64,000 bases of DNA from Octopus sinensis. Its lineage: Eukaryota. A program made the position numbers and the translations under genes. Every line of letters begins with the position of its first letter. The first letter of the stretch is position 1. Positions 1 through 64,000 of this stretch are shown piece after piece. The stretch covers positions 16,120,001 through 16,184,000 of the forward strand of contig NC_043018.1 in assembly GCF_006345805.1 (NCBI RefSeq), given 5' to 3'. The notes beneath the pieces were generated by a model that saw only the letters and a list, made by a program, of their open reading frames with translations, made no database searches and was not told where the DNA came from.

Positions 1-1644
1 TCCTCCACTATTTAGCCCATCTGTAATGCTTTCACATGATTAATTAATTGAAAAGGAGTGGGGGTAGTGAGTGAAACAAAGAGAGAAAGGGAAAGAGAAA
101 AAAAAGAGAAAAAGAGGGTAAAGCAAAATGAGAGAGAAAGAGAGAATGATGTGTATTAAGTCGATAAAATTGTGCATAAAGTATATAAAGTGCATTGACC
201 CTTTTGAGACTAACCCAGCCGAAAAAGTTTTTGGTTCATAGGACCAACCCGGCCGTAGCAGGCCGAGAGTACCCATTGTTATTTAAATGTGAATTTAAGC
301 ACGTATCTCGTTGGTACATTTGTGAAAATACGTGATTTCACTTTGTAAATAGTTCAGTTATAGTATCCGACATTGCTTGACGTGATATCTGAACCCAGTG
401 AATTTGGGAAGATTTTTTTTTCCCACATTTTTTCGGCATCGATTTTTCTTCAACTTAGAAAATGAATAGGAGTTTCATGTTATCAAGTATTGATTTCGAA
501 TTTAAAGCTTTTTCAACGGAAAATAGGGAGATATCGAGAAAAAGAATGAATGAGGTACAAAAGCACGTGGTGTACAAAATAATGAATAGGATATTTCTTT
601 ATCCAAAACCGAAAGCAGCGATCCCGAAGAAACAAATCGTAAATAGCAACAGCAAAGATGATTTTACATCAGAATGAAGTAAAAACTTCAAAAATGATTT
701 TATTAGCAATTTTTCTGAGACAGAGTCTATCCATAGTCTTTCTTAGGAAGCGAAACCATTAGACTTTTTTTCAGTAAGCTTGTTTGAAGCAAACACTGCG
801 GAAACAAACTGTTACGCAGAATGTAAACAAACCCAAAATGGGGGATCAAAGTTTGGAAAATTTGTGAAGCGAATACTGGGTACTGTTGTGGATTTAGTTT
901 CTATGCAGGGAAAATAATGTTAGTCAACATGGCCTAGGGTACGATGTGGTCTGGAATTTATCACTTCCATACCATAAACAGGGCCGTATATTATTTTTTG
1001 ACCGATTTCTTTAGTTGGTCAAATTTGCGGTGGATTCCAGTATTTCAGTTTATTTCACCTTTATGATACACCTGTTCTGTTGTGCATTAAATTCAACTGA
1101 TGATCTAGTGATGTGTACAATTTTTTCTATATCAAAATTTTGTTGCATGCCCAAATGAATATTAGCTGATGATTCATTTTCTATGGTGATGTTTAAACAA
1201 AATTTTAATAATTTTACCTTTTGGTCAGTTTACCTGGATTTACCTGTAATTAAAGTCACTTTGGGACAAAAGTTATGCAATAGAATTGATTAAGAGTCCT
1301 TTCTTTAATTATGTTCCAAATATCACATTAATATGTTGATAAGTAAAAAAGTTACAGTTGTTTAATGAAACTAGTCTAAATTCATGATTATTTTAGAATT
1401 TAACTGAAACTCATGAGGGGTGTGTATTTTGGTCAGAAATATAGTAATGAAAGGGTCAAGCAATTATCATATTCCAGTTTCCTTCACTTTTCAATTAGTA
1501 GCAGATGAGCAACTACCTTTCCATACAGACAACACAGGCTACGCTTTCAGGTTCTTTTGATAAAGTTTTCAGAAAATAACCCAATAAATTAGAAAATTAC
1601 TATTTTTAAAATCTCGCAACGAGAGATATTCAGCAACAGTACTT

Positions 1645-1904
1645 TGTAGTAAAGATTGTTTGCCAACATAACGTGGCAGTCCTGGTTTAGGACTAATGTT
1701 GCTGTAATTTAGCCGCAGGAGACATCGTCTCCAGCTGGCTACACGACACAATCCATGTCTTTCTTTTTTCCCTTGTTCGAAAATTTAAGGACGTAGATTG
1801 TGTCGTATAGCCAACTGGAGACGACGTCTTCTGGGGCTAAATTACAGCAACATTCGTCCTAAATCTGGACTGCCATGTTATGCTGGCAAACAATCTTTAC
1901 TACA
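1645..1904. mobile_element. Foldback/palindromic MITE-like element
   Basis: About 115-bp inverted arms (TGTAGTAAAGATTGTTTGCC...GGCAAACAATCTTTACTACA) around a short spacer; no coding capacity. Confidence 0.7.
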
Positions 1905-2125
1905 TAACCCCATAAGTTTACCATTAATTCCATGAAATATTGATGGGTCCCACTAGTTAGTGTGTGTGTGTGTGTGTAGGGTTATTCAAAAAGAATGAAC
2001 CGATTTCAATCAGCAGATCACAATCCACTGAGTCATTCGCTGTTGTAGGATTCTTTTTTATTGTGGGGATGTGTAAAAAATTGTGTTAATGTTCCACCGC
2101 CACCCATTAACCTCGATGGCCTTAA

Positions 2126-2346
2126 CCCTTTAGCATTTAAACCGGCCATATCCGGCCAAAAGTATTCTGCCTGTTTTATGTTCAAACTAGCCAGATCTGG
2201 TCTCTCACACCAACCCTACAATATCATCTTAAAAATGAACAGCTACCGCATCAAAATCTCATAGCTACAAGATAAGGCATGATTAGTTCAAAGCAATGTG
2301 GATAAAAAAGCATTAATTTTGGCAGAATAATGTGAACACTAAAGGG
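2126..2346. mobile_element. piggyBac-type MITE (family D); further copies at 9038-9258, about 38660-39055, 40080-40300 and elsewhere
   Basis: TTAA on both sides (2122-2125, 2347-2350) and CCCTTTAG...CTAAAGGG terminal inverted repeats; near-identical copy at 9038-9258 also flanked by TTAA. Confidence 0.75.
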
Positions 2347-2592
2347 TTAAACATCAAATAACAGCAGTATCAACTCAGTGGATCGTGGATATGCTGGTAT
2401 GTGTCTGGGAGGAATTCTTTTATCGCAATGATTGTTGCCCATGCTGCAGGTGGTGGTGGCCACATTGAACACTTGTAAGACAGGAAATAAAAGTTGATTG
2501 TGAGTAAATACTTGTGACTTCGCTGGAGTTCTCTATTGCTTTTCCTTATTAAAATATTGCGTAATGTCATCAGTTCATTCAGTCTGAATAAC

Positions 2593-2626
<34 letters not shown>

Positions 2627-2683
2627 ATCATATATGTACATTTTGTTTCAGTCATTTGACTGTGGCCACACTGGAGCACCATG

Positions 2684-3035
2684 TACATGATCTCATTCTC
2701 GCCCACAAGATCATAAGCGGAAAGTGTAACCTCTCGAAAGAGCTGTTCTTCACTCCTGCTCCAGAGCGTCGGCTGCGGGGTCATTCCGAAAAGCTCTACC
2801 TGCGACGATTTCATCTCAATCGAAGGAGAGGAGCTTTCTCCGTCCGGGTTGCGGATCCGTGGAACAAGCTGCCAGACGAGATGGTGAAGATGCCGACGAC
2901 CGCTTTGTTCAAAGACTCCCTTGACCTCAAGTGGCCTGAACTCTTTACATGAACACCACCCTGTACTTAACTCCATGTCCCCCTACATGGCCTTGCTATT
3001 TGCTTTTGAGCCAAATTAACTAACTAACTAACTAT
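2684..3035 (+). mobile_element. 5-prime-truncated CR1-type LINE, ORF2 C-terminus and 3-prime tail
   Basis: Reads DLILAHKIISG...RLRGHSEKL...FSVRVADPWNKLP...FKDSLD, typical of the CR1 ORF2 C-terminus; stop at 2952, then a (TAAC)n tail. Confidence 0.8.
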
Positions 3036-4308
3036 CTCTAAAACAAAATTTTTCTTCAAGAACTTAACAAATAATGTATATTAGATAAAATATTTTTCAG
3101 TGGACAACTTGACTCCTCTCATGACCAATTCAAAAGTTATTTCTGCCAGTTCCTAAGAGCTTAAAAGGTAAATAAGAACAGTGAACTTCCTGATTGCCAT
3201 TCTTTCTAATAATTACTATCACATGTATGTCCAGGTGACTGGTATACTCATGTTGGTGAGGTGATCACAGCACCTATGTGCCCAGCTAACCATGCTACCT
3301 GTATGTCCGGCTGGTCACAACACCTGTAAAATCAAGCTCATCATAACACCTGTATGTGCAGCTAATTCATCCTATCTTTGATGATACCATCTTCTTTGAT
3401 AATTTCATTCTCTCTGATAACACCTGTATCCACACCTAACCATGCTACCTCTAAATCCAGCTGATCACCACACCTGTATCCACATCTAATCAAGCTACCT
3501 CTACATCCAGCCAATCACGACAGTTGTGGTCATGACACCTGCAAGTAATTATCTATTTTTCTTCATCATCTTTCTCAATGTTTCTTTAGTGAATAACTCA
3601 GGTGTTTTCTACAGCAACCACACACACACCAATAGAAACTGAGTGAAGCCTGAATCAATTAAAATTCATTAATAGACACAGAGGGAGATGGGTTAATAAC
3701 AACTGTGATTAATTAATTAATTCATTTAGCAAAAGCAGGCTAAATTGTTAAAAGGGGTTAGAAGGGAGGAGAGATGAAGAGGGAGGGGTGGGGGAAGTTG
3801 ATTGGAGCCACCCAAGCACATTACCAGTACTTACAAAATTAAAAAAACAAAAAAACATTTACCGCTCCCTTCCTCTTACACTTTTCTTTCCTCTTCCTCC
3901 TTCCCTGAGAGGCACCTCTACCCCCCACTCTCCATCAGTGCCAATAATAATAATAATAATAGAAATTCTTTCCACCATAGGCAGAGGACCTGGAATTTTG
4001 ATGGAAAGGGGGGTTGGGAAGGAGGAGGGGGGGCAGTCAATTACAGTACCCAACTGGTACTAACTTTGTCAACCCCCTTAACGATGAAAGGTGGAGCTGT
4101 CCTCAACAGAATTTCAACTCGCAAATTTCAAAGAGCCAAAAATTATGCCACAAGGCATTTATCTCACATTCTAAGGGTTCTGCCAGTTTCTCACCTTGGG
4201 ATAAAAATAATTTTCAAAAGGAAGAATATACATATATACAGGTTTATATAAAAACAGAATTATTATTAATTATTATTATTAACATTATTATTATTAATAT
4301 TATTGTTA

Positions 4309-4667
4309 TTATAATTCACTGTCAGTCCAACCATTCATAGCACCATTTGTTAAAATTCCATTCTCTTTGATAATTCCATTCTCTGTCGGGATTCCATTCT
4401 CTTTGATAATACCATTTTCTTTGATAATTCCATTCCCTCTGATGATTCCATTCTGTTTCATGTTAATTTTCCCCCTCACAGACTCGCACAGTTCATCTTC
4501 GAATTCATCGGCGTAAGACATCTGCGAAGACAACAGGTTGCCGTGTTTACAGAAGTTCTTCAGCTTGCCCGTCGCCGCTAGCAACAGACCGAGATAGGGA
4601 GGTGATGGTTTCAGAGGACGCGAGATGTACTCGGGATGGTACTGCACCGCCACATAGTATGGATGAT
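4309..4667 (-). CDS. CTPS: CTP synthase, coding exon 15 (last; [18 protein letters not shown]...TDSEL-stop)
   Basis: QYHPE catalytic His-Glu motif; acceptor ttgttgcag at 4668; TAA at 4309-4311; phase 1 matches the previous exon. Confidence 0.93.
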
Positions 4668-5049
4668 CTGCAACAAGAACAAGTCAATGGTATTAGACAA
4701 TTACTGCATGACCTATCAGACAAACTGACCCCCAAGGCCAGATCTGACGGGGTTGAAGTCTTCCCCCGACCAACTTCAGATTTCTAAACGAAACTTTATA
4801 TAAGCATGGCTGTGTGGTTAAGAAGCTGGACTTCCAACCAAAGGATTTGTAGTTCATTCCAAATAAGCAGCACTTTGAGGAAACAGCCTACTGTGCTTTC
4901 AGGACAACCAATACCTTGAGAATGAATTTGGTAGATGGAAACTGTGTGGAAGCCTGTTGTGTGTGTGTATACATGGACACACATGTATATATACATATAT
5001 GTATACATACATACACATATGTATATGTACATACACATATATGTATGTG

Positions 5050-5355
5050 TGGAGGCGCAATGGCCCAGTGGTTAGGGCAGTGCACACGTGGTTGTAGGAT
5101 CGCGGTTTCCATTCCCAGACCAGGAATTGTGAGTGTTTATTGAGTGAAGACAGCTAAAGCTCCATGAGGCTCCAGCAGGGGGTGGCGATCCCAGCTGTAC
5201 TCTTTCGCCACAACTTTCTCTCACTCTCTCTTCTGTTGGCCTGCTCGCCTAGCCAGCGGGGTGGCGTCATTTGAAGGCTAAAACAATGCAAAGCACATTG
5301 TGACCAGCAATGTGTAGCAACATCTGATAGCCTGGTCGGTCACGGTGATCATAGT
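5050..5355 (+). mobile_element. tRNA-derived SINE (GAGGCGCAATGGCCCAGTGG head, tail type 1); second copy at 13481-13768
   Basis: A-box and B-box-like head; high similarity to 13481-13768. Confidence 0.75.
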
Positions 5356-5659
5356 GATACATGTATATGTTACATATGCATGGTTTAGTGGTTAAGGTGC
5401 TGCACTCATGACTGTAAGATCGTGGGTTCGATTCCCAGACCGGGTATTGCATTGTATTCTTGGGCAAAGCACTTCATTTCACATTGCGATTATTTTGACA
5501 CCTGACATGTGGCACCTGTACAGGTAATATCGATCTGATGGCAGGAGTGAGCTTATCTCTACACAAACATTTGATCACTACAAACAAATCATGTGTTGTT
5601 GCTCGGTAAGAAACTGTCATACCCTCATGTCATCTAACGACGGGAGAGTCCGTCATATG

Positions 5660-5721
<62 letters not shown>

Positions 5722-6073
5722 GTTGTTCAGAAAATTCTGTCCAATTCTTCGGAAAAATTTTTTCAAATTTGATTTTTGAGGTGTTATTTTCGTAGAGTTT
5801 TTAGACGTAATTTTGCATGCTTAATAATTTATTTGTACACTTCAATAATTTTATATTGATTTCTTTCAGACTATAATTTTGAAATCCTTAATTTCAAACA
5901 TGAAAAAATAAATGCTTTTACTTTTTTTTTTACATGAATTTAAATGCCAGAGGATTAATGCTGCTATTCTTCCCCCAACTATATCAAGCCTCACCACCAC
6001 TACTACCCTTACAATTGCCTGTGCTGCCACCACCACCAGGTCAATTCCTAAAATGGTAAGGAGAGAGACTGAC

Positions 6074-6170
6074 CTTCCAGTTCCATTACTTCCATTCTCT
6101 TTCCATCTTCGCTCCGACCCCAGAACATCATTCCATGTTTCTCTAATTCTTCAACGTAATCTGGGTTAAC
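6074..6170 (-). CDS. CTPS: CTP synthase, coding exon 14 (VNPDYVEELEKHGMMFWGRSEDGKRMEVMELE)
   Basis: 97 bp, AG/GT ends, homologous to the CTPS GATase segment VNP...RMEIVELE. Confidence 0.95.
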
Positions 6171-6472
6171 CTGGAAAAGACATGAAGAAAATGTGAAAAT
6201 ATTTGTAGAAGGAGACTGTTCTGAAGCAGATCGTGTGTGTGTGTGTGTGTGTGTGTAGGTATGGGTATGCAGTTAAATATTTCACTTTGCAAGCACATGG
6301 TTCTACAGCTTCAGTCCCAGTGTCTTCCATTGCCCCAGGCCCACCAATGTGAACCCAGTAAGGGAATTTGGCACATAGAGACTGTGTGGAAGCCCATCAT
6401 GTATGCAAGCGAGTGCGAACATGTAGGTGAGTGAGTGAGAACGTGTATGCAAGATTGAGAACATGTATGCAA

Positions 6473-6511
<39 letters not shown>

Positions 6512-7093
6512 TTTGAAAGGTGTGGAAAAGTGGACGTTAAAATAATGAAAACATTATGTGTGGGGGCAGCCCTGCATCTTCTCCACAGCAAGACACTTGA
6601 TTTCTGACCGTTTCTCATAGCTTAACCTCTCATCACTTGACACAAATCACTTCCCCCCCCCCCAATACTAGACCCCTTCTCTCATTTGAGAGTATCTTTG
6701 TCTTGCCAGTTACCAGGTGACCTCACAGGTGCGACATAAAAAGTACCCAGTGCACTGTGATGTGGTAAGCATTATAAAGAGCGTCCGGCTGTAAAAAAAC
6801 CATTCCTAAGAATACAGCACAGCAGAGCTCAGCGCAGTCTTCTGGCAGGTCAGCTCTGGTCAAATCATGCAATCTATGACAGCATGGAAAACAGACAGGT
6901 GCTTGTGAACATGAGTGTCACCTGACTCGTGCTAGGATAGAGAAATGCACATTAAAACAATATACACACACACACACACACACAGTGTATATGTGTGTGC
7001 GTGAAGAAAATAATGTTATTTTATTCCACACAGGTAGAAATATAGGAAAAATGGAAGTTGAAAATGCATTGAGAATAGTTAAAATTATATAAG

Positions 7094-7474
7094 ACTAGCA
7101 GTATCGCCCGGCGTTGCTCGGGTTTGTAAGGGAAATAACTATAAAGCATTTTTAGAGAGTTATAGCCAAAAAATGGAAAAAAAATTATGGTAAATTTTTT
7201 TTTTTAGTTAAAAAGGTCGAGTTGCGTCCCCTAAACAGTCTGTGGTTTGTGTTTCTGATTCTCGACCCCATGTCGAATTAATCGATTTTTTTCAGAACTG
7301 GGGGAACTTTTCAAAATTTTCGCTGCGTTAGTTTTGAATTATGACATTGGGCTGTGTGTGTGTGTGTGTCAAGTTTCATCAGAATCGGTTGAAAGCCGTG
7401 GTCAGGGTGAGGGTACAACCTGACAGACACACAGAAACACACACAGACAAACTGCCGTTTATATAGAGAGAGAT
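7094..7474 (+). mobile_element. Non-autonomous Helitron/Helentron-like element; copies at 29619-29980 (-), 43084-43658 (+, interrupted) and 18893-19090 (partial)
   Basis: ACTAG start, subterminal hairpin CCCGGCGTTGCTCGGG, TTTATATAGAGAG end, near-identical dispersed copies, no TSD seen. Confidence 0.6.
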
Positions 7475-7532
7475 TTAACCGGTTTCAGTTTACACTGATT
7501 TTCAAAAGGTTGAAGGTTCAAATGGTACTTAC

Positions 7533-7588
7533 TTCATAGCGATGCCGGTGACGTTCTTCAACAAAATCAACATCTCCATATAATTTCT
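7533..7588 (-). CDS. CTPS: CTP synthase, coding exon 13 (KLYGDVDFVEERHRHRYE)
   Basis: 56 bp, ERHRHRYE signature, AG/GTAAGT ends. Confidence 0.97.
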
Positions 7589-8242
7589 CTGAAGAAAAAG
7601 AGAGATTATTAAACATTATCATCTGCTGGAGTCATAGCTCTTTCGTTATGTTTCTGATGAAATACAGTCGTTATTTAAATTAAATTTGAAAATGAAGAAG
7701 AATTAAGCAGAATCATCATCATCGTTTAACGTCCGTTCTCCATGCTAGTAGCATGGGTTGGACGGTTCGACCGGGGGATCTGGGAAGCCAGAAGGCTGCA
7801 CCAGGCTCCAGTCTGATCTGGCAGTTTCTACAGCTGGATGCCCTTCCTAACGCCAACCCAATAACAAGTGTTTATTTTGATGGAAGTTTACACTTTACAC
7901 TTTAGCATCCAAATTACTATCAAATGTAAAGCCTATTTATTCACACCGCGACAACAACACACACACCCACACGTTTCAAACCTGGTACTTATCCCATTGG
8001 TCTCTTTTGCCGAATCACTACGCTGAGGGGGTGGGTGGGTGGGTGCAAACACACCAACACCGGTTGTCAAGCAGTGTGGTGAGGCTGGGACACACACGTT
8101 CAAATACTCGCACAAGCGGCAGCCTTTGTTCAGTCAGTTTCCATCAACTCAGAAGACTTTGGTCATCCCGAGACTATTGTAAAAGACACTTCTTGCTCAA
8201 GGTGCCATACAGTAGGACTGAACCCAGAACCACAAGGCTGGG

Positions 8243-8296
<54 letters not shown>

Positions 8297-8375
8297 TGAA
8301 GCTTCTACAAAATCTAAACATACACGAATAGTCTGCCACCCGAATGCTATTTTGAGGCTACAGTTGAATTAAAAA

Positions 8376-8590
8376 ATACCAATTTCTTTATTACCCACAA
8401 GGGGCTAAACAAGGACAGACATAGGTATTAAGTCAATTACATTGACTCCAGTGCGTAACTGGTACTTAATTTATCGACCCCGAAAGGATGAAAGGCAAAG
8501 TCGACCATGGCAGAATTTGAACTCACAACGTAACGACGAAATATGGCTGCGCATTTCGCCCGGCGTGCTAACGTTTCTGCCAGCTTGCCG
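8376..8590 (-). mobile_element. tRNA-headed SINE family C (GGCGAGCTGGCAGAAACGTTAGC...TTTCATCCTTTCGGGGTCGATAAA); copies at about 10292-10500, 10522-10735, 15876-16113, 36394-36598, 59235-59480, 62884-63108
   Basis: Multiple dispersed similar copies with a pol III box-like head. Confidence 0.7.
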
Positions 8591-8861
8591 TACCATCACC
8601 ATCATCATCGTTTAACGTCCGCTTTCCATGCTAGCATGGGTTGGACGGTTTCACTGAGGGCTGGCGAACCAGATAACTGCACCAGGCTCCAGTCTTGATC
8701 TGGCAGAGTTTCTGCTATAATGTATCGCCCAATAACCTTTAACGCTACTTAATCACCAATAACAACACATGCTGGTCAAGATTCTTCATTTCCATTGGTC
8801 CTGACCAATGATTGATTGTAGAACTGATTAACAACAACAAAACAGAAAAAAGTCAACTTAC

Positions 8862-8958
8862 TTGTGATTGATTTATTGCTTCTGAAGATCGTTTTCCTTT
8901 TCCCCAGTCGCATTGTTCCTCCTAATTTACCAGGATTGTGCTCCGGCATTTCAATAAC
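8862..8958 (-). CDS. CTPS: CTP synthase, coding exon 12 ([32 protein letters not shown])
   Basis: 97 bp, GGTMRLG signature, AG/GTAAGT ends. Confidence 0.97.
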
Positions 8959-9524
8959 CTTAAATAAGATAAAGAATCATATGGTAACAAACTGTAGGAC
9001 ATCATTACTAAATAATGATCAACCCATTAGTGTTTAACCCTTTAGCATTTAAACCGGCCATATCCGGCCAAAAGTATTCTGCCTGTTTTATGTTCAAACT
9101 GGCCATATCTGGTCTCTCACACCAACCCTACAATCTCATCTTAAAAATTAACAGCTACCTCATCAAAATCTCATAGCTACAAGATAATGCATGATTAGTT
9201 CAAAACATTGTGGATAAAAAAGGATCAATTTTGGCAGAATAATGCGAACACTAAAGGGTTAAACTGGCCACATCCGGCCCCTATGTTCCAGCTGTTTTAT
9301 GTTCAAACTGACCTTACCCAGCCTCTTAGACCTACCCCTAAAATGTCCTAAAACTAAAACAAAACCATTGAAGTGTTAATGCTACAAGATAATGCATGAT
9401 TAATTCAAGGCAATATGAATAAATAATAAGCAATACATTTGACAGAAAATTCTTAATGCTAAAAGGTTTAAGAACTCAGCATCATTACTAAATGATCAAA
9501 GAATTTTATGGCATCATTACCCAA

Positions 9525-9835
9525 TAATCATCATCATCATCGTTTAACATCCGTTCTCCACGCTAGCACGGGTTGGATGGTTCGACCGGGGTCTGGGAAG
9601 CCAGAAGGCTGCACCAGGCTCCAGTCTGATCTGGCAGATTTTCTACAGCTGGATGCCCTTCCTAACGCCAACCACTCCGCGAGTGTAGTGGGTGCTTTTT
9701 ACGTGCCACCTGCACAGGTGCCAGGAGGGTCCGGCATCGGCCACGATCGGTTGGAGCTTTTAACGTGCCACCAGCACGGGAGCCAACAACGGCCACGTTC
9801 GGATGGTGATTTTTATGTGCCACCAGCACAGGTAT
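9525..9835 (-). mobile_element. (GAT)n-tailed retroposon family B (GGCGTTAGGAAGGGCATCCAGC core); more than 12 copies, e.g. 14825-15189, 20345-20650, 30255-30580, 32985-33300, 43156-43342, 47481-47799, 49560-49830, 60667-60987
   Basis: Dispersed, variably 5-prime-truncated copies ending in GTTAAACGATGATGATG; internal tandem subrepeats of about 58 bp in variable number. Confidence 0.75.
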
Positions 9836-10262
9836 CACAACTACTATTTCCATTGATATTTATTTCGATGTTCATGTTCATGTTCTTAAACAAAGAATTT
9901 TATGCACCAAAGAATTATATAGCATCATTAACAAAATAACTTCCAAAGAATTCTATGCCATCATTACCAAACAACAAAGAATTACAAGGTGTCATTATCA
10001 AATAATAATAAACAAGGGGGAATATGGTGTCAGAGATGGTGAAAAGCATCGACAATGTACCATTTTTGTTTCTTACGTCCCCCAATGTTCATCAAAATGA
10101 AATTACACCAGAAGAGTCAATGTTGCCATTTAACCTTCCATAGAAATATCAGGAACAAACTAGAGCTTATTTGATCAATTCTACTCCACACACCTCTCAC
10201 AGAATTTTGGTCTTCCTGGAGTTGATGCCAAACGCTTGTACCAAATAGACAATATTCTTTTC

Positions 10263-10293
<31 letters not shown>

Positions 10294-10975
10294 GGCAGTG
10301 AAATGGCAGAATTGTTAGCACGCTGGACGAAATCCTTAGCAGTATTTCGCCTGTCACTGCATTCAGAGTTCAAATTCCACTAAGGTCAACTTTGACTTTC
10401 ATCACTTTGGGGTCAATAAATGAAGTACCAGTGAAACAGTGGGGTTTATATAGTCAACTAGTGCCCTCCCCCATATTTCAGGCCTAGAGCCTTTAGTAAA
10501 AAGGATTATTATTATTATTATTAAGGCAGCGAACTGGCAGAATCTTTACCATGCTGGACGAAATGCTTAACAGTATTTCGCCCATCGCTGCGTTTGAGGT
10601 TCAAAATTCCATTGAGGTCAGTTTTGCTTTTCGTCCTTTCTGGGTCGATAAATTAAGTACCAGTGAAACACTGAGGTCAATGAAATTGACAAGACCCTTC
10701 GCACCAAATTTCAGGTCTTGAACCTTTAGTAGAAAGGGTTATTAATATTAATAGAAAGGTGAAGGCAGCAAGCTGCCATGCGGGGCAAAATGCTCTGTGG
10801 CATCTCACCTGTTTTCGCAGGGTTCAAATGCCACCTTTTATCTTTCTGGGGTTGATAAAAAAAAAAAAAAAAAAAAAAAAGGACCAGCTGAGATTTGTAG
10901 GGTATGTGTAAGACTGGCTGTGGGGTATGCGTAAAAAGAAACTGTAATGTGAAGTAATTTGGGGAGTCAACCTAC

Positions 10976-11082
10976 CACAGGGGATGTTGTGTCAGGGTTA
11001 AATTCAGTAGAACTGGCATCTTCCATTCCAAGAACATTGCGAGCAAATTCAACAACAGCACACTGCAGGCCGAGACAAATTC
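10976..11082 (-). CDS. CTPS: CTP synthase, coding exon 11 ([36 protein letters not shown])
   Basis: 107 bp, contains the catalytic Cys in GICLG; AG/GT ends. Confidence 0.97.
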
Positions 11083-12220
11083 CTGAAATGAAATTGAGGA
11101 GATGAATAAAATATTAACATTCTGCATTTGCTCAACACAAAACGGTTTTCTCATCACAACACTTACACAATTGGGTCCATACATGTATATGCATGGGCAA
11201 AAATGCATTCTGTTCCTTTATTCCAAAGTTAAGGTTTTTACTTCATTGCTACATGGGCTCCCACAAACACACACTCTTTTACATGTTCCAGTCATTTGAC
11301 TGTGGCCATGCTGGAGCACAGCCTTTAGTCGAAGAAATTGGGCCCCCAAGACTTATTCTTTGTAAGCTTAGTACTTATTTTATCAATCTCGTTTGTCCAA
11401 CTGCTAAGCTTTGGGGTCATAAACACACCAACATCAGTTACCAAGCAATGGTATTGGGGAACAAACACATACAAATATATATATATACACACACACATAC
11501 ACACGATGGGCTTCTTTCAGATTCCATCTACCAAATCCACTTACAAGGCTGTAGAAGACACTTGCTCACACTGGTGCATGTACTCAATGTAGTTCTCAGG
11601 AAGATTCTACCTGACATTGAATTTGACATGGTTGGCCCATCTGAATTACTACTCATTTTTGTCAGATGAGTGGACTGGAGCAACGTGAAATAAAGTGTCT
11701 TGCTCAAGGACACACCACGCTGTTGGGAATAAATCTCAATCTTATGATCATGAACCAAATGTCCACCAAACATTAAGCCACGGGTTTTCCACGTATATAC
11801 ACATATACAACCCGAGAAAGGACAGCAGGGGAGACAACTAGAGAGTAAGACTCAGTGGGAGGAAACAATCTGACAGAAAGGAGGAAGGAGGAGAGGACTG
11901 GAGAGCAAGAGGCAGCAGGAGACAATCTGATGGAAAGGAGATGGGAGATGACCAGGGTGGGAAGACATGACCAGAGAAAGAGAGGCTGAGGGAGGAGACA
12001 AACAGTGCAAGAGGCAGAGGGAGGAGACAACCTGAGAGCGAGAGGCAGAGGGAGATAACCTGAGAAAACCCAGTGGGAGGAGACAACTGAGAGCAAGAGG
12101 TGGTGGGTGGAGACGACCTGAGAGTGAGAGGTGGCAAGAGGAGACAACCAGAGAGCAAAATGCAGAGAGAGGAGGCTGGAAGGTGGGGAGTAGTAGAATA
12201 ACCTAAGATGATTTACATAC

Positions 12221-12315
12221 CCAAATATGGAATTTTGTTCGTTCGAGCCCATTTAGCGGCCTGGATTTTGCCATTTGTTCCACGGATGCCAAAGCCTCCA
12301 GGGACTAGAATTCCA
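12221..12315 (-). CDS. CTPS: CTP synthase, coding exon 10 ([31 protein letters not shown])
   Basis: 95 bp, VPGGFG oxyanion-strand motif, AG/GTATGT ends. Confidence 0.97.
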
Positions 12316-13429
12316 CTGCAATGTAAAAATAACGACATTTACTCTAATTACCAGCTGATAATTATTATACTAATTAATCTACAATACTACTGAAACACAC
12401 AGGAGGGAGGAAAGGGTAGAGGGGGGAAAACCAGAAGGATAGAGAGGAGCACTTGTTTGGTTTAATAGTCAGAGATTTGTCAGAAAATGGTGGAACTGCC
12501 TGATTAAGTGATTGTCTTGGATTCTTAGAGAATCAGAAATTGAAGAGCATAAAGCACCAAGCCACCTTTATACAGTTTGCATTCTGTAATTAAGAGCTCA
12601 ATGAATACTGGTACCTGTAATATACTCGTGCCAATTCAATGAGAAAATTGTCATAGAAAGATGGATGGTACTATTGGTCAAAAGATGCCTGATTTAAGAA
12701 CAAAAGACATGAAAATTTTCTGTACACTGTGAAGGCTGCTAAAAAGATTAGAACTTGTAACACTGAGGTCAGCAGCTCAGAGTCACAGTGGGAAAATCTT
12801 ATATTTTGACCTTTTTGATACCAACTTGTCCAAGATTGCCTATGGTTCCATGATACAAATTTCCGTGTTTCAAAACGATCTAAATTAAAATCTACCTTAA
12901 TTTATGTTCCAAACTCCATATTAAGAATAGCAGTTGACTAAAATTATCTTCAAAATTAATTAAAACAGAGGCAGTGCAATTTAAAAGAAATATGGTAACA
13001 AAATGGATAATTGGCTGGATCCGAGAATTCCCCCACCTCTTAATTGACTTTCCCAGGAACTAAACTCCTGAAATTTAGTAAATGTTAGGAATAGCGATAA
13101 GGTGAAAATAACAACATAGCAAAACATTAAGAATCAACAAATGGCAGAGACTTTCCATTCTAAGGGAAAGAAAACTTCGAATCCACCTCAGAGAGTTTTC
13201 AAACTTATTTAGACCTTATCAACCATCTCTGAGAAGTAATTGGCAAAACAGAGTCCTGGAGCTGTTTTGTGAAATAACAGGTTACCAACAAGACTAAATG
13301 GGGGAGGGGAGAGAGAGCGACAATGTGTGTGTGTGTGTGAAACTTCAGTTACATTCAATAAATTCCTTTAGTCACAACAAAGTGTTTCTTCATCTGTTAC
13401 AATAATGTGTAACAACAACAAATGCTTTT

Positions 13430-13481
<52 letters not shown>

Positions 13482-14470
13482 TGGAGGCGCAATGGCCCAG
13501 TGGTTAGGGCAGCGGACTCGCGGTCGCAGGATCGCGGTTTTGATTCCCAGACCGGGCGTTGTGAGTGTTTATTGAGCGAAAAACACCTAAAAGCTCCACG
13601 AGGTTCGGCAGGGAGTGGTGATCCCTGTTGTACTCTTTCACCACTCTTTCTTCTGTTGGCCTGCTCGCTTAGCCAGCAAGGTGGCATCATTCGAAGGCTA
13701 AAACAATGCGAACGCATTGTGACCAGCAATGTGTAACAACATCTGATGGTCTGGTCGGTCACGTGATATATATATATTTATATATATATATATATATATA
13801 TGTACATCCATCATACATACACACACACACACACCACACAAATACAAATTCATTAATGTGAATATGTTGTTGATCGTCTATTTGGTAGATTTTTTTTCCT
13901 GTCCTCGCTGAACACATACCATCAACGAGAGAGATTTTGTAATATATTTATGTATGTACGGATAGCTTCATACACACAAATGCACACATTCATTAAATGT
14001 GTGTGCATGCACACGCGCGCGAGGGAGTGCTGAAAAGTTCCTGGTTTGGGGTAAAAGAAGATACAGGAGGATCAGTTAACTGTGATTTTATTTAATGTAT
14101 TCCCCTCTCAGATTTACACATCTATTGCAGGGGTCTTTCAGTTTTTCAAAGCCCTCCAACGAGGCATTTGGCAATGTCCCTAAAACCAGGAACTTTTCAA
14201 GACCCCGCCCCATGGCACGTAAAAAGCACCAACCGATCGTGGCCATTGCCAGCCTCCCCTTGCATGTAAAAAGTATCCATGACACTCACGGAGTGGTTGG
14301 CGTTAGGAAGGGCATCCAGCTGTAGAAACACTGCCAGATCAGACTGGAGCCTGGTGCAGCCTCCTGGTTTCCCAGACCCTGGTCGAACCGTCCAACCCAT
14401 GCTAGCATGGAAAACGGATGTTAAACGATGATGATGATGATATCCTCACAAATTGCAAGAGACTACTCAC

Positions 14471-14559
14471 TTGGATCCAACCAATTGGTGCCAAGCCTCA
14501 TGATATTTACTTGGATTCTCTTTCTGGGTCTCCAGTTCCAGATCATCTGCTTCTATGTA
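14471..14559 (-). CDS. CTPS: CTP synthase, coding exon 9 (YIEADDLELETQKENPSKYHEAWHQLVGS)
   Basis: 89 bp, YHEAW motif, AG/GTGAGT ends. Confidence 0.95.
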
Positions 14560-15376
14560 CTGCAATAAAAACAGAATCATTATCACCACCATCATTATTA
14601 ACATTTTTGATACCAATCCATCAAAGACCATCTCACCATAAAAAAATTTTTTTTAAACTCTATTTGAAAGTGTTTATATTTAAAGCATTTCATTCAGTTC
14701 TATTTCCCAACATCCATTTAATTATTTTCATTATTTTCAAAATTCATTGAAATACATGAAATAAAACTCTGCTTGCGAAGACCTGTACTAAATTCTTTAT
14801 ATTTTCAAATTTAATTGAAACAAAGGGCACGTAAAAGCACCATCCGTTCGCGTCCGTTGCCAGCATCGCCTGGCCCCGTGCCGGTGACACGTAAAAGCAC
14901 CATCCGTTCGTGTCCGTTGCCAGCCTCGCCTGGCCCCGTGCCGGTGACACGTAAAAGCACCATCCGTTCGTGGCCGTTTGCCAGCTCTGTCTGGCACCTG
15001 TGCAGGTGGCACGTAAAAAAACACCCACTACACTCGCGGAGTGGTTGGCGTTAGGAAGGGCATCCAGCCATAGAAACACTGCCAGATCTGACTGGGCCTG
15101 ACGAAGCCTTCCAGCTTCACGGACCCCAGTTGACCCGTCCAACCCATGCTAGCATGGAAAGCGGACGCTAAATGATGATGATGATGATGCATGTTTTAAA
15201 AGAAATATGATAACCAACACCCACCCCATAAACCACAATTTCACAGTAGCTAGGTAGGTACATTTATTAATGTCATACCTTCCTACCTACCTAGCTACCG
15301 TGATTTAAGTTACTATGTAACATAAATTACTGTGTTATTACTATTAATGAAATACAAAAACATTCGCAGTGCTTAC

Positions 15377-15509
15377 CCTTAAATTGAGACGATGGTTGAC
15401 AGCAAGGGAAGAATGCTTCAAGGCTTTTATGACCGAAGCGTAAGCGTCTTCTAGTTGTGTGTATTTACCAACCAAAGCTATGGTGACGTCCTTCAATAAA
15501 CGGTCATAC
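15377..15509 (-). CDS. CTPS: CTP synthase, coding exon 8 ([44 protein letters not shown])
   Basis: 133 bp, IALVGKY...DAYASV motif, AG/GTAAGC ends. Confidence 0.97.
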
Positions 15510-16633
15510 CTGTAACATAAACAGTCAACCAATGTAACAACGGTCACATCTGCAACATAAACAACACAGCAATACATAACGAAAGTAATATTGTCACCAT
15601 CGTCATCATCCGCCTCCCATACTGGCATAGGTTCCAGGTTCAATCCCACTGCACAGCATCTTGGGGGCAAGTGTCTTCTACTATAGCCTCGGGCTGACCA
15701 AAGCATTGTGAGTGGATTTGGCTGGTTGGAACATAAAATGAGTAGCATGTGCAGGCCAGATATGTGAAAGGGTTAAAGGTGATGATGGCGACGACGACAA
15801 TGTCAGTTATCTCTATATTCACTCTACAGAAACTTACTTGTTAGACGCAGATGAAAATCTACAACCAAGATCAGCAATACCTATTTCTTTATTGCCCACA
15901 AGGGGCTAAACACAGAGGGGACGAACAAGGACAGACAAACGGATTAAGTCGATTACATCGACCCCAGTGCGTAATTGGTACTTAATTTATCGACCCCGAA
16001 AGTATGAAAGGCAAAGTCGACCTCGGCGGAATTTGAACTCAGAACGTAACGGCAGACGAAATACGGCTACGCATTTCGCCTGGCGTGCTAACGGTTCTGC
16101 CAGCTTGCTGCCTCAACAATATCACAAGACAAGACATGATGCTACAGCTTTCCAAAAACGGTAATTGGCAGAAATAAACGAGGTGTTGTAATCAATATGG
16201 AACGGTCCATCAGTGCTATATAAAAAACGTTAATTCAGACAAATTAGGTTAATACCAAATTGGGTTTTTTTTTTTTTTCTGCGTTGGCAAAGAACCAGGA
16301 ATTGGTAGGAAATGAATAAAAGTTGCATCAATTCCAGTACGACAAGAAAGAAACAATATTACTCCATGTTTTAACTTCAGGTTAGACAGGATTGTGAAGG
16401 GGGAACAATCAAAGGCATTCTAACCATGACCATCACTTAGTACTTTAATATCCAACACTACATTATCTTCTATTTTTCTGTTTTATTTTTTGCCAACCGA
16501 TTGGAGATCACCCTTGGTTCTTTGATATAAAGTGATTTTAAATAAAAACCTTCCATCGAAATTTCATGTTAAATTAAATTCCAAACACAAACTCCAAATA
16601 AGTTATTTTACTAAATCTGTGTGTGTGTACATA

Positions 16634-16679
<46 letters not shown>

Positions 16680-17030
16680 AACACAATATACACACACGCA
16701 ATATACATACACATACACACACGTACACATATATACATACACATACATATATTCACACATATACACATATATATACATACACATATATTACACACACACC
16801 CATACATACATATGCACAACAGGCTTCTTTCAGCTTTGTCTACCAAACCCATTCACAAGGTTCTAGTTAACCTCAGGATTTTAGAAGATCCTTACCCCGA
16901 AAGTGCCATGCAGTGGGACTGAACCTAAAAGCTTCTTCCCCATGCAGCCACATCCATTAAGAAAGCTTAATCCACAAAATAATTCATTAATCAAAACAAA
17001 GAGAGACTTCGTAGAATTATCCTCACTCAC

Positions 17031-17185
17031 CTGTCAGCCAAATTCCTCCAGTTTGACAACAGATACTTGTGTTGACATTGTGGCATTTCTAGATTTAAGC
17101 GCTTCTGAAAGAACTCCACCACTTTTTCTTCTTGTAACAAGAGAGGCACTCGATAGACAGAAGTCACATCATGTACACCGATTAC
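17031..17185 (-). CDS. CTPS: CTP synthase, coding exon 7 (VIGVHDVTSVYRVPLLLQEE...NWRNLADR)
   Basis: 155 bp, DVTSVYRVPLLL motif, AG/GTGAGT ends. Confidence 0.96.
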
Positions 17186-17389
17186 CTAAACAGAACCATG
17201 TCAACGTATATTAATTCAAATGCCACGAACGACAATCGTGTTCCACAGGACATAATTACTTTGGAAATTATTTGGAATTAAAAATCAAGTTGAAGAGATT
17301 AACATGCAAAATATAGAAGCAGTCTTCAGGTAGTTTCAGCCTTTTTTATTTTCAACTCACCTGTGACACCCCACCCCCGCCCTGGTTAC

Positions 17390-17740
17390 AGTACAATTCT
17401 ATATTTAAGAGATGAGGAATTACATACATTATTTACATTTGACGAATATTTGTCCTCATCTCGTTTGTTGTTAACACAAAATTTTGGCTGATATACCCTC
17501 CAGCCTTCATCAGGTGTCTTGGGGTATTTTCGAACCTGCGTTCTCATTCCTAAAGTATTTTTTGATATCATTATTATTATTATTCCAGGCAGTGACCTGA
17601 ATAATAATAACATTGAAAAATACCTTAGGAATGAGAATCCAGGTTAGAAATTTCCCCAAGACACCTGATGAAGACTGGAGGGTATATCAGCCAAAACGTT
17701 GTGTTAACAACAAACAAGACGAGGACATATATCCGTCAAA
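17390..17740. mobile_element. Foldback element made of two inverted Penelope-like terminal units
   Basis: About 145-bp inverted arms (17438-17584 and 17599-17740) around CAGGCAGTGACCTG; each arm carries a CTGATGA...cagcc-AAAA hammerhead-like core. Confidence 0.6.
17660..17705 (+). ncRNA. Decayed minimal type I hammerhead ribozyme motif (inverted copy at 17473-17518 on -)
   Basis: gacac-CTGATGA-a-gactg(gagggtatat)cagcc-AAAACGTT-gtgtt: stem I, core, stem II and palindromic ACGT stem III are present, but GAAA reads AAAA. Confidence 0.45.
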
Positions 17741-17878
17741 GCAGCCACACACACACACACACACACACGTGTGCGCAAACAAACGTGTGTATGATCTGAC
17801 ACAAGATCTCGCAGTCAGCCCTAAGCTAACAGAAAAGTAATATTAAGACCAACAAAGATTTTCAAGGACAGGACTCAC

Positions 17879-17959
17879 CTGGTCTGGTAGAACATGGCAA
17901 AATAAGGAAATTTTTTCACGGACGGAAGCAGGGATCTTCCTTTCACTTCGGCAAACAAT
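17879..17959 (-). CDS. CTPS: CTP synthase, coding exon 6 (IVCRSERKIPASVREKISLFCHVLPDQ)
   Basis: 81 bp, EKISLFC motif, AG/GTGAGT ends. Confidence 0.96.
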
Positions 17960-18030
17960 CTAGAAGAAAAACAGAGAAAAATTTTAAAAGCCACAAAAAC
18001 AAAACAAAAAACAATACATACAATGCAGTA

Positions 18031-18255
18031 TACTCTTACTCTTTTACTTGTTTCAGTCGTTTGACTGCGGCCATGCTGGAGCACCGCCTTTAATCGAGCA
18101 ACTCGACGCCAGGACTTATTCTTTTGTAAGCCCAGTACTTATTCTATCGGTCTGTTTTGCCGAACCGCTAAGTAACGGGGACATAAACACACCAGCATCG
18201 GTTGTCAAGCAATGCTAGGGGACATACAGACACACAAACACACACACGCATATAT

Positions 18256-18287
<32 letters not shown>

Positions 18288-18464
18288 CATATATACGACG
18301 GGCTTCTTTCAGTTTCCGTCTACCAAATCCACTCACAAGGCTTTGGTCGGCCCGAGGCTATAGTAGAAGACACTTGCCCAAGGTGCCACGCAGTGGGACT
18401 GAACCCGGAACCATGTGGTTGGTAGACAAGCTACTTACCACACAGCCACTCACTCCTGCGCCTA
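18031..18464 (-). mobile_element. tRNA-headed SINE family A with Deu/Nin-like central domain; full copies also at about 22219-22660 (-), 25335-25738 (+), 33643-34080 (-), 34597-35026 (-), 36923-37340 (-), 39157-39548 (+), 52674-53075 (+), 63700-64000 (-)
   Basis: Near-identical copies of about 430 bp with GCCTTGTGAGTGGATTTGGTAGACGGAAACTGAAAGAAGCC core, internal (TA)n(TG)n tract and (AGAGTA)n-like tail; assignment to the Deu/Nin class is from memory. Confidence 0.8.
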
Positions 18465-21095
18465 AGTAGCGAGTATATATATAAAATTCTAAAATCTTTC
18501 TTCCCCAATTCTTTTAAGGTGGTGCTCCAGCATGGCCACAGTCAAATGACTGAAACAAGTACAAGAATAAATTGTTTTTTGTTGTTCCAAATTATTTTTC
18601 TAAGACATCTTTTGAAGCATATTTCATTCGTCACTAACTTGTGTTCCTTTAAAACCGATTTTGCGCTCCGAACGAAATATTGCAAATAAACATTGCTCAT
18701 ACGATGTCGCTCATTTACAACCATCCCACGATGTCCAGACAAGGGTCTTTCCCTTGCTCTCTCTCTCTCTCTCTCTCTCGCTTTCCCTCCACCTTTCTTA
18801 ATATCTCGTTACTTTGGATATCATTTTCGATTAGCCTTGCTTATACACGTCACATCTCAAATATTGTCTCAAAGCCATAAAGCCTTTGTGTATCTCTCTC
18901 TATATAAACGGAAGTTTGTCTGTGTGTCTGTCAGGTTGTACCCTCACCCTGACCACGGCTTTCAACCGATTCTGATGAAACTTGACACACACATAGCCCA
19001 ATGTCATAATTCAAAACTAACGCAGCAAAAATTTTGAAAAGTTCCCCCAGTTCTGAAAAAAATTGATAAATTCGGCATGGGGTCGAGAATCTAAGCTTTT
19101 TATTTGCAACACATTTTCTGTTATAGTTTTAGCAACTTTCAATCGATTTTCACCAAACTCAAGGTGAAGCTTAATGTTACCCTAAGAAACTTAATTCTGA
19201 CGTTAGTTTTCCATGCAATACCTTACCATCAGAAAAAATCATGCCATTTTGGGAAATCGCGTTCAAATTCAAGAGGACATATTTTCAACAATATCTTTCA
19301 CAAATTGGCAGGAATTTTTTTTAAATTCACAGCGAGCATTATGTCTGCTCCAGGGGCTCTTACATACCCGGGCAATGCCGGGCTATGCTGCTAGTATATT
19401 ATATATGTACCAACTACTGGTGTTATTTTCTGTTTATCAGTTCCTGTTATCTTGTTCTGTCATCGTTTATCATTCGTTACATTCACTCATTAGTCACTGA
19501 CTCCACGTTCACTCATTCATTTGCAGCAGCTTTTTGCTGCTGACACCACCAAAATGGACAATCTTTTTAAAGGCATGAAACTGTGATGACTTCAGGACAG
19601 ATTCTGACAAAGAAAGTATACCCCGCGTCTTGGGTGCAATTTTTCCATATGTTCCTTTCTCATCCTACTGCGTCATTTTTAAAAATCTATGGTAAACCTA
19701 TGAAACAGCCATACAAACAAGGCAAATTCAACTATTCCTCAATAGACTGAAAGAAAAAAACTAGCAGCCTTAATTGGTTTTCAAACCCTGTTGGGCTCCG
19801 ATAAGCTATCTACATCACTTGATGAATCCCAGAGAAATTCGTCTGTTCATGTACACAGCATAAACCTGTGGCTACAGAGAAGTGGAGCAACTGCTTTGCA
19901 TACAAGTGTTTATCACTTTAATATCAGCTGCCTATCCGATGGGGATCTCAGTCCATACAGTATCAAGGTACGATATATGTAAACCTACACAACAGGCATA
20001 CAATCAAAGCAAATTTAACCATTCCTCCATAGACTGAAAAAAACAGGTGTGAAAGAGTATGTGTGACAATTATAAAATAACGAAGGCAGCTGAAAGCAAT
20101 ATAAAAAAGGAAAAATTCAATTGTTACTAATTGTACCAGACAGCACCTATGTTACTACAAATAAAGAGTTAAAAGCCATTTGAGTCACAAAAAAGCACAT
20201 CTTGATATATAGACTGACAGGAGTTACTTCCCCTGTCAGTACATGAAAATGTGTGCTTTCTTGTGGCTCTAAGGATTTTCTAACTCATTTCTAGCAATAC
20301 AGGTATTACCTGGACCCTTTAGTCGCCCAGTAGTGACATGATGCTTTTTATGGTGGCAGGTAAAAAGCACCACTCGAGCGAGGTCGTCACCAGTGCCACT
20401 GGATTGGCTCCTGTGCAGGTGGCACGTAAAAAACATTTGAGCGTAGCCGTTGCCAGTGTCACCTGATTGGCCCTCGTGCCGGTGGCACGTAAAAGCACCC
20501 GCTACACTCTCGGAATGGTTGGCGTTACGAAGGGCATCCAGCTGTAGAAACTCTGCCAGATCAGATTGGAGCCTGGTGCAGCCATCTGGTTCGCCAGCCC
20601 TCAGTCAAATCGTCCAACCCATGCTAGCATGGAAAGCAGACATTAAATTATGAGGATTTTATATTATATATATATATATATACATACACACACACGGTAT
20701 GTATTACTGAGATGGGTTATTGCTTTTCACTTCTCTCTGGCCAAAATCAAATATGCTCGAAGGCAGGTTTCCATAATATTTGGAAAATGGATTACACTGC
20801 TTACATGACAGCGGCACTACTTCACAATCATCACATCATGTCTACACACACACACACACACATCAGGCATATTTAGCAGTTTCCAAAATCCACATACAAG
20901 ATTTTGGTTGGCACGAAGCAGGACTGAACCCACGGTTGGGAAGCAAGCTTCTAAACCACCCAGCCAGGCATGTGTCAGGAATGGCCATTCAAAACTTTTC
21001 TAATGTCTTGAACTAGTTTTTATTCCAAAATTTAGAGCAGACATTTTCAAAAAACAATATCACACATGATAAAATGCTGATCCCTTTTTACTTAC

Positions 21096-21179
21096 CAAAT
21101 CTGGGGACAGTCCTAGTCCACGAAGTTCCCTGACACTGGCCTGGGTTGGCTTGGTTTTCTGTTCTCCTGTAGCATGAGG
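21096..21179 (-). CDS. CTPS: CTP synthase, coding exon 5 ([28 protein letters not shown])
   Basis: 84 bp, GEQKTKPTQ signature, AG/GTAAGT ends. Confidence 0.98.
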
Positions 21180-21499
21180 CTAAAAAAGAAAATAAATGAA
21201 CAAAATAATTTTACCTCTTCATTATCTTTGAGACATCACACTCTCTCACATACATAAAAATAGATGAATGCATATGTATTTATGTATGAATGTATTATTC
21301 ATGACAACACACCCCTCCACTGACATACACACACACATACTTAAATGTATACAAACGTACATACAAAAACCCCTGTGTGTGTATGTGTGTGTGACTGACT
21401 ACAAATACATAGAGCTGAACACTGCTCGCGAAAAGAAAATGAAATTTTTTTTACAGAAATTAACGAAGTGTGCGAGCTTAGAACGAAATCAAACCTGGT

Positions 21500-21730
21500 G
21501 TGTGAGTGTGTATGTGAAAGAGAGTGAGTGAGTGAGTGGGAGAGTGTGTGAGTGAGTGTGAGAGTGAGTGAGTGAGCAAGAGTGAGTGTGAGAGTGAGTG
21601 AGTGAGTGTGAGAGTGAGTGAGTGAGAGTGAGCAAGAGTGTGAGAGTGAGTGAGCGTGAGAGAGTGAGTGTGAGCAAGTGATCGAGAGTGACTGTGAGAG
21701 AGAGTGAGAGAGTGAGTGAGTGAGTGAGAG
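21500..21730. repeat. Complex (GAGT/GAGTGT)n microsatellite
   Basis: Degenerate tetra- and hexanucleotide tandem repeat. Confidence 0.85.
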
Positions 21731-22418
21731 AACATTGCAAATCAAATGAAGACCCAATTATGTGTCTGAGGTCAAATTATTCGTGCATCACAAGTATGGA
21801 AGTAATTAGTGAAGCAGTTTCCACGTGAAAGGCGAACACACACACATCTCTATTTTATATATTAGATTAGATAAGACAGACAGGTTTTCGTTTTTACTTC
21901 CCTTTCCAAAAATTTGAAAACAAAATAAACGAACAACTATTTCATTTACTGCAAAGTTTAACAGGATCTTAAAAGATCCCAGCAAGTAAGTTGTGGGTTT
22001 AAAGCTGTTAACCTAGTAACAGTTACAAACAAGATTAAACTTCCTGATAACATAGCAACAGGCTTTATAGAAATGCGTCAGGAAACTTACAAACGGAAAG
22101 AAAAAAAAAGGCTTAAAGCTCGTCAGCATTCAGATTATTCTGTCAAATGAAATGCTTATTTTTTTCACATTGTTTCAAATTAAGATTATTACGTAGCTTC
22201 AAGATTCTGATGATGTGATACTCTCTTTTACTCGTTTCAGTCATTTGACTGCGGCCATGCTGGAGCACTGCCTTTAGTCGAGCAAATCGACCCCGGGACT
22301 TATTCTTTGTAAGCCCAGTACTTATGCTATCGGTCTCTTTTTGCCGAACCGCTAAGTGACGGGGACGTAAACACACACCAGCATCGGTTGTCAAGCAATG
22401 CTAGGGGGACAAACACAG

Positions 22419-22491
<73 letters not shown>

Positions 22492-22977
22492 TACGACAGG
22501 CTTCTTTCAGTTTCTGTCTAACAAATCCACTCACAAGGCATTGGTCGGCTCGGGGCTATAGCAGAAGACACTTGCCCAAGATGCCACGCAGTGGGATTGA
22601 ACCCAGAACCATGTGGTTGGTTAGCAAGCTACTTACCACACAGCCACTCCTGCGCCTATAGTTTATTTTTTTATAAGGTACGGGGCCAGATTAGGCCAGC
22701 TTGAAAATAAAACGGGAAGAATATTTGGGCCGGATATGACCTGTTTAAACGCTAAAAGGTTAAATAATATCAATCTTTGTTCCCCTTCTTTTTAAATTTA
22801 AATTGGTAAAGCAAAACAAGCTAAAAATATCTTGCTCATTACCGTTTAACTCCTTAGCAATTAATACCAGCTGCATCAAAACCCATTCATTACCATATTT
22901 GTGTTGAAATAAAACAACTTTGCTTTGATTAATTTTTAAAATAATGAATAATTTACACTAATAACTATCACTATTAA

Positions 22978-23361
22978 GGAGGAGGAAGCACTCCGTCGGT
23001 TACGACGACGAGGGTTCCGGTTGATCCGAATCAACGGAACAGCCTGCTCGTGAAATTGACGTGTAAGTGGCTGAGCACTCCACAGACACGTGTACCCTTA
23101 ACGTAGTTCTCAGGGATATTCAGCGTGACACAGAGAGTGACAAGGCTGGCCCCTTGAAATACAGGTACAACAGAAACAGGAAGTAAGAGAGAAAGTTGTG
23201 GTGAAAGAGTACAGCAGGGATCACCACCATCCCCTGCCGGAGCCTCGTGGAGCTTTTAGGTGTTTTCGCTCAATAAACACTCACAACGCCCGGTCGGGGA
23301 ATCGAAACCGCGATCCTATGACCGCGAGTCCGCTGCCCTAACCACTGGGCCATTGCGCCTC
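22978..23361 (-). mobile_element. tRNA-derived SINE (same head as 5050/13481, tail type 2) with 9-bp TSD; second copy at about 24569-24950
   Basis: CACTATTAA duplicated at 22969-22977 and 23362-23370; B-box GTTTCGATTCC. Confidence 0.85.
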
Positions 23362-24327
23362 CACTATTAAACAGGTGGTTAGAACACAAATTAATCTGAA
23401 ATCTTAAGATTTTAACTTAAGTTACTTTAAAACCTAAGTTACTTTAAAACCAGAGGGCTGCCTGCCAGAACCAGGGGTGGTTTCAGGCAGGTTGGCATCT
23501 AAGGAGTTAATTTTCAAATCAGCTAGATCTGGCCCTCCTCACATCTACCGTACAATGTTACTCCAAAAATAAAACAATCACATCATTGGAATTTCATTGT
23601 TATGAAACAATGCAGGATTTATTCAAAACAATGTTGTTAAATAAGCAATAAATTTGAGAGAATGAACTGAATGCTAAAGAGTGTTGCAAGTTGCTTGGCA
23701 ACCCTGCCAGTGCAGATGTCACGTAAAAAGCATCCAGTCCACACTAATGTGGGTTGGCATTTGGAAGGGAATCCAGCAGTAGGATATTTCGTTTTGGGAT
23801 TTGGTTTGAAAGATTCTTTATATGAGTTCTTGTGTTGAAGCATATTCTGTTGTGTCTGGGGAGAACCATTTCCTTTTTGTGCCTTATTATGTAACACACT
23901 CACCGGTAAAATTTCCACTTTTTTTTTTATTTTTATTGTCCTAAAATTTTCGTTGCGACTTGCAACCTTTTCAATAGCTTTGAAAATGGAGTCAAAACTA
24001 TTGAAAAGGTTGCAAGACGCAACGAAAATTTTAGGACAATAAAAATAATAAGAAAAAAAAAATCAACTGTAGGAACTGACCTCACCTGTGCTTGTGCCAC
24101 GTTAAATGCACTCATTCCACTCTGCTGGGTGGTTGGTTTTAGGAAGGGCAAAGAGCTGTAAAAACCATACCAAAACAAGAAGTCTGGTGTAGGCCCCTGT
24201 CTGGCCAGCTCCTGTCAAACCATCCAACCCATGCCAGCATGGAAGAAGGATGATAAATGATGATGATAAAACTTTATGAAGATGGTAGGGGCAGGAAATG
24301 GTAAAAATAGGTTTGGGTAGAACTTAC

Positions 24328-24444
24328 CTGTGGAATCAAACTGACATGGACACTGCAGAAGTTCTCTCTTTTCACTCGGAACTGGAACTGGCGGAAAGCT
24401 TCAACAAATGGCATACCTTCAATGTCACCAATGGTTCCACCAAG
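24328..24444 (-). CDS. CTPS: CTP synthase, coding exon 4 ([39 protein letters not shown])
   Basis: 117 bp, [10 protein letters not shown] signature across the splice junction, AG/GTAAGT ends. Confidence 0.98.
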
Positions 24445-25496
24445 CTTCAGGGGAAAAAAGAAAAACAAGCATATCGAATCAAAAGTTTAATTCTTGCAAT
24501 ACCAAGGAGCACAATTTAACATTCACAGCAACTGATAATATTTTCATAATTAATCAATCAATTGGATGAAAGCACTCCGTCGGTTACGACGACGAGGGTT
24601 CCGGTTGATCCGATCAACGGAACAGCCTGCTCGTGAAATTAACGTGTAAGTGGCTGAGCACTCCACAGACACGTGCACCCTTAACGTAGTTCTCAGGGAT
24701 ATTTAGCGTGACACAGAGAGTAACAAGGCTGGCCCTTTGAAATACAGGTACAACAGAAACAGGAAGAAAGAGTGAGAGAAAGTTGTGGTGAAAGAGTACA
24801 GCAGGGATCACCACCATCCCCTGCCGGAGCCTCGTGGAGCTTTTAGGTGTTTTCGCTCAATAAACACTCACAACGCCCGGTCTGGAAATCGAAACCGCGA
24901 TCCTACGACCGCAAGTCCGCTGCCCAAACCATTGGGCCATTGCGCCTCCAATCAATCAATTACAGTATCGATCAAGCCATCAGGTGCCGTTATACACTGC
25001 TGAGCACAATGCGCTTCCAGTTTTGACTTGTTTGCAACCATTCTTTACCATCTTGATCCAAATTATCTTCCCAATGCCATGGAGGCCTTCCAAGTGGCCC
25101 TTTGCTAATCTCTTGGGCACCACTTGGCCACTACATGGATCCACCTGTTGTCTGTGAACCTTGTGACACTGAACACAGAGTCATGTGATGAGGAAGCAAA
25201 CCTCTTGACCCTCAGGAACTGCACAATTAGGAGAACATTGTTAAATATTGCAAAACACCAACTTCAACCTTGATTCTTTTTGGGGTTTTTTTTTTTCTAA
25301 ATAAAATGGTTGGCATTAAATAACATCCAGCTGTAGAGGCGCAGGAGTGGCTGTGTGGTAAGTAGCTTGTTTACCAACCACATGGTTCCAGGTTCAGTCC
25401 CACTGCGTGGCACCTTGGGCAAGTGTCTATAGCCTCAGGCCGACCAAAGCCTTGTGAGTGGATTTGGTAGACGGAAACTGAAAGAAGCCTGTCGTA

Positions 25497-25547
<51 letters not shown>

Positions 25548-26259
25548 TGTCCCCCTAGCATTGCTTGACAACCGATGCTGGCGTGTTTATGTCCCCGTAA
25601 CTTAGCGGTTCGGCAAAAGGGACCGATAGAATAAGTACTGGGCTTACAAAACGAATAAGTCCCGGGGTCGAGTTGCTCGATTAAAGGCAGTGCTCCAGCA
25701 TGGCCACAGTCAAACGACTGAAACAAGTAGAAGAGTAAACCAAGCCAGGCCAAGCCATGGAACTTGGTGTGGCCCCAGGCCTTGCCAATCCCTGTCAAAG
25801 CTGTCCAAACTATGTCAGTATGCAAAACGGATGTTAGATGTTGATGATGATGTTCCGATGGGGTGGTCGTGTGGTTAAGAAGTTTACCTCCCGACCACAT
25901 GGTTTCAGGTTCAGTCCTATTTCACAGCACCTCAGGCAACTATTGACCAAAGCTTTGTAAGCGGGTTTGATAGAAAGAAACAGAAGAAAACTTCTGTGTG
26001 TGTGTGTGTGTGTGTGTCTTGTCTCCACGTGGCATGATAGTTGTAAACAAGTGCCATCGTTATGCAAGCAGTGTGATTCAATTCCCAATATTCTTGAGAC
26101 ACATGCATGTGCACACACACACTCTCTCACACAGAGAGGCTTCCTTCAGTTTCTTCCTATCAAGCCCAACTCACAAGGCTTTGGCCAACAGTTGCCCAAG
26201 ATGCAGCAAAATGAGAGAGGTGGGGAGCACAGGCAGGCAGAAAAGCAATAACAACATAC

Positions 26260-26360
26260 CTCGATAATACAAACATCAGGTTCTGCTTTGTCTTCACTGA
26301 CAGGAATTTTGGCAACTCTTTCAACCCATTCTTGGATGGCATCTGTTATGTGGGGGACAA
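26260..26360 (-). CDS. CTPS: CTP synthase, coding exon 3 ([34 protein letters not shown])
   Basis: 101 bp, [11 protein letters not shown] motif, AG/GTATGT ends. Confidence 0.97.
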
Positions 26361-28059
26361 CTGAAAGAGTAAGACAGAATTCACAGACTTAAGAAGACCA
26401 GATGTTGGGGGGGAAAAAAAAGAAAAGGAAGTTCAGAAAAATGGTGGCAGAACAAACAAGAGATTCACAAAAGGAAGGACAGCGAAGAATTAGAGAGGGA
26501 CATTTAGTTGATAGCATCAATTTGAGTACTTGACTGGTATTTTTACCTATTAACCCCAGAAGGACGAAGACATATGTGAAATTAGACCTGAACTAAGAAC
26601 ATCAAATATAGTAAGGCATTTTTTCCAAGGTTCTAAAGATTCTTAGTTAATTCATCACCCTGATGATGGTCGTGGAGGCTTTACAGTCAAACTGACCGCA
26701 TCCTGCCTCTCATGCATAACATACAATGCCATTCTAAAACTAAGCAATCACATCATCGAAGCCACAAAGCTGTGAGATAATGCAGGATTAATTCAAAACC
26801 ATGTGAATAGAGGCATAGCTGTGCAGTAAGAAGCTTGCTTCCCAACCACATGGTTCTGGGTTCAGTCCCACTGCATGGCACCTTGGGCAAGTGTCTTCTG
26901 CTATAGCTTCAGGTTGACCAAACCTTGTTAGTGGATTTGGTAGACGGAAACTGAATGAAGCCAGTCGTATATACATAGGTGTGTGTGTGTGTGTTTGTCC
27001 CCCCCACCATAGCTTGACAACCAATGTTGGTATACCCCCCCACTATAGCTTGTCTCTCACCATAGCTTGACAACCGGTGTTATGTTCCTGTAACATAGCA
27101 ATTCACGTACACACACACAATTCATAGAGAGAGAATGACAGAATGACACACAGACACACACCCACGTCCATACATGTGCACACACATTCTCACTCTGCCC
27201 CCACCCCCACTCCACCACACACAAAGCAACAGAACGACACAAAAATAGACATACACACACACACACTCATACACGTGCACACAGACCCATACGTTTTACT
27301 CACCTACTCATTTCCACTGTCCACACACACTTCAGACTACACACATGCATCCACACACCCTTCAGACAACATAGTTACAATGTGAACCTCTAAATCACAT
27401 GGCCATACTTGCACTTACATAAATAGGGGTTTTTTTGGAGGGGGTTTAACTATCACTCCATTTCTTTAGTTAAAGGTTTTTCCTTGAGACTACTTCAAAA
27501 CTGGAAGTTTGAACCAGGGAACCAGGAGCAATTGTGGGGTGGGGTTCGGAGGCCTGAGGTAACCCAACATGAACTAAAGATCGATCTTCAACCGATGTAA
27601 CCCAAATGACAATCACAGATTTGACCCTTTAACATTCAGATTACTGTCAAATGCTCTGCATATTCATTCACATTGTTTTCAATTAACTATGCAGATAGCT
27701 CACAGCTTGCGAGATTCCGATGACTGTTTCTGATGTGAATGACATTGTCAGGTAGGTGTGAAAGGTCAGACTTGGCAGGTTTGAACATTTTGGGCTAGAT
27801 AAGGCAGGTTTCAATGCTAAAGACATCCTGCATTATCTCAGATCTGATGTAACCGTTCAGTTTTTAGGACACTAGGGTAGATGTAAGAGGCTGGGTCTGG
27901 CCGGTTTGAACATAAAACACAATATTTTGGCCAGATATGGTTGGTCCGAGTGCTAACGGTTTAACTGTCTAGCATTCAGATTATTCTGTCAAGTGCGATG
28001 CTTATCCATGTTGTTTCGAATTAATCATGCATTATCTCAATGCTTTGAGATTTCAAATA

Positions 28060-28479
28060 CGAAACAACCGAACAAACTCAGACACAACAGAGGCCTAAAT
28101 CAAGTGCCTGGAGGAGGTAGTGCTGCCCTGGCGAAGAGGGTGACTGCTGGAAGACCTTATGTCTGGCAACAGGACTCTGCATCATGCAACACAAGCTGGA
28201 GAACCCAGTCATGGCTGTTTGGTAATTTCTGCAAACACGCTACCCTTAACATCTGGCCACCTAACTTCCCAGACTGCAAGCCCCTTGATTATTATGTGTG
28301 GGGAGTAGTTGAGCGAGAGACCACGAAAACTCCTTGTAACACCAAAGATGAACTGAAGGCAATGATTATGGCAGCAACTTAAACCAAACTTAAACAAGGA
28401 GACCGTCCAAAAGAGTTGCAAGAGATTCCGAAGTAGTGTGGAAGGTGCAGTTAAAGCCAAAGGTAATTTTATTGAATAA
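28060..28479 (+). pseudogene. Decayed Tc1/mariner (DD37D, maT-like) transposase C-terminal fragment
   Basis: YVWQQDSA...WPPNFPDCKPLDYYVWG with 37 residues between the two Asp; frameshifts and stops. Confidence 0.8.
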
Positions 28480-28662
28480 ATTTACTCTTTAGTATTTCAA
28501 GATATCTTTATGTAATTTTGGTTGTTAAAATGTGATTGTTTAGGATTTGAATAACATTGTCAAGTAGGTGTGAAAGGTCAGATCTGGCCAGATTGAATAT
28601 AAGACAGAATATTTGAGCTGGATGTGGCCTGTTAAATGATTCTATCAGATATGTCTGCCATA

Positions 28663-28737
28663 TGATGTGACTCAGTACAAATTTGTCTTCAGATATCAGA
28701 ATACGTTCACTGGTATAAAGTCATCACTGTCACATCA
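28663..28737 (-). ncRNA. Intronic box C/D snoRNA candidate, copy 1
   Basis: 9-bp perfect terminal stem TGATGTGAC/GTCACATCA, box C GTGATGA, D-prime CTGA, C-prime TGAAGA, box D CTGA; same strand as CTPS; paralog at 42395-42464. Confidence 0.8.
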
Positions 28738-29211
28738 CGTCTCTGGTTCCTGCTAGAGACACACAGCAGAAATATTGATAAAAAATAAAAACAGGGGAGT
28801 TTTAAGTGCAACTCTGTCAACACAATGCAACATAGCTTTAAAAAAAAAAAACCATTATACAATATAGTTTATTGTTTTGTCATTTGTGTGTGCGTATGTC
28901 TTTCAACACAGAGACAAGGTAACACAAGCTTTAAAAAAGACTTTCACAATAATTATAGGGAGCTGCTGTTGTAGCTGAGAGAAAAATTCCAAGAGAGATA
29001 GAGTGTGTGTGTGTGTGTGTGTGTGTGTATGAGTGAAAGATAGGTAGTGTTGTCACCATAGTAACTATTTATACTTTCACCATATAACAGTCTGTAGAAA
29101 CAATGTACATGCATGATTAACAAATATTTTTACTGGCAGTGTAGCGACAGGTAAAGACCAAGCCGTCCATTTCAATTGCATACATTGATTAAACAATCAA
29201 CCGGTTTCTAC

Positions 29212-29382
29212 CTTGCACAGTTTTCCCTAAATAATCTCCAGTGCGTTCTCTGTTTATAACTTGCTGGTATATCTTTCCAGTCGTTATGTTGTTGTCCCTG
29301 TGAAGGGTGATGTTGAGGAATCGTTCATAGTTGCCCAAGTCAAGATCAACCTCACCGCCATCGTCCAAGACAAACACTTCAC
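29212..29382 (-). CDS. CTPS: CTP synthase, coding exon 2 ([22 protein letters not shown]...GDYLGKTVQ)
   Basis: 171 bp, [10 protein letters not shown] signature, AG/GT ends. Confidence 0.98.
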
Positions 29383-31315
29383 CTGAATTAAGAAAAAAAA
29401 AACAGAGAATTAAGAAAGGTCATTATGGCATTGTTGCATTTATTATGTTCTGTGAAATGGGAAGAAACAGACAGTGTTGTTCAGATACAAGACAAATGTT
29501 TGGTGCTTACCGGCTTTCAAAGAAAGCAATTCAAACCCCTGTCATATATCACATTTTTTTGTTTTTTTAGAAAAAAGATATCACTCCATATCTTTTTTCT
29601 AAAAAAAAAAAAGATGTAATCTCTCTCTATATAAACGGCAGTTTGTCTGTGTGTGTTTCTGTGTGTCTGTTAGGTTGTACCCTCACCCTGACCACGGCTT
29701 TCAACCGATTCTGATGAAACTTGACACACACATAGCCCAATGTCATAATTCAAAACTAACGCAACGAAAATTTTGAAAAGTTCCCCCAGTTCTGAAAAAA
29801 ATCGATTAATTCGACATGGGGTCGAGAATCAGAAACACAAACCACAGACTGTCTAGGGGACGCAACCCCACCTTTTTAACTCTCAAAAAAATTTAACCAT
29901 TTTTTTGGCTATAACTCTCTAAAAATGCTTTATAGTTATTTCCCTTACAAACCCGAGCAACGCCGGGCGATACTGCTAGTATACACTAAAAGATCAACAC
30001 TAATCCATTTAAAAATTAATCTCCTTTAGACACAAGGCTAGAAATTGAGCGAAAGGGGCTAGAATGGACCCCAGTACTTGACTGATTAATTTATTGATCC
30101 CTAAAAAGGATGAGAGGCAAAGCTTTTCTCGACAAAATTTGAACTCAGAATAGAAAGAGTCAGAAACATTGACACAAAGAATTTTGTCCAGCATGCTAAC
30201 GAGTCTGCTTACTCATCAACTACATTAATCAATAATGAAGTTGATGACATATACTCATCATCATCGTTTAACATCCGCTTTCCATGCTAGCATGGGTTGG
30301 ACGGTTCAACTGGGGTCTGGCAAGCTCGAAGGCTGCACCAGGCCAGTCAGATCTGGCAGTGTTTCTACAGCTGGATGCCCTTCCTAACGCCAACCACTCT
30401 AAGAGTGTAGTGGGTGCTTTTATGTGCCACTGACACAGGTGCCAGGCGAGGCTGGCAGACGGATGGTGTTTTTTATGTGCCACCGACACAGGTGCCAGAC
30501 GAGGCTGGCGAACGGCCACGCTCGGATGGTGTTTGTTACGTGCCCTCAGCACGGAGGCCAGTCAATGCGGTACTGGCTAACTGTTAAGGAAAAAAAAAAC
30601 GAAAAAAAAGAGTGGCCGTGTGGCAAGAAGCTTGCTTTTCAACCACATGGTTCCAGGTTCAGTCCCACTCCGTGACACCTTGGGCAAGTATCTACTATAG
30701 CCTCAAGCCAATCAAAGCCTTGTGAGTGGATGCGGTAGACGGAAACTGAATGAAGCTCAGCATAGATGTATGTACATCGCAAATTATGGATAATCATGAA
30801 AGGTTTTTTTTAATTGGTTAACAACAAATTTCCATGGCAACCTAACAGAAAGGCCAATAAAATAGGTGAAGTGACAAGATATCATTGAAATTAATGGGCA
30901 TTGACCTCGTTATCTTATCAGTTGTCATGAGACATTTTGCAATCAGAGCTTAAACCCTTTTAAAACACACCTGAACGAGACCTTTGGTTCTATAATACAA
31001 ACTTCCTGCTTTAACCCTTGAGTTTTTAAACCAGTCATATCAAGCTAATAATATATTATCTGTTTTAGGTTCAAACTGGCCAGATCCAACCTCTCACACC
31101 TATCCTACAATGTCATTCTATAAATATACAATCACAAAGCTATGAGATAATGCCCGACTCATTCAAAATGTTATGAATAAATAAGCATTACATTTGACAG
31201 GGTAAAGGATTAAGGGTTTCAGCCATACTAATCAACCCCAGGACTTTTTTTTTTTTCTTAAAGCCTAGTACTAATTCTATTAGGACAAAGTTATTTCAAT
31301 AATTCTTCGTTATTT

Positions 31316-31991
31316 CCAAAATTAATTGAAACAAGGAGAGTTTTTCAACAGAAATATGGCAACAAATGGGTTAAAATGAGACCATTTGTGTCGAGAACCT
31401 TCCAAAATTAATTGAAACAAGGAGAGTTTTTCAACAGAAATATGGCAACAATGGTTAAAATGAGACCATTTGTGTCGAGAACCTTCCAAAATTAATTGAA
31501 CAAGGAGAGTTTTTCAACAGAAATATGGCAACAATGGTTAAAATGAGACCATTTGTGTCGAGAACCTTCCAAAATTAATTGAAACAAGGAGAGTTTTTCA
31601 ACAGAAATATGGCAACAATGGGTTAAAATGAGACCATTTGTGTCGAGAACCTTCAAAATTAATTGAAACAAGGAGTTTTTCAACAGAAATATGGCAACAA
31701 ATGGGTTAAAATGAGACATTTGTGTCGAGAACCTTCCAAAATTAATTGAAACAAGGAGAGTTTTTCAACAGAAATATGGCAACAAATGGGTTAAAATGAG
31801 ACCATTTGTGTCGAGAACCTTCCAAAATTAATTGAAACAAGGAGAGTTTTTCAACAGAAATATGGCAACAAATGGGTTAAAATGAGACCATTTGTGTCGA
31901 GAACCTTCCAAAATTAATTGAAACAAGGAGAGTTTTTCAACAGAAATATGGCAACAAATGGGTTAAAATGAGACCATTTGTGTCGAGAACC
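31316..31991. repeat. Tandem array, 8 x about 86 bp
   Basis: Unit CCAAAATTAATTGAAACAAGG...GGGTTAAAATGAGACCATTTGTGTCGAGAACCTT starting at about 31316, 31402, 31486, 31569, 31653, 31736, 31822 and 31908. Confidence 0.95.
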
Positions 31992-33332
31992 AGAGATAGC
32001 CTCAAACAGGTTAGTAAACAAGAGGGTTTAGCCCAATATTCCACAAGCTATTATACGTTTATCTACTTCAAAACTCCAATTTATTTTCCTATCTCTTCGG
32101 TTTCTAAATTCTAATGACACAATCTACTTCAATGCCTATTTTTCTTTGTTCCCTATTGTTTGGTACCTTAAATGCTTTTGTTAGCAATTTCAATGGCTGT
32201 CTGTATTTCTCTCCTGTTATCAATAAACAGCCAGGCTTATCACCAACGTCACTAAACCTCAAGCATTTTTATCTGCTCTTCAGAGATACGATTGGTAGCA
32301 TTCACAAAACCTAATCACAGAAGTAAAACTACAACAGAGAATCATTACACTGTACTTCTGTATTGAGTACTTCAACTTTACCTTTCTTCTTATTGTTCAC
32401 CTGTTTCAGTCAGCGGACTGCGTCCATGTTGGGGCACCGCCTTGAAGAATTTTTAGTCAAAGGAATCAACCCCGCCAGGACTTATAATTTTAAAGCCTGG
32501 TACTTATTCTGTCAGTCGCCTTTGCCAAACTGCTAAGTTACAGGGACATAAACACACCAACACCAGTTGTCAGGTAGTGATGGGGGTGGGGGAATAAACA
32601 GAGACACAAAGACAGACACACACAGATATATATGTATTTATGTATGATGGGCTTCTTTCAGTTTCCATCTACCATATCTACTCACTTTGATCGGCCTGAA
32701 GCTAGAGTAGAAGGCACTTGCCCAAGTTACCACACAATGGGATTGAACCCAGAACCATGTGGTTGGGAAGCAAACTTCTTACCACACAGCCATGCTTGTA
32801 CCATTTGCTAACCATTTTTTCCACAAGTTAACCCTTTAGCATTTAAACCGACCACATCCTGCCCAAATATTCTCCCCAGTTTTATACTCAAATCAGCTAG
32901 ATCCTACCTCTCACACCTACCCTACATTGCCATTCTAAAAATATCCAATCATATCATCGAAATCGAATTGAACCAGCCAGGATCCCTGGTCTGGTGGTAC
33001 ATAAAAAGCACTATCCAACTCGTGGCCGATGCCAGCGCCGCCTCGACTGGCTTCCGTGCCGGTAGCACATAAAATACACCAATCCGACCGTGGCCGTTGC
33101 CAGCCTCGCCTGGCACCTGTGCAGGTGGCATGTAAAAAGCACCCACTACACTCACGGAGTGGTTGGCGTTAGGAAGGGCATCCAGCTGTAGAAACATTGC
33201 CAGATAAGACTGGAGCCTGGTGCAGCCTTCTGGCTTCCCAGATGCCCAGTCGAACCGTCCAACCCATGGAGAATGGACGTTAAACGATGATGATGATCAT
33301 CAAAAACACTGAAGCTACAAGATAACGCACAA

Positions 33333-33847
33333 TTATGCAAAACAATGACAAAAAAAAATTAATCAGAATGGCAATTGCTCGTTATTCAGAGATGGAATAA
33401 ATCTACATTTCAAGTATTCACGAGAACTGAAAGCACTTTATTTTCCCCACTTGTTCTAAATTTTTAAAAGGATGACAGACAACAATCGGATATAATTACA
33501 TCACTAAACAAAATGGACATCAAAATATAGGAAAACAAGACTGCACATCTAAAAAAAATACTATTTAAACCGAAAATATAACATTAAAAATTAATTGTTC
33601 TTGTCCAAACATGTTTTTAAGCACAATATTTACTCATACTCTTTACTCTTTTACTTGTTTCAGTCATTTTGACTGCAGCCATGCTGGAGCACTGCCTTTA
33701 GTCGAGCGAATCGGCCCCCAGGACTTATTCTTTGTAAGCCCAGTACTTATTCTATCGGTTTCTTTTGCCGAACTGCTAAGTGACGGGGACGTAAACACAC
33801 CAGCATTGGTTGTCAAGCAACGCTAGGGGGACAAACACAGACACACA

Positions 33848-33905
<58 letters not shown>

Positions 33906-34812
33906 TATATATACGACAGGCTTCTTTTCAGTTTCCGTCTACCAAATCCACTCACAAGGCATTGGTTGGCCCGGGGCTATAGCAGAAGACACTTGCCCAA
34001 GATGCCACGCAGTGGGACTGAACCCGGAACCATGTGGTTGGTTAGCAAGCTACTTTACCACACAGCCACTCCTGTGCCTATCTTCCATTTTATTATAATA
34101 TCCTTTACTAGTTTGACCATGTGTAATATTACCACTATTATAGGTAAAATTTAGTGGGTTATGCGACTTCACGGCACCCCCTAAAGCCTTATAGACACCC
34201 CATGCCTCCTTGGCAGTAGGGAGAGAATTTGTCTTAGACGAAGAGCAAAACATGGTTAAGGAAAATCAACAAAGGTTACATAATTAAATAGCAGTTATGC
34301 AAAACAATGACAAAAAAAAATTAATCAGAATGGCAATTGCTCGTTATTCAGAGATGGAATAAATCTACATTTCAAGTATTCACGAGAACTGAAAGCACTT
34401 TATTTTCCCCACTTGTTCTAAATTTTTAAAAGGATGACAGACAACAATCGGATATAATTACATCACTAAACAAAATGGACATCAAAATATAGGAAAACAA
34501 GACTGCACATCTAAAAAAAATACTATTTAAACCGAAAATATAACATTAAAAATTAATTGTTCTTGTCCAAACATGTTTTTAAGCACAATATTTACTCATA
34601 CTCTTTACTCTTTTACTTGTTTCAGTCATTTTGACTGCGGCCATGCTGGAGCACTGCCTTTAGTCGAGCGAATCGGCCCTCAGGACTTATTCTTTGTAAG
34701 CCCAGTACTTATTCTATCGGTTTCTTTTGCCGAACTGCTAAGTGACGGGGACGTAAACACACCAGCATTGGTTGTCAAGCAACGCTAGGGGGACAAACAC
34801 AGACACACAAAC

Positions 34813-34851
<39 letters not shown>

Positions 34852-35244
34852 TATATATACGACAGGCTTCTTTTCAGTTTCCGTCTACCAAATCCACTCA
34901 CAAGGCATTGGTTGGCCCGGGGCTATAGCAGAAGACACTTGCCCAAGATGCCACACAGTGGGACTGAACCCGGAACCATGTGGTTGGTTAGCAAGCTACT
35001 TTACCACACAGCCACTCCTGTGCCTATCTTCCATTTTATTATAATATCCTTTACTAGTTTGACCATGTGTAATATTACCACTATTATAGGTAAAATTTAG
35101 TGGGTTATGCAACTTCACGGCACCCCCTAAAGCCTTATAGATACCCCATGCCTCCTTGGCAGTAGGGAGAGAATTTGTCTTAGACGAAGAGCAAAACATG
35201 GTTAAGGAAAATCAACAAAGGTTACATAATTAAATAGCAGTTAT
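33333..35244. repeat. Tandem segmental duplication, 2 x about 955 bp
   Basis: 33333-34294 and 34295-35240 are near-identical; TTAT microhomology at all three boundaries. Confidence 0.9.
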
Positions 35245-36350
35245 CGTCATCATCATTGTTTAACGTCTGTTTTCCGTGCTAGCATGGGTTGGACGGTTCA
35301 ACCGGGGTCTGGGAAGCCAGGAGGCTGCAACAGGTTCCAGTCTGATCTTGCAGTGTTTCTACAGCTGGATGCCCTTCCTAATACCAACCACTCCATGAGT
35401 GTAGTGGGTGCTTTTTACGTGCCAGGGGAGGCTGGCAGCGGCCACGATCGGTTGGTGCTTTTTACTTTGCCACCAGCACAGAAGCCAGTCAAGGCGGCGA
35501 TATACACAAATACTCACACACACACACAATGACACTCATATACATGCACACAAATACACACATCTACACATACACCAAAACACATAGGCACGCACAAATT
35601 CACACCTACACCAACACATACATGTGCACACATCCACCAATACACATGTAAGCACGTGCACACAAATATATATGCATACACCAACACACACACAAACATA
35701 AAAACCAAAAGATCAGATAAAGATTCTACAACACACACACACAGGTTACAGAAGTACTACTACATACAGACACCTGCACACAAATACACACACAGGCACA
35801 TGCATTATATACACACACACACACACACACACAATAACGAACCTGATCACAACAACAGCTGTCTGATAACCCATGTTAATTGTGCCTCCCACAACGACCT
35901 TTATCTTGCCAACCATTTCATCGATCGAATCTTGTTTTTTTTCTTCTCTATTCTAATTTACTTGTCCCAGCCATCAGAGCGCGGCCATGCTGGGGCATTG
36001 CCTTGCAAAATTTTTAGTCAAATAAAAATCAATTTCAAAGTCTGGGACATATTTTGTTTTTTTTTTGCCTCACCTCTTCAGGTTACAAGGTCGTAAAACA
36101 AAACTAACACCTGTCGCCAGGTTGACGGGGGGGGGGGGGGCAAACACAGCCAGGAAGGCAGACAAATATATATATATATGTATAGGCATGGGTGTGTAGG
36201 AAGAAGCTTGCTTCCCTACATCAAGATTTTGGGTTCAGTCCTACTGCGTAGCACCTTGGACAGGTGTTCTCCACAATAGCCTCAGGGTCAACCGAAGGCT
36301 TGCGAGTGTGGATTTGGTAGATGGAAACTGAAAGGAGCCAGTCATATATA

Positions 36351-36391
<41 letters not shown>

Positions 36392-37131
36392 TTGGCGACG
36401 AGCTGGCAGAAACGTTAGCATGCCGGGCGAAATGCTTAGCAGTATTTCGTCTGCCGATGTCCACTTTGCTTTTCATCCTTTCGGGGTCGATAAATTAAGT
36501 ACCAGTTACGCACTTGGGTCGATGTAATCGACTTAATCCGTTTGTCTGTCCTTGTTTGTCCCCTGTGTTTAGCCCCTTGTGGGTAGTAAAGAAATATATA
36601 TATCATCATCATCATCATCGTTTAGCGTCCGTTTTCCATGCTAGCATGGGTTAGACGGTTCTACTGGGGTCTGTGAAGCCAGAAGGCTTTACCAGGCCCA
36701 GTCAAATCTGGCAGTGTTTCTACAGCTGGATGCCCTTCCTAACGCCAACCACTCCGTGAGTGTAGTTATATATTTATATATACATACATACATACACACA
36801 CACACACAGTGGGCCAAAAGTCAAAGCCTGATTGCAATTTATGGACAAATGATGCCGGCTTCAGTTGCATCTACGGCATTTTTAAACTTTTAGCATACCC
36901 TCCTGGACATACATATATATATCTTTTACTTGTTTCAGTCATTTGACTGCGGCCATGCTGGAGCACCGCCTTTAGTCGAGCAAATCGACCCCGGGACTTA
37001 TTCTTTGTAAAGCCCAGTACTTATTCTATCAGTCTCTTTTTGCTGAACCGCTAAGTAACGGGGACGTAAACACACCAGCATCGGTTGTCAAGCAATGCTA
37101 GGGGGACAAGCACAGACACACACAAACATAT

Positions 37132-37176
<45 letters not shown>

Positions 37177-37606
37177 TATATACAACAGGCTTCTTTCAGT
37201 TTCCATCAACCAAATCCACTCACAAGGCATTGGTCGGCCCGGGGTTATAGTAGAAGACACTTGCCCAAGGTGCCACGTAGTGGGACTGAACCCGGAACCA
37301 TGTGGTTGGTAAGCAAGCTACTTACCACACAGCCACTCATATATATATATAACGTTGTGTGTGTGTGTATGTATATATATGTATATATGTATGTACAAGA
37401 GTAAATTTGTTAGTTTAATTACAATTATATAGCAATTATAAACAGCTAGTATATATATAGACCAATATTTATACACAACTATTATATATTACATCTGATA
37501 TTATATAATATATATAAAATAAATAGCAGCTTGCAAGGTTTCACCAAAAAAAGGAGAATTACAAATGTCGCTAAATGTGATTAGGGTGTCAGGAAACACC
37601 TACATT

Positions 37607-37801
37607 GCTAGAAATAAGAGCTAAACCACTCTAATGTTGTAGTTTAATGCACATGAATGAAAACCTATCCCCTAACTGGGACCATAATCATTCAAAGTGC
37701 CGATTGCAGCACCCTTCGGACGATTATAATCCCTGTTAGGGTATGTTTTGATTCATGTGCATTAACTACAGCATTAGAGCAGTTTAGCTCTTATTTCTAG
37801 C
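37607..37801. mobile_element. Palindromic MITE-like element
   Basis: About 85-bp imperfect inverted arms GCTAGAAATAAGAGCTAAAC...GTTTAGCTCTTATTTCTAGC. Confidence 0.65.
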
Positions 37802-39681
37802 TACACAGACACACACAAACTTGGCTGCTGCTAAAATATTCCAACATATATCTTTAGCTGCATCTGCCTGTAATCTCAGACACATGTCAACTAGATTATC
37901 CAGTCAAGTCCCTCTGTTTACACAGTAATGCGTAAATAGTATATTGATTTTTTTAGAACAATGCAGATAGTTGGAGTACCACTGCCAAGAAGGCAGTACC
38001 ATAACGGTACCAATACAAAAGCATCAAGCTGTTAAACAGATGGCCAGACAAAAACAGACAGCTTTCGCTTTTAGGCTGGAGAGACAAAGTCAGCTTTATT
38101 GGATGGCTGCTGAAGTTGCAGTATCAATGGACTGGCATCGTTTAACAGAGCTTCGACTGGCCAGGTCAAGGTCAGATCACGGCCAGACGTTTCTTCAGCA
38201 ATGGCCATCGGTATTTAAACCCATGGTCAATGCAAGATCTGCCTTGATTGATAACCTGTGATATATGTTTAGTTAGCAACCGCAGCAGATGGGGGTCAAA
38301 TTAGCAACAAACTAATGGTGGCCATAACGAGTTTCCACTCATTAAGGGCCAGTATATAAAGCTAGCTTCCAGGTATTTAAGGGCCAATATATATTATATA
38401 TATATATATTATATCTATAAAATAATATGTTACAATTACTCAATAGTCTTCAGCATGACAGAAAGTGACAAAGCAGGCCCTTTGAAATACAGGTACAACA
38501 GAAACAGGAAGAAAGAGTGAAACAAAGTTGTGGTGAAAGAGTACAGCAGGGTTCACCACCAACCCCTGCTGGAGCCCAGTGGAGTTTTGAGTTTCAGATG
38601 CCGAAGTGGAAATCCCCAACACCAAAAGGGGTTTCCACTTCGGCATCTGAAACTCTAGAATTTCAACTGGTTGTATCCAGTCTAAATGTTCAGCTTGTTT
38701 TGTGTTCAACCCAGCCAGATCCAGTCTTTCGCACCAAATCTCAAAAGCTACGAGATAATACTGGATTAATTCAAAACAATGTGAATAAAGAAGCATTAGA
38801 TTTGACAGATTACTGAATGCTAAAGGGTTCACCTATCAGCATTTAAACTAGCCATATCTGGCCAAAATACTCTACCTGTTTTATGATCAAACTGACCAGG
38901 TCTAGCCTCTCACACCCATCCAGCCATGTCATTCTAAAACTAATCAATCACATCATTGAAATCTCGTAGCTATGGGATAATGCAGGATTAATTCAAAACA
39001 ATGTGAATAAATAAGTATTAGATTTGACACAGATTACTGAATGCTAAAGGGTTAAACCAGCCATAACCAGTCCAAACATCGTACCTGTTTAAAATGTTCA
39101 AACCAACCAGATCTGGGCTGACACCCATACTGCGATGTTATTCCAAAAATAAACAATAGGTGCAGGAGTGACTGTGTGGTAAGTAGCTTGCTAACCAACC
39201 ACATGGTTCCGGGTTCAGTCCCACTGCGTGGCATCTTGGGCAAGTGTCTTCTGCTATAGCCCTAGGCCGACCAATGCCTTGTGAGTGGATTTGGTAGACG
39301 GAAACTGAAAGAAGCCTGTCGTATATATGTTTGTGTGTGTGTGTGTCTGTTTGTCCCCGTAGCATTGCTTGACAACTGATGCTGGTGTGTTTACGTCCCC
39401 GTCACTTAGCAGATCGGCAAAAGAGACCGATAGAATAAGTACTGGGCTTTCAAAAAGAATAAGTCCCGGGGTCGATTTGCTCGACTAAAGGCGGTGCTCC
39501 AGCATGGCCGCAGTCAAATGACTGAAACAAGTAAGAGAGTAAAGAGTAACCACATCACTGAAATCTCGTAGGTACAAGATAATGCATAATTAATTGAGAA
39601 CAATTTAATTAAATAAGCGTTTCGTTTGAGTGATACGAATGCTTAAAAGGTTAAAACATAATAATCAGAATAGTTACGTAC

Positions 39682-39847
39682 CGTGTTCATAAGGAGAGAA
39701 AGTTCCGGCATCAATGTTAATGTAAGGATCAATCTTAATCGATGTCACTTTTATATTGCATGCCTTCAACAGAGTTCCGATGCTGCTGGCAATGACCCCT
39801 TTACCAAGACCACTAATCACACCGCCTGTCACAAGAATGTACTTCAT
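39682..39847 (-). CDS. CTPS: CTP synthase, coding exon 1 ([24 protein letters not shown]...[16 protein letters not shown])
   Basis: ATG at 39847, 166 coding bp, P-loop-like [10 protein letters not shown]; donor GTACGT; upstream acceptor ccatctccag at 39881 gives 33 nt of 5-prime UTR (39848-39880). Confidence 0.98.
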
Positions 39848-40424
39848 AATGTGATTTGGCCTAACACAATGTCTGATGTTCTGGAGATGGAAAAGAAAAA
39901 GGAAGAAAAAATAAAATATTGTACATGAAAATATACAACTATCATCATTATTTTAATTTTTAGCATTTAAACTGGCCAAATTTGGAGAAAATATTCTACC
40001 TGTTTCAGATCAAATTAACTATAATAATTAGCAGGCTTCAAAAATAATGGAGTCAATTCATTCGACTAAAAGTTTAACCCTTTATTTAGTGTTCAGATTA
40101 TTCAATCAAACATAATGCTTATTGATTCCCATTGATTTGAATTCATCATGCATTATCTCATATCTTCAAGATCTTGATGGTGTAATTACTTAATGTAGAA
40201 TAACATTGTAGGGTAGGTGTGAGGGCCTGGATCTGGTCAGTTTGAACATAAAACAGATTAACTATTTTGGCCGGATATGGCCGGTTTAAATACTAAAGGG
40301 TTAAGGCAGTGCCCCAGCATAGCCGCAGTCTAATAGCCTGGTGCAGCCTCCTGGCTTCCCAGACCCCAGTCGAACTGTTCAGCCCATGGAAATCAGATGT
40401 TAAACGATGATGATATATATATAT

Positions 40425-41395
40425 TGTTATGAGTAGGTCAATTCAAGGACAGTGCTTGCAACCGACTTTTTGTGAGCTGGCGTCAAGCAGGCGAGTAAAT
40501 CCTTTGTCCCGTCAGATTCTGGAGAGAGTGATGGCTTTTGGGGAGACCTTCGACCCTTTTCAGGTGAAAGAAAGTTTGAGGAAGCACCCCTTTAAAAAGC
40601 AGGAGATATGAGTCTGTTACACAGTTGGGGACAGAGCGAGTTAGTGACAGGTGGTTCTGCCGGAGACAGTGAATGTGAAAGAGGCAGACAGGCAGAGAGG
40701 ATTAAGGAGCTGAGAAGGAACTGGGAGAGATTGCGGCGAGAGGGCATGGCCATTGCGGTAGTAGTTTCTGAAATTGTTGCAGACTGGAAAGAACATTCGG
40801 TAAAGTTTTGTTTGTGTCTTTTGGTTGTTGTATTTTGATGTGTTAAAAAAAAAAGAGAAAGAAGGAAAGAGGAAACAGAAAGAACAGTGCTAAAGAGAAA
40901 AAGAAATAAAATTGTAAAGCCATTGTGAAAAGAGTTGTTGAAAAGAAAGAAAGGAAGGAGAGAGACTAATGTATCGTTAATGTGAACTGTATCGTTAACT
41001 GTATCGTTAATGTGAACATTATGTTTTGATGGCTTTGACGGTCTGTATTGTGCATGCCTTTGATTGTAACAGAACGACGTGAACTGTTTAAATGCTTTGA
41101 TTTTGTTGCTTGTATTTTCTTTAATGTACCTGCTATGAATCACATTTCATTTTATGTTGTAATAATTGTATAAACTGTTCTTAAATGTAAGCTACTGCCT
41201 TCTTCTGTATCTCTTCCTGTTGTTGTTGCTATCTCCGGTCGCCGGGTTCGCTGCCGCCTTCCCCCACCGAATTCTCTCTCTCCCCGAGTCCGTGGCGAGT
41301 GCGCCGATCGATCAGGCCGGTAAATCGTCGTCGCTCGACTTGGTAGGGTCCCGGGTTTTCCGAAGAGTTTGAGCGACGGCAGGTGGTTCGTAACA
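40425..41395. mobile_element. Solo LTR (probably Gypsy-type), 971 bp
   Basis: TG...CA ends with imperfect inverted termini TGTTATGA/TCGTAACA and a 4-bp ATAT duplication (40421-40424, 41396-41399); no internal gag/pol. Confidence 0.7.
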
Positions 41396-42394
41396 ATATG
41401 TATAAATTATTTATGGATTAAGAAGGTAATCAATAGTTTCATGTGGAAGAGATCTGAATAACCTCATCCAAAATCGAAATGAGTACGAAGACTCCGACGT
41501 GACAAGCTTGAACAATTGTGGCAATCTCTTCTACATGAAACAATTGGTTGCCTTGAAAATCCACAAATGAAGAACATCTACCAACCAATGCAGTACTGAG
41601 CACTCAGCCTCACAATCTGCTAATAGGTTTTGGGTGTGTTCCAGAGAGCCTAACTCTCATCCTTATCACCTTAGTTCTCACCTATTCTGATGACAAATGC
41701 ATAAGGGCCCATATCAACCACACATGTATTCCATTCACATCATTTATACTTGCCACAAGCTATTTGCTACATTCATGCATCATTCACTCCTCCCTTTTAT
41801 CCACTGCTTGCTGTCTCTCATTCTCCAGAGCTAGCAATAGCCATGATAAAATGCACCAAGGACGCTCAAATAATAGGGTTGAGGGGACCTTTAAGTCTTG
41901 CCAAAAAAAGTAACAACCTTTTTAATGCATGTAGCACAAAACAATGTACCCTTTGAATTACACACACAATCATTCTGACAAGCTTCAATACAGTTTCTAT
42001 CCACCCAATTTCATTCGCAGGGTATGCATCGAAAATTACATTTTCCCAAGATTCCACACAGTGAGATTGAACTCTGTGGTTGTCAGCTATACCGTTCCAC
42101 ACACACACACAAGTAGAAAATGCGGTAGTCAAAAATTCATAAGACATACACTCATTTCGGCAAAACGTCAAAATGATTACATAACAAATAGAGACATTAC
42201 GCATCAGGCATTACACCTCTTCGATGTTTTACCATAGGAGTTAAGGGGCAAAACACTTGCCCGAGTGGGGTTTCTTCCTTGAAAAACCTTCTGCCGTTCA
42301 GACCACAAGTTTCTTAGCACCACTTCATACACACAAACACAAAAGCACACACGCATGCACACACAAACAATGTAAGAGATAGAAGTTAACAACA

Positions 42395-42464
42395 TGTGAC
42401 TCAGAATAAAACATTTCTTCAGTAATCAGAATACGTTCACTGATTAAAGATCATCATTGTCACA
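42395..42464 (-). ncRNA. Box C/D snoRNA candidate, copy 2
   Basis: Stem TGTGAC/GTCACA, box C ATGATGA, guide CAGTGAACGTATT identical to copy 1 before D-prime CTGA, C-prime TGAAGA, box D CTGA. Confidence 0.8.
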
Positions 42465-43669
42465 AGACACCTCTATAGAAATGGTTTAATTAGTCTATTG
42501 GGGCGAATGAATTAACTGAACAAAAGTTTTGGAATTATTTTTATTCTATTTCCATGCACCAGATTAAAATTCTGTACACACACACGAGAACACACATAGA
42601 CAAACACACATATATGCAGCCTGAAAAAGTTTAAGAACCACTGGTTTAGACAAACAGATCGACTCCAATATCGGGCTTTGATCAGCCTGGGGAGATAAGT
42701 ATAAGACACTTCGTCAAGGTGCCACATTGTGGGACTGAACCCAGTACCATGAGGTTGCAAAGCATGCTTATTATCACACAGCCATGCATGCACCTATGTG
42801 TGGCGTAGCTGAGCAGTTTGGTTCCCAATCACAAACTTTCAGGTTCAATTTATCTGTGTGTCTGTGTCTGACCCCCACCCCCCATCACTTGACAGCCAGT
42901 ATTGTGTTCACATCCCCATAACTTAGCAGTTCGGCAAAAGGGACTGATAAAATAAGACCCAGGCTTTAATAAATAAGTCCTGGTGTTGATTTGTTCAACT
43001 AAAACCCTTCATGGCGGTGCTCCAGCATGGCCGCAGTCAACTGAAACAACTAAAAGAGTAAAAGACTGTGTGTATATATGTATACTAGCAGTATCGCCCG
43101 GCGTTGCTCAGGTTTGTAAGGGAAATAACTATAAAGCATTTTTTGAGAGTTATAGCAGGTGGCACGTAAAAAGCAGCCACTACACTCACGGAGTGGTTGG
43201 CGTTAGGAAGGGCATCCAGCTGTAGAAACATTGCCAGATTAGACTGGAGCCTGGTGCAGCCTTCTGGCTTCCCAGAACCCCGGTCGAACCGTCCATCCCA
43301 TGCTAGCATGGAGAACGGCCGTTAAACGACGATGATGATGATAGCCAAAAAATAGCAAAAAAATGGGGGGAAAATGATGGTAAATTTTTTTGAGAGTTAA
43401 AAAAGGTGGAGTTGCGTCCCCTAGACGGTCTGTGGTTTGGGTTTCTGATTCTCGACTCCATGTCGAATTTATCGATTTTTTTCAGAACTGGGGGAACTTT
43501 TCAAAATTTTCGCTGCGTTAGTTTTGAATTATGACATTGGGCTATGTGTGTGTCAAGTTTCATCAGAATCGGTTGAAAGCCGTGGTCAGGGTGAGGGTAC
43601 AACCAAACAGACACACAGAAACACACACAGACAAACTGCCGTTTATATAGAGAGAGATATATATATATT

Positions 43670-45815
43670 AGCGGTTGGGAGGCAGTTGCCGGCAACCGTG
43701 GAGAATGGCGATGTACAGTAAAAGAGGGAATACAAAAGAGTGACAGCAACCGTGGAAAATGGTGACGTACAGTAAAAGAGGGAATACAAAAGAGTGACAG
43801 CAACCGTGGAGAATGGTGACGTACAGGAGAAGAGGGAATACAAAAAGTGACAGCAACCGTGGAGAATGGTGACGTACAGTAAAAGAGGGAATACAAAAGA
43901 GTGACAGCAACCGTGGAAAATGGTGACGTACAGTAAAAGAGGGAATACAAAAGAGTGACAGCAACCGTGGAGAATGGTGACGTACAGTAAAAGAGGGAAT
44001 ACAAAAGAGTGACAGCAACCGTGGAGAATGGTGACGTACAGGAGAAGAGGGAATACAAAAGAGTGACAGCAACCGTGGAGAATGGTGACGTACAGTAAAA
44101 GAGGGAATACAAAAGAGTGACAGCAACCGTGGAAAATGGTGACGTACAGTAAAAGAGGAATACAAAAGAGTGACAGCAACCGTGGAGAATGGTGACGTAC
44201 AGTAAAAGAGGGAATACAAAAGAGTGACAGCAACCGTGGAGAATGGTGGACGTACAGTAAAAGAGGGAATACAAAAGAGTGACAGCAACCGTGGAAAATG
44301 GTGACGTACAGTAAAAGAGGGAATACAAAAGAGTGACAGCAACCGTGAGAATGGTGACGTACAGTAAAAGAGGGAATACAAAAGAGTGACAGCAACCGTG
44401 GAGAATGGTGACGTACAGGAGAAGAGGGAATACAAAAGAGTGACAGCAACCGTGGAGAATGGTGACGTACAGTAAAAGAGGGAATACAAAAGAGTGACAG
44501 CAACCGTGGAAAATGGTGACGTACAGTAAAAGAGGGAATACAAAAGAGTGACAGCAACCGTGGAGAATGGTGACGTACAGTAAAAGAGGGAATACAAAAG
44601 AGTGACAGCAACCGTGGAGAATGGTGACGTACAGTAAAAGAGGGAATACAAAAGAGTGACAGCAACCGTGGAAAATGGTGACGTACAGTAAAAGAGGGAA
44701 TACAAAAGAGTGACAGCAACCGTGGAGAATGGTGACGTACAGTAAAAGAGGAATACAAAAGAGTGACAGCAACCGTGGAGAATGGTGACGTACAGTAAAA
44801 GAGGGAATACAAAAGAATGACAGCAACCGTGGAGAATGGTGACGTACAGTAAAAGAGGGAATACAAAAGAGTGACAGCAACCGTGGAGAATGGTGACGTA
44901 CAGGAGAAGAGGGAATACAAAAGAGTGACAGCAACCGTGGAGAATGGTGACGTACAGTAAAAGAGGGAATACAAAAGAGTGACAGCAACCGTGGAGAATG
45001 GCGACGTACAGGAGAAGAGGGAATACAAAAGAGTGACAGCAACCGTGGAGAATGGCGACGTACAGTAAAAGAGGGAATACAAAAGAGTGACAGCAACCGT
45101 GGAGAATGGTGACGTACAGTAAAAGAGGGAATACAAAAGAGTGACAGCAACCGTGGAGAATGGTGACGTACAGGAGAAGAGGGAATACAAAAGAGTGACA
45201 GCAACCGTGGAGAATGGTGACGTACAGTAAAAGAGGAATACAAAAGAGTGACAGCAACCGTGGAGAATGGTGACGTACAGGAGAAGAGGGAATACAAAAG
45301 AGTGACAGCAACCGTGGAGAATGGCGACGTACAGTAAAAGAGGGAATACAAAAGAGTGACAGCAACCGTGGAGAATGGTGACGTACAGGAGAAGAGGGAA
45401 TACAAAAGAGTGACAGCAACCGTGGAGAATGGCGACGTACAGTAAAAGAGGGAATACAAAAGAGTGACAGCAACCGTGGAGAATGGTGACGTACAGGAGA
45501 AGAGGGAATACAAAAGAGTGACAGCAACCGTGGAGAATGGTGACGTACAGTAAAAGAGGGAATACAAAAGAGTGACAGAGGGAGAGAGGAGAAATGGAAA
45601 GAAAGGAAGAGACGTAAACAAGAGACTATGGCACTACAACCAGCCAGGAACAGTCTTCGCTACATTTGCGGTACCTGCCAGAGGGAGTGTTTGTCCAGGA
45701 TAGGACTACACAGCCACAGCAGGAAATGTATTAGGACATGAAATATAAAAGCCGGACTAGACTACAAAAAAAAAAAAAAACATGCACAACCTCCCGAGAC
45801 AGAAAGGATGCCAAT
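43670..45815 (+). mobile_element. 5-prime-truncated RTE-clade LINE 3-prime end with internally amplified ORF2 segment
   Basis: Flanks read SGWEAVAGNRGEWR-TVKEGIQKSD...RGREEKWKERKRRK...YICGTCQRECLSRIGLHSHSRKC-stop (45739-45741), then a CTCCCGAGACAGAAAGGATGCC 3-prime end. Confidence 0.8.
43692..45577. repeat. Minisatellite, about 35 x 54 bp
   Basis: Unit GCAACCGTGGAGAATGGTGACGTACAGTAAAAGAGGGAATACAAAAGAGTGACA with a few recurrent variants. Confidence 0.97.
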
Positions 45816-45871
<56 letters not shown>

Positions 45872-48383
45872 TATGTATATGTGTTTGTACACACACCTGC
45901 AGGCATACACAGAGAACACTTGACTAAGGGGCCTTATGCAATGAGACTGAACACGAAATTATGCAAATAAGTCAAAAGAGAAGACAAACAAACGAAGCTT
46001 GTAAACGAGTTGGTTGATTATTTATATAGATAAAGCAGGTGAACAAACTATGAAGTGTTTGTATAGAGGTCAGAGCAACCTAAAACCAGATCTAAAATAA
46101 TTGAACTTACCATAGCATATGTAATTGGGCAGACAACCAGACAGAGAAAAATAGCTCTGACTGACTTTAATTGATGCTCTGGTAACTGTTGCCTTTCATC
46201 AACATCATCAATTTCCCTCACTGGCTCGTCAGAGGACCGTGCCAAGTTCTGTCTGCTTTGGCATCAATATGGTTTTTTTATGACTGGATGCCCTTCCTAA
46301 ATGCCAACCACTTTACAGAGTGTAGTGGGTGATTTTTTATGTGGCACCAGCACTGGTGAGGTCACCAAGTAATATGCAAGACAAAGATAAAGCTTCCCCT
46401 CGATTGGGGGAAGCGTAATATTGAGAGGGGTCAATTTGTACCAGGTGATGTGGAGTTAAGCTATAAGGGGATATAGACAGGTGTCTTACTACAGAGTAGG
46501 TATATGACTATCTTTGCTGAACAGAGAGAGACAGAGAGAAAGAGAACAAAAGGAAAGGTGGAGGTGAAGATGTGCCAAAGCATACCTTCAAGGTACAAGA
46601 GGTTAAAGTGGAATGGTACAGATTAATGGACAGGGGGAGTGAGAAGGGGGGGTTTACAAGAGTGTAAATGGATAGAAGATAGGTGGGGGGGAGAATCATG
46701 AAGAATTCAGTGGAATAACTTTTGTCCTTATTAAGATTTGTTGGAAGAATTGAATTTAGATCATTTTAAATCCTTCAACATTCAGATTCCTCTGTCAAAT
46801 GTAAAGCTTATTTATCCATATTTTTTCTGAATTAATCAGGCATTTATTTCAAAGTTCAAAGATTTCAAAATTTGTGTCTAATTACTTTTAGAATGGCCTT
46901 GTAGGGTAGATGTGAAAAGCCAGATCTGGCTAGTTTGAACATAAAACGGGCACTCCATCAGTTACAACAATGAGGGATTCCAGCTGATCCCATTAACAGA
47001 ACAGCCTGCTCATGAAATTAATGTGCAAGTGGCTGAGTATTCCACAGATATGCAATACCCTTAATGCAGTTCTCAGAGAGATTCAGCGTGACAAAGCTGG
47101 CCCTTTGAAATACAGGTACTACTCATTTTTGCCAGATGAGTGGACTGCAGCAATGTGAAATAAAGTGTCTTGCTCAAGGACAAAACGCTTTGCCAGGAAT
47201 TGAACTCATGAACTGAATATCCAAACCACTAAAGCCACACACTGTCGAATGTAAAGCTTATTTATTCGCACCATTTTGAATGAACCATGCATTGTTTTCA
47301 CAGCTTCCCCCAATGCCTAGATATATTTCCATAGAAGATGAGAACAAATGATACCATTTCCACAGAAGTGATGCTCATTTTCCAGCTTTCACACAAGGGT
47401 AACCAAAAACAAATATGGTATAATGACCCTTTCAAGGTACAAACTTATTAAATTCCTTGTTAATTTCAAATTGAAACAAAGGTGGTACGTAAAAAGCACT
47501 ATCCGACTCGTGGCCGATGCCAGCGCCGCCTCGACTGGCTTCCGTGCCGGTGGCACGTAAAATACACCAATCCGACCGTGGCCGTTGCCAGCCTCGCCTG
47601 GCACCTGTGCAGGTGGCACGTAAAAAGCACCCACTACACTCACGGAGTGGTTGGCGTTAGGAAGGGCATCCAGCTGTAGAAACATTGCCAGATAAGACTG
47701 GAGCCTGGTGCAGCCTCCTGGCTTCCCAGATCCCGGTCGAACCGTCCAACCCATGCTAGCATGGAGAACGGACGTTAAACGATGATGATGATGATGATGC
47801 GGTATTGCATTTCAAGGGAAATCTAGTAAGAAAAGGGCTCTTATAAAAGGGTTTACCTTATGGAAACAAGTTCAGTGCTTTTAAACAGTTTCCCAAAAAT
47901 ATTTCCTGTGTCAACCCTTTTAACATGTTATAATCGTCCTCGTTTTGAAGCACTTCGAGAATTTTGTTACTAACCTGCCCAAAATTGTCCTGGCCCCTAT
48001 GAAACAGGCTTTCTGTTTTAACCCCTTTTGATACCAAAGCACCTGAAACAGCCCCTCGTTCCATGACACAAACTTCATTTTAAAGTATTCTAAATTAAAA
48101 CCATCCATTAAAAATCCATGGTTATCTTCCAAGCACCAACTTAATGACAAAGTTAATTTACTCAATTAATTCAAACAAAGCCAATGTATGGTGATATGGT
48201 AATAAGGGGGTTAAATTAAAACCTTCAATCAAAAAATGTTAATTTAAGTTTCAACACTAGGTTAATTAATAACAGCAAACGGTTAAACCACACAGTTATT
48301 TATGCACCTTATATAAAACGATTTACCTTTTGGTAGTAAACTACAACATTTCTAAATTAATTTTGAGAAATATTTCATGTTAA

Positions 48384-48602
48384 CCCTTTCGTTACTTTAT
48401 ATTTTGAGATGCTCTGTGTTTCTTTCAATTAGTTTAAATATAAAAAAGAATTTAGTAAAATAACTTGGTTATCATTCAGCTAGTGTTAGGAACATAAATT
48501 GTGACTAAGGTTTGGTGGAAGATTTTAATTCAAAAGTTATGAAAACAAGACATTTGTACTACAGAACCAGAGCCGGTTTCGGCCGGGTTGGTAACGAAAG
48601 GG
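48384..48602. mobile_element. piggyBac-type MITE, second family; related copies at about 12800-13015 and 48020-48225
   Basis: TTAA flanks (48380-48383, 48603-48606) and perfect 12-bp TIR CCCTTTCGTTAC/GTAACGAAAGGG. Confidence 0.8.
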
Positions 48603-50486
48603 TTAAACCACACTGCCATGCATGTACCTGAAGTAGAATTATTTACCATTTTGGGAGCAAGACAATGGTGTTTCTAAGTGACTTTCAGGAAATACTTTGT
48701 GAGTTAAAGAAAATCAGCAGCACAGCTATAGTGACCCATTCTTCATTCTCAAACAAAGTTATGAAACTCAAACTTACCATTAACATGAGACTACAGAACC
48801 GAGAAGATGGTGAGAGGAAATAACAGGATTCTGATGGCAAAAATGAGCCTCCAAATGGTGTTGAGATTCTATCAAATGAAGGGGAAATGGTCAATCAAGT
48901 TTCTGGCACTCCATTGAATCCTGCAAACTTCACACAGTTTAGTATTTAAACTAGCCATATCTGACCCAAATGTTCTACCCGTTTTATGTTCAAAGCAGCC
49001 AGATTGGACCTCTCACTTATCCAACAACGCCATTCTAAAGATAAAACATGCATTCCAATCTCAACAGTGCAAGTGGCAACGAGAAAAAGCATCCAGTCCG
49101 AACTATAAAATGGTTTGTGACACTAAGGAAGGGCCTCCCGTTGCAAAAAACTATACCAAAGACGATGCTGAAACACAATCCAGTTCTTGGATATCAGATC
49201 CAATCAAATCCTCCAACCCATTAAATTATGAGTGTGTGTGTGTATATACGTGTGCAACAGCTGGGTTTAATTAGCACATATTTACCTTGTAACACCTGCC
49301 ATGTACACAAATGCTTCTGCCTGTTTACATTTACAACTAGAGCTAATACAACCATATTTTCTTACACATGTTCCATATACAAACACCACACAGACATCTA
49401 CATACATAAATGCACACACATACACACACACACCTATTAATCCAATGAAATAGCCATCATGTGGGTAACTCCCTTTTCCAAGTGTAATAACTTGTCCTGT
49501 ACTTTTCTAGAAGAATATTATTTTCCTTGCTCACATTTAACCATGTAATCCATGATTTTTCCAGGCTTCGTCTGGCCTCCGTGCCGGTGGCATGTAAAAA
49601 GCACCATCCGAGCATGGCCGTTCGCCAGCCTCGTCTGGCACCTGTGTCGGTGGCATGTAAAAAGAACCCACTACACTCACGGAGTGGTTGGCGTTAGGAA
49701 GGGCATCAAGCTGTATAAACACTGCCAGATCAAGATTAGAGCCTGGTGCAGCCTTCTGGCTTCCCAGACCCCAGTTGAACCTTCCAACCCATGCTAGCAT
49801 GGAAAGTGGACGTTAAACAATGATGATGATGTTAATTAAAAATGTGTCAATTAGCAGTGTTATTAATTTTTTCCTTATTTCAGTGATATTAAAAGTCCCC
49901 TAGAACTATATTATCACCCTCAAATTTGAGAAACAAATATTCATAGCTCTTTCCTTTTAAAACTTCATTGTATGAAATTCTTCTAATTGAGATCCATCAT
50001 TCAAGCTTAATTAAAATATAGTTGTTTTTAAAATAAACAAGTTAATCATACTTAAATCCAACATTTTGCCTTTTTTTTTCGTGATATTTTACCTCAACTT
50101 TTTTGATACAAAGTTTTGTTGCATGGAACCAAAACTATGAAATTCTTCATCCTTTCTTCTATCATTGAAGCTAAGAGAAATAAATTTTGCTTTTATAATG
50201 AAAAAAGTTATTCAGATCTAAACTTGATTGGTGACGTTACTTTGCTACAAAATCTTCTGAAATGAAAACTTTTTTTTCTACAGGATCAAATCTCAATTTT
50301 TTCATACCAAAATGTAGCTAGGGACCAGTCCTCTTTAAAAATACTGGTTTTCCATTTGATTAAGAACTGAATTAGTGACAAGCTCTGAAAGATGCTGCAC
50401 GTGAGTAAATTGCAGCCTTAATATTCAACTACTACCAAAGTTGAATGATATATATGTGTATATATATATATGTGTGTATATATATA

Positions 50487-50517
<31 letters not shown>

Positions 50518-50936
50518 CATGCTAGCATGGAAAGCAGACGTTAAATGATGATATATATTATATATACACATATTGCATATACATCATGTCTGTGTTCCTA
50601 TCTATCATCATTTAACGTCCACTTTCCATGCTAGCATGGGTTGGACCGGGGTCTGGAAAGCCAGGAGGCTGCACCAGGCCCAGTCTGATCTGGCAGTGTT
50701 TCTACGGCTGGATGCCCTTCCTAACGCCAACCACTCCGTGAGTGTAGTGGGTGCTTTTTAAGTGCCACTGGCACAGGAGCCAGGCGAGGCTGGCAACGGC
50801 CATGATCGGTTGGTGCTTTTTACGTGCCACCGGCACTGGTATCACAACTACAATTTCCATTGATTTTTGATCGATTTTGATTTCACTTGCCTCAACAGGT
50901 CTTCACAAGCAGAGTTTTGTGTCCCAAGAAAGAAAG

Positions 50937-50982
<46 letters not shown>

Positions 50983-51734
50983 CACACACACACACAGTGT
51001 ATTCAGTACTCTTATCTCTCCACATCCAAAGTATTGAATGCACCAATTGACCAGTTCCCAGCTGATTGGTGCAGTCAGTGATCACATGGCATTGCCACAG
51101 GTACAGGTAACAACAACAGCAGCAACTAAAAGTGCCGACTGATTAAGGCCAATCCCACGACATATACGATTACAGGTGATGATGGTGAAACAATTTACAT
51201 CTTATGCATTTTTTTTTTTGTTACTGTGGCCATGCTGGTGCAGCACCTTGAGTTTTTAGCCGGGCAAATCGACCCCAAGACTATTTCTTCAGCCTAGTAC
51301 TTATTCTATCAGTCTCTTTTCGACAAACTTCCAAGTTACAGGGATGCAAACACACCAACACCGACTGTCAAGCAGTGATGGTGGGACAAATACACACACA
51401 CACACACAGACGACAGGCTTCTTTCAAATTCTATCAACCAAATCCATTCACAAAGCTTTGGTCAGTCGAAAGCTATAGCAGAAGACACTTGCTTAACACA
51501 GCCATTTTTATTATTTTTTCTAAAGCTATATTTACGCCTTGTGTAAATTGAGTACTCTACCTGTCCCTACACCTACATATCAAGTTTGAAAACAAAAAAA
51601 TTAAGAACAAAAGGCATGATGGTCGCTACTGGAGCATGTCTGATGCGTCTGGGATTTATGCAGAATGCATTGTTCATGCTCAACACACAAAACACTGAAC
51701 AATTTGATCCACTGAAGCAGAAATCTGGGAGAAA

Positions 51735-51907
51735 GAAACAGGCGAGAGAGAGGAGAGAGGAGAGAGAGAGAAAGAGAGAAAGAGAGAGAGAAGAGAGAGA
51801 AAGAGAGAGAGAAGAGAGAGAAAGAGAGAGAGAGAGAAGAGAGAGAGAAGAGAGAGAGAGAGAAGAGAGAGAAGAGAGAGAGAAGAGAGAGAGAAGAGAG
51901 AGAGAGA

Positions 51908-51941
<34 letters not shown>

Positions 51942-52130
51942 AGAGAGAGAGAGGAGAGAGAAGAGAGAGAGAGAGAGAAGAGAGGACAGAGAGAGGAGAG
52001 AGAAGAGAGGACAGAGAGAGGAGAGAGAAGAGAGGACAGAGAGAGGAGAGAGAAGAGAGAAGAGAGAGAAGAGAGAAGGAAGAGAGAAGAGAGAGATAAA
52101 GAAAAGAAGAGAAAAGCGTGGAGAAGAAAC
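51735..52130. repeat. About 400-bp near-pure polypurine (GA/GAA/GGA) microsatellite tract
   Basis: Almost only A and G on the + strand. Confidence 0.95.
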
Positions 52131-55100
52131 ATACATAAGGAGAGGAGTGGAGGGGGGGGGAGAAAGCGCAACTTTAATTAAAATATAGATTGCGGAAGAT
52201 ATTAATTAAAAAAAAAGCAAGCTTAGACTTAATGGAGATCAAACCAAACGACCACCAGTCTGATATAATAGGAAGGACACAGTAAATATGGCCATTGTTT
52301 AAAAAGAAAAAAAGAAACGGAACACATCCAAATCGTTTCATTCTAATTGCTCAAGTTCTATTATATATAATATAATGGTGGATCTTTGTCAACCTACATT
52401 ACTTGTTTTTTTTTTCTAGCACGAATTATTGTGTAACCGCAGCCAACGTCGGTGGGTTATTGTGCTCGAGAGACACATGGATCCACATGTGGGTTGTTTA
52501 GCAATCCAGCAGCCTGCTTTGTTTGTTTGTTGTTATATAAACGGCAGAGAGAGAGATAAGCCCATTGCTTCGGATTAAAACACACACAGCTGAGGGCAAA
52601 TGAACTCTCTCTCAAAGAACACGCACTTTTAGAATAGGGCAGGACTCCTCTTCGAATAAAAAAGCTTAACATTATAGGCGCAGGAGTGGCTGTGTGGTGA
52701 GTAGCTTGCTAACCAACCACATGGTTCCGGGTTCAGTCCCACTGCGTGACATCTTGGGCAAGTGTCTTCTGCTATAGCCCCGGGCCGACCAATGCCTTGT
52801 GAGTGGATTTGGTAGACGGAAACTGAAAGAAGCCTGTCGTATATATGTATATATATATATATGTGTGTGTGTGTTTGTGTCTGTCCCCCTATCATTGCTT
52901 GACAACCGATGCTGGTGTGTTTACGTCCCCGTCACTTAGCGGTTCGGAAAAAGAGACCGATAGAATAAGTACTGGGCTTACAAAGAATAAGTCCCGGGGT
53001 CGATTTGCTCGACTAAAGGCGGTGCTCCAGCATGGCCGCAGTCAAATGACTGAAACAAGAAAAAGAGAAAGAGAAAAAAAGAGAATCTCGTAGCAAACTA
53101 AGAGAACAAGACCAGTCCTCTGTACCATCTTAAAGCATGGACACACTGACACACTAAAAAGTGCCTAAGTGCATCTCGAGCGTAAGGGCTTTTTTTTTTT
53201 GGTTAATTAGCTGAAAAGCTTTCGATGGGGTAGATTCCTTGTGCTGATAAATTTTTTTGAAAAAATTTTCTTTTGGCAAACGTAAAGAATGTGGACCACA
53301 CTCTTCGTTTTTTCCTACGTATTTCGCAAAAAAAAAAAATTACTGAAAAAAATTAAAATCGAAAAATTGGTGAGGAATTAAAATTTTAAAATGCCGTTTT
53401 TGGGGGGATTGCAAAATCTCCGCAGGAAAGAAAAATAGCAGAATTTGGGTTTTGCATTTTTTTTTTTAATATTCCTGTTCCATACAACAGAAATACTATT
53501 TCTGAAAGACCTTGTTTGTTTTCCTTGAAAAAAAAAAAAAAAAGATTAAATTTTTTTTCATAGGTGTGGCTGTGTGCATAGTTCCGGGTTTATTATACCC
53601 ACTACGTGGAACCTTCGGCAAGTGTCTTATTGCCTCGGGCCGACCAAGGACTTGGGAGTGGATTTGATAGGTGGGAGCTGAAAGGAGTTTTATTGTATCT
53701 TTGTGTCTGGTACCCCAACTCTCGCTTGACAATCGGTGGTGGTGTGTTTACGTTCCCTTGATTTGGCAGTTCGGATAAAGTGAACGCTAGAATAAATACC
53801 AAGCTTTAAAAAAAAAATAATAATAATAAAGTTCAAGGTAAGTGCTCCAGCATGGCCGCAATCTAACGACTGACGAAAGGGAAAGATTTTTTTTCCCTTC
53901 TAATCACATTTTCATGTCTTTTTCTTCCTTGTGAAGTACAAGACTTCGAAACAGTTATTCCAAATACTCTGCCACTAAATTGATTTCTAAAAAAACTGCC
54001 AAAGGTGACAACCACCACCGAAACTAAACACAAAAACGTTAGCAAGCAAGCGATATTAGAGTTCGCGTCTCAGCAGAGGACCTTTTAATTATTTTTATTT
54101 CGTTCTTGGACTAATTGACCATAATTTTAGAGTAAGGAACATCAACGGTTAATACACATCTAGGACTTCAGAGGGGAGGAGAAAGAAAAGCAGTAGAGTA
54201 AACCAGATAAGATTTTAATTCAGTTAAGAGGCACTTAATCAGATACAAGCATTGTGTTTGGCATTAAGCCATTAATTTCTATAAGAGGCTGTTACGTACA
54301 AACCAGACCATTATATATGGCGAGCTTACCATTCCGACGATCGACTATATCTAAGTTTAGTGTCGACTGTCTGAAGGCAATCGATACTATCAACTTGCCT
54401 CAAGACTTTCAGCATTCTAAGGCAGAAAGAGGGGCAAGGCACCGACTCAACCGAAATATAATATACACAGATCTTTAACAAATGTATATTAAATTAGTCT
54501 TTTTTCTTTGGTACTACTCCTCTGCGATACAAGTACCTTTTTCTTTAATATATTTTGGTGGCGAATGCCGATATTTTATATATTATGTATTACAGACGGG
54601 TATGAGAGCAGAGTAAGGTTTATTGCATGGAGAGAAAAAATATATCGGTGGAGTATATTACTGCAAATAAAATATATATCTTTTGTACAGATGTTCACAT
54701 CTTTACAAAAATTACATCCGTAAAGCAAATGCTTGTCCCTAAATGCATTAAAAATACAATAAAATACTAATATAACCTGAAAACGATTTCAGGTAATTAT
54801 CTCCGTTGTCTCTGAATGTATCAAAGGCAAATTTAGATACGGCAGAGATAAGGTAAATTTTAATTTTTCAATTCTGCAGAATTATATTTGGTAAAAAAAA
54901 AATTTTTTTTAAACTCATGCACCGCAATTAGATCAGGAATGCTGCAGAAATTTTTATTATAACGACTTTCTTTCGTTTTTGGTTATGTCAGATGAAAGAG
55001 AATCATATGAAATTAATAAAATATCAGCCTAAATATCTTCTCAACAGCTTTTTTTCACGATCTGCTTGAATGGCTCTCTTCCTGATATAATTGCGCACCA

Positions 55101-55845
55101 TGCAGTGGAAGAGACGAAAGTATTGAAACTAGACATTAATTATTAATTTTTGCCACAATTTAGATTTATCACTTTTTTTCGAAATTATCAAATTAGTGTG
55201 AGAAAGAAGAACGAATTGGGTCAAAGTTGAAAAAATCGTTACACAACTACTGTGCCGATCAATTTTTACCCCCCAAAGATAATGCAAGAGTACAAAATAG
55301 TGATGCGAAACTTGCAATGGTTTGAGAAGATAACGAGAGAGGAATGAGAAATGATTCCTTTTGCCATTAACCAAGTTCTATGAAGCATTTGTGAGTGTGT
55401 AGGAAGATCACCGATTGACACGTGGTCCAAAAGAACCGACCTTTTTCGACTGATTCGATTCATTGTTGCTTAAAATAATAATTGATCCTTAGTTTTTTTC
55501 CGAAATCCTAAACAAAAGTGAAAAAATATCTAAATACGATATTTTAACAGATTCAAAAGGTTTCCATATCGAAAGCAGGAATTAATAAGACTTTTTTCTT
55601 CCCCGCCAACCATTGATGGTTGGTTGGTGGTATGTGGATGCGACGGAATGAATAATGATAAAATAAATCTTTCAACTTCAAATATATTTTTAATTTAACA
55701 AGGAAAATTAAGAACCATTTTTAATAGAAGTAATTCTTTTCTCTTAAAATTCTTTTTCTAATAAAACAAAGTGAAGTAAATGTAGGATTTATTTCGTAAC
55801 GATTATCTTCACGTTACGTACAGCATTACACAGAACAGAGCTTAC

Positions 55846-57423
55846 CTAATTGCATCTCAATCGATTCACCACTAAATTAACTAAATTGGTTATTATAGTT
55901 TCCCCCCTACTATTCTACAAAAGGTTCATAATTTTCATAATTTTCAATAGAAATCGACACGAAACAGAACTAAACTATCCCACGGCAACTTCGCGCCATT
56001 TTATTCACCGCACAATGAAATGAATCTTTCCTCAAGTGAAGCGGCTTATGGAAAATTTCGCTTTTCCGGTTAATTTTCCATCTGGCCCAACATGCTGTGA
56101 ATGCTCGAAGTGTGGAATTATGTCTGGAAACGGTACAAGTATATCAAATAGTCAAACAAACATTCTTCCCAATATCCATAACGATAGAGATTCTGTGGTA
56201 CTTGGGACCACGTTTTAAACACCAACGTCTAAGAAGATTCTCAACCGCAAAAAAATATGTGTATAAAAATTAATTAAAATAGGGGGAAAGGACGAAAGAA
56301 TGGTATTAAAAGAAAGTAGTATAAATAAATAAAGGAATGTAAGAAATAAATAAGATGATTCTACCTTGTTATATGTGAGTGTGAAGCAATTATTTGCGTG
56401 GTCTGTGTGGACGATCAGAGAGCGAGATGTGATGTCTTTGAAAGAAGACAGCAAACTGAAGCACATGGATTTGCAGAAAAATAATTATGGGATGGCATAT
56501 TCAGGTATCACGAAAAACCTGGCGGGAGCGCCTAAAACGGTTGGATGTTTTTCACATCTTTTATTCGTAGCTAATTATTCTTTACTTTGATTAACAATAT
56601 ATTCATTTAGTTTCATTATGTGACATTTAAATAAAGAAAATTCGCGGGAAATAAAATAGTGCTTATCTTTTATTATTAACGATTTCGATTAATTAATTAT
56701 TATTATATTCTCTTTTGTTGTGTGTGTGTGTAAATTTTTTTTTTATTACATAAGACAGGTTGTATATAATTATATCGTATCTTTACACAAATACCAAGAT
56801 TTTAAAAATCATTTCTTTAAAATATTTGCCGCAAAATCTTTTCGTTTCTCGAGTAGCCGGATGCCTTTGAAAATGTGCCGCTTACCGAAAAAAAAAAAAT
56901 TACAAAGCTGGAAAGAACCAGTCTGGATTCTGTGCCATGTGTAACAGTCGTATACGCAGACACGCGAAAACATGTGGCCTTTTAAAGGCGTTCCAGACGT
57001 GATCATCCCGTCTCTCAAAAGCTTTCGAGCGACACCATCCCATCTTTTTTGTTGTTTTTAATCATTCCAATCGTAACCTTCCCGCGTTCCAAATTTGACC
57101 ATCTCTGCTACCTTACTATATTTTAAGACGCATTAGTTTAGGAAAATAACAAAAACTGGAATGGTCGCGAATGTATTTGTGAAAGAAGGAGTTAGAGTTA
57201 GGGTTAGGGTTAGGATTTGGGGAGCAAAATAAGTAATTTCTGATTTCTCGTTATTTTTTCCTCTCCCTGTTTGAAACTATTACAATTGCAGGTTTTGCAT
57301 CGCCCTTTTGAAACGTTAACATCGCCTTTCGGCTGTTGAAGCTGGGAGAATCTGAAACGTAGTCAAGGGCAGTGGAGGCAACTATTCTACGGCCGGATGA
57401 CCTTACCGTCGCCAAACCTCACC
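55846..57423 (-). promoter_or_regulatory. Candidate promoter / non-coding first-exon region of CTPS (possibly bidirectional)
   Basis: CpG-richer region; YY1-like CGCCATTTT at 55994-56002; ETS-like TTCCGG near 56065; minus-strand donors AG/GTAAGC (GT at 55845) and CAG/GTGAGG (GT at 57422). Confidence 0.35.
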
Positions 57424-57577
57424 TGCTTCTAAGCAAAATATATCGCCATGGCAAGACATGTTTCTACAGAACACTAGAAACGTTGACACTCATTTACAAC
57501 AATCATAACATACAAATACGCTTCATACATGCAATACGTACGTACATACATACATACATAAAGACAGACAGACAGAG

Positions 57578-57975
57578 ATGGATTAACCATTAAGCAAAAT
57601 AAGCACGTGCTTAGGATATCAAGGGGGGCACCACAGAAATGGCAAATGGTTTACGGCACGAAAAAAATCACTTTAAACTCGCTAAAATAATATTCGGGAT
57701 GCCTTTGTCTCTACTAAGTAAAGATGCAGATGTGTTACCTAAGATTAATTTTGAGGATCTGATTCAAAGACTTTGCAATTCAAAAAAGTTGGAGGAAACT
57801 TTTCAAATATAAATTAAGTGGAAAGATACAAAAATAAACATTATTTTCCCTCTGTTTTGGTTCGTTCTGAAAACTAAAAATTTATTTTATGCTTTATTAC
57901 TTATATTTCGAATTACATAATCTTTTATGGGGGCACCAAAATCTTCTAAGTGCTTAGGGTCTTAATCCGGCCCTG
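57578..57975 (+). mobile_element. Internally deleted hAT-like DNA transposon remnant
   Basis: Right end TTAATCCGGCCCTG with partial left end GGATTAA; frameshifted LSLLSKDADVLPKINFEDLI(K)DFAIQKS resembles the hAT C-terminal dimerization domain. Confidence 0.55.
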
Positions 57976-57977
57976 TA

Positions 57978-58022
<45 letters not shown>

Positions 58023-60986
58023 GTAAAAGCAATTAAGATTCAAGTGAGTTCCGATGAATTCACATGAATGCGGTACTTAACTTAGATGCACCAGAAATCT
58101 ATATGGTATTAACCATAAAATAATGTGGGGTGATTATAAACAAGAATGGATTAGTTGTTATCTTATTTCTTGTGTATATATATATATATAATATATATAT
58201 ATATAATATATATATATTAACGATGGCTACAGACTCGTGTTCGAGTATTGCCATCGCCTGATCGAAAGTCCCACACATGCGAAGGTTACGACCAGCCATT
58301 TTTGTGAGAGGTAATTTTTTCAAGCGATACCTGTGCATGATGATCTTTTTACAGTGGGGAAAGGATTTGCACCAATCTATTCCCACTCCTTGAACATGGA
58401 CAACATAAACTCGAAAAGAAGAACTAGTCTACATTGTCGAATATTGTTAGTATCGCAGGTTTTCTCTCGGGGTTTCCCTTTTCCTGAGAGATGTGACAGC
58501 AACAGAAGGACTGCTCGTTCGCAGCGGGCCACCCGCGCGCCTTGACACTAACGCTGGTATTTTCACATTCCCGCGCATAACATACACAGGTACACATATT
58601 GTTGGGTGGCCGTTGACTGTTCATGAGCAGGTCTTATTCTTCTTTCTGCTGGGTAACTAACAACCACCCTCCTCACCAAGCAAGCTTGACGGGGTTGCCA
58701 GTTTAGTCGCCCACGACCCGACCGTGCAACAGGTTGTATTGGGTTATGACGGCTTCTTTCAGTCTGTCTACCAAATTCACTCACAAGGCTTTGGTTACCC
58801 AAGTGTCCACGCAGTGAAACTGAATCTCGAACTATGTGGTTGGGAAGCAAGCTTCTTACCACTCAGCCACGCCTGCAATAATCTATTAAAGCCTAAATAT
58901 TATGCAGAGGTTGTAGCTCTTTCTAGCAGATTGACTGTCCACATGGAGGGTTCTTCGTATGTCGCTAATTGTTGTTGCTGTCGCGCCAGATCATTTCTGA
59001 TCCAGCAAGCTTGGATCAGAATAGTAATAATAGGAACAGCAACAACTATAATAATGGTTTAAATTTTGGCGGGAAGCCAGCAATTTCTGGAGAGCAGGCA
59101 AGTCGATTACATCAACCTCAATGCCCAACTAATACTTATTTTATCGACTCCGAAAGGATGAAAGGCAAGCATTTTGCCTGATGATTAAGCCAGCTCGCCG
59201 CCTTAATAAATCATCATCATCGTTATTATAATATAAGGCGATGAGCTGGCAAAATCGTTACCCACCCGGACGAAATGCTTTGCGCTATTTCGTCTGTCAT
59301 CGTGTTCTGAGTTCAAATACCGCCGGGATCGACTTTACCTTTCATCCTTTAGGGATCGACTTTACCTTTCATCCTTTCGGGATCGATAAATTGAGTACCA
59401 ATTACACACTAGGGTCGATGTAATCAACTGGTCCCCTCCCCAAAAATGTCAGACTTTGAGCCTATTGTAGAAAGGATTATTATTATTATTATAATGATAA
59501 AAATTGTCACCAGATTTTTTTGTTTGTTTGTGTTTTTTTTCATTTCATGACTGTTTATTGCCCAAAACCCCTGTAATTTCGAATTCTTTCATTTACACCA
59601 GTCAAATCACAGCAAAATACGTTAGTTGTAACATGCATTTAATTATAAGATCCTGAGTACCAGTCACACACACATACACATAGGTAAGTACAGAGACACA
59701 CATACATACACAAGTACAGAGGCACAAGTACACACATACATATAAATATCCACAAACACACAAAACATGTACAAACACACACATGATCTACATACACACC
59801 CACCCACACTGGGCGATAAAACACATCATCAAGGAAAATAGAGCTTGTTCAAAACCCAGAGTACCAAAACTTAGTTAATTCTATCTCAGTCTGGTCTTTT
59901 ACCATCTTGACCTAACAAATTGGTAACTCATTTAAACAAAGGGCTACCGTTTCCTCAAGGAAAATAAATGAGATTTCTGACGTTCAGGCTTTTCTGAAAA
60001 TTTAAAAAGTATCAAAGAAAATATTTGTCAATCACTAAATTCCTTATATTTATATTGACAATCAGAATTATCTCCCCTGGGCTAGGAAATTCGCTAATTT
60101 CAACTCAGAACGTTGACTCGGAAATTGCACCGCATACGGCAGAAAAAACTTCCACATTTTATACCTACGTTACAGCAGCGCTAATAAAGTTAGCTAAATG
60201 GTATTGGTACTGTCGTGTAGCTAATGTTTTACTGTTTTGGGAGTAGTGGCTATGATATTTTAGATTGTTGCATATTTTGCGTTTATTGTTGGAAGAGTTA
60301 ATATGACTGGTGAATCTGACTTTTTTTTTGCCGCACCCAGTATAACGGATAATGTATTATTTGAAATAGGGAGAAATTTACAAACGTGATTCGAGAGCAG
60401 ACAGATTCCTGCATCTCCCTTATTTGATAATTGCTTCCTAACTACATGGTTCTAGGTTCAGTCCCATAGCGTGGCACCTTAGGCAAATGTCCTCTACTTT
60501 AACATCGGGCCGACCAAAGCCTTGAGGGGATCTGGTAGACGGAAACTGAAAGAACCCCGTCGTTTATATATATATATATATATACATGTATGTGTATATT
60601 ATATATATATATGTGTGTGTTGTGTGTGTGTATGTGTATATACATATATATATATATATGTATGTCTGGCCCCGTGTCGGTGGCACGTAAAAGCACCATC
60701 CGTTCGTGTCCGTTGCCAGCATCGCCTGGCCCCGTGCTGGTGACACGTAAAAGCACCATCCGTTCGTGGCGTTTGCCAGCTCGTCTGGCACCTGTGCAGG
60801 TGGCACGTAAAAAAGCACCCACTACATTCACGGAGTGGTTGGCGTTAGGAAGGGCATCCAGCCGTAGAAACACTGCCAGATCTGACTGGGCCTGACGAAG
60901 CCTTCCAGCTTCACAGACCCCAGTTGAACCGTCCAACCCATGCTAGCATGGAAAGCGGACGCTAAATGATGATGATGATGATGATG

Positions 60987-61023
<37 letters not shown>

Positions 61024-61109
61024 TATATATAAAACTTTGATAGGTTTCGGCCAGTATATGCCCAGGCTATATCTGACTTAATACCACCACCTGGTGAAGT
61101 CTTTTAGTC

Positions 61110-61560
61110 ATATATGGAGCACCATAGCCTACTCTAACAAGGAGTTTTTATTGTTGGAGACACATCCAAGTGTAGGAGGTTGGTCTGGGATTCTTTGAAG
61201 GAAATTGTCCAGTGAACATTTGAATTTTATGGGATCTGTTTCCGTTTTCACGTATTTTGGTATGGTATTAAAGAGAGCTGGAACGGTTGAGGTAAAGTAG
61301 TTGTGACGTAATGTTGCTATGTGTACGGAGTTCAATTTTTGTAGTGGGCGGATAGCATGGAGGCCAAGTCTTGGATGGATTTTAAAATTGATGCCAACAT
61401 CATTTGTGCAATATTGATGGAAAATTTTCCACATAACACAACTGATGTAGCGCTCCAGGTGGCGTTGGAGAGAGTAGAGATTGAGTTATTTTTAGTTGAC
61501 CCCATAGTCAATGCCTCTCATACCATCTATCTTTCTTGTTATTGACTTCTGGAATGCTTC
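61110..61560 (-). mobile_element. CR1-like LINE ORF2 C-terminal fragment
   Basis: LNLYSLQRHLERY...WKI...PALFNTIP...FKCSLDNFLQRIPDQP...NSLLE. Confidence 0.75.
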
Positions 61561-61967
61561 TACTTTCATAATGAGTTGCTTCATATAGGGGGGGGGGGGC
61601 AGTTGGCAACAGTATTCAAGATGGGGTTGGCAGAAGTAGAGTAGAGAGGGATGATGGTATAGGCATATATATATATCCAGATATAAAAAGCCATGCCAAA
61701 ACTGATCTCACCTGTGCTGGTGCCACATAAAAAGCACCTAGTCCACACTGTGAAGTGGTTGGCATTTGGAAGGGCATCCAGATGTAAAAACCATGTGAAA
61801 ACAGACACAGTGGCCTACAGTAGTCTTCTATCAGGCCAGCTCCATCAAACCGTCCCATCCATGCCTGCATGGAAGACAGACATTAAATGATGATGATGAT
61901 GTCTACATCACCATGGCATACCAGCAAATGTTTTTCTTTTACCTTATTTGTGTATAATCATAAACAG

Positions 61968-62068
61968 GTGAGTCAGTTTGCATCTGATTTGACTCAAAAA
62001 TGTGATGTTGATAAGCCACAAAAAAATAGCAATACATCGATGCCTATCACTCCTGAATGGGACTTGGG
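61968..62068 (+). CDS. Putative internal exon of an unidentified plus-strand gene (VSQFASDLTQKCDVDKPQKNSNTSMPITPEWDLG)
   Basis: Polypyrimidine tract plus cag acceptor; GG/GTGAGT donor; only one open frame, ending in phase 2. Confidence 0.5.
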
Positions 62069-62639
62069 GTGAGTTGTCTCACCTGTCCACGATTTTCAAA
62101 TATTCTTATACCCAGCACCTTGAAGGAGTCCTCTCCACCATGCTACACCACAGCCTACAGGCAAACATGCATAGTGCTTATACACTGGGTGTGTGTGGTC
62201 TAAAATATGTATGTGTGTATACATATACATACATACACACAATGTGTGAGTGTGTGTTAGGGATGTTTTCTTTGGACAAACAACAGTTAGGTGCTGCCTA
62301 ATGTCTATAAGTATAAATGGTAATTGAAATAAAAAAGAAAATTCCAAATTTATTTTTTATAAAAATTCTAATTTTTAATGCATCAAAGTCAAAGTATAAT
62401 ACATGATTGATTGATTTTTGATGAACACAATTTCTTTCTTATTTGCAACATCTATACACACACACACATATATTTATATATACACGTATATCCATAGACA
62501 TCCATCCATACATACATACATATAAATATAAATATATATATATATATATGTATGTATGTATGTATGTGTGTGTGTGTGTGTGTGTGGTTTACAGATACGT
62601 ATGTATAGAAATTCATATCTGTATGTATGTATGTATGTC

Positions 62640-62804
62640 CAGGGTGTTCATAAATTATCTTTACAACTTCCACAATTTGTTATGGACTTCATTACCTGCA
62701 ACCAATGGAATCCGTGAGGAAATGTTCTCATGTATCTAATAAAACTTTATTTCTTTGCCTACGATTTCCAGTCAACTCTGTAAAGATAATTTATGGACAC
62801 CCTG
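62640..62804. mobile_element. Tc1/mariner-type MITE
   Basis: 26-bp TIRs CAGGGTGTTCATAAATTATCTTTACA / TGTAAAGATAATTTATGGACACCCTG. Confidence 0.75.
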
Positions 62805-63238
62805 TGTATGTATGTGTGTGTGTGTGTTAATACATGACATTAGTAAACCCAATGTTTTGTAAGTGAAACTCCAAAAATGCAATAAATATTCTTCTCTACT
62901 CTAGGCACAAGGCCCAAAATTTTTAGGGGAAAGGGGCCAGTCAATTAAATCGACTCCAGTGCACAACTGGTACTTAATTTATCGACCCCGAAAGGATGAA
63001 AGGCAAAGTCGACCTTGGCGGAATTTGAACTCAGAACGTAAAGACAAGACAAAATACCACTAAGCATTTCACCCGGTGTGCTAACGTTTCTGCCAGCTCG
63101 CTGCCTTAAAATGCAATAAATATTGTTATCATTAAAGACTGAATAATGTCTGCCTTTGGTCGGTGTCATCAGAGCCTGAAGAGCATGGGTGTGTATTCAT
63201 ATGTGTCTGCTTGCCTTCGTTTCCGCATTTCTTTTCAG

Positions 63239-63302
63239 TGATGTCAACAACGTTCCATATAAACAGTTCGGTGGTATGATGCGCAAAGACCAGCAGAATA
63301 AA
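63239..63302 (+). CDS. Putative next exon of the same unidentified gene (DVNNVPYKQFGGMMRKDQQNK)
   Basis: catttcttttcag acceptor; AAA/GTACGT donor; the only open frame begins in phase 2, matching the 61968-62068 exon. Confidence 0.55.
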
Positions 63303-64000
63303 GTACGTTATTTTTAGAATACAAGTACGAACCAAGATGGCATTAGGGAAGTAGGAAAGAGGGAGGGAGGGAGGGAGGACAGGCAAGCAGGGTCTCCAGC
63401 CATAGAATACAGTCTTTGACAAGTCTCGTGCAACCCATGCCAGCATGGTAAAAGAATTAAAAGCAACGATGAGGATGATGATGATGATGATGATCATGAT
63501 GATGGTTTGTGGTGGTAGTGGGAAATAGTTATATGTGTGTTTGTGAATGCGTGTGTAATGCATTTGTAAGGAAATACACAAAAAAAAAAAAGTAAATATG
63601 CACAAGATCAATTGTAGTACTATTGCTGTAATATACCTATTATATTAATCTAATATATCTATCTATATCTATATAATATATAGATATATACTATCCTCTT
63701 TACTCATTTAATTGTTTCAGTCAGTTGACTGCGGCCATGCTGGAGCACGCCTTTAAAGCAAGCAACTCGACCCGCCGTACTTATTCTATCGGTCTCTTTT
63801 GCCGAACCACTAAGTAACAAGGACGTAAACACACCAGCATCGGTTGTCAAGCAATGCTAGGGGGACAAACACAGACACACAACACATATATACATTATAC
63901 GACGGGCTTCTTTCAGTTTCCGTCTACCAATCCCTCACAAGGCTTTGGTCGGCCTGAAGCTATGTAGAAGACACTTGCCCAGGTGCTACGCAGTGGGACT

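What the first reader, a model, noticed from the sequence alone, without database searches (positions are those of the whole stretch)
28663..28737. Box C/D snoRNA hosted in a CTPS intron, with no confidently assigned target
It has a complete C/D-prime/C-prime/D architecture closed by a 9-bp perfect stem. Compared with its paralog at 42395, the boxes, the stem and the 13-nt guide CAGUGAACGUAUU upstream of D-prime are conserved, while the D-box guide has diverged. That pattern is expected if the D-prime guide is functional. The predicted target is 5-AAUACGUUCACUG-3, with the +5 rule placing methylation on the C of ACG. From memory, the nearest rRNA match is the 18S segment ACGUUUACU (9 bp with one G-U; equivalent to human 18S C797). 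The match is partial, so the RNA may follow a diverged cephalopod rRNA or be an orphan guide.
Basis: partly seen in the sequence, partly recalled or inferred. Interest (0 to 1): 0.75.

Follow-up and report, generated by a model that had tools for sequence, protein, structure and literature searches.

The report
Octopus snoRNA guiding 18S methylation
This is a genuine but ordinary box C/D small nucleolar RNA, sitting in an intron of the CTP synthase gene of an octopus, and its conserved guide matches this animal's own 18S ribosomal RNA at the spot that is 2'-O-methylated in humans (C797), so it is not an orphan.

Summary
On the minus strand, 28737-28663 encodes a 75-nt box C/D RNA: a 9-bp terminal stem, C GUGAUGA, D' CUGA, C' UGAAGA and D CUGA. 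The genome holds one paralog, at 42464-42395. My motif scan found only these two loci in the window (0.07 expected by chance).

Copy A lies sense-oriented in the intron between coding exons 2 and 3 of a minus-strand CTP synthase gene. Argonauta hians has an ortholog in the same intron, with a compensatory change in the stem. Boxes and stem are 93-100% conserved and the 13-nt D' guide 92-100%. The D guide is only 23-46% conserved.

The "missing" target is the species' own 18S rRNA. It reads GGUACGUUCACUG, which gives 13 bp with the guide (11 Watson-Crick, 2 G-U, no mismatch). The +5 rule places methylation on the C homologous to human 18S Cm797. In humans an unrelated-looking snoRNA, ZL107/Z39 in a COX7C intron, guides that site from its D box.

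Three guide positions differ between human and octopus, and each change matches a change in the 18S.

This is a new, unannotated member of a known class. Still open: expression, actual methylation, the host of copy B, and a G-to-A change at the methylation-pairing nucleotide of the Argonauta guide.

The parts
28663..28737 (-). Copy A: complete 75-nt box C/D snoRNA
   Evidence: Sequence read. It is one of only two C/D-architecture hits in the window. Sub-threshold generic C/D Rfam matches span exactly this interval.
28729..28737 (-). Copy A 5' half of the terminal stem (UGAUGUGAC)
   Evidence: Pairs perfectly over 9 bp with 28671-28663. The stem is present in the MFE and centroid folds. There is a compensatory A-U to G-C change relative to Argonauta.
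28721..28727 (-). Copy A C box GUGAUGA
   Evidence: UGAUGA is invariant in all three homologs.
28700..28712 (-). Copy A D' guide CAGUGAACGUAUU. The G at 28704 is the 5th nt upstream of D'.
   Evidence: Identical in copy B and 12/13 in Argonauta. Gives a 13-bp duplex (11 WC + 2 GU) with the species' own 18S rRNA.
28696..28699 (-). Copy A D' box CUGA
   Evidence: Invariant in all three homologs.
28686..28691 (-). Copy A C' box UGAAGA (one departure from UGAUGA)
   Evidence: Invariant in all three homologs.
28676..28685 (-). Copy A D-box spacer CAAAUUUGUA (10 nt), probably not a working guide
   Evidence: Only 23-46% conserved between homologs. No rRNA duplex longer than 8 bp.
28672..28675 (-). 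Copy A D box CUGA
   Evidence: Invariant.
28663..28671 (-). Copy A 3' half of the terminal stem (GUCACAUCA)
42395..42464 (-). Copy B: paralogous box C/D snoRNA. Stem UGUGAC/GUCACA, C AUGAUGA 42457-42451, guide 42442-42430, D' 42429-42426, C' 42421-42416, D 42404-42401.
   Evidence: 80% identical to copy A over the core.
39680..39880 (-). CTPS ATG-containing exon (ATG at 39847-39845). A polypyrimidine tract plus CAG acceptor ends at 39881, 33 nt upstream of the ATG.
   Evidence: tblastn, sequence.
29213..29383 (-). CTPS coding exon 2 (approximate ends), the exon upstream of copy A
   Evidence: tblastn and motif DLDLGNYER.
26251..26370 (-). CTPS coding exon 3 (approximate ends), the exon downstream of copy A
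   Evidence: tblastn.

Best explanation
Copy A is an intron-encoded box C/D small nucleolar RNA. It is transcribed as part of the CTP synthase pre-mRNA. After splicing it is released by exonucleolytic trimming of the intron down to the terminal stem and C/D kink-turn, which is protected by the core proteins SNU13, NOP56, NOP58 and fibrillarin. Its D' antisense element CAGUGAACGUAUU pairs with 18S pre-rRNA 5'-GGUACGUUCACUG-3'. Fibrillarin positioned by the C'/D' motif then 2'-O-methylates the C that pairs with the fifth guide nucleotide. That C is position about 1296 of this 2.6-kb 18S variant and is homologous to human 18S Cm797. The short, unconserved D-box spacer probably guides nothing. Copy B carries the same guide and is either a redundant second gene or an inactive duplicate. 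Shown here by computation: the architecture, its rarity, synteny and selective conservation in a second octopod, stem covariation, and unique complementarity to the cognate rRNA at a known methylation site. Inferred, not shown: expression, RNP assembly, and the methylation itself.
For: Architecture and stem. Only two such loci occur in 64 kb, against 0.07 expected, and only two copies occur in the 2.7-Gb genome. The host is CTPS on the same strand, and copy A lies between coding exons 2 and 3. Argonauta hians CTPS (90% identical) carries an ortholog in the same intron, at L052 11658-11731 between exons at 10592-10762 and 11987-12097. Identity by segment: stem plus boxes 93-100%, 13-nt guide 92-100%, rest of the D' spacer 25-50%, D guide 23-46%. 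Stem covariation: GAUGUGAC/GUCACAUC versus GGUGUGAC/GUCACACC. Target: the guide forms 13 contiguous bp (11 WC + 2 GU at positions 1-2) with the species' 18S at L045 2316-2328. This is the only such site in 18S/5.8S/28S, and it is present in 8 independent 18S copies. The duplex ends exactly where guide conservation ends. Only 0.35% of random 13-mers from the window reach this stringency anywhere in the rRNA. The Rfam SSU model aligns the site to the segment just 5' of the conserved UGAAAAAAUUAGAGUG. Human ZL107 is assigned to 18S C797, and its guide CUGUAAACGCUUU|CUGA is complementary to that segment. Human and octopus guides differ at positions 3, 4 and 9, and each difference is matched by a difference in the respective 18S (the human 18S segment is from memory, and is consistent with the ZL107 guide and the Rfam consensus).
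Against: There is no expression or RiboMeth-seq evidence. The Argonauta ortholog has A instead of G at guide position 5, the nucleotide that pairs with the methylated C. Unless Argonauta 18S has U there, the guide is mismatched at the critical base, and I could not obtain Argonauta 18S. Copy A lies about 2.3 kb from the 3' splice site, far from the 50-100 nt optimum known for mammalian intronic snoRNAs. The long external stem may compensate (inference from published work on intronic snoRNA processing, recalled from memory). C' deviates from consensus by one base. snRNA and tRNA targets could not be screened in this genome.
Confidence: 0.85

Rival explanations
1. It is an orphan box C/D RNA. 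It is a real snoRNA, but its conserved D' element acts on something other than rRNA (an snRNA, tRNA or mRNA) or has a non-guide role.
For: No Rfam family assignment. The Argonauta guide differs at position 5.
Against: The guide matches the cognate 18S perfectly over exactly the conserved 13 nt, at a site methylated in human. The chance of such a match is about 0.35% even before requiring a known site. Guide and target co-vary between human and octopus at three positions.
Confidence: 0.05
2. It is a decaying or silent snoRNA copy. The locus is a duplicated or retroposed snoRNA relic that is no longer expressed or assembled, and the working guide for this 18S site is elsewhere.
For: Copy B has only a 6-bp stem and may lie upstream of the CTPS transcription start. 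The Argonauta guide has a CpG-transition change at the critical base. There are no expression data.
Against: The genome has only these two copies, so there is no 'elsewhere' with recognisable similarity. Copy A has intact boxes, a 9-bp stem, sense orientation in an intron, and syntenic conservation with selective constraint on boxes and guide but not on spacers.
Confidence: 0.08
3. It is a chance constellation of short motifs in AT-rich intron sequence and not an RNA gene.
For: The individual boxes are only 4-7 nt. The folding energy is not unusual against shuffles (z = -0.7), as is normal for C/D snoRNAs.
Against: 0.07 such constellations are expected per window and none with a stem of at least 8 bp. 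There is a second copy, an ortholog at the same intron in another genus with stem covariation, and a unique rRNA target.
Confidence: 0.01

Closest known systems
Human ZL107 (= Z39; chicken GGgCD20), the box C/D snoRNA assigned to 18S Cm797 (PMC4053766, PMC5027482)
   Same: Same class of RNA and the same homologous target nucleotide in 18S. The guide cores are alike (G5-C6-A7-A8 ... U10-G11 counted from the box), and the differences track differences in the two 18S sequences. Both are intronic in a housekeeping gene.
   Different: The human guide sits upstream of the D box; the octopus guide sits upstream of D'. The host is COX7C in human and CTPS in octopus. Outside the boxes and guide core I saw no similarity by eye (no formal alignment was run), so orthology is unproven and independent origin is possible.
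Rfam box C/D families SNORD58, SNORD79, SNORD41, SNORD91 and plant snoR122 (best sub-threshold matches)
   Same: Overall length, terminal stem, and placement of the C, D', C' and D boxes.
   Different: Bit scores are 21-24 against gathering thresholds of 36-51. In the SNORD79 alignment the family's guide segment is left unmatched (a 9-nt gap), and the matched letters fall mostly in the boxes and stem. These are generic architecture matches, not membership.
Intron-encoded box C/D snoRNAs of animals in general
   Same: One snoRNA per intron, sense orientation, a housekeeping or growth-related host gene, and a single working guide with a degenerate second spacer.
   Different: It lies far from the 3' splice site (about 2.3 kb in Octopus, about 256 nt in Argonauta) and has an unusually long 9-bp external stem. 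A second copy lies upstream of the host's coding region.

Membership tests
Box C/D snoRNA (class) | C box RUGAUGA near the 5' end and D box CUGA near the 3' end | tested here: met
   GUGAUGA at 28727-28721 and CUGA at 28675-28672. Both are conserved in copy B and in Argonauta.
Box C/D snoRNA (class) | Terminal stem that brings the C and D boxes together | tested here: met
   A 9-bp perfect stem in copy A, 6 bp in copy B and 8-9 bp in Argonauta. The stem is present in all centroid folds. One compensatory double change is seen.
Box C/D snoRNA (class) | Internal D' and C' boxes | tested here: met
   CUGA and UGAAGA are separated by 4 nt and are invariant in the three homologs.
Box C/D snoRNA (class) | Antisense element of at least 10 nt abutting D or D', complementary to rRNA/snRNA, with the modified nucleotide opposite position 5 | tested here: met
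   13 bp (11 WC + 2 GU) with the species' own 18S. Position 5 is a G-C pair.
Box C/D snoRNA (class) | Stable ~60-90-nt RNA bound by fibrillarin/NOP56/NOP58/SNU13, with a 2'-O-methyl group at the predicted site | not testable with these tools
   No expression, CLIP or RiboMeth-seq data were available.
ZL107 / Z39 family (vertebrate guide for 18S Cm797) | Targets the nucleotide homologous to human 18S C797 | tested here: met
   The Rfam SSU alignment places the target just 5' of UGAAAAAAUUAGAGUG. The ZL107 guide and its C797 assignment come, and the spacing to that landmark is identical.
ZL107 / Z39 family (vertebrate guide for 18S Cm797) | The guide lies upstream of the D box | tested here: not met
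   The octopus guide abuts D'. The ZL107 guide abuts the terminal CUGA.
ZL107 / Z39 family (vertebrate guide for 18S Cm797) | Sequence homology beyond boxes and guide, and a shared host gene (COX7C) | tested here: not met
   The host here is CTPS, versus COX7C for ZL107. The Rfam E-value scan returned only generic C/D families. I did not verify whether Rfam holds a Z39 model.
Rfam SNORD58 / SNORD79 / snoR122 | Score at or above the family gathering threshold | tested here: not met
   21.6/42, 23.5/47 and 22.2/36 bits. No hits at gathering.

The most novel reading that the evidence does not exclude
The octopod guide for the C797-equivalent arose independently of the vertebrate ZL107/Z39 guide (D' versus D element, different host gene). 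On this reading the same 18S methylation is kept by convergent or replaced guides, each tracking its own lineage's divergent 18S sequence. The Argonauta G-to-A change at guide position 5 would then mark either a matched C-to-U change in Argonauta 18S (a Cm-to-Um switch) or the ongoing loss of this modification. Either outcome is a natural experiment in snoRNA-rRNA co-evolution.
Probability: 0.3. Interest if true: 0.4.

Novelty: new member of a known kind. Interest (0 to 1): 0.25.

Why it matters
It turns an apparent orphan into a guide with a clear target. It also shows that the methylation guide for the human Cm797 site has a counterpart in octopods, adapted to their divergent 18S sequence. 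My paper search found no dedicated cephalopod snoRNA annotation. This locus is therefore a clean, testable entry for annotation, and it predicts one specific 2'-O-methylated nucleotide in octopus 18S. Beyond that it is an ordinary housekeeping snoRNA. The only unusual aspects are the D' versus D guide placement relative to vertebrates, the octopod-restricted CTPS hosting, and the Argonauta variant at the critical guide base.

Tried and rejected
- **Rfam rRNA families on the whole genome:** both calls failed. A multi-locus Rfam call failed.
- **Whole-genome pattern search for the 13-nt target:** uninformative. The counts were below those of the reversed-pattern control.
- **ORF list of the window:** useless for an intron-rich gene. 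I replaced it with motif and tblastn mapping, using a CTPS sequence recalled from memory purely as a probe.
- **Two significance simulations:** both timed out and were rewritten.
- **Argonauta 18S, indirect route:** I searched the protein collection with a spurious ORF read on the antisense of 18S. It found an unnamed octopod contig (L057, same target sequence) and cuttlefish rDNA-like fragments, but not Argonauta. The CTPS locus of Argonauta contains no rDNA fragment.
- **Other mollusc CTPS loci:** no C/D snoRNA in abalone, oyster, limpet or cuttlefish. The chiton protein was not on record.
- **D-box spacers as guides:** rejected, because there is no rRNA duplex beyond 8-11 bp and those are rich in G-U.
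- **A neighbouring protein gene as host for copy B:** long ORFs upstream of and around copy B (40.6-63.6 kb) have no Pfam match.
- **Membership in SNORD58, SNORD79 or snoR122:** rejected as sub-threshold.

Full report
**Observation.** The feature reads on the minus strand as 5'-UGAUGUGAC-A-GUGAUGA-CUUUAUACCAGUGAACGUAUU-CUGA-UAU-C-UGAAGA-CAAAUUUGUA-CUGA-GUCACAUCA-3', window 28737 down to 28663. That is a canonical box C/D layout:
- a 9-bp perfect terminal stem;
- C box GUGAUGA;
- a 21-nt spacer ending at D' CUGA;
- C' UGAAGA, 4 nt further on;
- a 10-nt spacer;
- D box CUGA.

It has a 6-bp stem, C box AUGAUGA, the identical 13 nt CAGUGAACGUAUU before D', the same C', and a different second spacer.

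A DNA search of the whole 2.72-Gb assembly found only these two copies, so this is not a dispersed repeat. I also scanned for RUGAUGA followed 45-130 nt later by CUGA, with the two flanked by a stem of at least 6 bp. That scan returned exactly these two loci in the 64 kb, both on the minus strand. Shuffled sequence gave 0.07 hits per window, and none with a stem of at least 8 bp.

**Rfam.** No family reaches its gathering score anywhere in the window. With a permissive E-value threshold, about twenty different box C/D families align end to end over precisely 28660-28739 on the minus strand, at 14-24 bits against thresholds of 36-64. In the five alignments shown, the matched letters fall mostly in the boxes and stem. 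The RNA is recognisably of the class but belongs to no curated family.

- They run from [13 protein letters not shown] at 39847 down to about 4507.
- The assembled protein is 90% identical to CTP synthase 1-like of Argonauta hians and 72-76% identical to those of other molluscs.
- Copy A lies between coding exon 2 (about 29383-29213) and coding exon 3 (about 26370-26251), in the sense orientation. It is about 480 nt from the 5' splice site and about 2.3 kb from the 3' splice site.

Copy B is different. It lies 2.5 kb upstream of the ATG exon. That exon begins at a textbook polypyrimidine-CAG acceptor 33 nt before the ATG, so a non-coding first exon must exist. However, the strongest CpG-rich patch upstream lies BETWEEN the ATG exon and copy B: about 41.4-41.2 kb, followed by a possible CAG|GUAC donor near 41131. 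Copy B may therefore lie upstream of the CTPS start. Its host is unresolved.

**Conservation.**
- The Argonauta hians CTPS locus (L052) carries one homolog at 11658-11731 on the gene strand, between coding exons 2 (10592-10762) and 3 (11987-12097). That is the same intron as copy A.
- It reads UGUGACA-AUGAUGA-UAUAAA-CAGUGAACAUAUU-CUGA-UAC-A-UGAAGA-AUAUCUUUCUAUG-CUGA-GUCACA.
- In the three-way alignment, stem plus C box are 93-100% identical, D', D and the 3' stem core 100%, and the 13-nt guide 92-100%. The 5' part of the D' spacer is 25-50% identical and the D spacer 23-46%.
- The outer stem shows a compensatory double change: GAUGUGAC/GUCACAUC in Octopus and GGUGUGAC/GUCACACC in Argonauta.
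- The CTPS loci of a cuttlefish (L058), an abalone (L053), an oyster (L054) and a limpet (L055) contain no comparable element.

In this sampling, the CTPS-hosted gene is confined to octopods.

**Target.** I located rDNA with conserved segments and confirmed one unit with Rfam: L045 holds SSU at 1025-3663, 5.8S at 4806-4964 and LSU at 5438-9773.
- Scanning all sampled rDNA copies with both spacers of both paralogs gave one outstanding result. The D' guide pairs with 18S 5'-GGUACGUUCACUG-3' at L045 2316-2328.
- The duplex is 13 contiguous base pairs with no mismatch: 11 Watson-Crick pairs, plus G-U pairs at the two positions next to the box.
- The same 13-mer is present in eight independent 18S copies of this genome and in a Logan contig from an unnamed octopod sample.
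- The duplex is exactly as long as the conserved block of the guide.
- Only 0.35% of random 13-mers drawn from the window find a match of this quality anywhere in the 7.1 kb of rRNA.
- By the +5 rule, the modified nucleotide is the C of UAC*G (L045 2320, about position 1296 of this long 18S variant).

**Equivalence to human Cm797.** The Rfam SSU model aligns this stretch to the segment immediately 5' of the universally conserved UGAAAAAAUUAGAGUG.
- In human 18S the corresponding sequence is GAAGCGUUUACUUUGAAAAAAUUAGAG (from memory).
- RiboMeth-seq work lists SSU-C797 as methylated and assigns it to snoRNA ZL107 (PMC5027482).
- The supplement of PMC4053766 gives ZL107 as a COX7C-intron snoRNA whose D-box guide, CUGUAAACGCUUU|CUGA, is complementary to exactly that segment.
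- The distance from the modified C to the UGAAAAAA landmark is the same in both species.

Setting the human and octopus guide-target pairs side by side shows three positions (3, 4 and 9 from the box) where both the guide and the 18S differ and pairing is preserved. A cuttlefish rDNA-like fragment reads AGUACGUUCACUUUGAAAAAAUUGGAGUG, so the UACGUUCAC version of the site appears to be a coleoid trait.

**Mechanism.** I infer the standard pathway (recalled from memory).
- Copy A is excised from the CTPS intron by exonucleases after splicing and debranching.
- It is protected by SNU13/NOP58/NOP56/fibrillarin assembled on the C/D and C'/D' kink-turns.
- The unusually long external stem may help assembly, given the large distance to the branch point.
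- The D' element then directs fibrillarin to 2'-O-methylate the C797-equivalent of 18S.

The second spacer is short, unconserved and without a credible rRNA partner, so I take it to be non-functional. Expression, RNP formation and the methyl group itself are not shown here.

**Open points.**
- The Argonauta guide has A where Octopus has G at position 5, the base opposite the modified C. This is a CpG transition. If Argonauta 18S has U there, it is a striking compensatory change. If it has C, the Argonauta guide is compromised. I could not obtain Argonauta 18S.
- The host and activity of copy B are unknown.
- By sequence, the Argonauta RNA is closer to copy B (79%) than to copy A (72%), although it shares copy A's position. 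The order of duplication is unclear.
- snRNA and tRNA targets were not screened.

**Comparison and verdict.** Functionally this RNA is the counterpart of vertebrate ZL107/Z39. However, it uses the D' rather than the D element, sits in a different host gene, and shows no evident similarity beyond boxes and guide core. I do not file it as a member of that family. It is a new, unannotated member of the box C/D snoRNA class with a confidently predicted and conventional target. That makes it useful for annotation and it gives a sharp experimental prediction, but it would not surprise a specialist.

Noticed in passing
L052 11680-11692 (Argonauta hians CTPS intron): The orthologous snoRNA guide reads CAGUGAACAUAUU. 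It has A instead of G at the position that pairs with the methylated C, and the change is a CpG transition. This is either compensated by a C-to-U change in Argonauta 18S or it disables the guide.
   Followed up: partly
window 43692-45578: A minisatellite of 35 copies of a 54-bp unit (96% matches). It is purine-rich on the + strand and leaves all three minus-strand frames open for about 2 kb. It starts about 1.2 kb beyond copy B, on the side away from the CTPS coding exons.
   Followed up: partly
window 51744-52096: An imperfect (GA)n microsatellite of about 350 bp.
   Followed up: no
window 41210-41390 (minus strand): A CpG-rich patch (observed/expected 1.2-1.3, against a window median of 0.54), followed by a possible CAG|GUAC donor near 41131. 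It is a candidate CTPS promoter and first non-coding exon. If so, copy B lies upstream of the gene's start.
   Followed up: partly
window 47797-47644, 36770-36603, 30409-30266, 43342-43190, 35395-35259, 50737-50609, 33214-33156; L052 5684-5983, 8054-8116, 9103-9263, 10930-11072: An interspersed repeat of about 150 nt, in both orientations, shared at 70-88% identity between the Octopus and Argonauta CTPS regions. It looks SINE-like.
   Followed up: no
G000 rDNA copies (e.g. L045 = C11589:28500-38499; L051 = C12776:42500-52499): 18S- and 28S-like sequences are scattered over many chromosomes and small contigs. The 18S is unusually long (2.2-2.6 kb), and variants differ by an indel of about 407 nt (L045 versus L051/L033).
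   Followed up: partly
L056 4001-5784 and proteins P0122, P0123, P0137: Several annotated Acanthosepion pharaonis 'proteins', one of them named SRRM2, align to the translated antisense strand of the octopus 18S; for P0122 the DNA (L056) confirms rDNA-like sequence. They are likely annotation artefacts. L056 is a truncated rDNA-like fragment inside a 1.47-Mb contig.
   Followed up: partly
L058 (Acanthosepion pharaonis CTPS), L053 (Haliotis), L054 (Magallana), L055 (Lottia): No box C/D snoRNA occurs in any CTPS intron of these species. Hosting of this snoRNA in CTPS appears restricted to octopods.
   Followed up: yes

What the first reader, a model, noticed from the sequence alone, without database searches (positions are those of the whole stretch)
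42395..42464. Second copy of the same snoRNA upstream of the start codon
It lies 2.5 kb upstream of the ATG exon on the same strand. Intronic snoRNAs are processed from host pre-mRNA (established), so this copy implies a 5-prime UTR intron extending beyond 42464. It also suggests the snoRNA was duplicated between introns of one host gene with its guide preserved. A CTP-supply enzyme hosting duplicated rRNA-modification guides would couple nucleotide synthesis to ribosome biogenesis (inference).
Basis: partly seen in the sequence, partly recalled or inferred. Interest (0 to 1): 0.7.

Follow-up and report, generated by a model that had tools for sequence, protein, structure and literature searches.

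The report
Second box C/D snoRNA upstream of CTPS
A real, selectively maintained second copy of a small RNA that guides ribosomal RNA methylation lies 2.5 kb upstream of an octopod CTP synthase start codon; this is ordinary snoRNA biology, and whether it sits inside the gene's first intron remains unproven.

Summary
Window 42395-42464 (minus strand) is a textbook 70-nt box C/D snoRNA: 6-bp terminal stem, C box AUGAUGA, D' CUGA, C' UGAAGA, D CUGA. It is a paralogue of a copy at 28666-28734 in the intron between CTP synthase coding exons 2 and 3. The two share 45 of 46 stem, box and D'-guide positions but only 11 of 24 spacer positions, so both are under purifying selection. A dead pseudogene is rejected.

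Argonauta hians has the intronic copy in the orthologous intron, but no second copy within 10 kb upstream. Oyster, abalone and limpet CTPS loci have neither.

The conserved 13-nt D' guide pairs with the conserved 18S segment UACGUUUACU. It places the methylation on the equivalent of human 18S-C797, a validated Cm site. Vertebrates guide that site from COX7C. No octopod 18S was available to confirm this.

A 5'UTR intron exists: its acceptor, 33 nt before the ATG, is conserved across molluscs. Whether it reaches past 42464 is unproven. CpG depletion continues upstream to about 52.5 kb, which favours that. A CpG-rich patch plus donor at 41.1-41.4 kb is a competing proximal first exon.

No Rfam family matches. 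This is a new member of a known kind, and the proposed coupling of CTP supply to ribosome biogenesis has no specific support.

The parts
42395..42464 (-). Upstream box C/D snoRNA copy, 70 nt. 5' stem 42464-42459; C box 42457-42451; variable stretch 42450-42443; conserved D' guide 42442-42430; D' box 42429-42426; C' box 42421-42416; D-side spacer 42415-42405; D box 42404-42401; 3' stem 42400-42395.
   Evidence: Sequence; own scanner with shuffle control; covariance model 97.4 bits; terminal stem forms when folded; sub-threshold generic C/D hits in Rfam on this strand.
28666..28734 (-). Paralogous box C/D snoRNA in the CTPS intron between coding exons 2 and 3. It has the same stem, boxes and 13-nt D' guide, and its external stem extends to 10 bp (28662-28738).
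   Evidence: 92.7 bits. Orthologue in the same intron of Argonauta at L001 11658-11731. It is the only collinear conserved non-coding element in the gene body.
39682..39880 (-). CTPS ATG exon: 33 nt of 5'UTR (39880-39848) plus coding sequence from the ATG at 39847. It is preceded by a polypyrimidine tract and the acceptor AG at 39882-39881.
   Evidence: Conservation with Argonauta starts at 39883. An acceptor at the same place is present in four other molluscs.
4309..29382 (-). The remaining 14 CTPS coding exons (29382-29212, 26360-26260, 24444-24328, 21179-21096, 17959-17879, 17185-17031, 15509-15377, 14559-14471, 12315-12221, 11082-10976, 8958-8862, 7588-7533, 6170-6074, 4667-4309). The model is 635 aa.
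   Evidence: tblastn plus a GT-AG splice model; 85% identical to Argonauta hians CTP synthase 1-like.
41130..41400 (-). Candidate proximal promoter and first exon (the rival placement). A unique CpG-rich patch at 41400-41230 is followed by CAG|GTACAT, with the last exon base at 41130.
   Evidence: CpG o/e 1.33; sequence; unique in the window; donor 7.3 bits against 4.4-13.1 bits for the gene's own donors. Function not shown.
45500..52500 (.). Upstream CpG-depleted domain (o/e 0.40), continuous with the gene body. The switch to CpG-normal DNA (o/e 0.97) falls at about 52.5-53 kb, which is a candidate region for a distal transcription start.
   Evidence: The analogous boundary lies no more than about 1 kb from the ATG in oyster and abalone, and about 7 kb in Argonauta. 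Inference only.

Best explanation
The element is a functional, single-guide box C/D small nucleolar RNA and a paralogue of the copy in CTPS intron 2. Its C and D boxes, brought together by the 6-bp terminal stem, would form the kink-turn that assembles the fibrillarin methyltransferase particle. That step follows from established C/D snoRNP knowledge. The 13-nt element CAGUGAACGUAUU directly upstream of the D' box base-pairs with 18S rRNA at UACGUUUACU. By the rule that the nucleotide opposite the fifth guide position upstream of D' is modified, it directs 2'-O-methylation of the cytidine equivalent to human 18S-C797. That is an inference from heterologous 18S sequences. The D-side spacer (10-13 nt) is not conserved and probably guides nothing. 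Like nearly all animal C/D snoRNAs, the RNA is most likely released by exonucleolytic trimming of a spliced intron of a sense-strand transcript. The most probable host is a long CTPS 5'UTR intron that starts upstream of 42464 and ends at the acceptor at 39882-39881. Shown here: the anatomy, the paralogy, purifying selection on both copies, the existence and age of the 5'UTR intron, and the octopod-restricted association with CTPS. Inferred: the target, expression from the CTPS pre-mRNA, and that the duplication happened within the window's lineage after its split from Argonauta.
For: Anatomy and chance control.

Paralogy. Homology is limited to the RNA plus about 10 nt of flank.

Selection: 45 of 46 functional positions are identical against 11 of 24 spacer positions (Fisher p = 6e-7). 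A neutral pseudogene model predicts about 16 changes in the 46 functional positions where 1 is seen (P = 5e-8).

Orthologue: Argonauta has a copy in the same intron, and it is the only conserved intronic element in the gene.

Target: the guide pairs 12 of 13 (3 of them G-U) with GGUACGUUUACUU in 18S. This is the only site that recurs across 119 oriented rDNA contigs, and it is the best or second-best duplex in whole rDNA units. The nucleotide opposite guide position 5 is residue 797 in a vertebrate-type 18S of 1869 nt. Human SSU-C797 is a validated Cm site (PMC5027482, PMC5597630).

Host: the acceptor 33 nt upstream of the ATG is conserved across five molluscs. CpG depletion is continuous from the coding body past the snoRNA to about 52.5 kb, and Argonauta shows a similar 7-kb depleted stretch with no other gene called in it. 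None of the ten longest upstream ORFs tested carries a Pfam domain. Strong donors (8 bits or more) on the minus strand occur only upstream of 45.8 kb.
Against: No RNA data of any kind were available, so expression and exon 1 are unobserved.

A unique CpG-rich patch with a 7.3-bit donor lies between the snoRNA and the ATG exon. It could be the real CTPS promoter and first exon.

No second copy exists within 10 kb upstream of the Argonauta ATG.

No octopod 18S was in hand. About 22% of shuffled guides also hit some recurrent rRNA site at the same stringency, so the duplex alone is weak evidence. The support comes from the position-5 coincidence with a known Cm.

The Argonauta guide has A instead of G at that very position. 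That would be an A-C mismatch if the target is C.

No Rfam family reaches its gathering threshold.
Confidence: 0.5

Rival explanations
1. The snoRNA is functional but is not part of the CTPS pre-mRNA. CTPS transcription starts at the proximal CpG-rich patch (about 41.2-41.4 kb, donor at 41130). The snoRNA sits in an intron of a separate sense-strand non-coding host transcript, or of a minor alternative first-exon or read-through isoform, that begins further upstream.
For: The CpG-rich patch is unique (o/e 1.33) and flanked by depleted DNA, like an unmethylated promoter island. The donor CAG|GTACAT scores 7.3 bits, within the range of the gene's real donors. In oyster and abalone the CTPS start lies within about 1 kb of the ATG exon by the CpG proxy. 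The upstream CpG-depleted domain fits a transcribed host of any kind. From my own knowledge, the human SNHG3/RCC1 arrangement is a precedent for a snoRNA host unit lying upstream of a coding gene and partly shared with it.
Against: No exon, promoter or donor of such a host was identified. No gene is called upstream in the Argonauta locus. An intronic CpG-rich patch could equally be an alternative promoter or a young insertion. The patch shows no similarity to Argonauta.
Confidence: 0.28
2. The snoRNA is an independently transcribed gene with its own promoter, as some invertebrate, plant and yeast snoRNAs are.
For: A TATA-like TAATTAAA lies 21-28 nt upstream of the mature 5' end (42491-42484). 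The copy is 2.5 kb from the nearest downstream exon. There is no counterpart in Argonauta.
Against: The AT-rich context makes such a motif likely by chance. No snRNA-type proximal element or terminator was recognised. The paralogue and its Argonauta orthologue are plainly intronic, and the bona fide intronic copy is also 2.3 kb from its downstream exon, so distance is not informative here.
Confidence: 0.08
3. The copy is a non-expressed relic (snoRNA pseudogene) that merely looks intact.
For: No expression data. No orthologue in Argonauta. The terminal stem is shorter (6 bp) than in the intronic copies (9-10 bp).
Against: Spacers have diverged by 54% while 45 of 46 functional positions are identical. 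Under neutral decay about 16 changes are expected (P = 5e-8). Even if only a quarter of the divergence fell on this lineage, P = 3e-4.
Confidence: 0.04
4. The snoRNA is functional, but the conserved D' guide targets something other than 18S C797: another rRNA or snRNA site specific to cephalopods, or it is an orphan guide.
For: About 22% of shuffled 13-mers find a recurrent rRNA site at the same stringency. The Argonauta guide has A at the methylation-specifying position. The match in vertebrate-type 18S has two mismatches. The octopod 18S was not seen.
Against: Only about 1.5-2% of rRNA residues are methylated, yet position 5 falls exactly on one. No other recurrent site was found in 18S, 5.8S or 28S. 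The conserved part of the guide is exactly the 13 nt next to D'.
Confidence: 0.4

Closest known systems
Vertebrate guides for 18S-Cm797: human ZL107 (= Z39) and chicken GGgCD20
   Same: Box C/D snoRNAs that are intron-encoded, with the same predicted target nucleotide (human 18S-C797, chicken C757) (PMC2653536, PMC5027482, PMC4053766).
   Different: The vertebrate RNA sits in COX7C intron 1 and uses the 3' (D-box) antisense element of 11 nt. The octopod RNA sits in or next to CTPS and uses the 5' (D') element of 13 nt. No sequence homology was detectable through Rfam. The two probably share a target without sharing ancestry.
Multi-copy intronic box C/D snoRNAs spread over several introns of one host gene (in chicken, the HBII-251/U103 snoRNAs in PUM1 introns 9, 12 and 21; HBII-108 in GNL3 introns 5, 7 and 9; U32 in KPNB1 introns 4 and 7)
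   Same: Paralogous copies with the same guide in different introns of a single housekeeping host, produced by intragenic duplication (table in PMC2653536).
   Different: Here the second copy's intronic status is unproven, and the host (CTP synthase) has not, to my knowledge, been reported as a snoRNA host. The association is limited to octopods among the molluscs sampled.
Generic Rfam box C/D families with the best partial scores (snoZ169, snoR122, SNORD79, snoR38, SNORD26, SNORD58)
   Same: Boxes, terminal stem and length align end to end on the minus strand.
   Different: All scores (12-29 bits) fall below the gathering thresholds (36-55 bits for the five best-scoring hits). The guide regions do not align, so the RNA belongs to none of these families.

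Membership tests
Box C/D snoRNA | C box RUGAUGA near the 5' end and D box CUGA near the 3' end | tested here: met
   AUGAUGA at 42457-42451 and CUGA at 42404-42401.
Box C/D snoRNA | Short terminal stem that brings C and D together (kink-turn context) | tested here: met
   6 bp, UGUGAC/GUCACA. It forms in both the MFE and centroid folds. The stem is invariant in all three sequences, so covariation could not be assessed.
Box C/D snoRNA | Internal D' and C' boxes with short spacing | tested here: met
   D' CUGA and C' UGAAGA (one deviation from UGAUGA), 4 nt apart, conserved in all three sequences.
Box C/D snoRNA | Antisense element of at least 10 nt directly upstream of D or D', complementary to rRNA or snRNA, with a known methylated residue opposite the 5th nucleotide | tested here: inconclusive
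   12 of 13 pairs (3 G-U) with heterologous 18S. Position 5 falls on the C797 equivalent, a validated Cm. No octopod 18S was available, the shuffle control is only moderate, and Argonauta has A at position 5.
Box C/D snoRNA | Sense-strand intronic location in a host gene (the usual animal arrangement) | tested here: inconclusive
   The 28.7 kb copy is intronic. The 42.4 kb copy is sense to CTPS and upstream of a conserved 5'UTR acceptor, but exon 1 was not located.
Box C/D snoRNA | Stable RNA of about 70 nt bound by fibrillarin, NOP56, NOP58 and SNU13 | not testable with these tools
   No RNA or protein-binding data. Purifying selection is indirect support.
Any curated Rfam snoRNA family | Score at or above the family's gathering threshold | tested here: not met
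   0 matches in the 64 kb at gathering thresholds. The best hit is 29.1 bits against a threshold of 55.
ZL107/Z39/GGgCD20 (vertebrate 18S-C797 guide) | Guides 18S-C797 | tested here: inconclusive
   Predicted from heterologous 18S only.
ZL107/Z39/GGgCD20 (vertebrate 18S-C797 guide) | Hosted in COX7C intron 1, with the guide at the D (3') box | tested here: not met
   The host here is CTPS or its upstream region, and the guide lies at D' (PMC2653536).
Same snoRNA family as the CTPS intron-2 copy | Alignable over the full length with identical boxes, stem and guide | tested here: met
   80% identity overall and 45 of 46 functional positions. Covariance model scores are 97.4, 92.7 and 87.3 bits against 15.6 bits or less for background. 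The model was built from these same sequences.

The most novel reading that the evidence does not exclude
Octopods evolved their own guide for the conserved 18S-Cm797 site, independently of the vertebrate COX7C-hosted one. They embedded it in CTP synthase and then duplicated it into the gene's 5' region, so that one pre-mRNA yields two doses of the same methylation guide. With C797 methylation reported as fractional and growth-state dependent in human cells (PMC10911272), guide dosage tied to a proliferation-linked nucleotide-synthesis gene could tune ribosome methylation with growth. The A-for-G change in the Argonauta guide would then mark either target covariation or loss of the modification in that lineage.
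Probability: 0.12. Interest if true: 0.5.

Novelty: new member of a known kind. Interest (0 to 1): 0.3.

Why it matters
The finding adds an unannotated box C/D snoRNA family, absent from Rfam, to the cephalopod non-coding repertoire. It gives a testable target, the 18S C797 equivalent. It also illustrates snoRNA host switching (CTPS in octopods, COX7C in vertebrates) and intragenic duplication. For annotation, it flags that the octopod CTPS 5' end is probably longer than the coding model suggests. It does not reveal a new mechanism. The suggested metabolic coupling is no more than the co-expression that any intronic snoRNA has with its host.

Tried and rejected
- Rfam at gathering thresholds gave no hits. 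Permissive scans of both copies gave only generic, sub-threshold C/D matches.
No protein of the window's own species appeared in the database searches.
- The 5'UTR of a related cephalopod-like transcript (L002, 80% protein identity) shows no similarity to the window or to Argonauta beyond shuffle level. Exon 1 could not be placed by homology.
- The one non-repeat conserved upstream block (58628-58746 against Argonauta 9548-9663) is inverted relative to CTPS, looks like a decayed coding or transposon fragment, and has no Pfam hit. I rejected it as exon 1.
- The ten longest non-low-complexity upstream ORFs have no Pfam domain.
- A second copy upstream of the Argonauta ATG was not found by blastn-short, my scanner or the covariance model.
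- Copies in oyster, abalone and limpet CTPS loci with 10-kb flanks: none. The look-up for the chiton protein failed.
- The D-side spacers of all three RNAs have no recurrent complement in rDNA.
- There are no retroposition hallmarks (poly-A tail, target-site duplication) and no flank homology between the copies.
- I recalled rRNA and snRNA sequences from memory to find the target. This produced nothing reliable, and I replaced it with real rDNA contigs from the metagenome scan.
- The literature search found no report of cephalopod snoRNAs in CTPS.

Full report
**1. The observation**

Read on the minus strand, window 42464 to 42395 is TGTGAC-A-ATGATGA-TCTTTAAT-CAGTGAACGTATT-CTGA-TTAC-TGAAGA-AATGTTTTATT-CTGA-GTCACA. 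This is the full anatomy of a box C/D snoRNA:
- a 6-bp terminal stem;
- C box AUGAUGA;
- a 21-nt stretch ending at an internal D' box CUGA;
- C' box UGAAGA four nucleotides further on;
- an 11-nt spacer, then D box CUGA.

A related element lies at 28666-28734 on the same strand. A simple scanner of my own required canonical C and D boxes and a stem of at least 5 bp. It found only these two strong candidates in the 64 kb, on both strands. It found none with a stem of at least 6 bp plus a D' box in 20 shuffles.

**2. The gene context**

Six-frame translation and tblastn show a complete CTP synthase gene on the minus strand. The tblastn reference was recalled from memory and served only as an alignment scaffold. 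A GT-AG splice model gives 15 coding exons from the ATG at 39847 down to the stop at 4309, for 635 aa. The best database match is Argonauta hians CTP synthase 1-like at 85% identity. Argonauta is an incirrate octopod, so the window comes from an octopod.

The 28.7 kb copy lies in the intron between coding exons 2 (29382-29212) and 3 (26360-26260).

**3. Are both copies functional?**

The two window copies are 80% identical overall, but the differences are not spread evenly. In the stems, boxes and the 13 nt next to D', 45 of 46 positions are identical. In the spacers, the variable stretch of the guide and the D-side spacer, only 11 of 24 are identical (Fisher p = 6e-7).

Suppose the upstream copy had drifted neutrally since the duplication. 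The spacer divergence (JC distance 0.96) then predicts about 16 changes among its 46 functional positions, and one is seen (P = 5e-8). Even if only a quarter of the divergence fell on this lineage, P = 3e-4. A dead pseudogene is therefore very unlikely.

Homology between the copies stops about 10 nt outside the RNA. There is no poly-A tail or target-site duplication, and the immediate flanks are unique in the window. The duplication is therefore old and its mechanism is no longer readable.

The terminal stems form in thermodynamic folds. The folds are otherwise unremarkable, as expected for this RNA class.

**4. Relatives elsewhere**

The Argonauta CTPS locus (L001) carries one orthologue at 11658-11731, in the orthologous intron. 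It has the same stem, boxes and guide, except for one base.

A comparison of the whole gene body between the two octopods finds this snoRNA as the only collinear conserved non-coding element. That is independent support for its function.

No second copy was found in the 10 kb upstream of the Argonauta ATG, either with my scanner or with a covariance model built from the three sequences. Oyster, abalone and limpet CTPS loci with 10-kb flanks have no copy at all.

Among the molluscs I could sample, the association with CTPS is therefore confined to octopods. Two states are shared by both window copies against Argonauta: G rather than A in the guide, and C rather than A before C'. These hint that the duplication happened after the split from Argonauta, but the spacers are too saturated to date it.

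**5. What the guide targets**

Only the 13 nt next to D' (CAGUGAACGUAUU) are conserved. The D-side spacers differ in all three RNAs and find no recurrent complement in rDNA. This is therefore a single-guide snoRNA.

No octopod rRNA could be reached.
- On the rRNA sense strand, the only recurrent site is GGUACGUUUACUU in 18S: 12 of 13 pairs, three of them G-U.
- That site is the best or second-best duplex in whole rDNA units that carry this flank.
- The core CGUUUACU is widely conserved, while the four nucleotides 5' of it vary between taxa.
- In a vertebrate-type contig with an 1869-nt 18S, the residue opposite the fifth guide nucleotide upstream of D' is position 797.

Human SSU-C797 is an experimentally validated 2'-O-methylcytidine (PMC5027482, PMC5597630). 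It is fractionally methylated and varies with growth state (PMC10911272).

Three caveats apply:
- About 22% of shuffled guides also hit some recurrent rRNA site at the same stringency. The weight of the argument lies in the coincidence with a methylated residue, which make up roughly 1.5-2% of rRNA positions.
- The vertebrate-type sequence itself pairs with two mismatches.
- The Argonauta guide has A where the window has G, at exactly position 5. This is either covariation with a U in Argonauta 18S, loss of function there, or a sign that the target is something else.

I put the C797 assignment at roughly 0.55-0.6.

**6. Is the upstream copy inside a CTPS intron?**

A 5'UTR intron certainly exists. 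A 35-nt polypyrimidine tract ending in CAG lies 33 nt upstream of the ATG. Conservation with Argonauta begins exactly there. An acceptor at the same place is present in Argonauta, oyster, abalone and limpet. Its length is the open question, because exon 1 could not be located.

Indirect evidence for a long intron comes from CpG content.
- CpG observed/expected is 0.55 over the coding body, 0.57 at 40-43 kb and 0.40 at 45.5-52.5 kb. It switches to 0.97 at 53-61 kb.
- In oyster and abalone the same switch lies within about 1 kb of the CTPS ATG. For this gene it therefore tracks the start of the transcribed, presumably methylated, domain.
- In Argonauta the depleted stretch runs about 7 kb upstream, with no other gene called in it.
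- None of the ten upstream ORFs tested carries a Pfam domain.
- Donors of 8 bits or more on the minus strand occur only from 45.9 kb upwards.

Against this, a unique CpG-rich patch at 41400-41230 (o/e 1.33) is followed by CAG|GTACAT at 41130. That donor scores 7.3 bits, within the range of the gene's own donors. If this is the CTPS promoter and first exon, the snoRNA lies about 1 kb upstream of the start. It would then need another sense transcript as host, such as a non-coding host gene or an alternative distal first exon.

My estimates are:
- about 0.5 for the CTPS 5'UTR intron;
- about 0.28 for a separate or alternative upstream host;
- about 0.08 for an independent gene;
- about 0.04 for a relic.

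**7. Comparison with what is known**

In vertebrates the C797 guide (human ZL107 = Z39, chicken GGgCD20) is in COX7C intron 1 and uses the D-box element (PMC2653536, PMC4053766). The octopod RNA uses the D' element, sits in a different host and matches no Rfam family at threshold. It works like that guide but is not a demonstrable member of its family.

Multiple copies of one snoRNA in several introns of one host are commonplace. The chicken table lists PUM1, GNL3 and KPNB1, among others.

The association is lineage-restricted, and hosts for this target differ between phyla. This is the usual picture of snoRNAs moving among well-expressed housekeeping genes.

**8. Verdict**

The element is a new member of a known kind: a selectively maintained box C/D snoRNA paralogue, probably guiding 18S-Cm797-equivalent methylation, and probably but not demonstrably intronic. 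Interest is modest.

Noticed in passing
window 43692-45578: A 54-bp minisatellite of 35 copies (96% matches; also scored as 3.9 copies of a 485-bp higher-order period). It lies 1.2 kb upstream of the snoRNA. It is open in all three minus-strand frames and keeps a near-normal CpG content.
   Followed up: partly
window 58628-58746; L001 9548-9663: A 119-nt block that is 78% identical between the window and Argonauta but inverted relative to CTPS. It lies 340-450 nt upstream of the ATG in Argonauta and 18.8 kb upstream here. The substitution pattern looks codon-like (peptide PSSPSKL..QVVL). In the window it sits next to a SINE-like element, and it has no Pfam hit.
   Followed up: partly
L001 11680-11692 versus window 42442-42430 and 28712-28700: The Argonauta guide reads CAGUGAACAUAUU, where both window copies read CAGUGAACGUAUU. 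The single difference falls on the fifth nucleotide upstream of D', the position that selects the methylated residue.
   Followed up: partly
window 43190-43342, 47644-47797, 49681-49839, 50609-50737, 60832-60996, 61748-61901; L001 5684-5837 and others: A SINE-like repeat family of about 150 nt is shared by the window and the Argonauta locus. A second repeat of about 84 nt starts 210 nt upstream of the snoRNA (42674-42757) and has at least 11 further matches in the window.
   Followed up: no
window 51740-52096: About 350 bp of (GA)n, which is (TC)n on the CTPS strand. It lies just inside the boundary between the CpG-depleted and CpG-normal domains.
   Followed up: no
window 4309-4667 (last CTPS exon): The predicted C-terminal tail carries tandem NGII(K/R)E-like repeats ([37 protein letters not shown]). 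This part aligns with Argonauta at only about 54% identity.
   Followed up: no
window 29383-39681 versus L001 10169-10591: The first coding intron is 10.3 kb here and about 0.42 kb in Argonauta. The window's species has far larger, repeat-filled introns in the same gene.
   Followed up: no
window 41160-41143: The candidate proximal first exon contains a short upstream open reading frame (ATG AAA TGT GAT TCA TAG) just before the putative donor at 41130.
   Followed up: no
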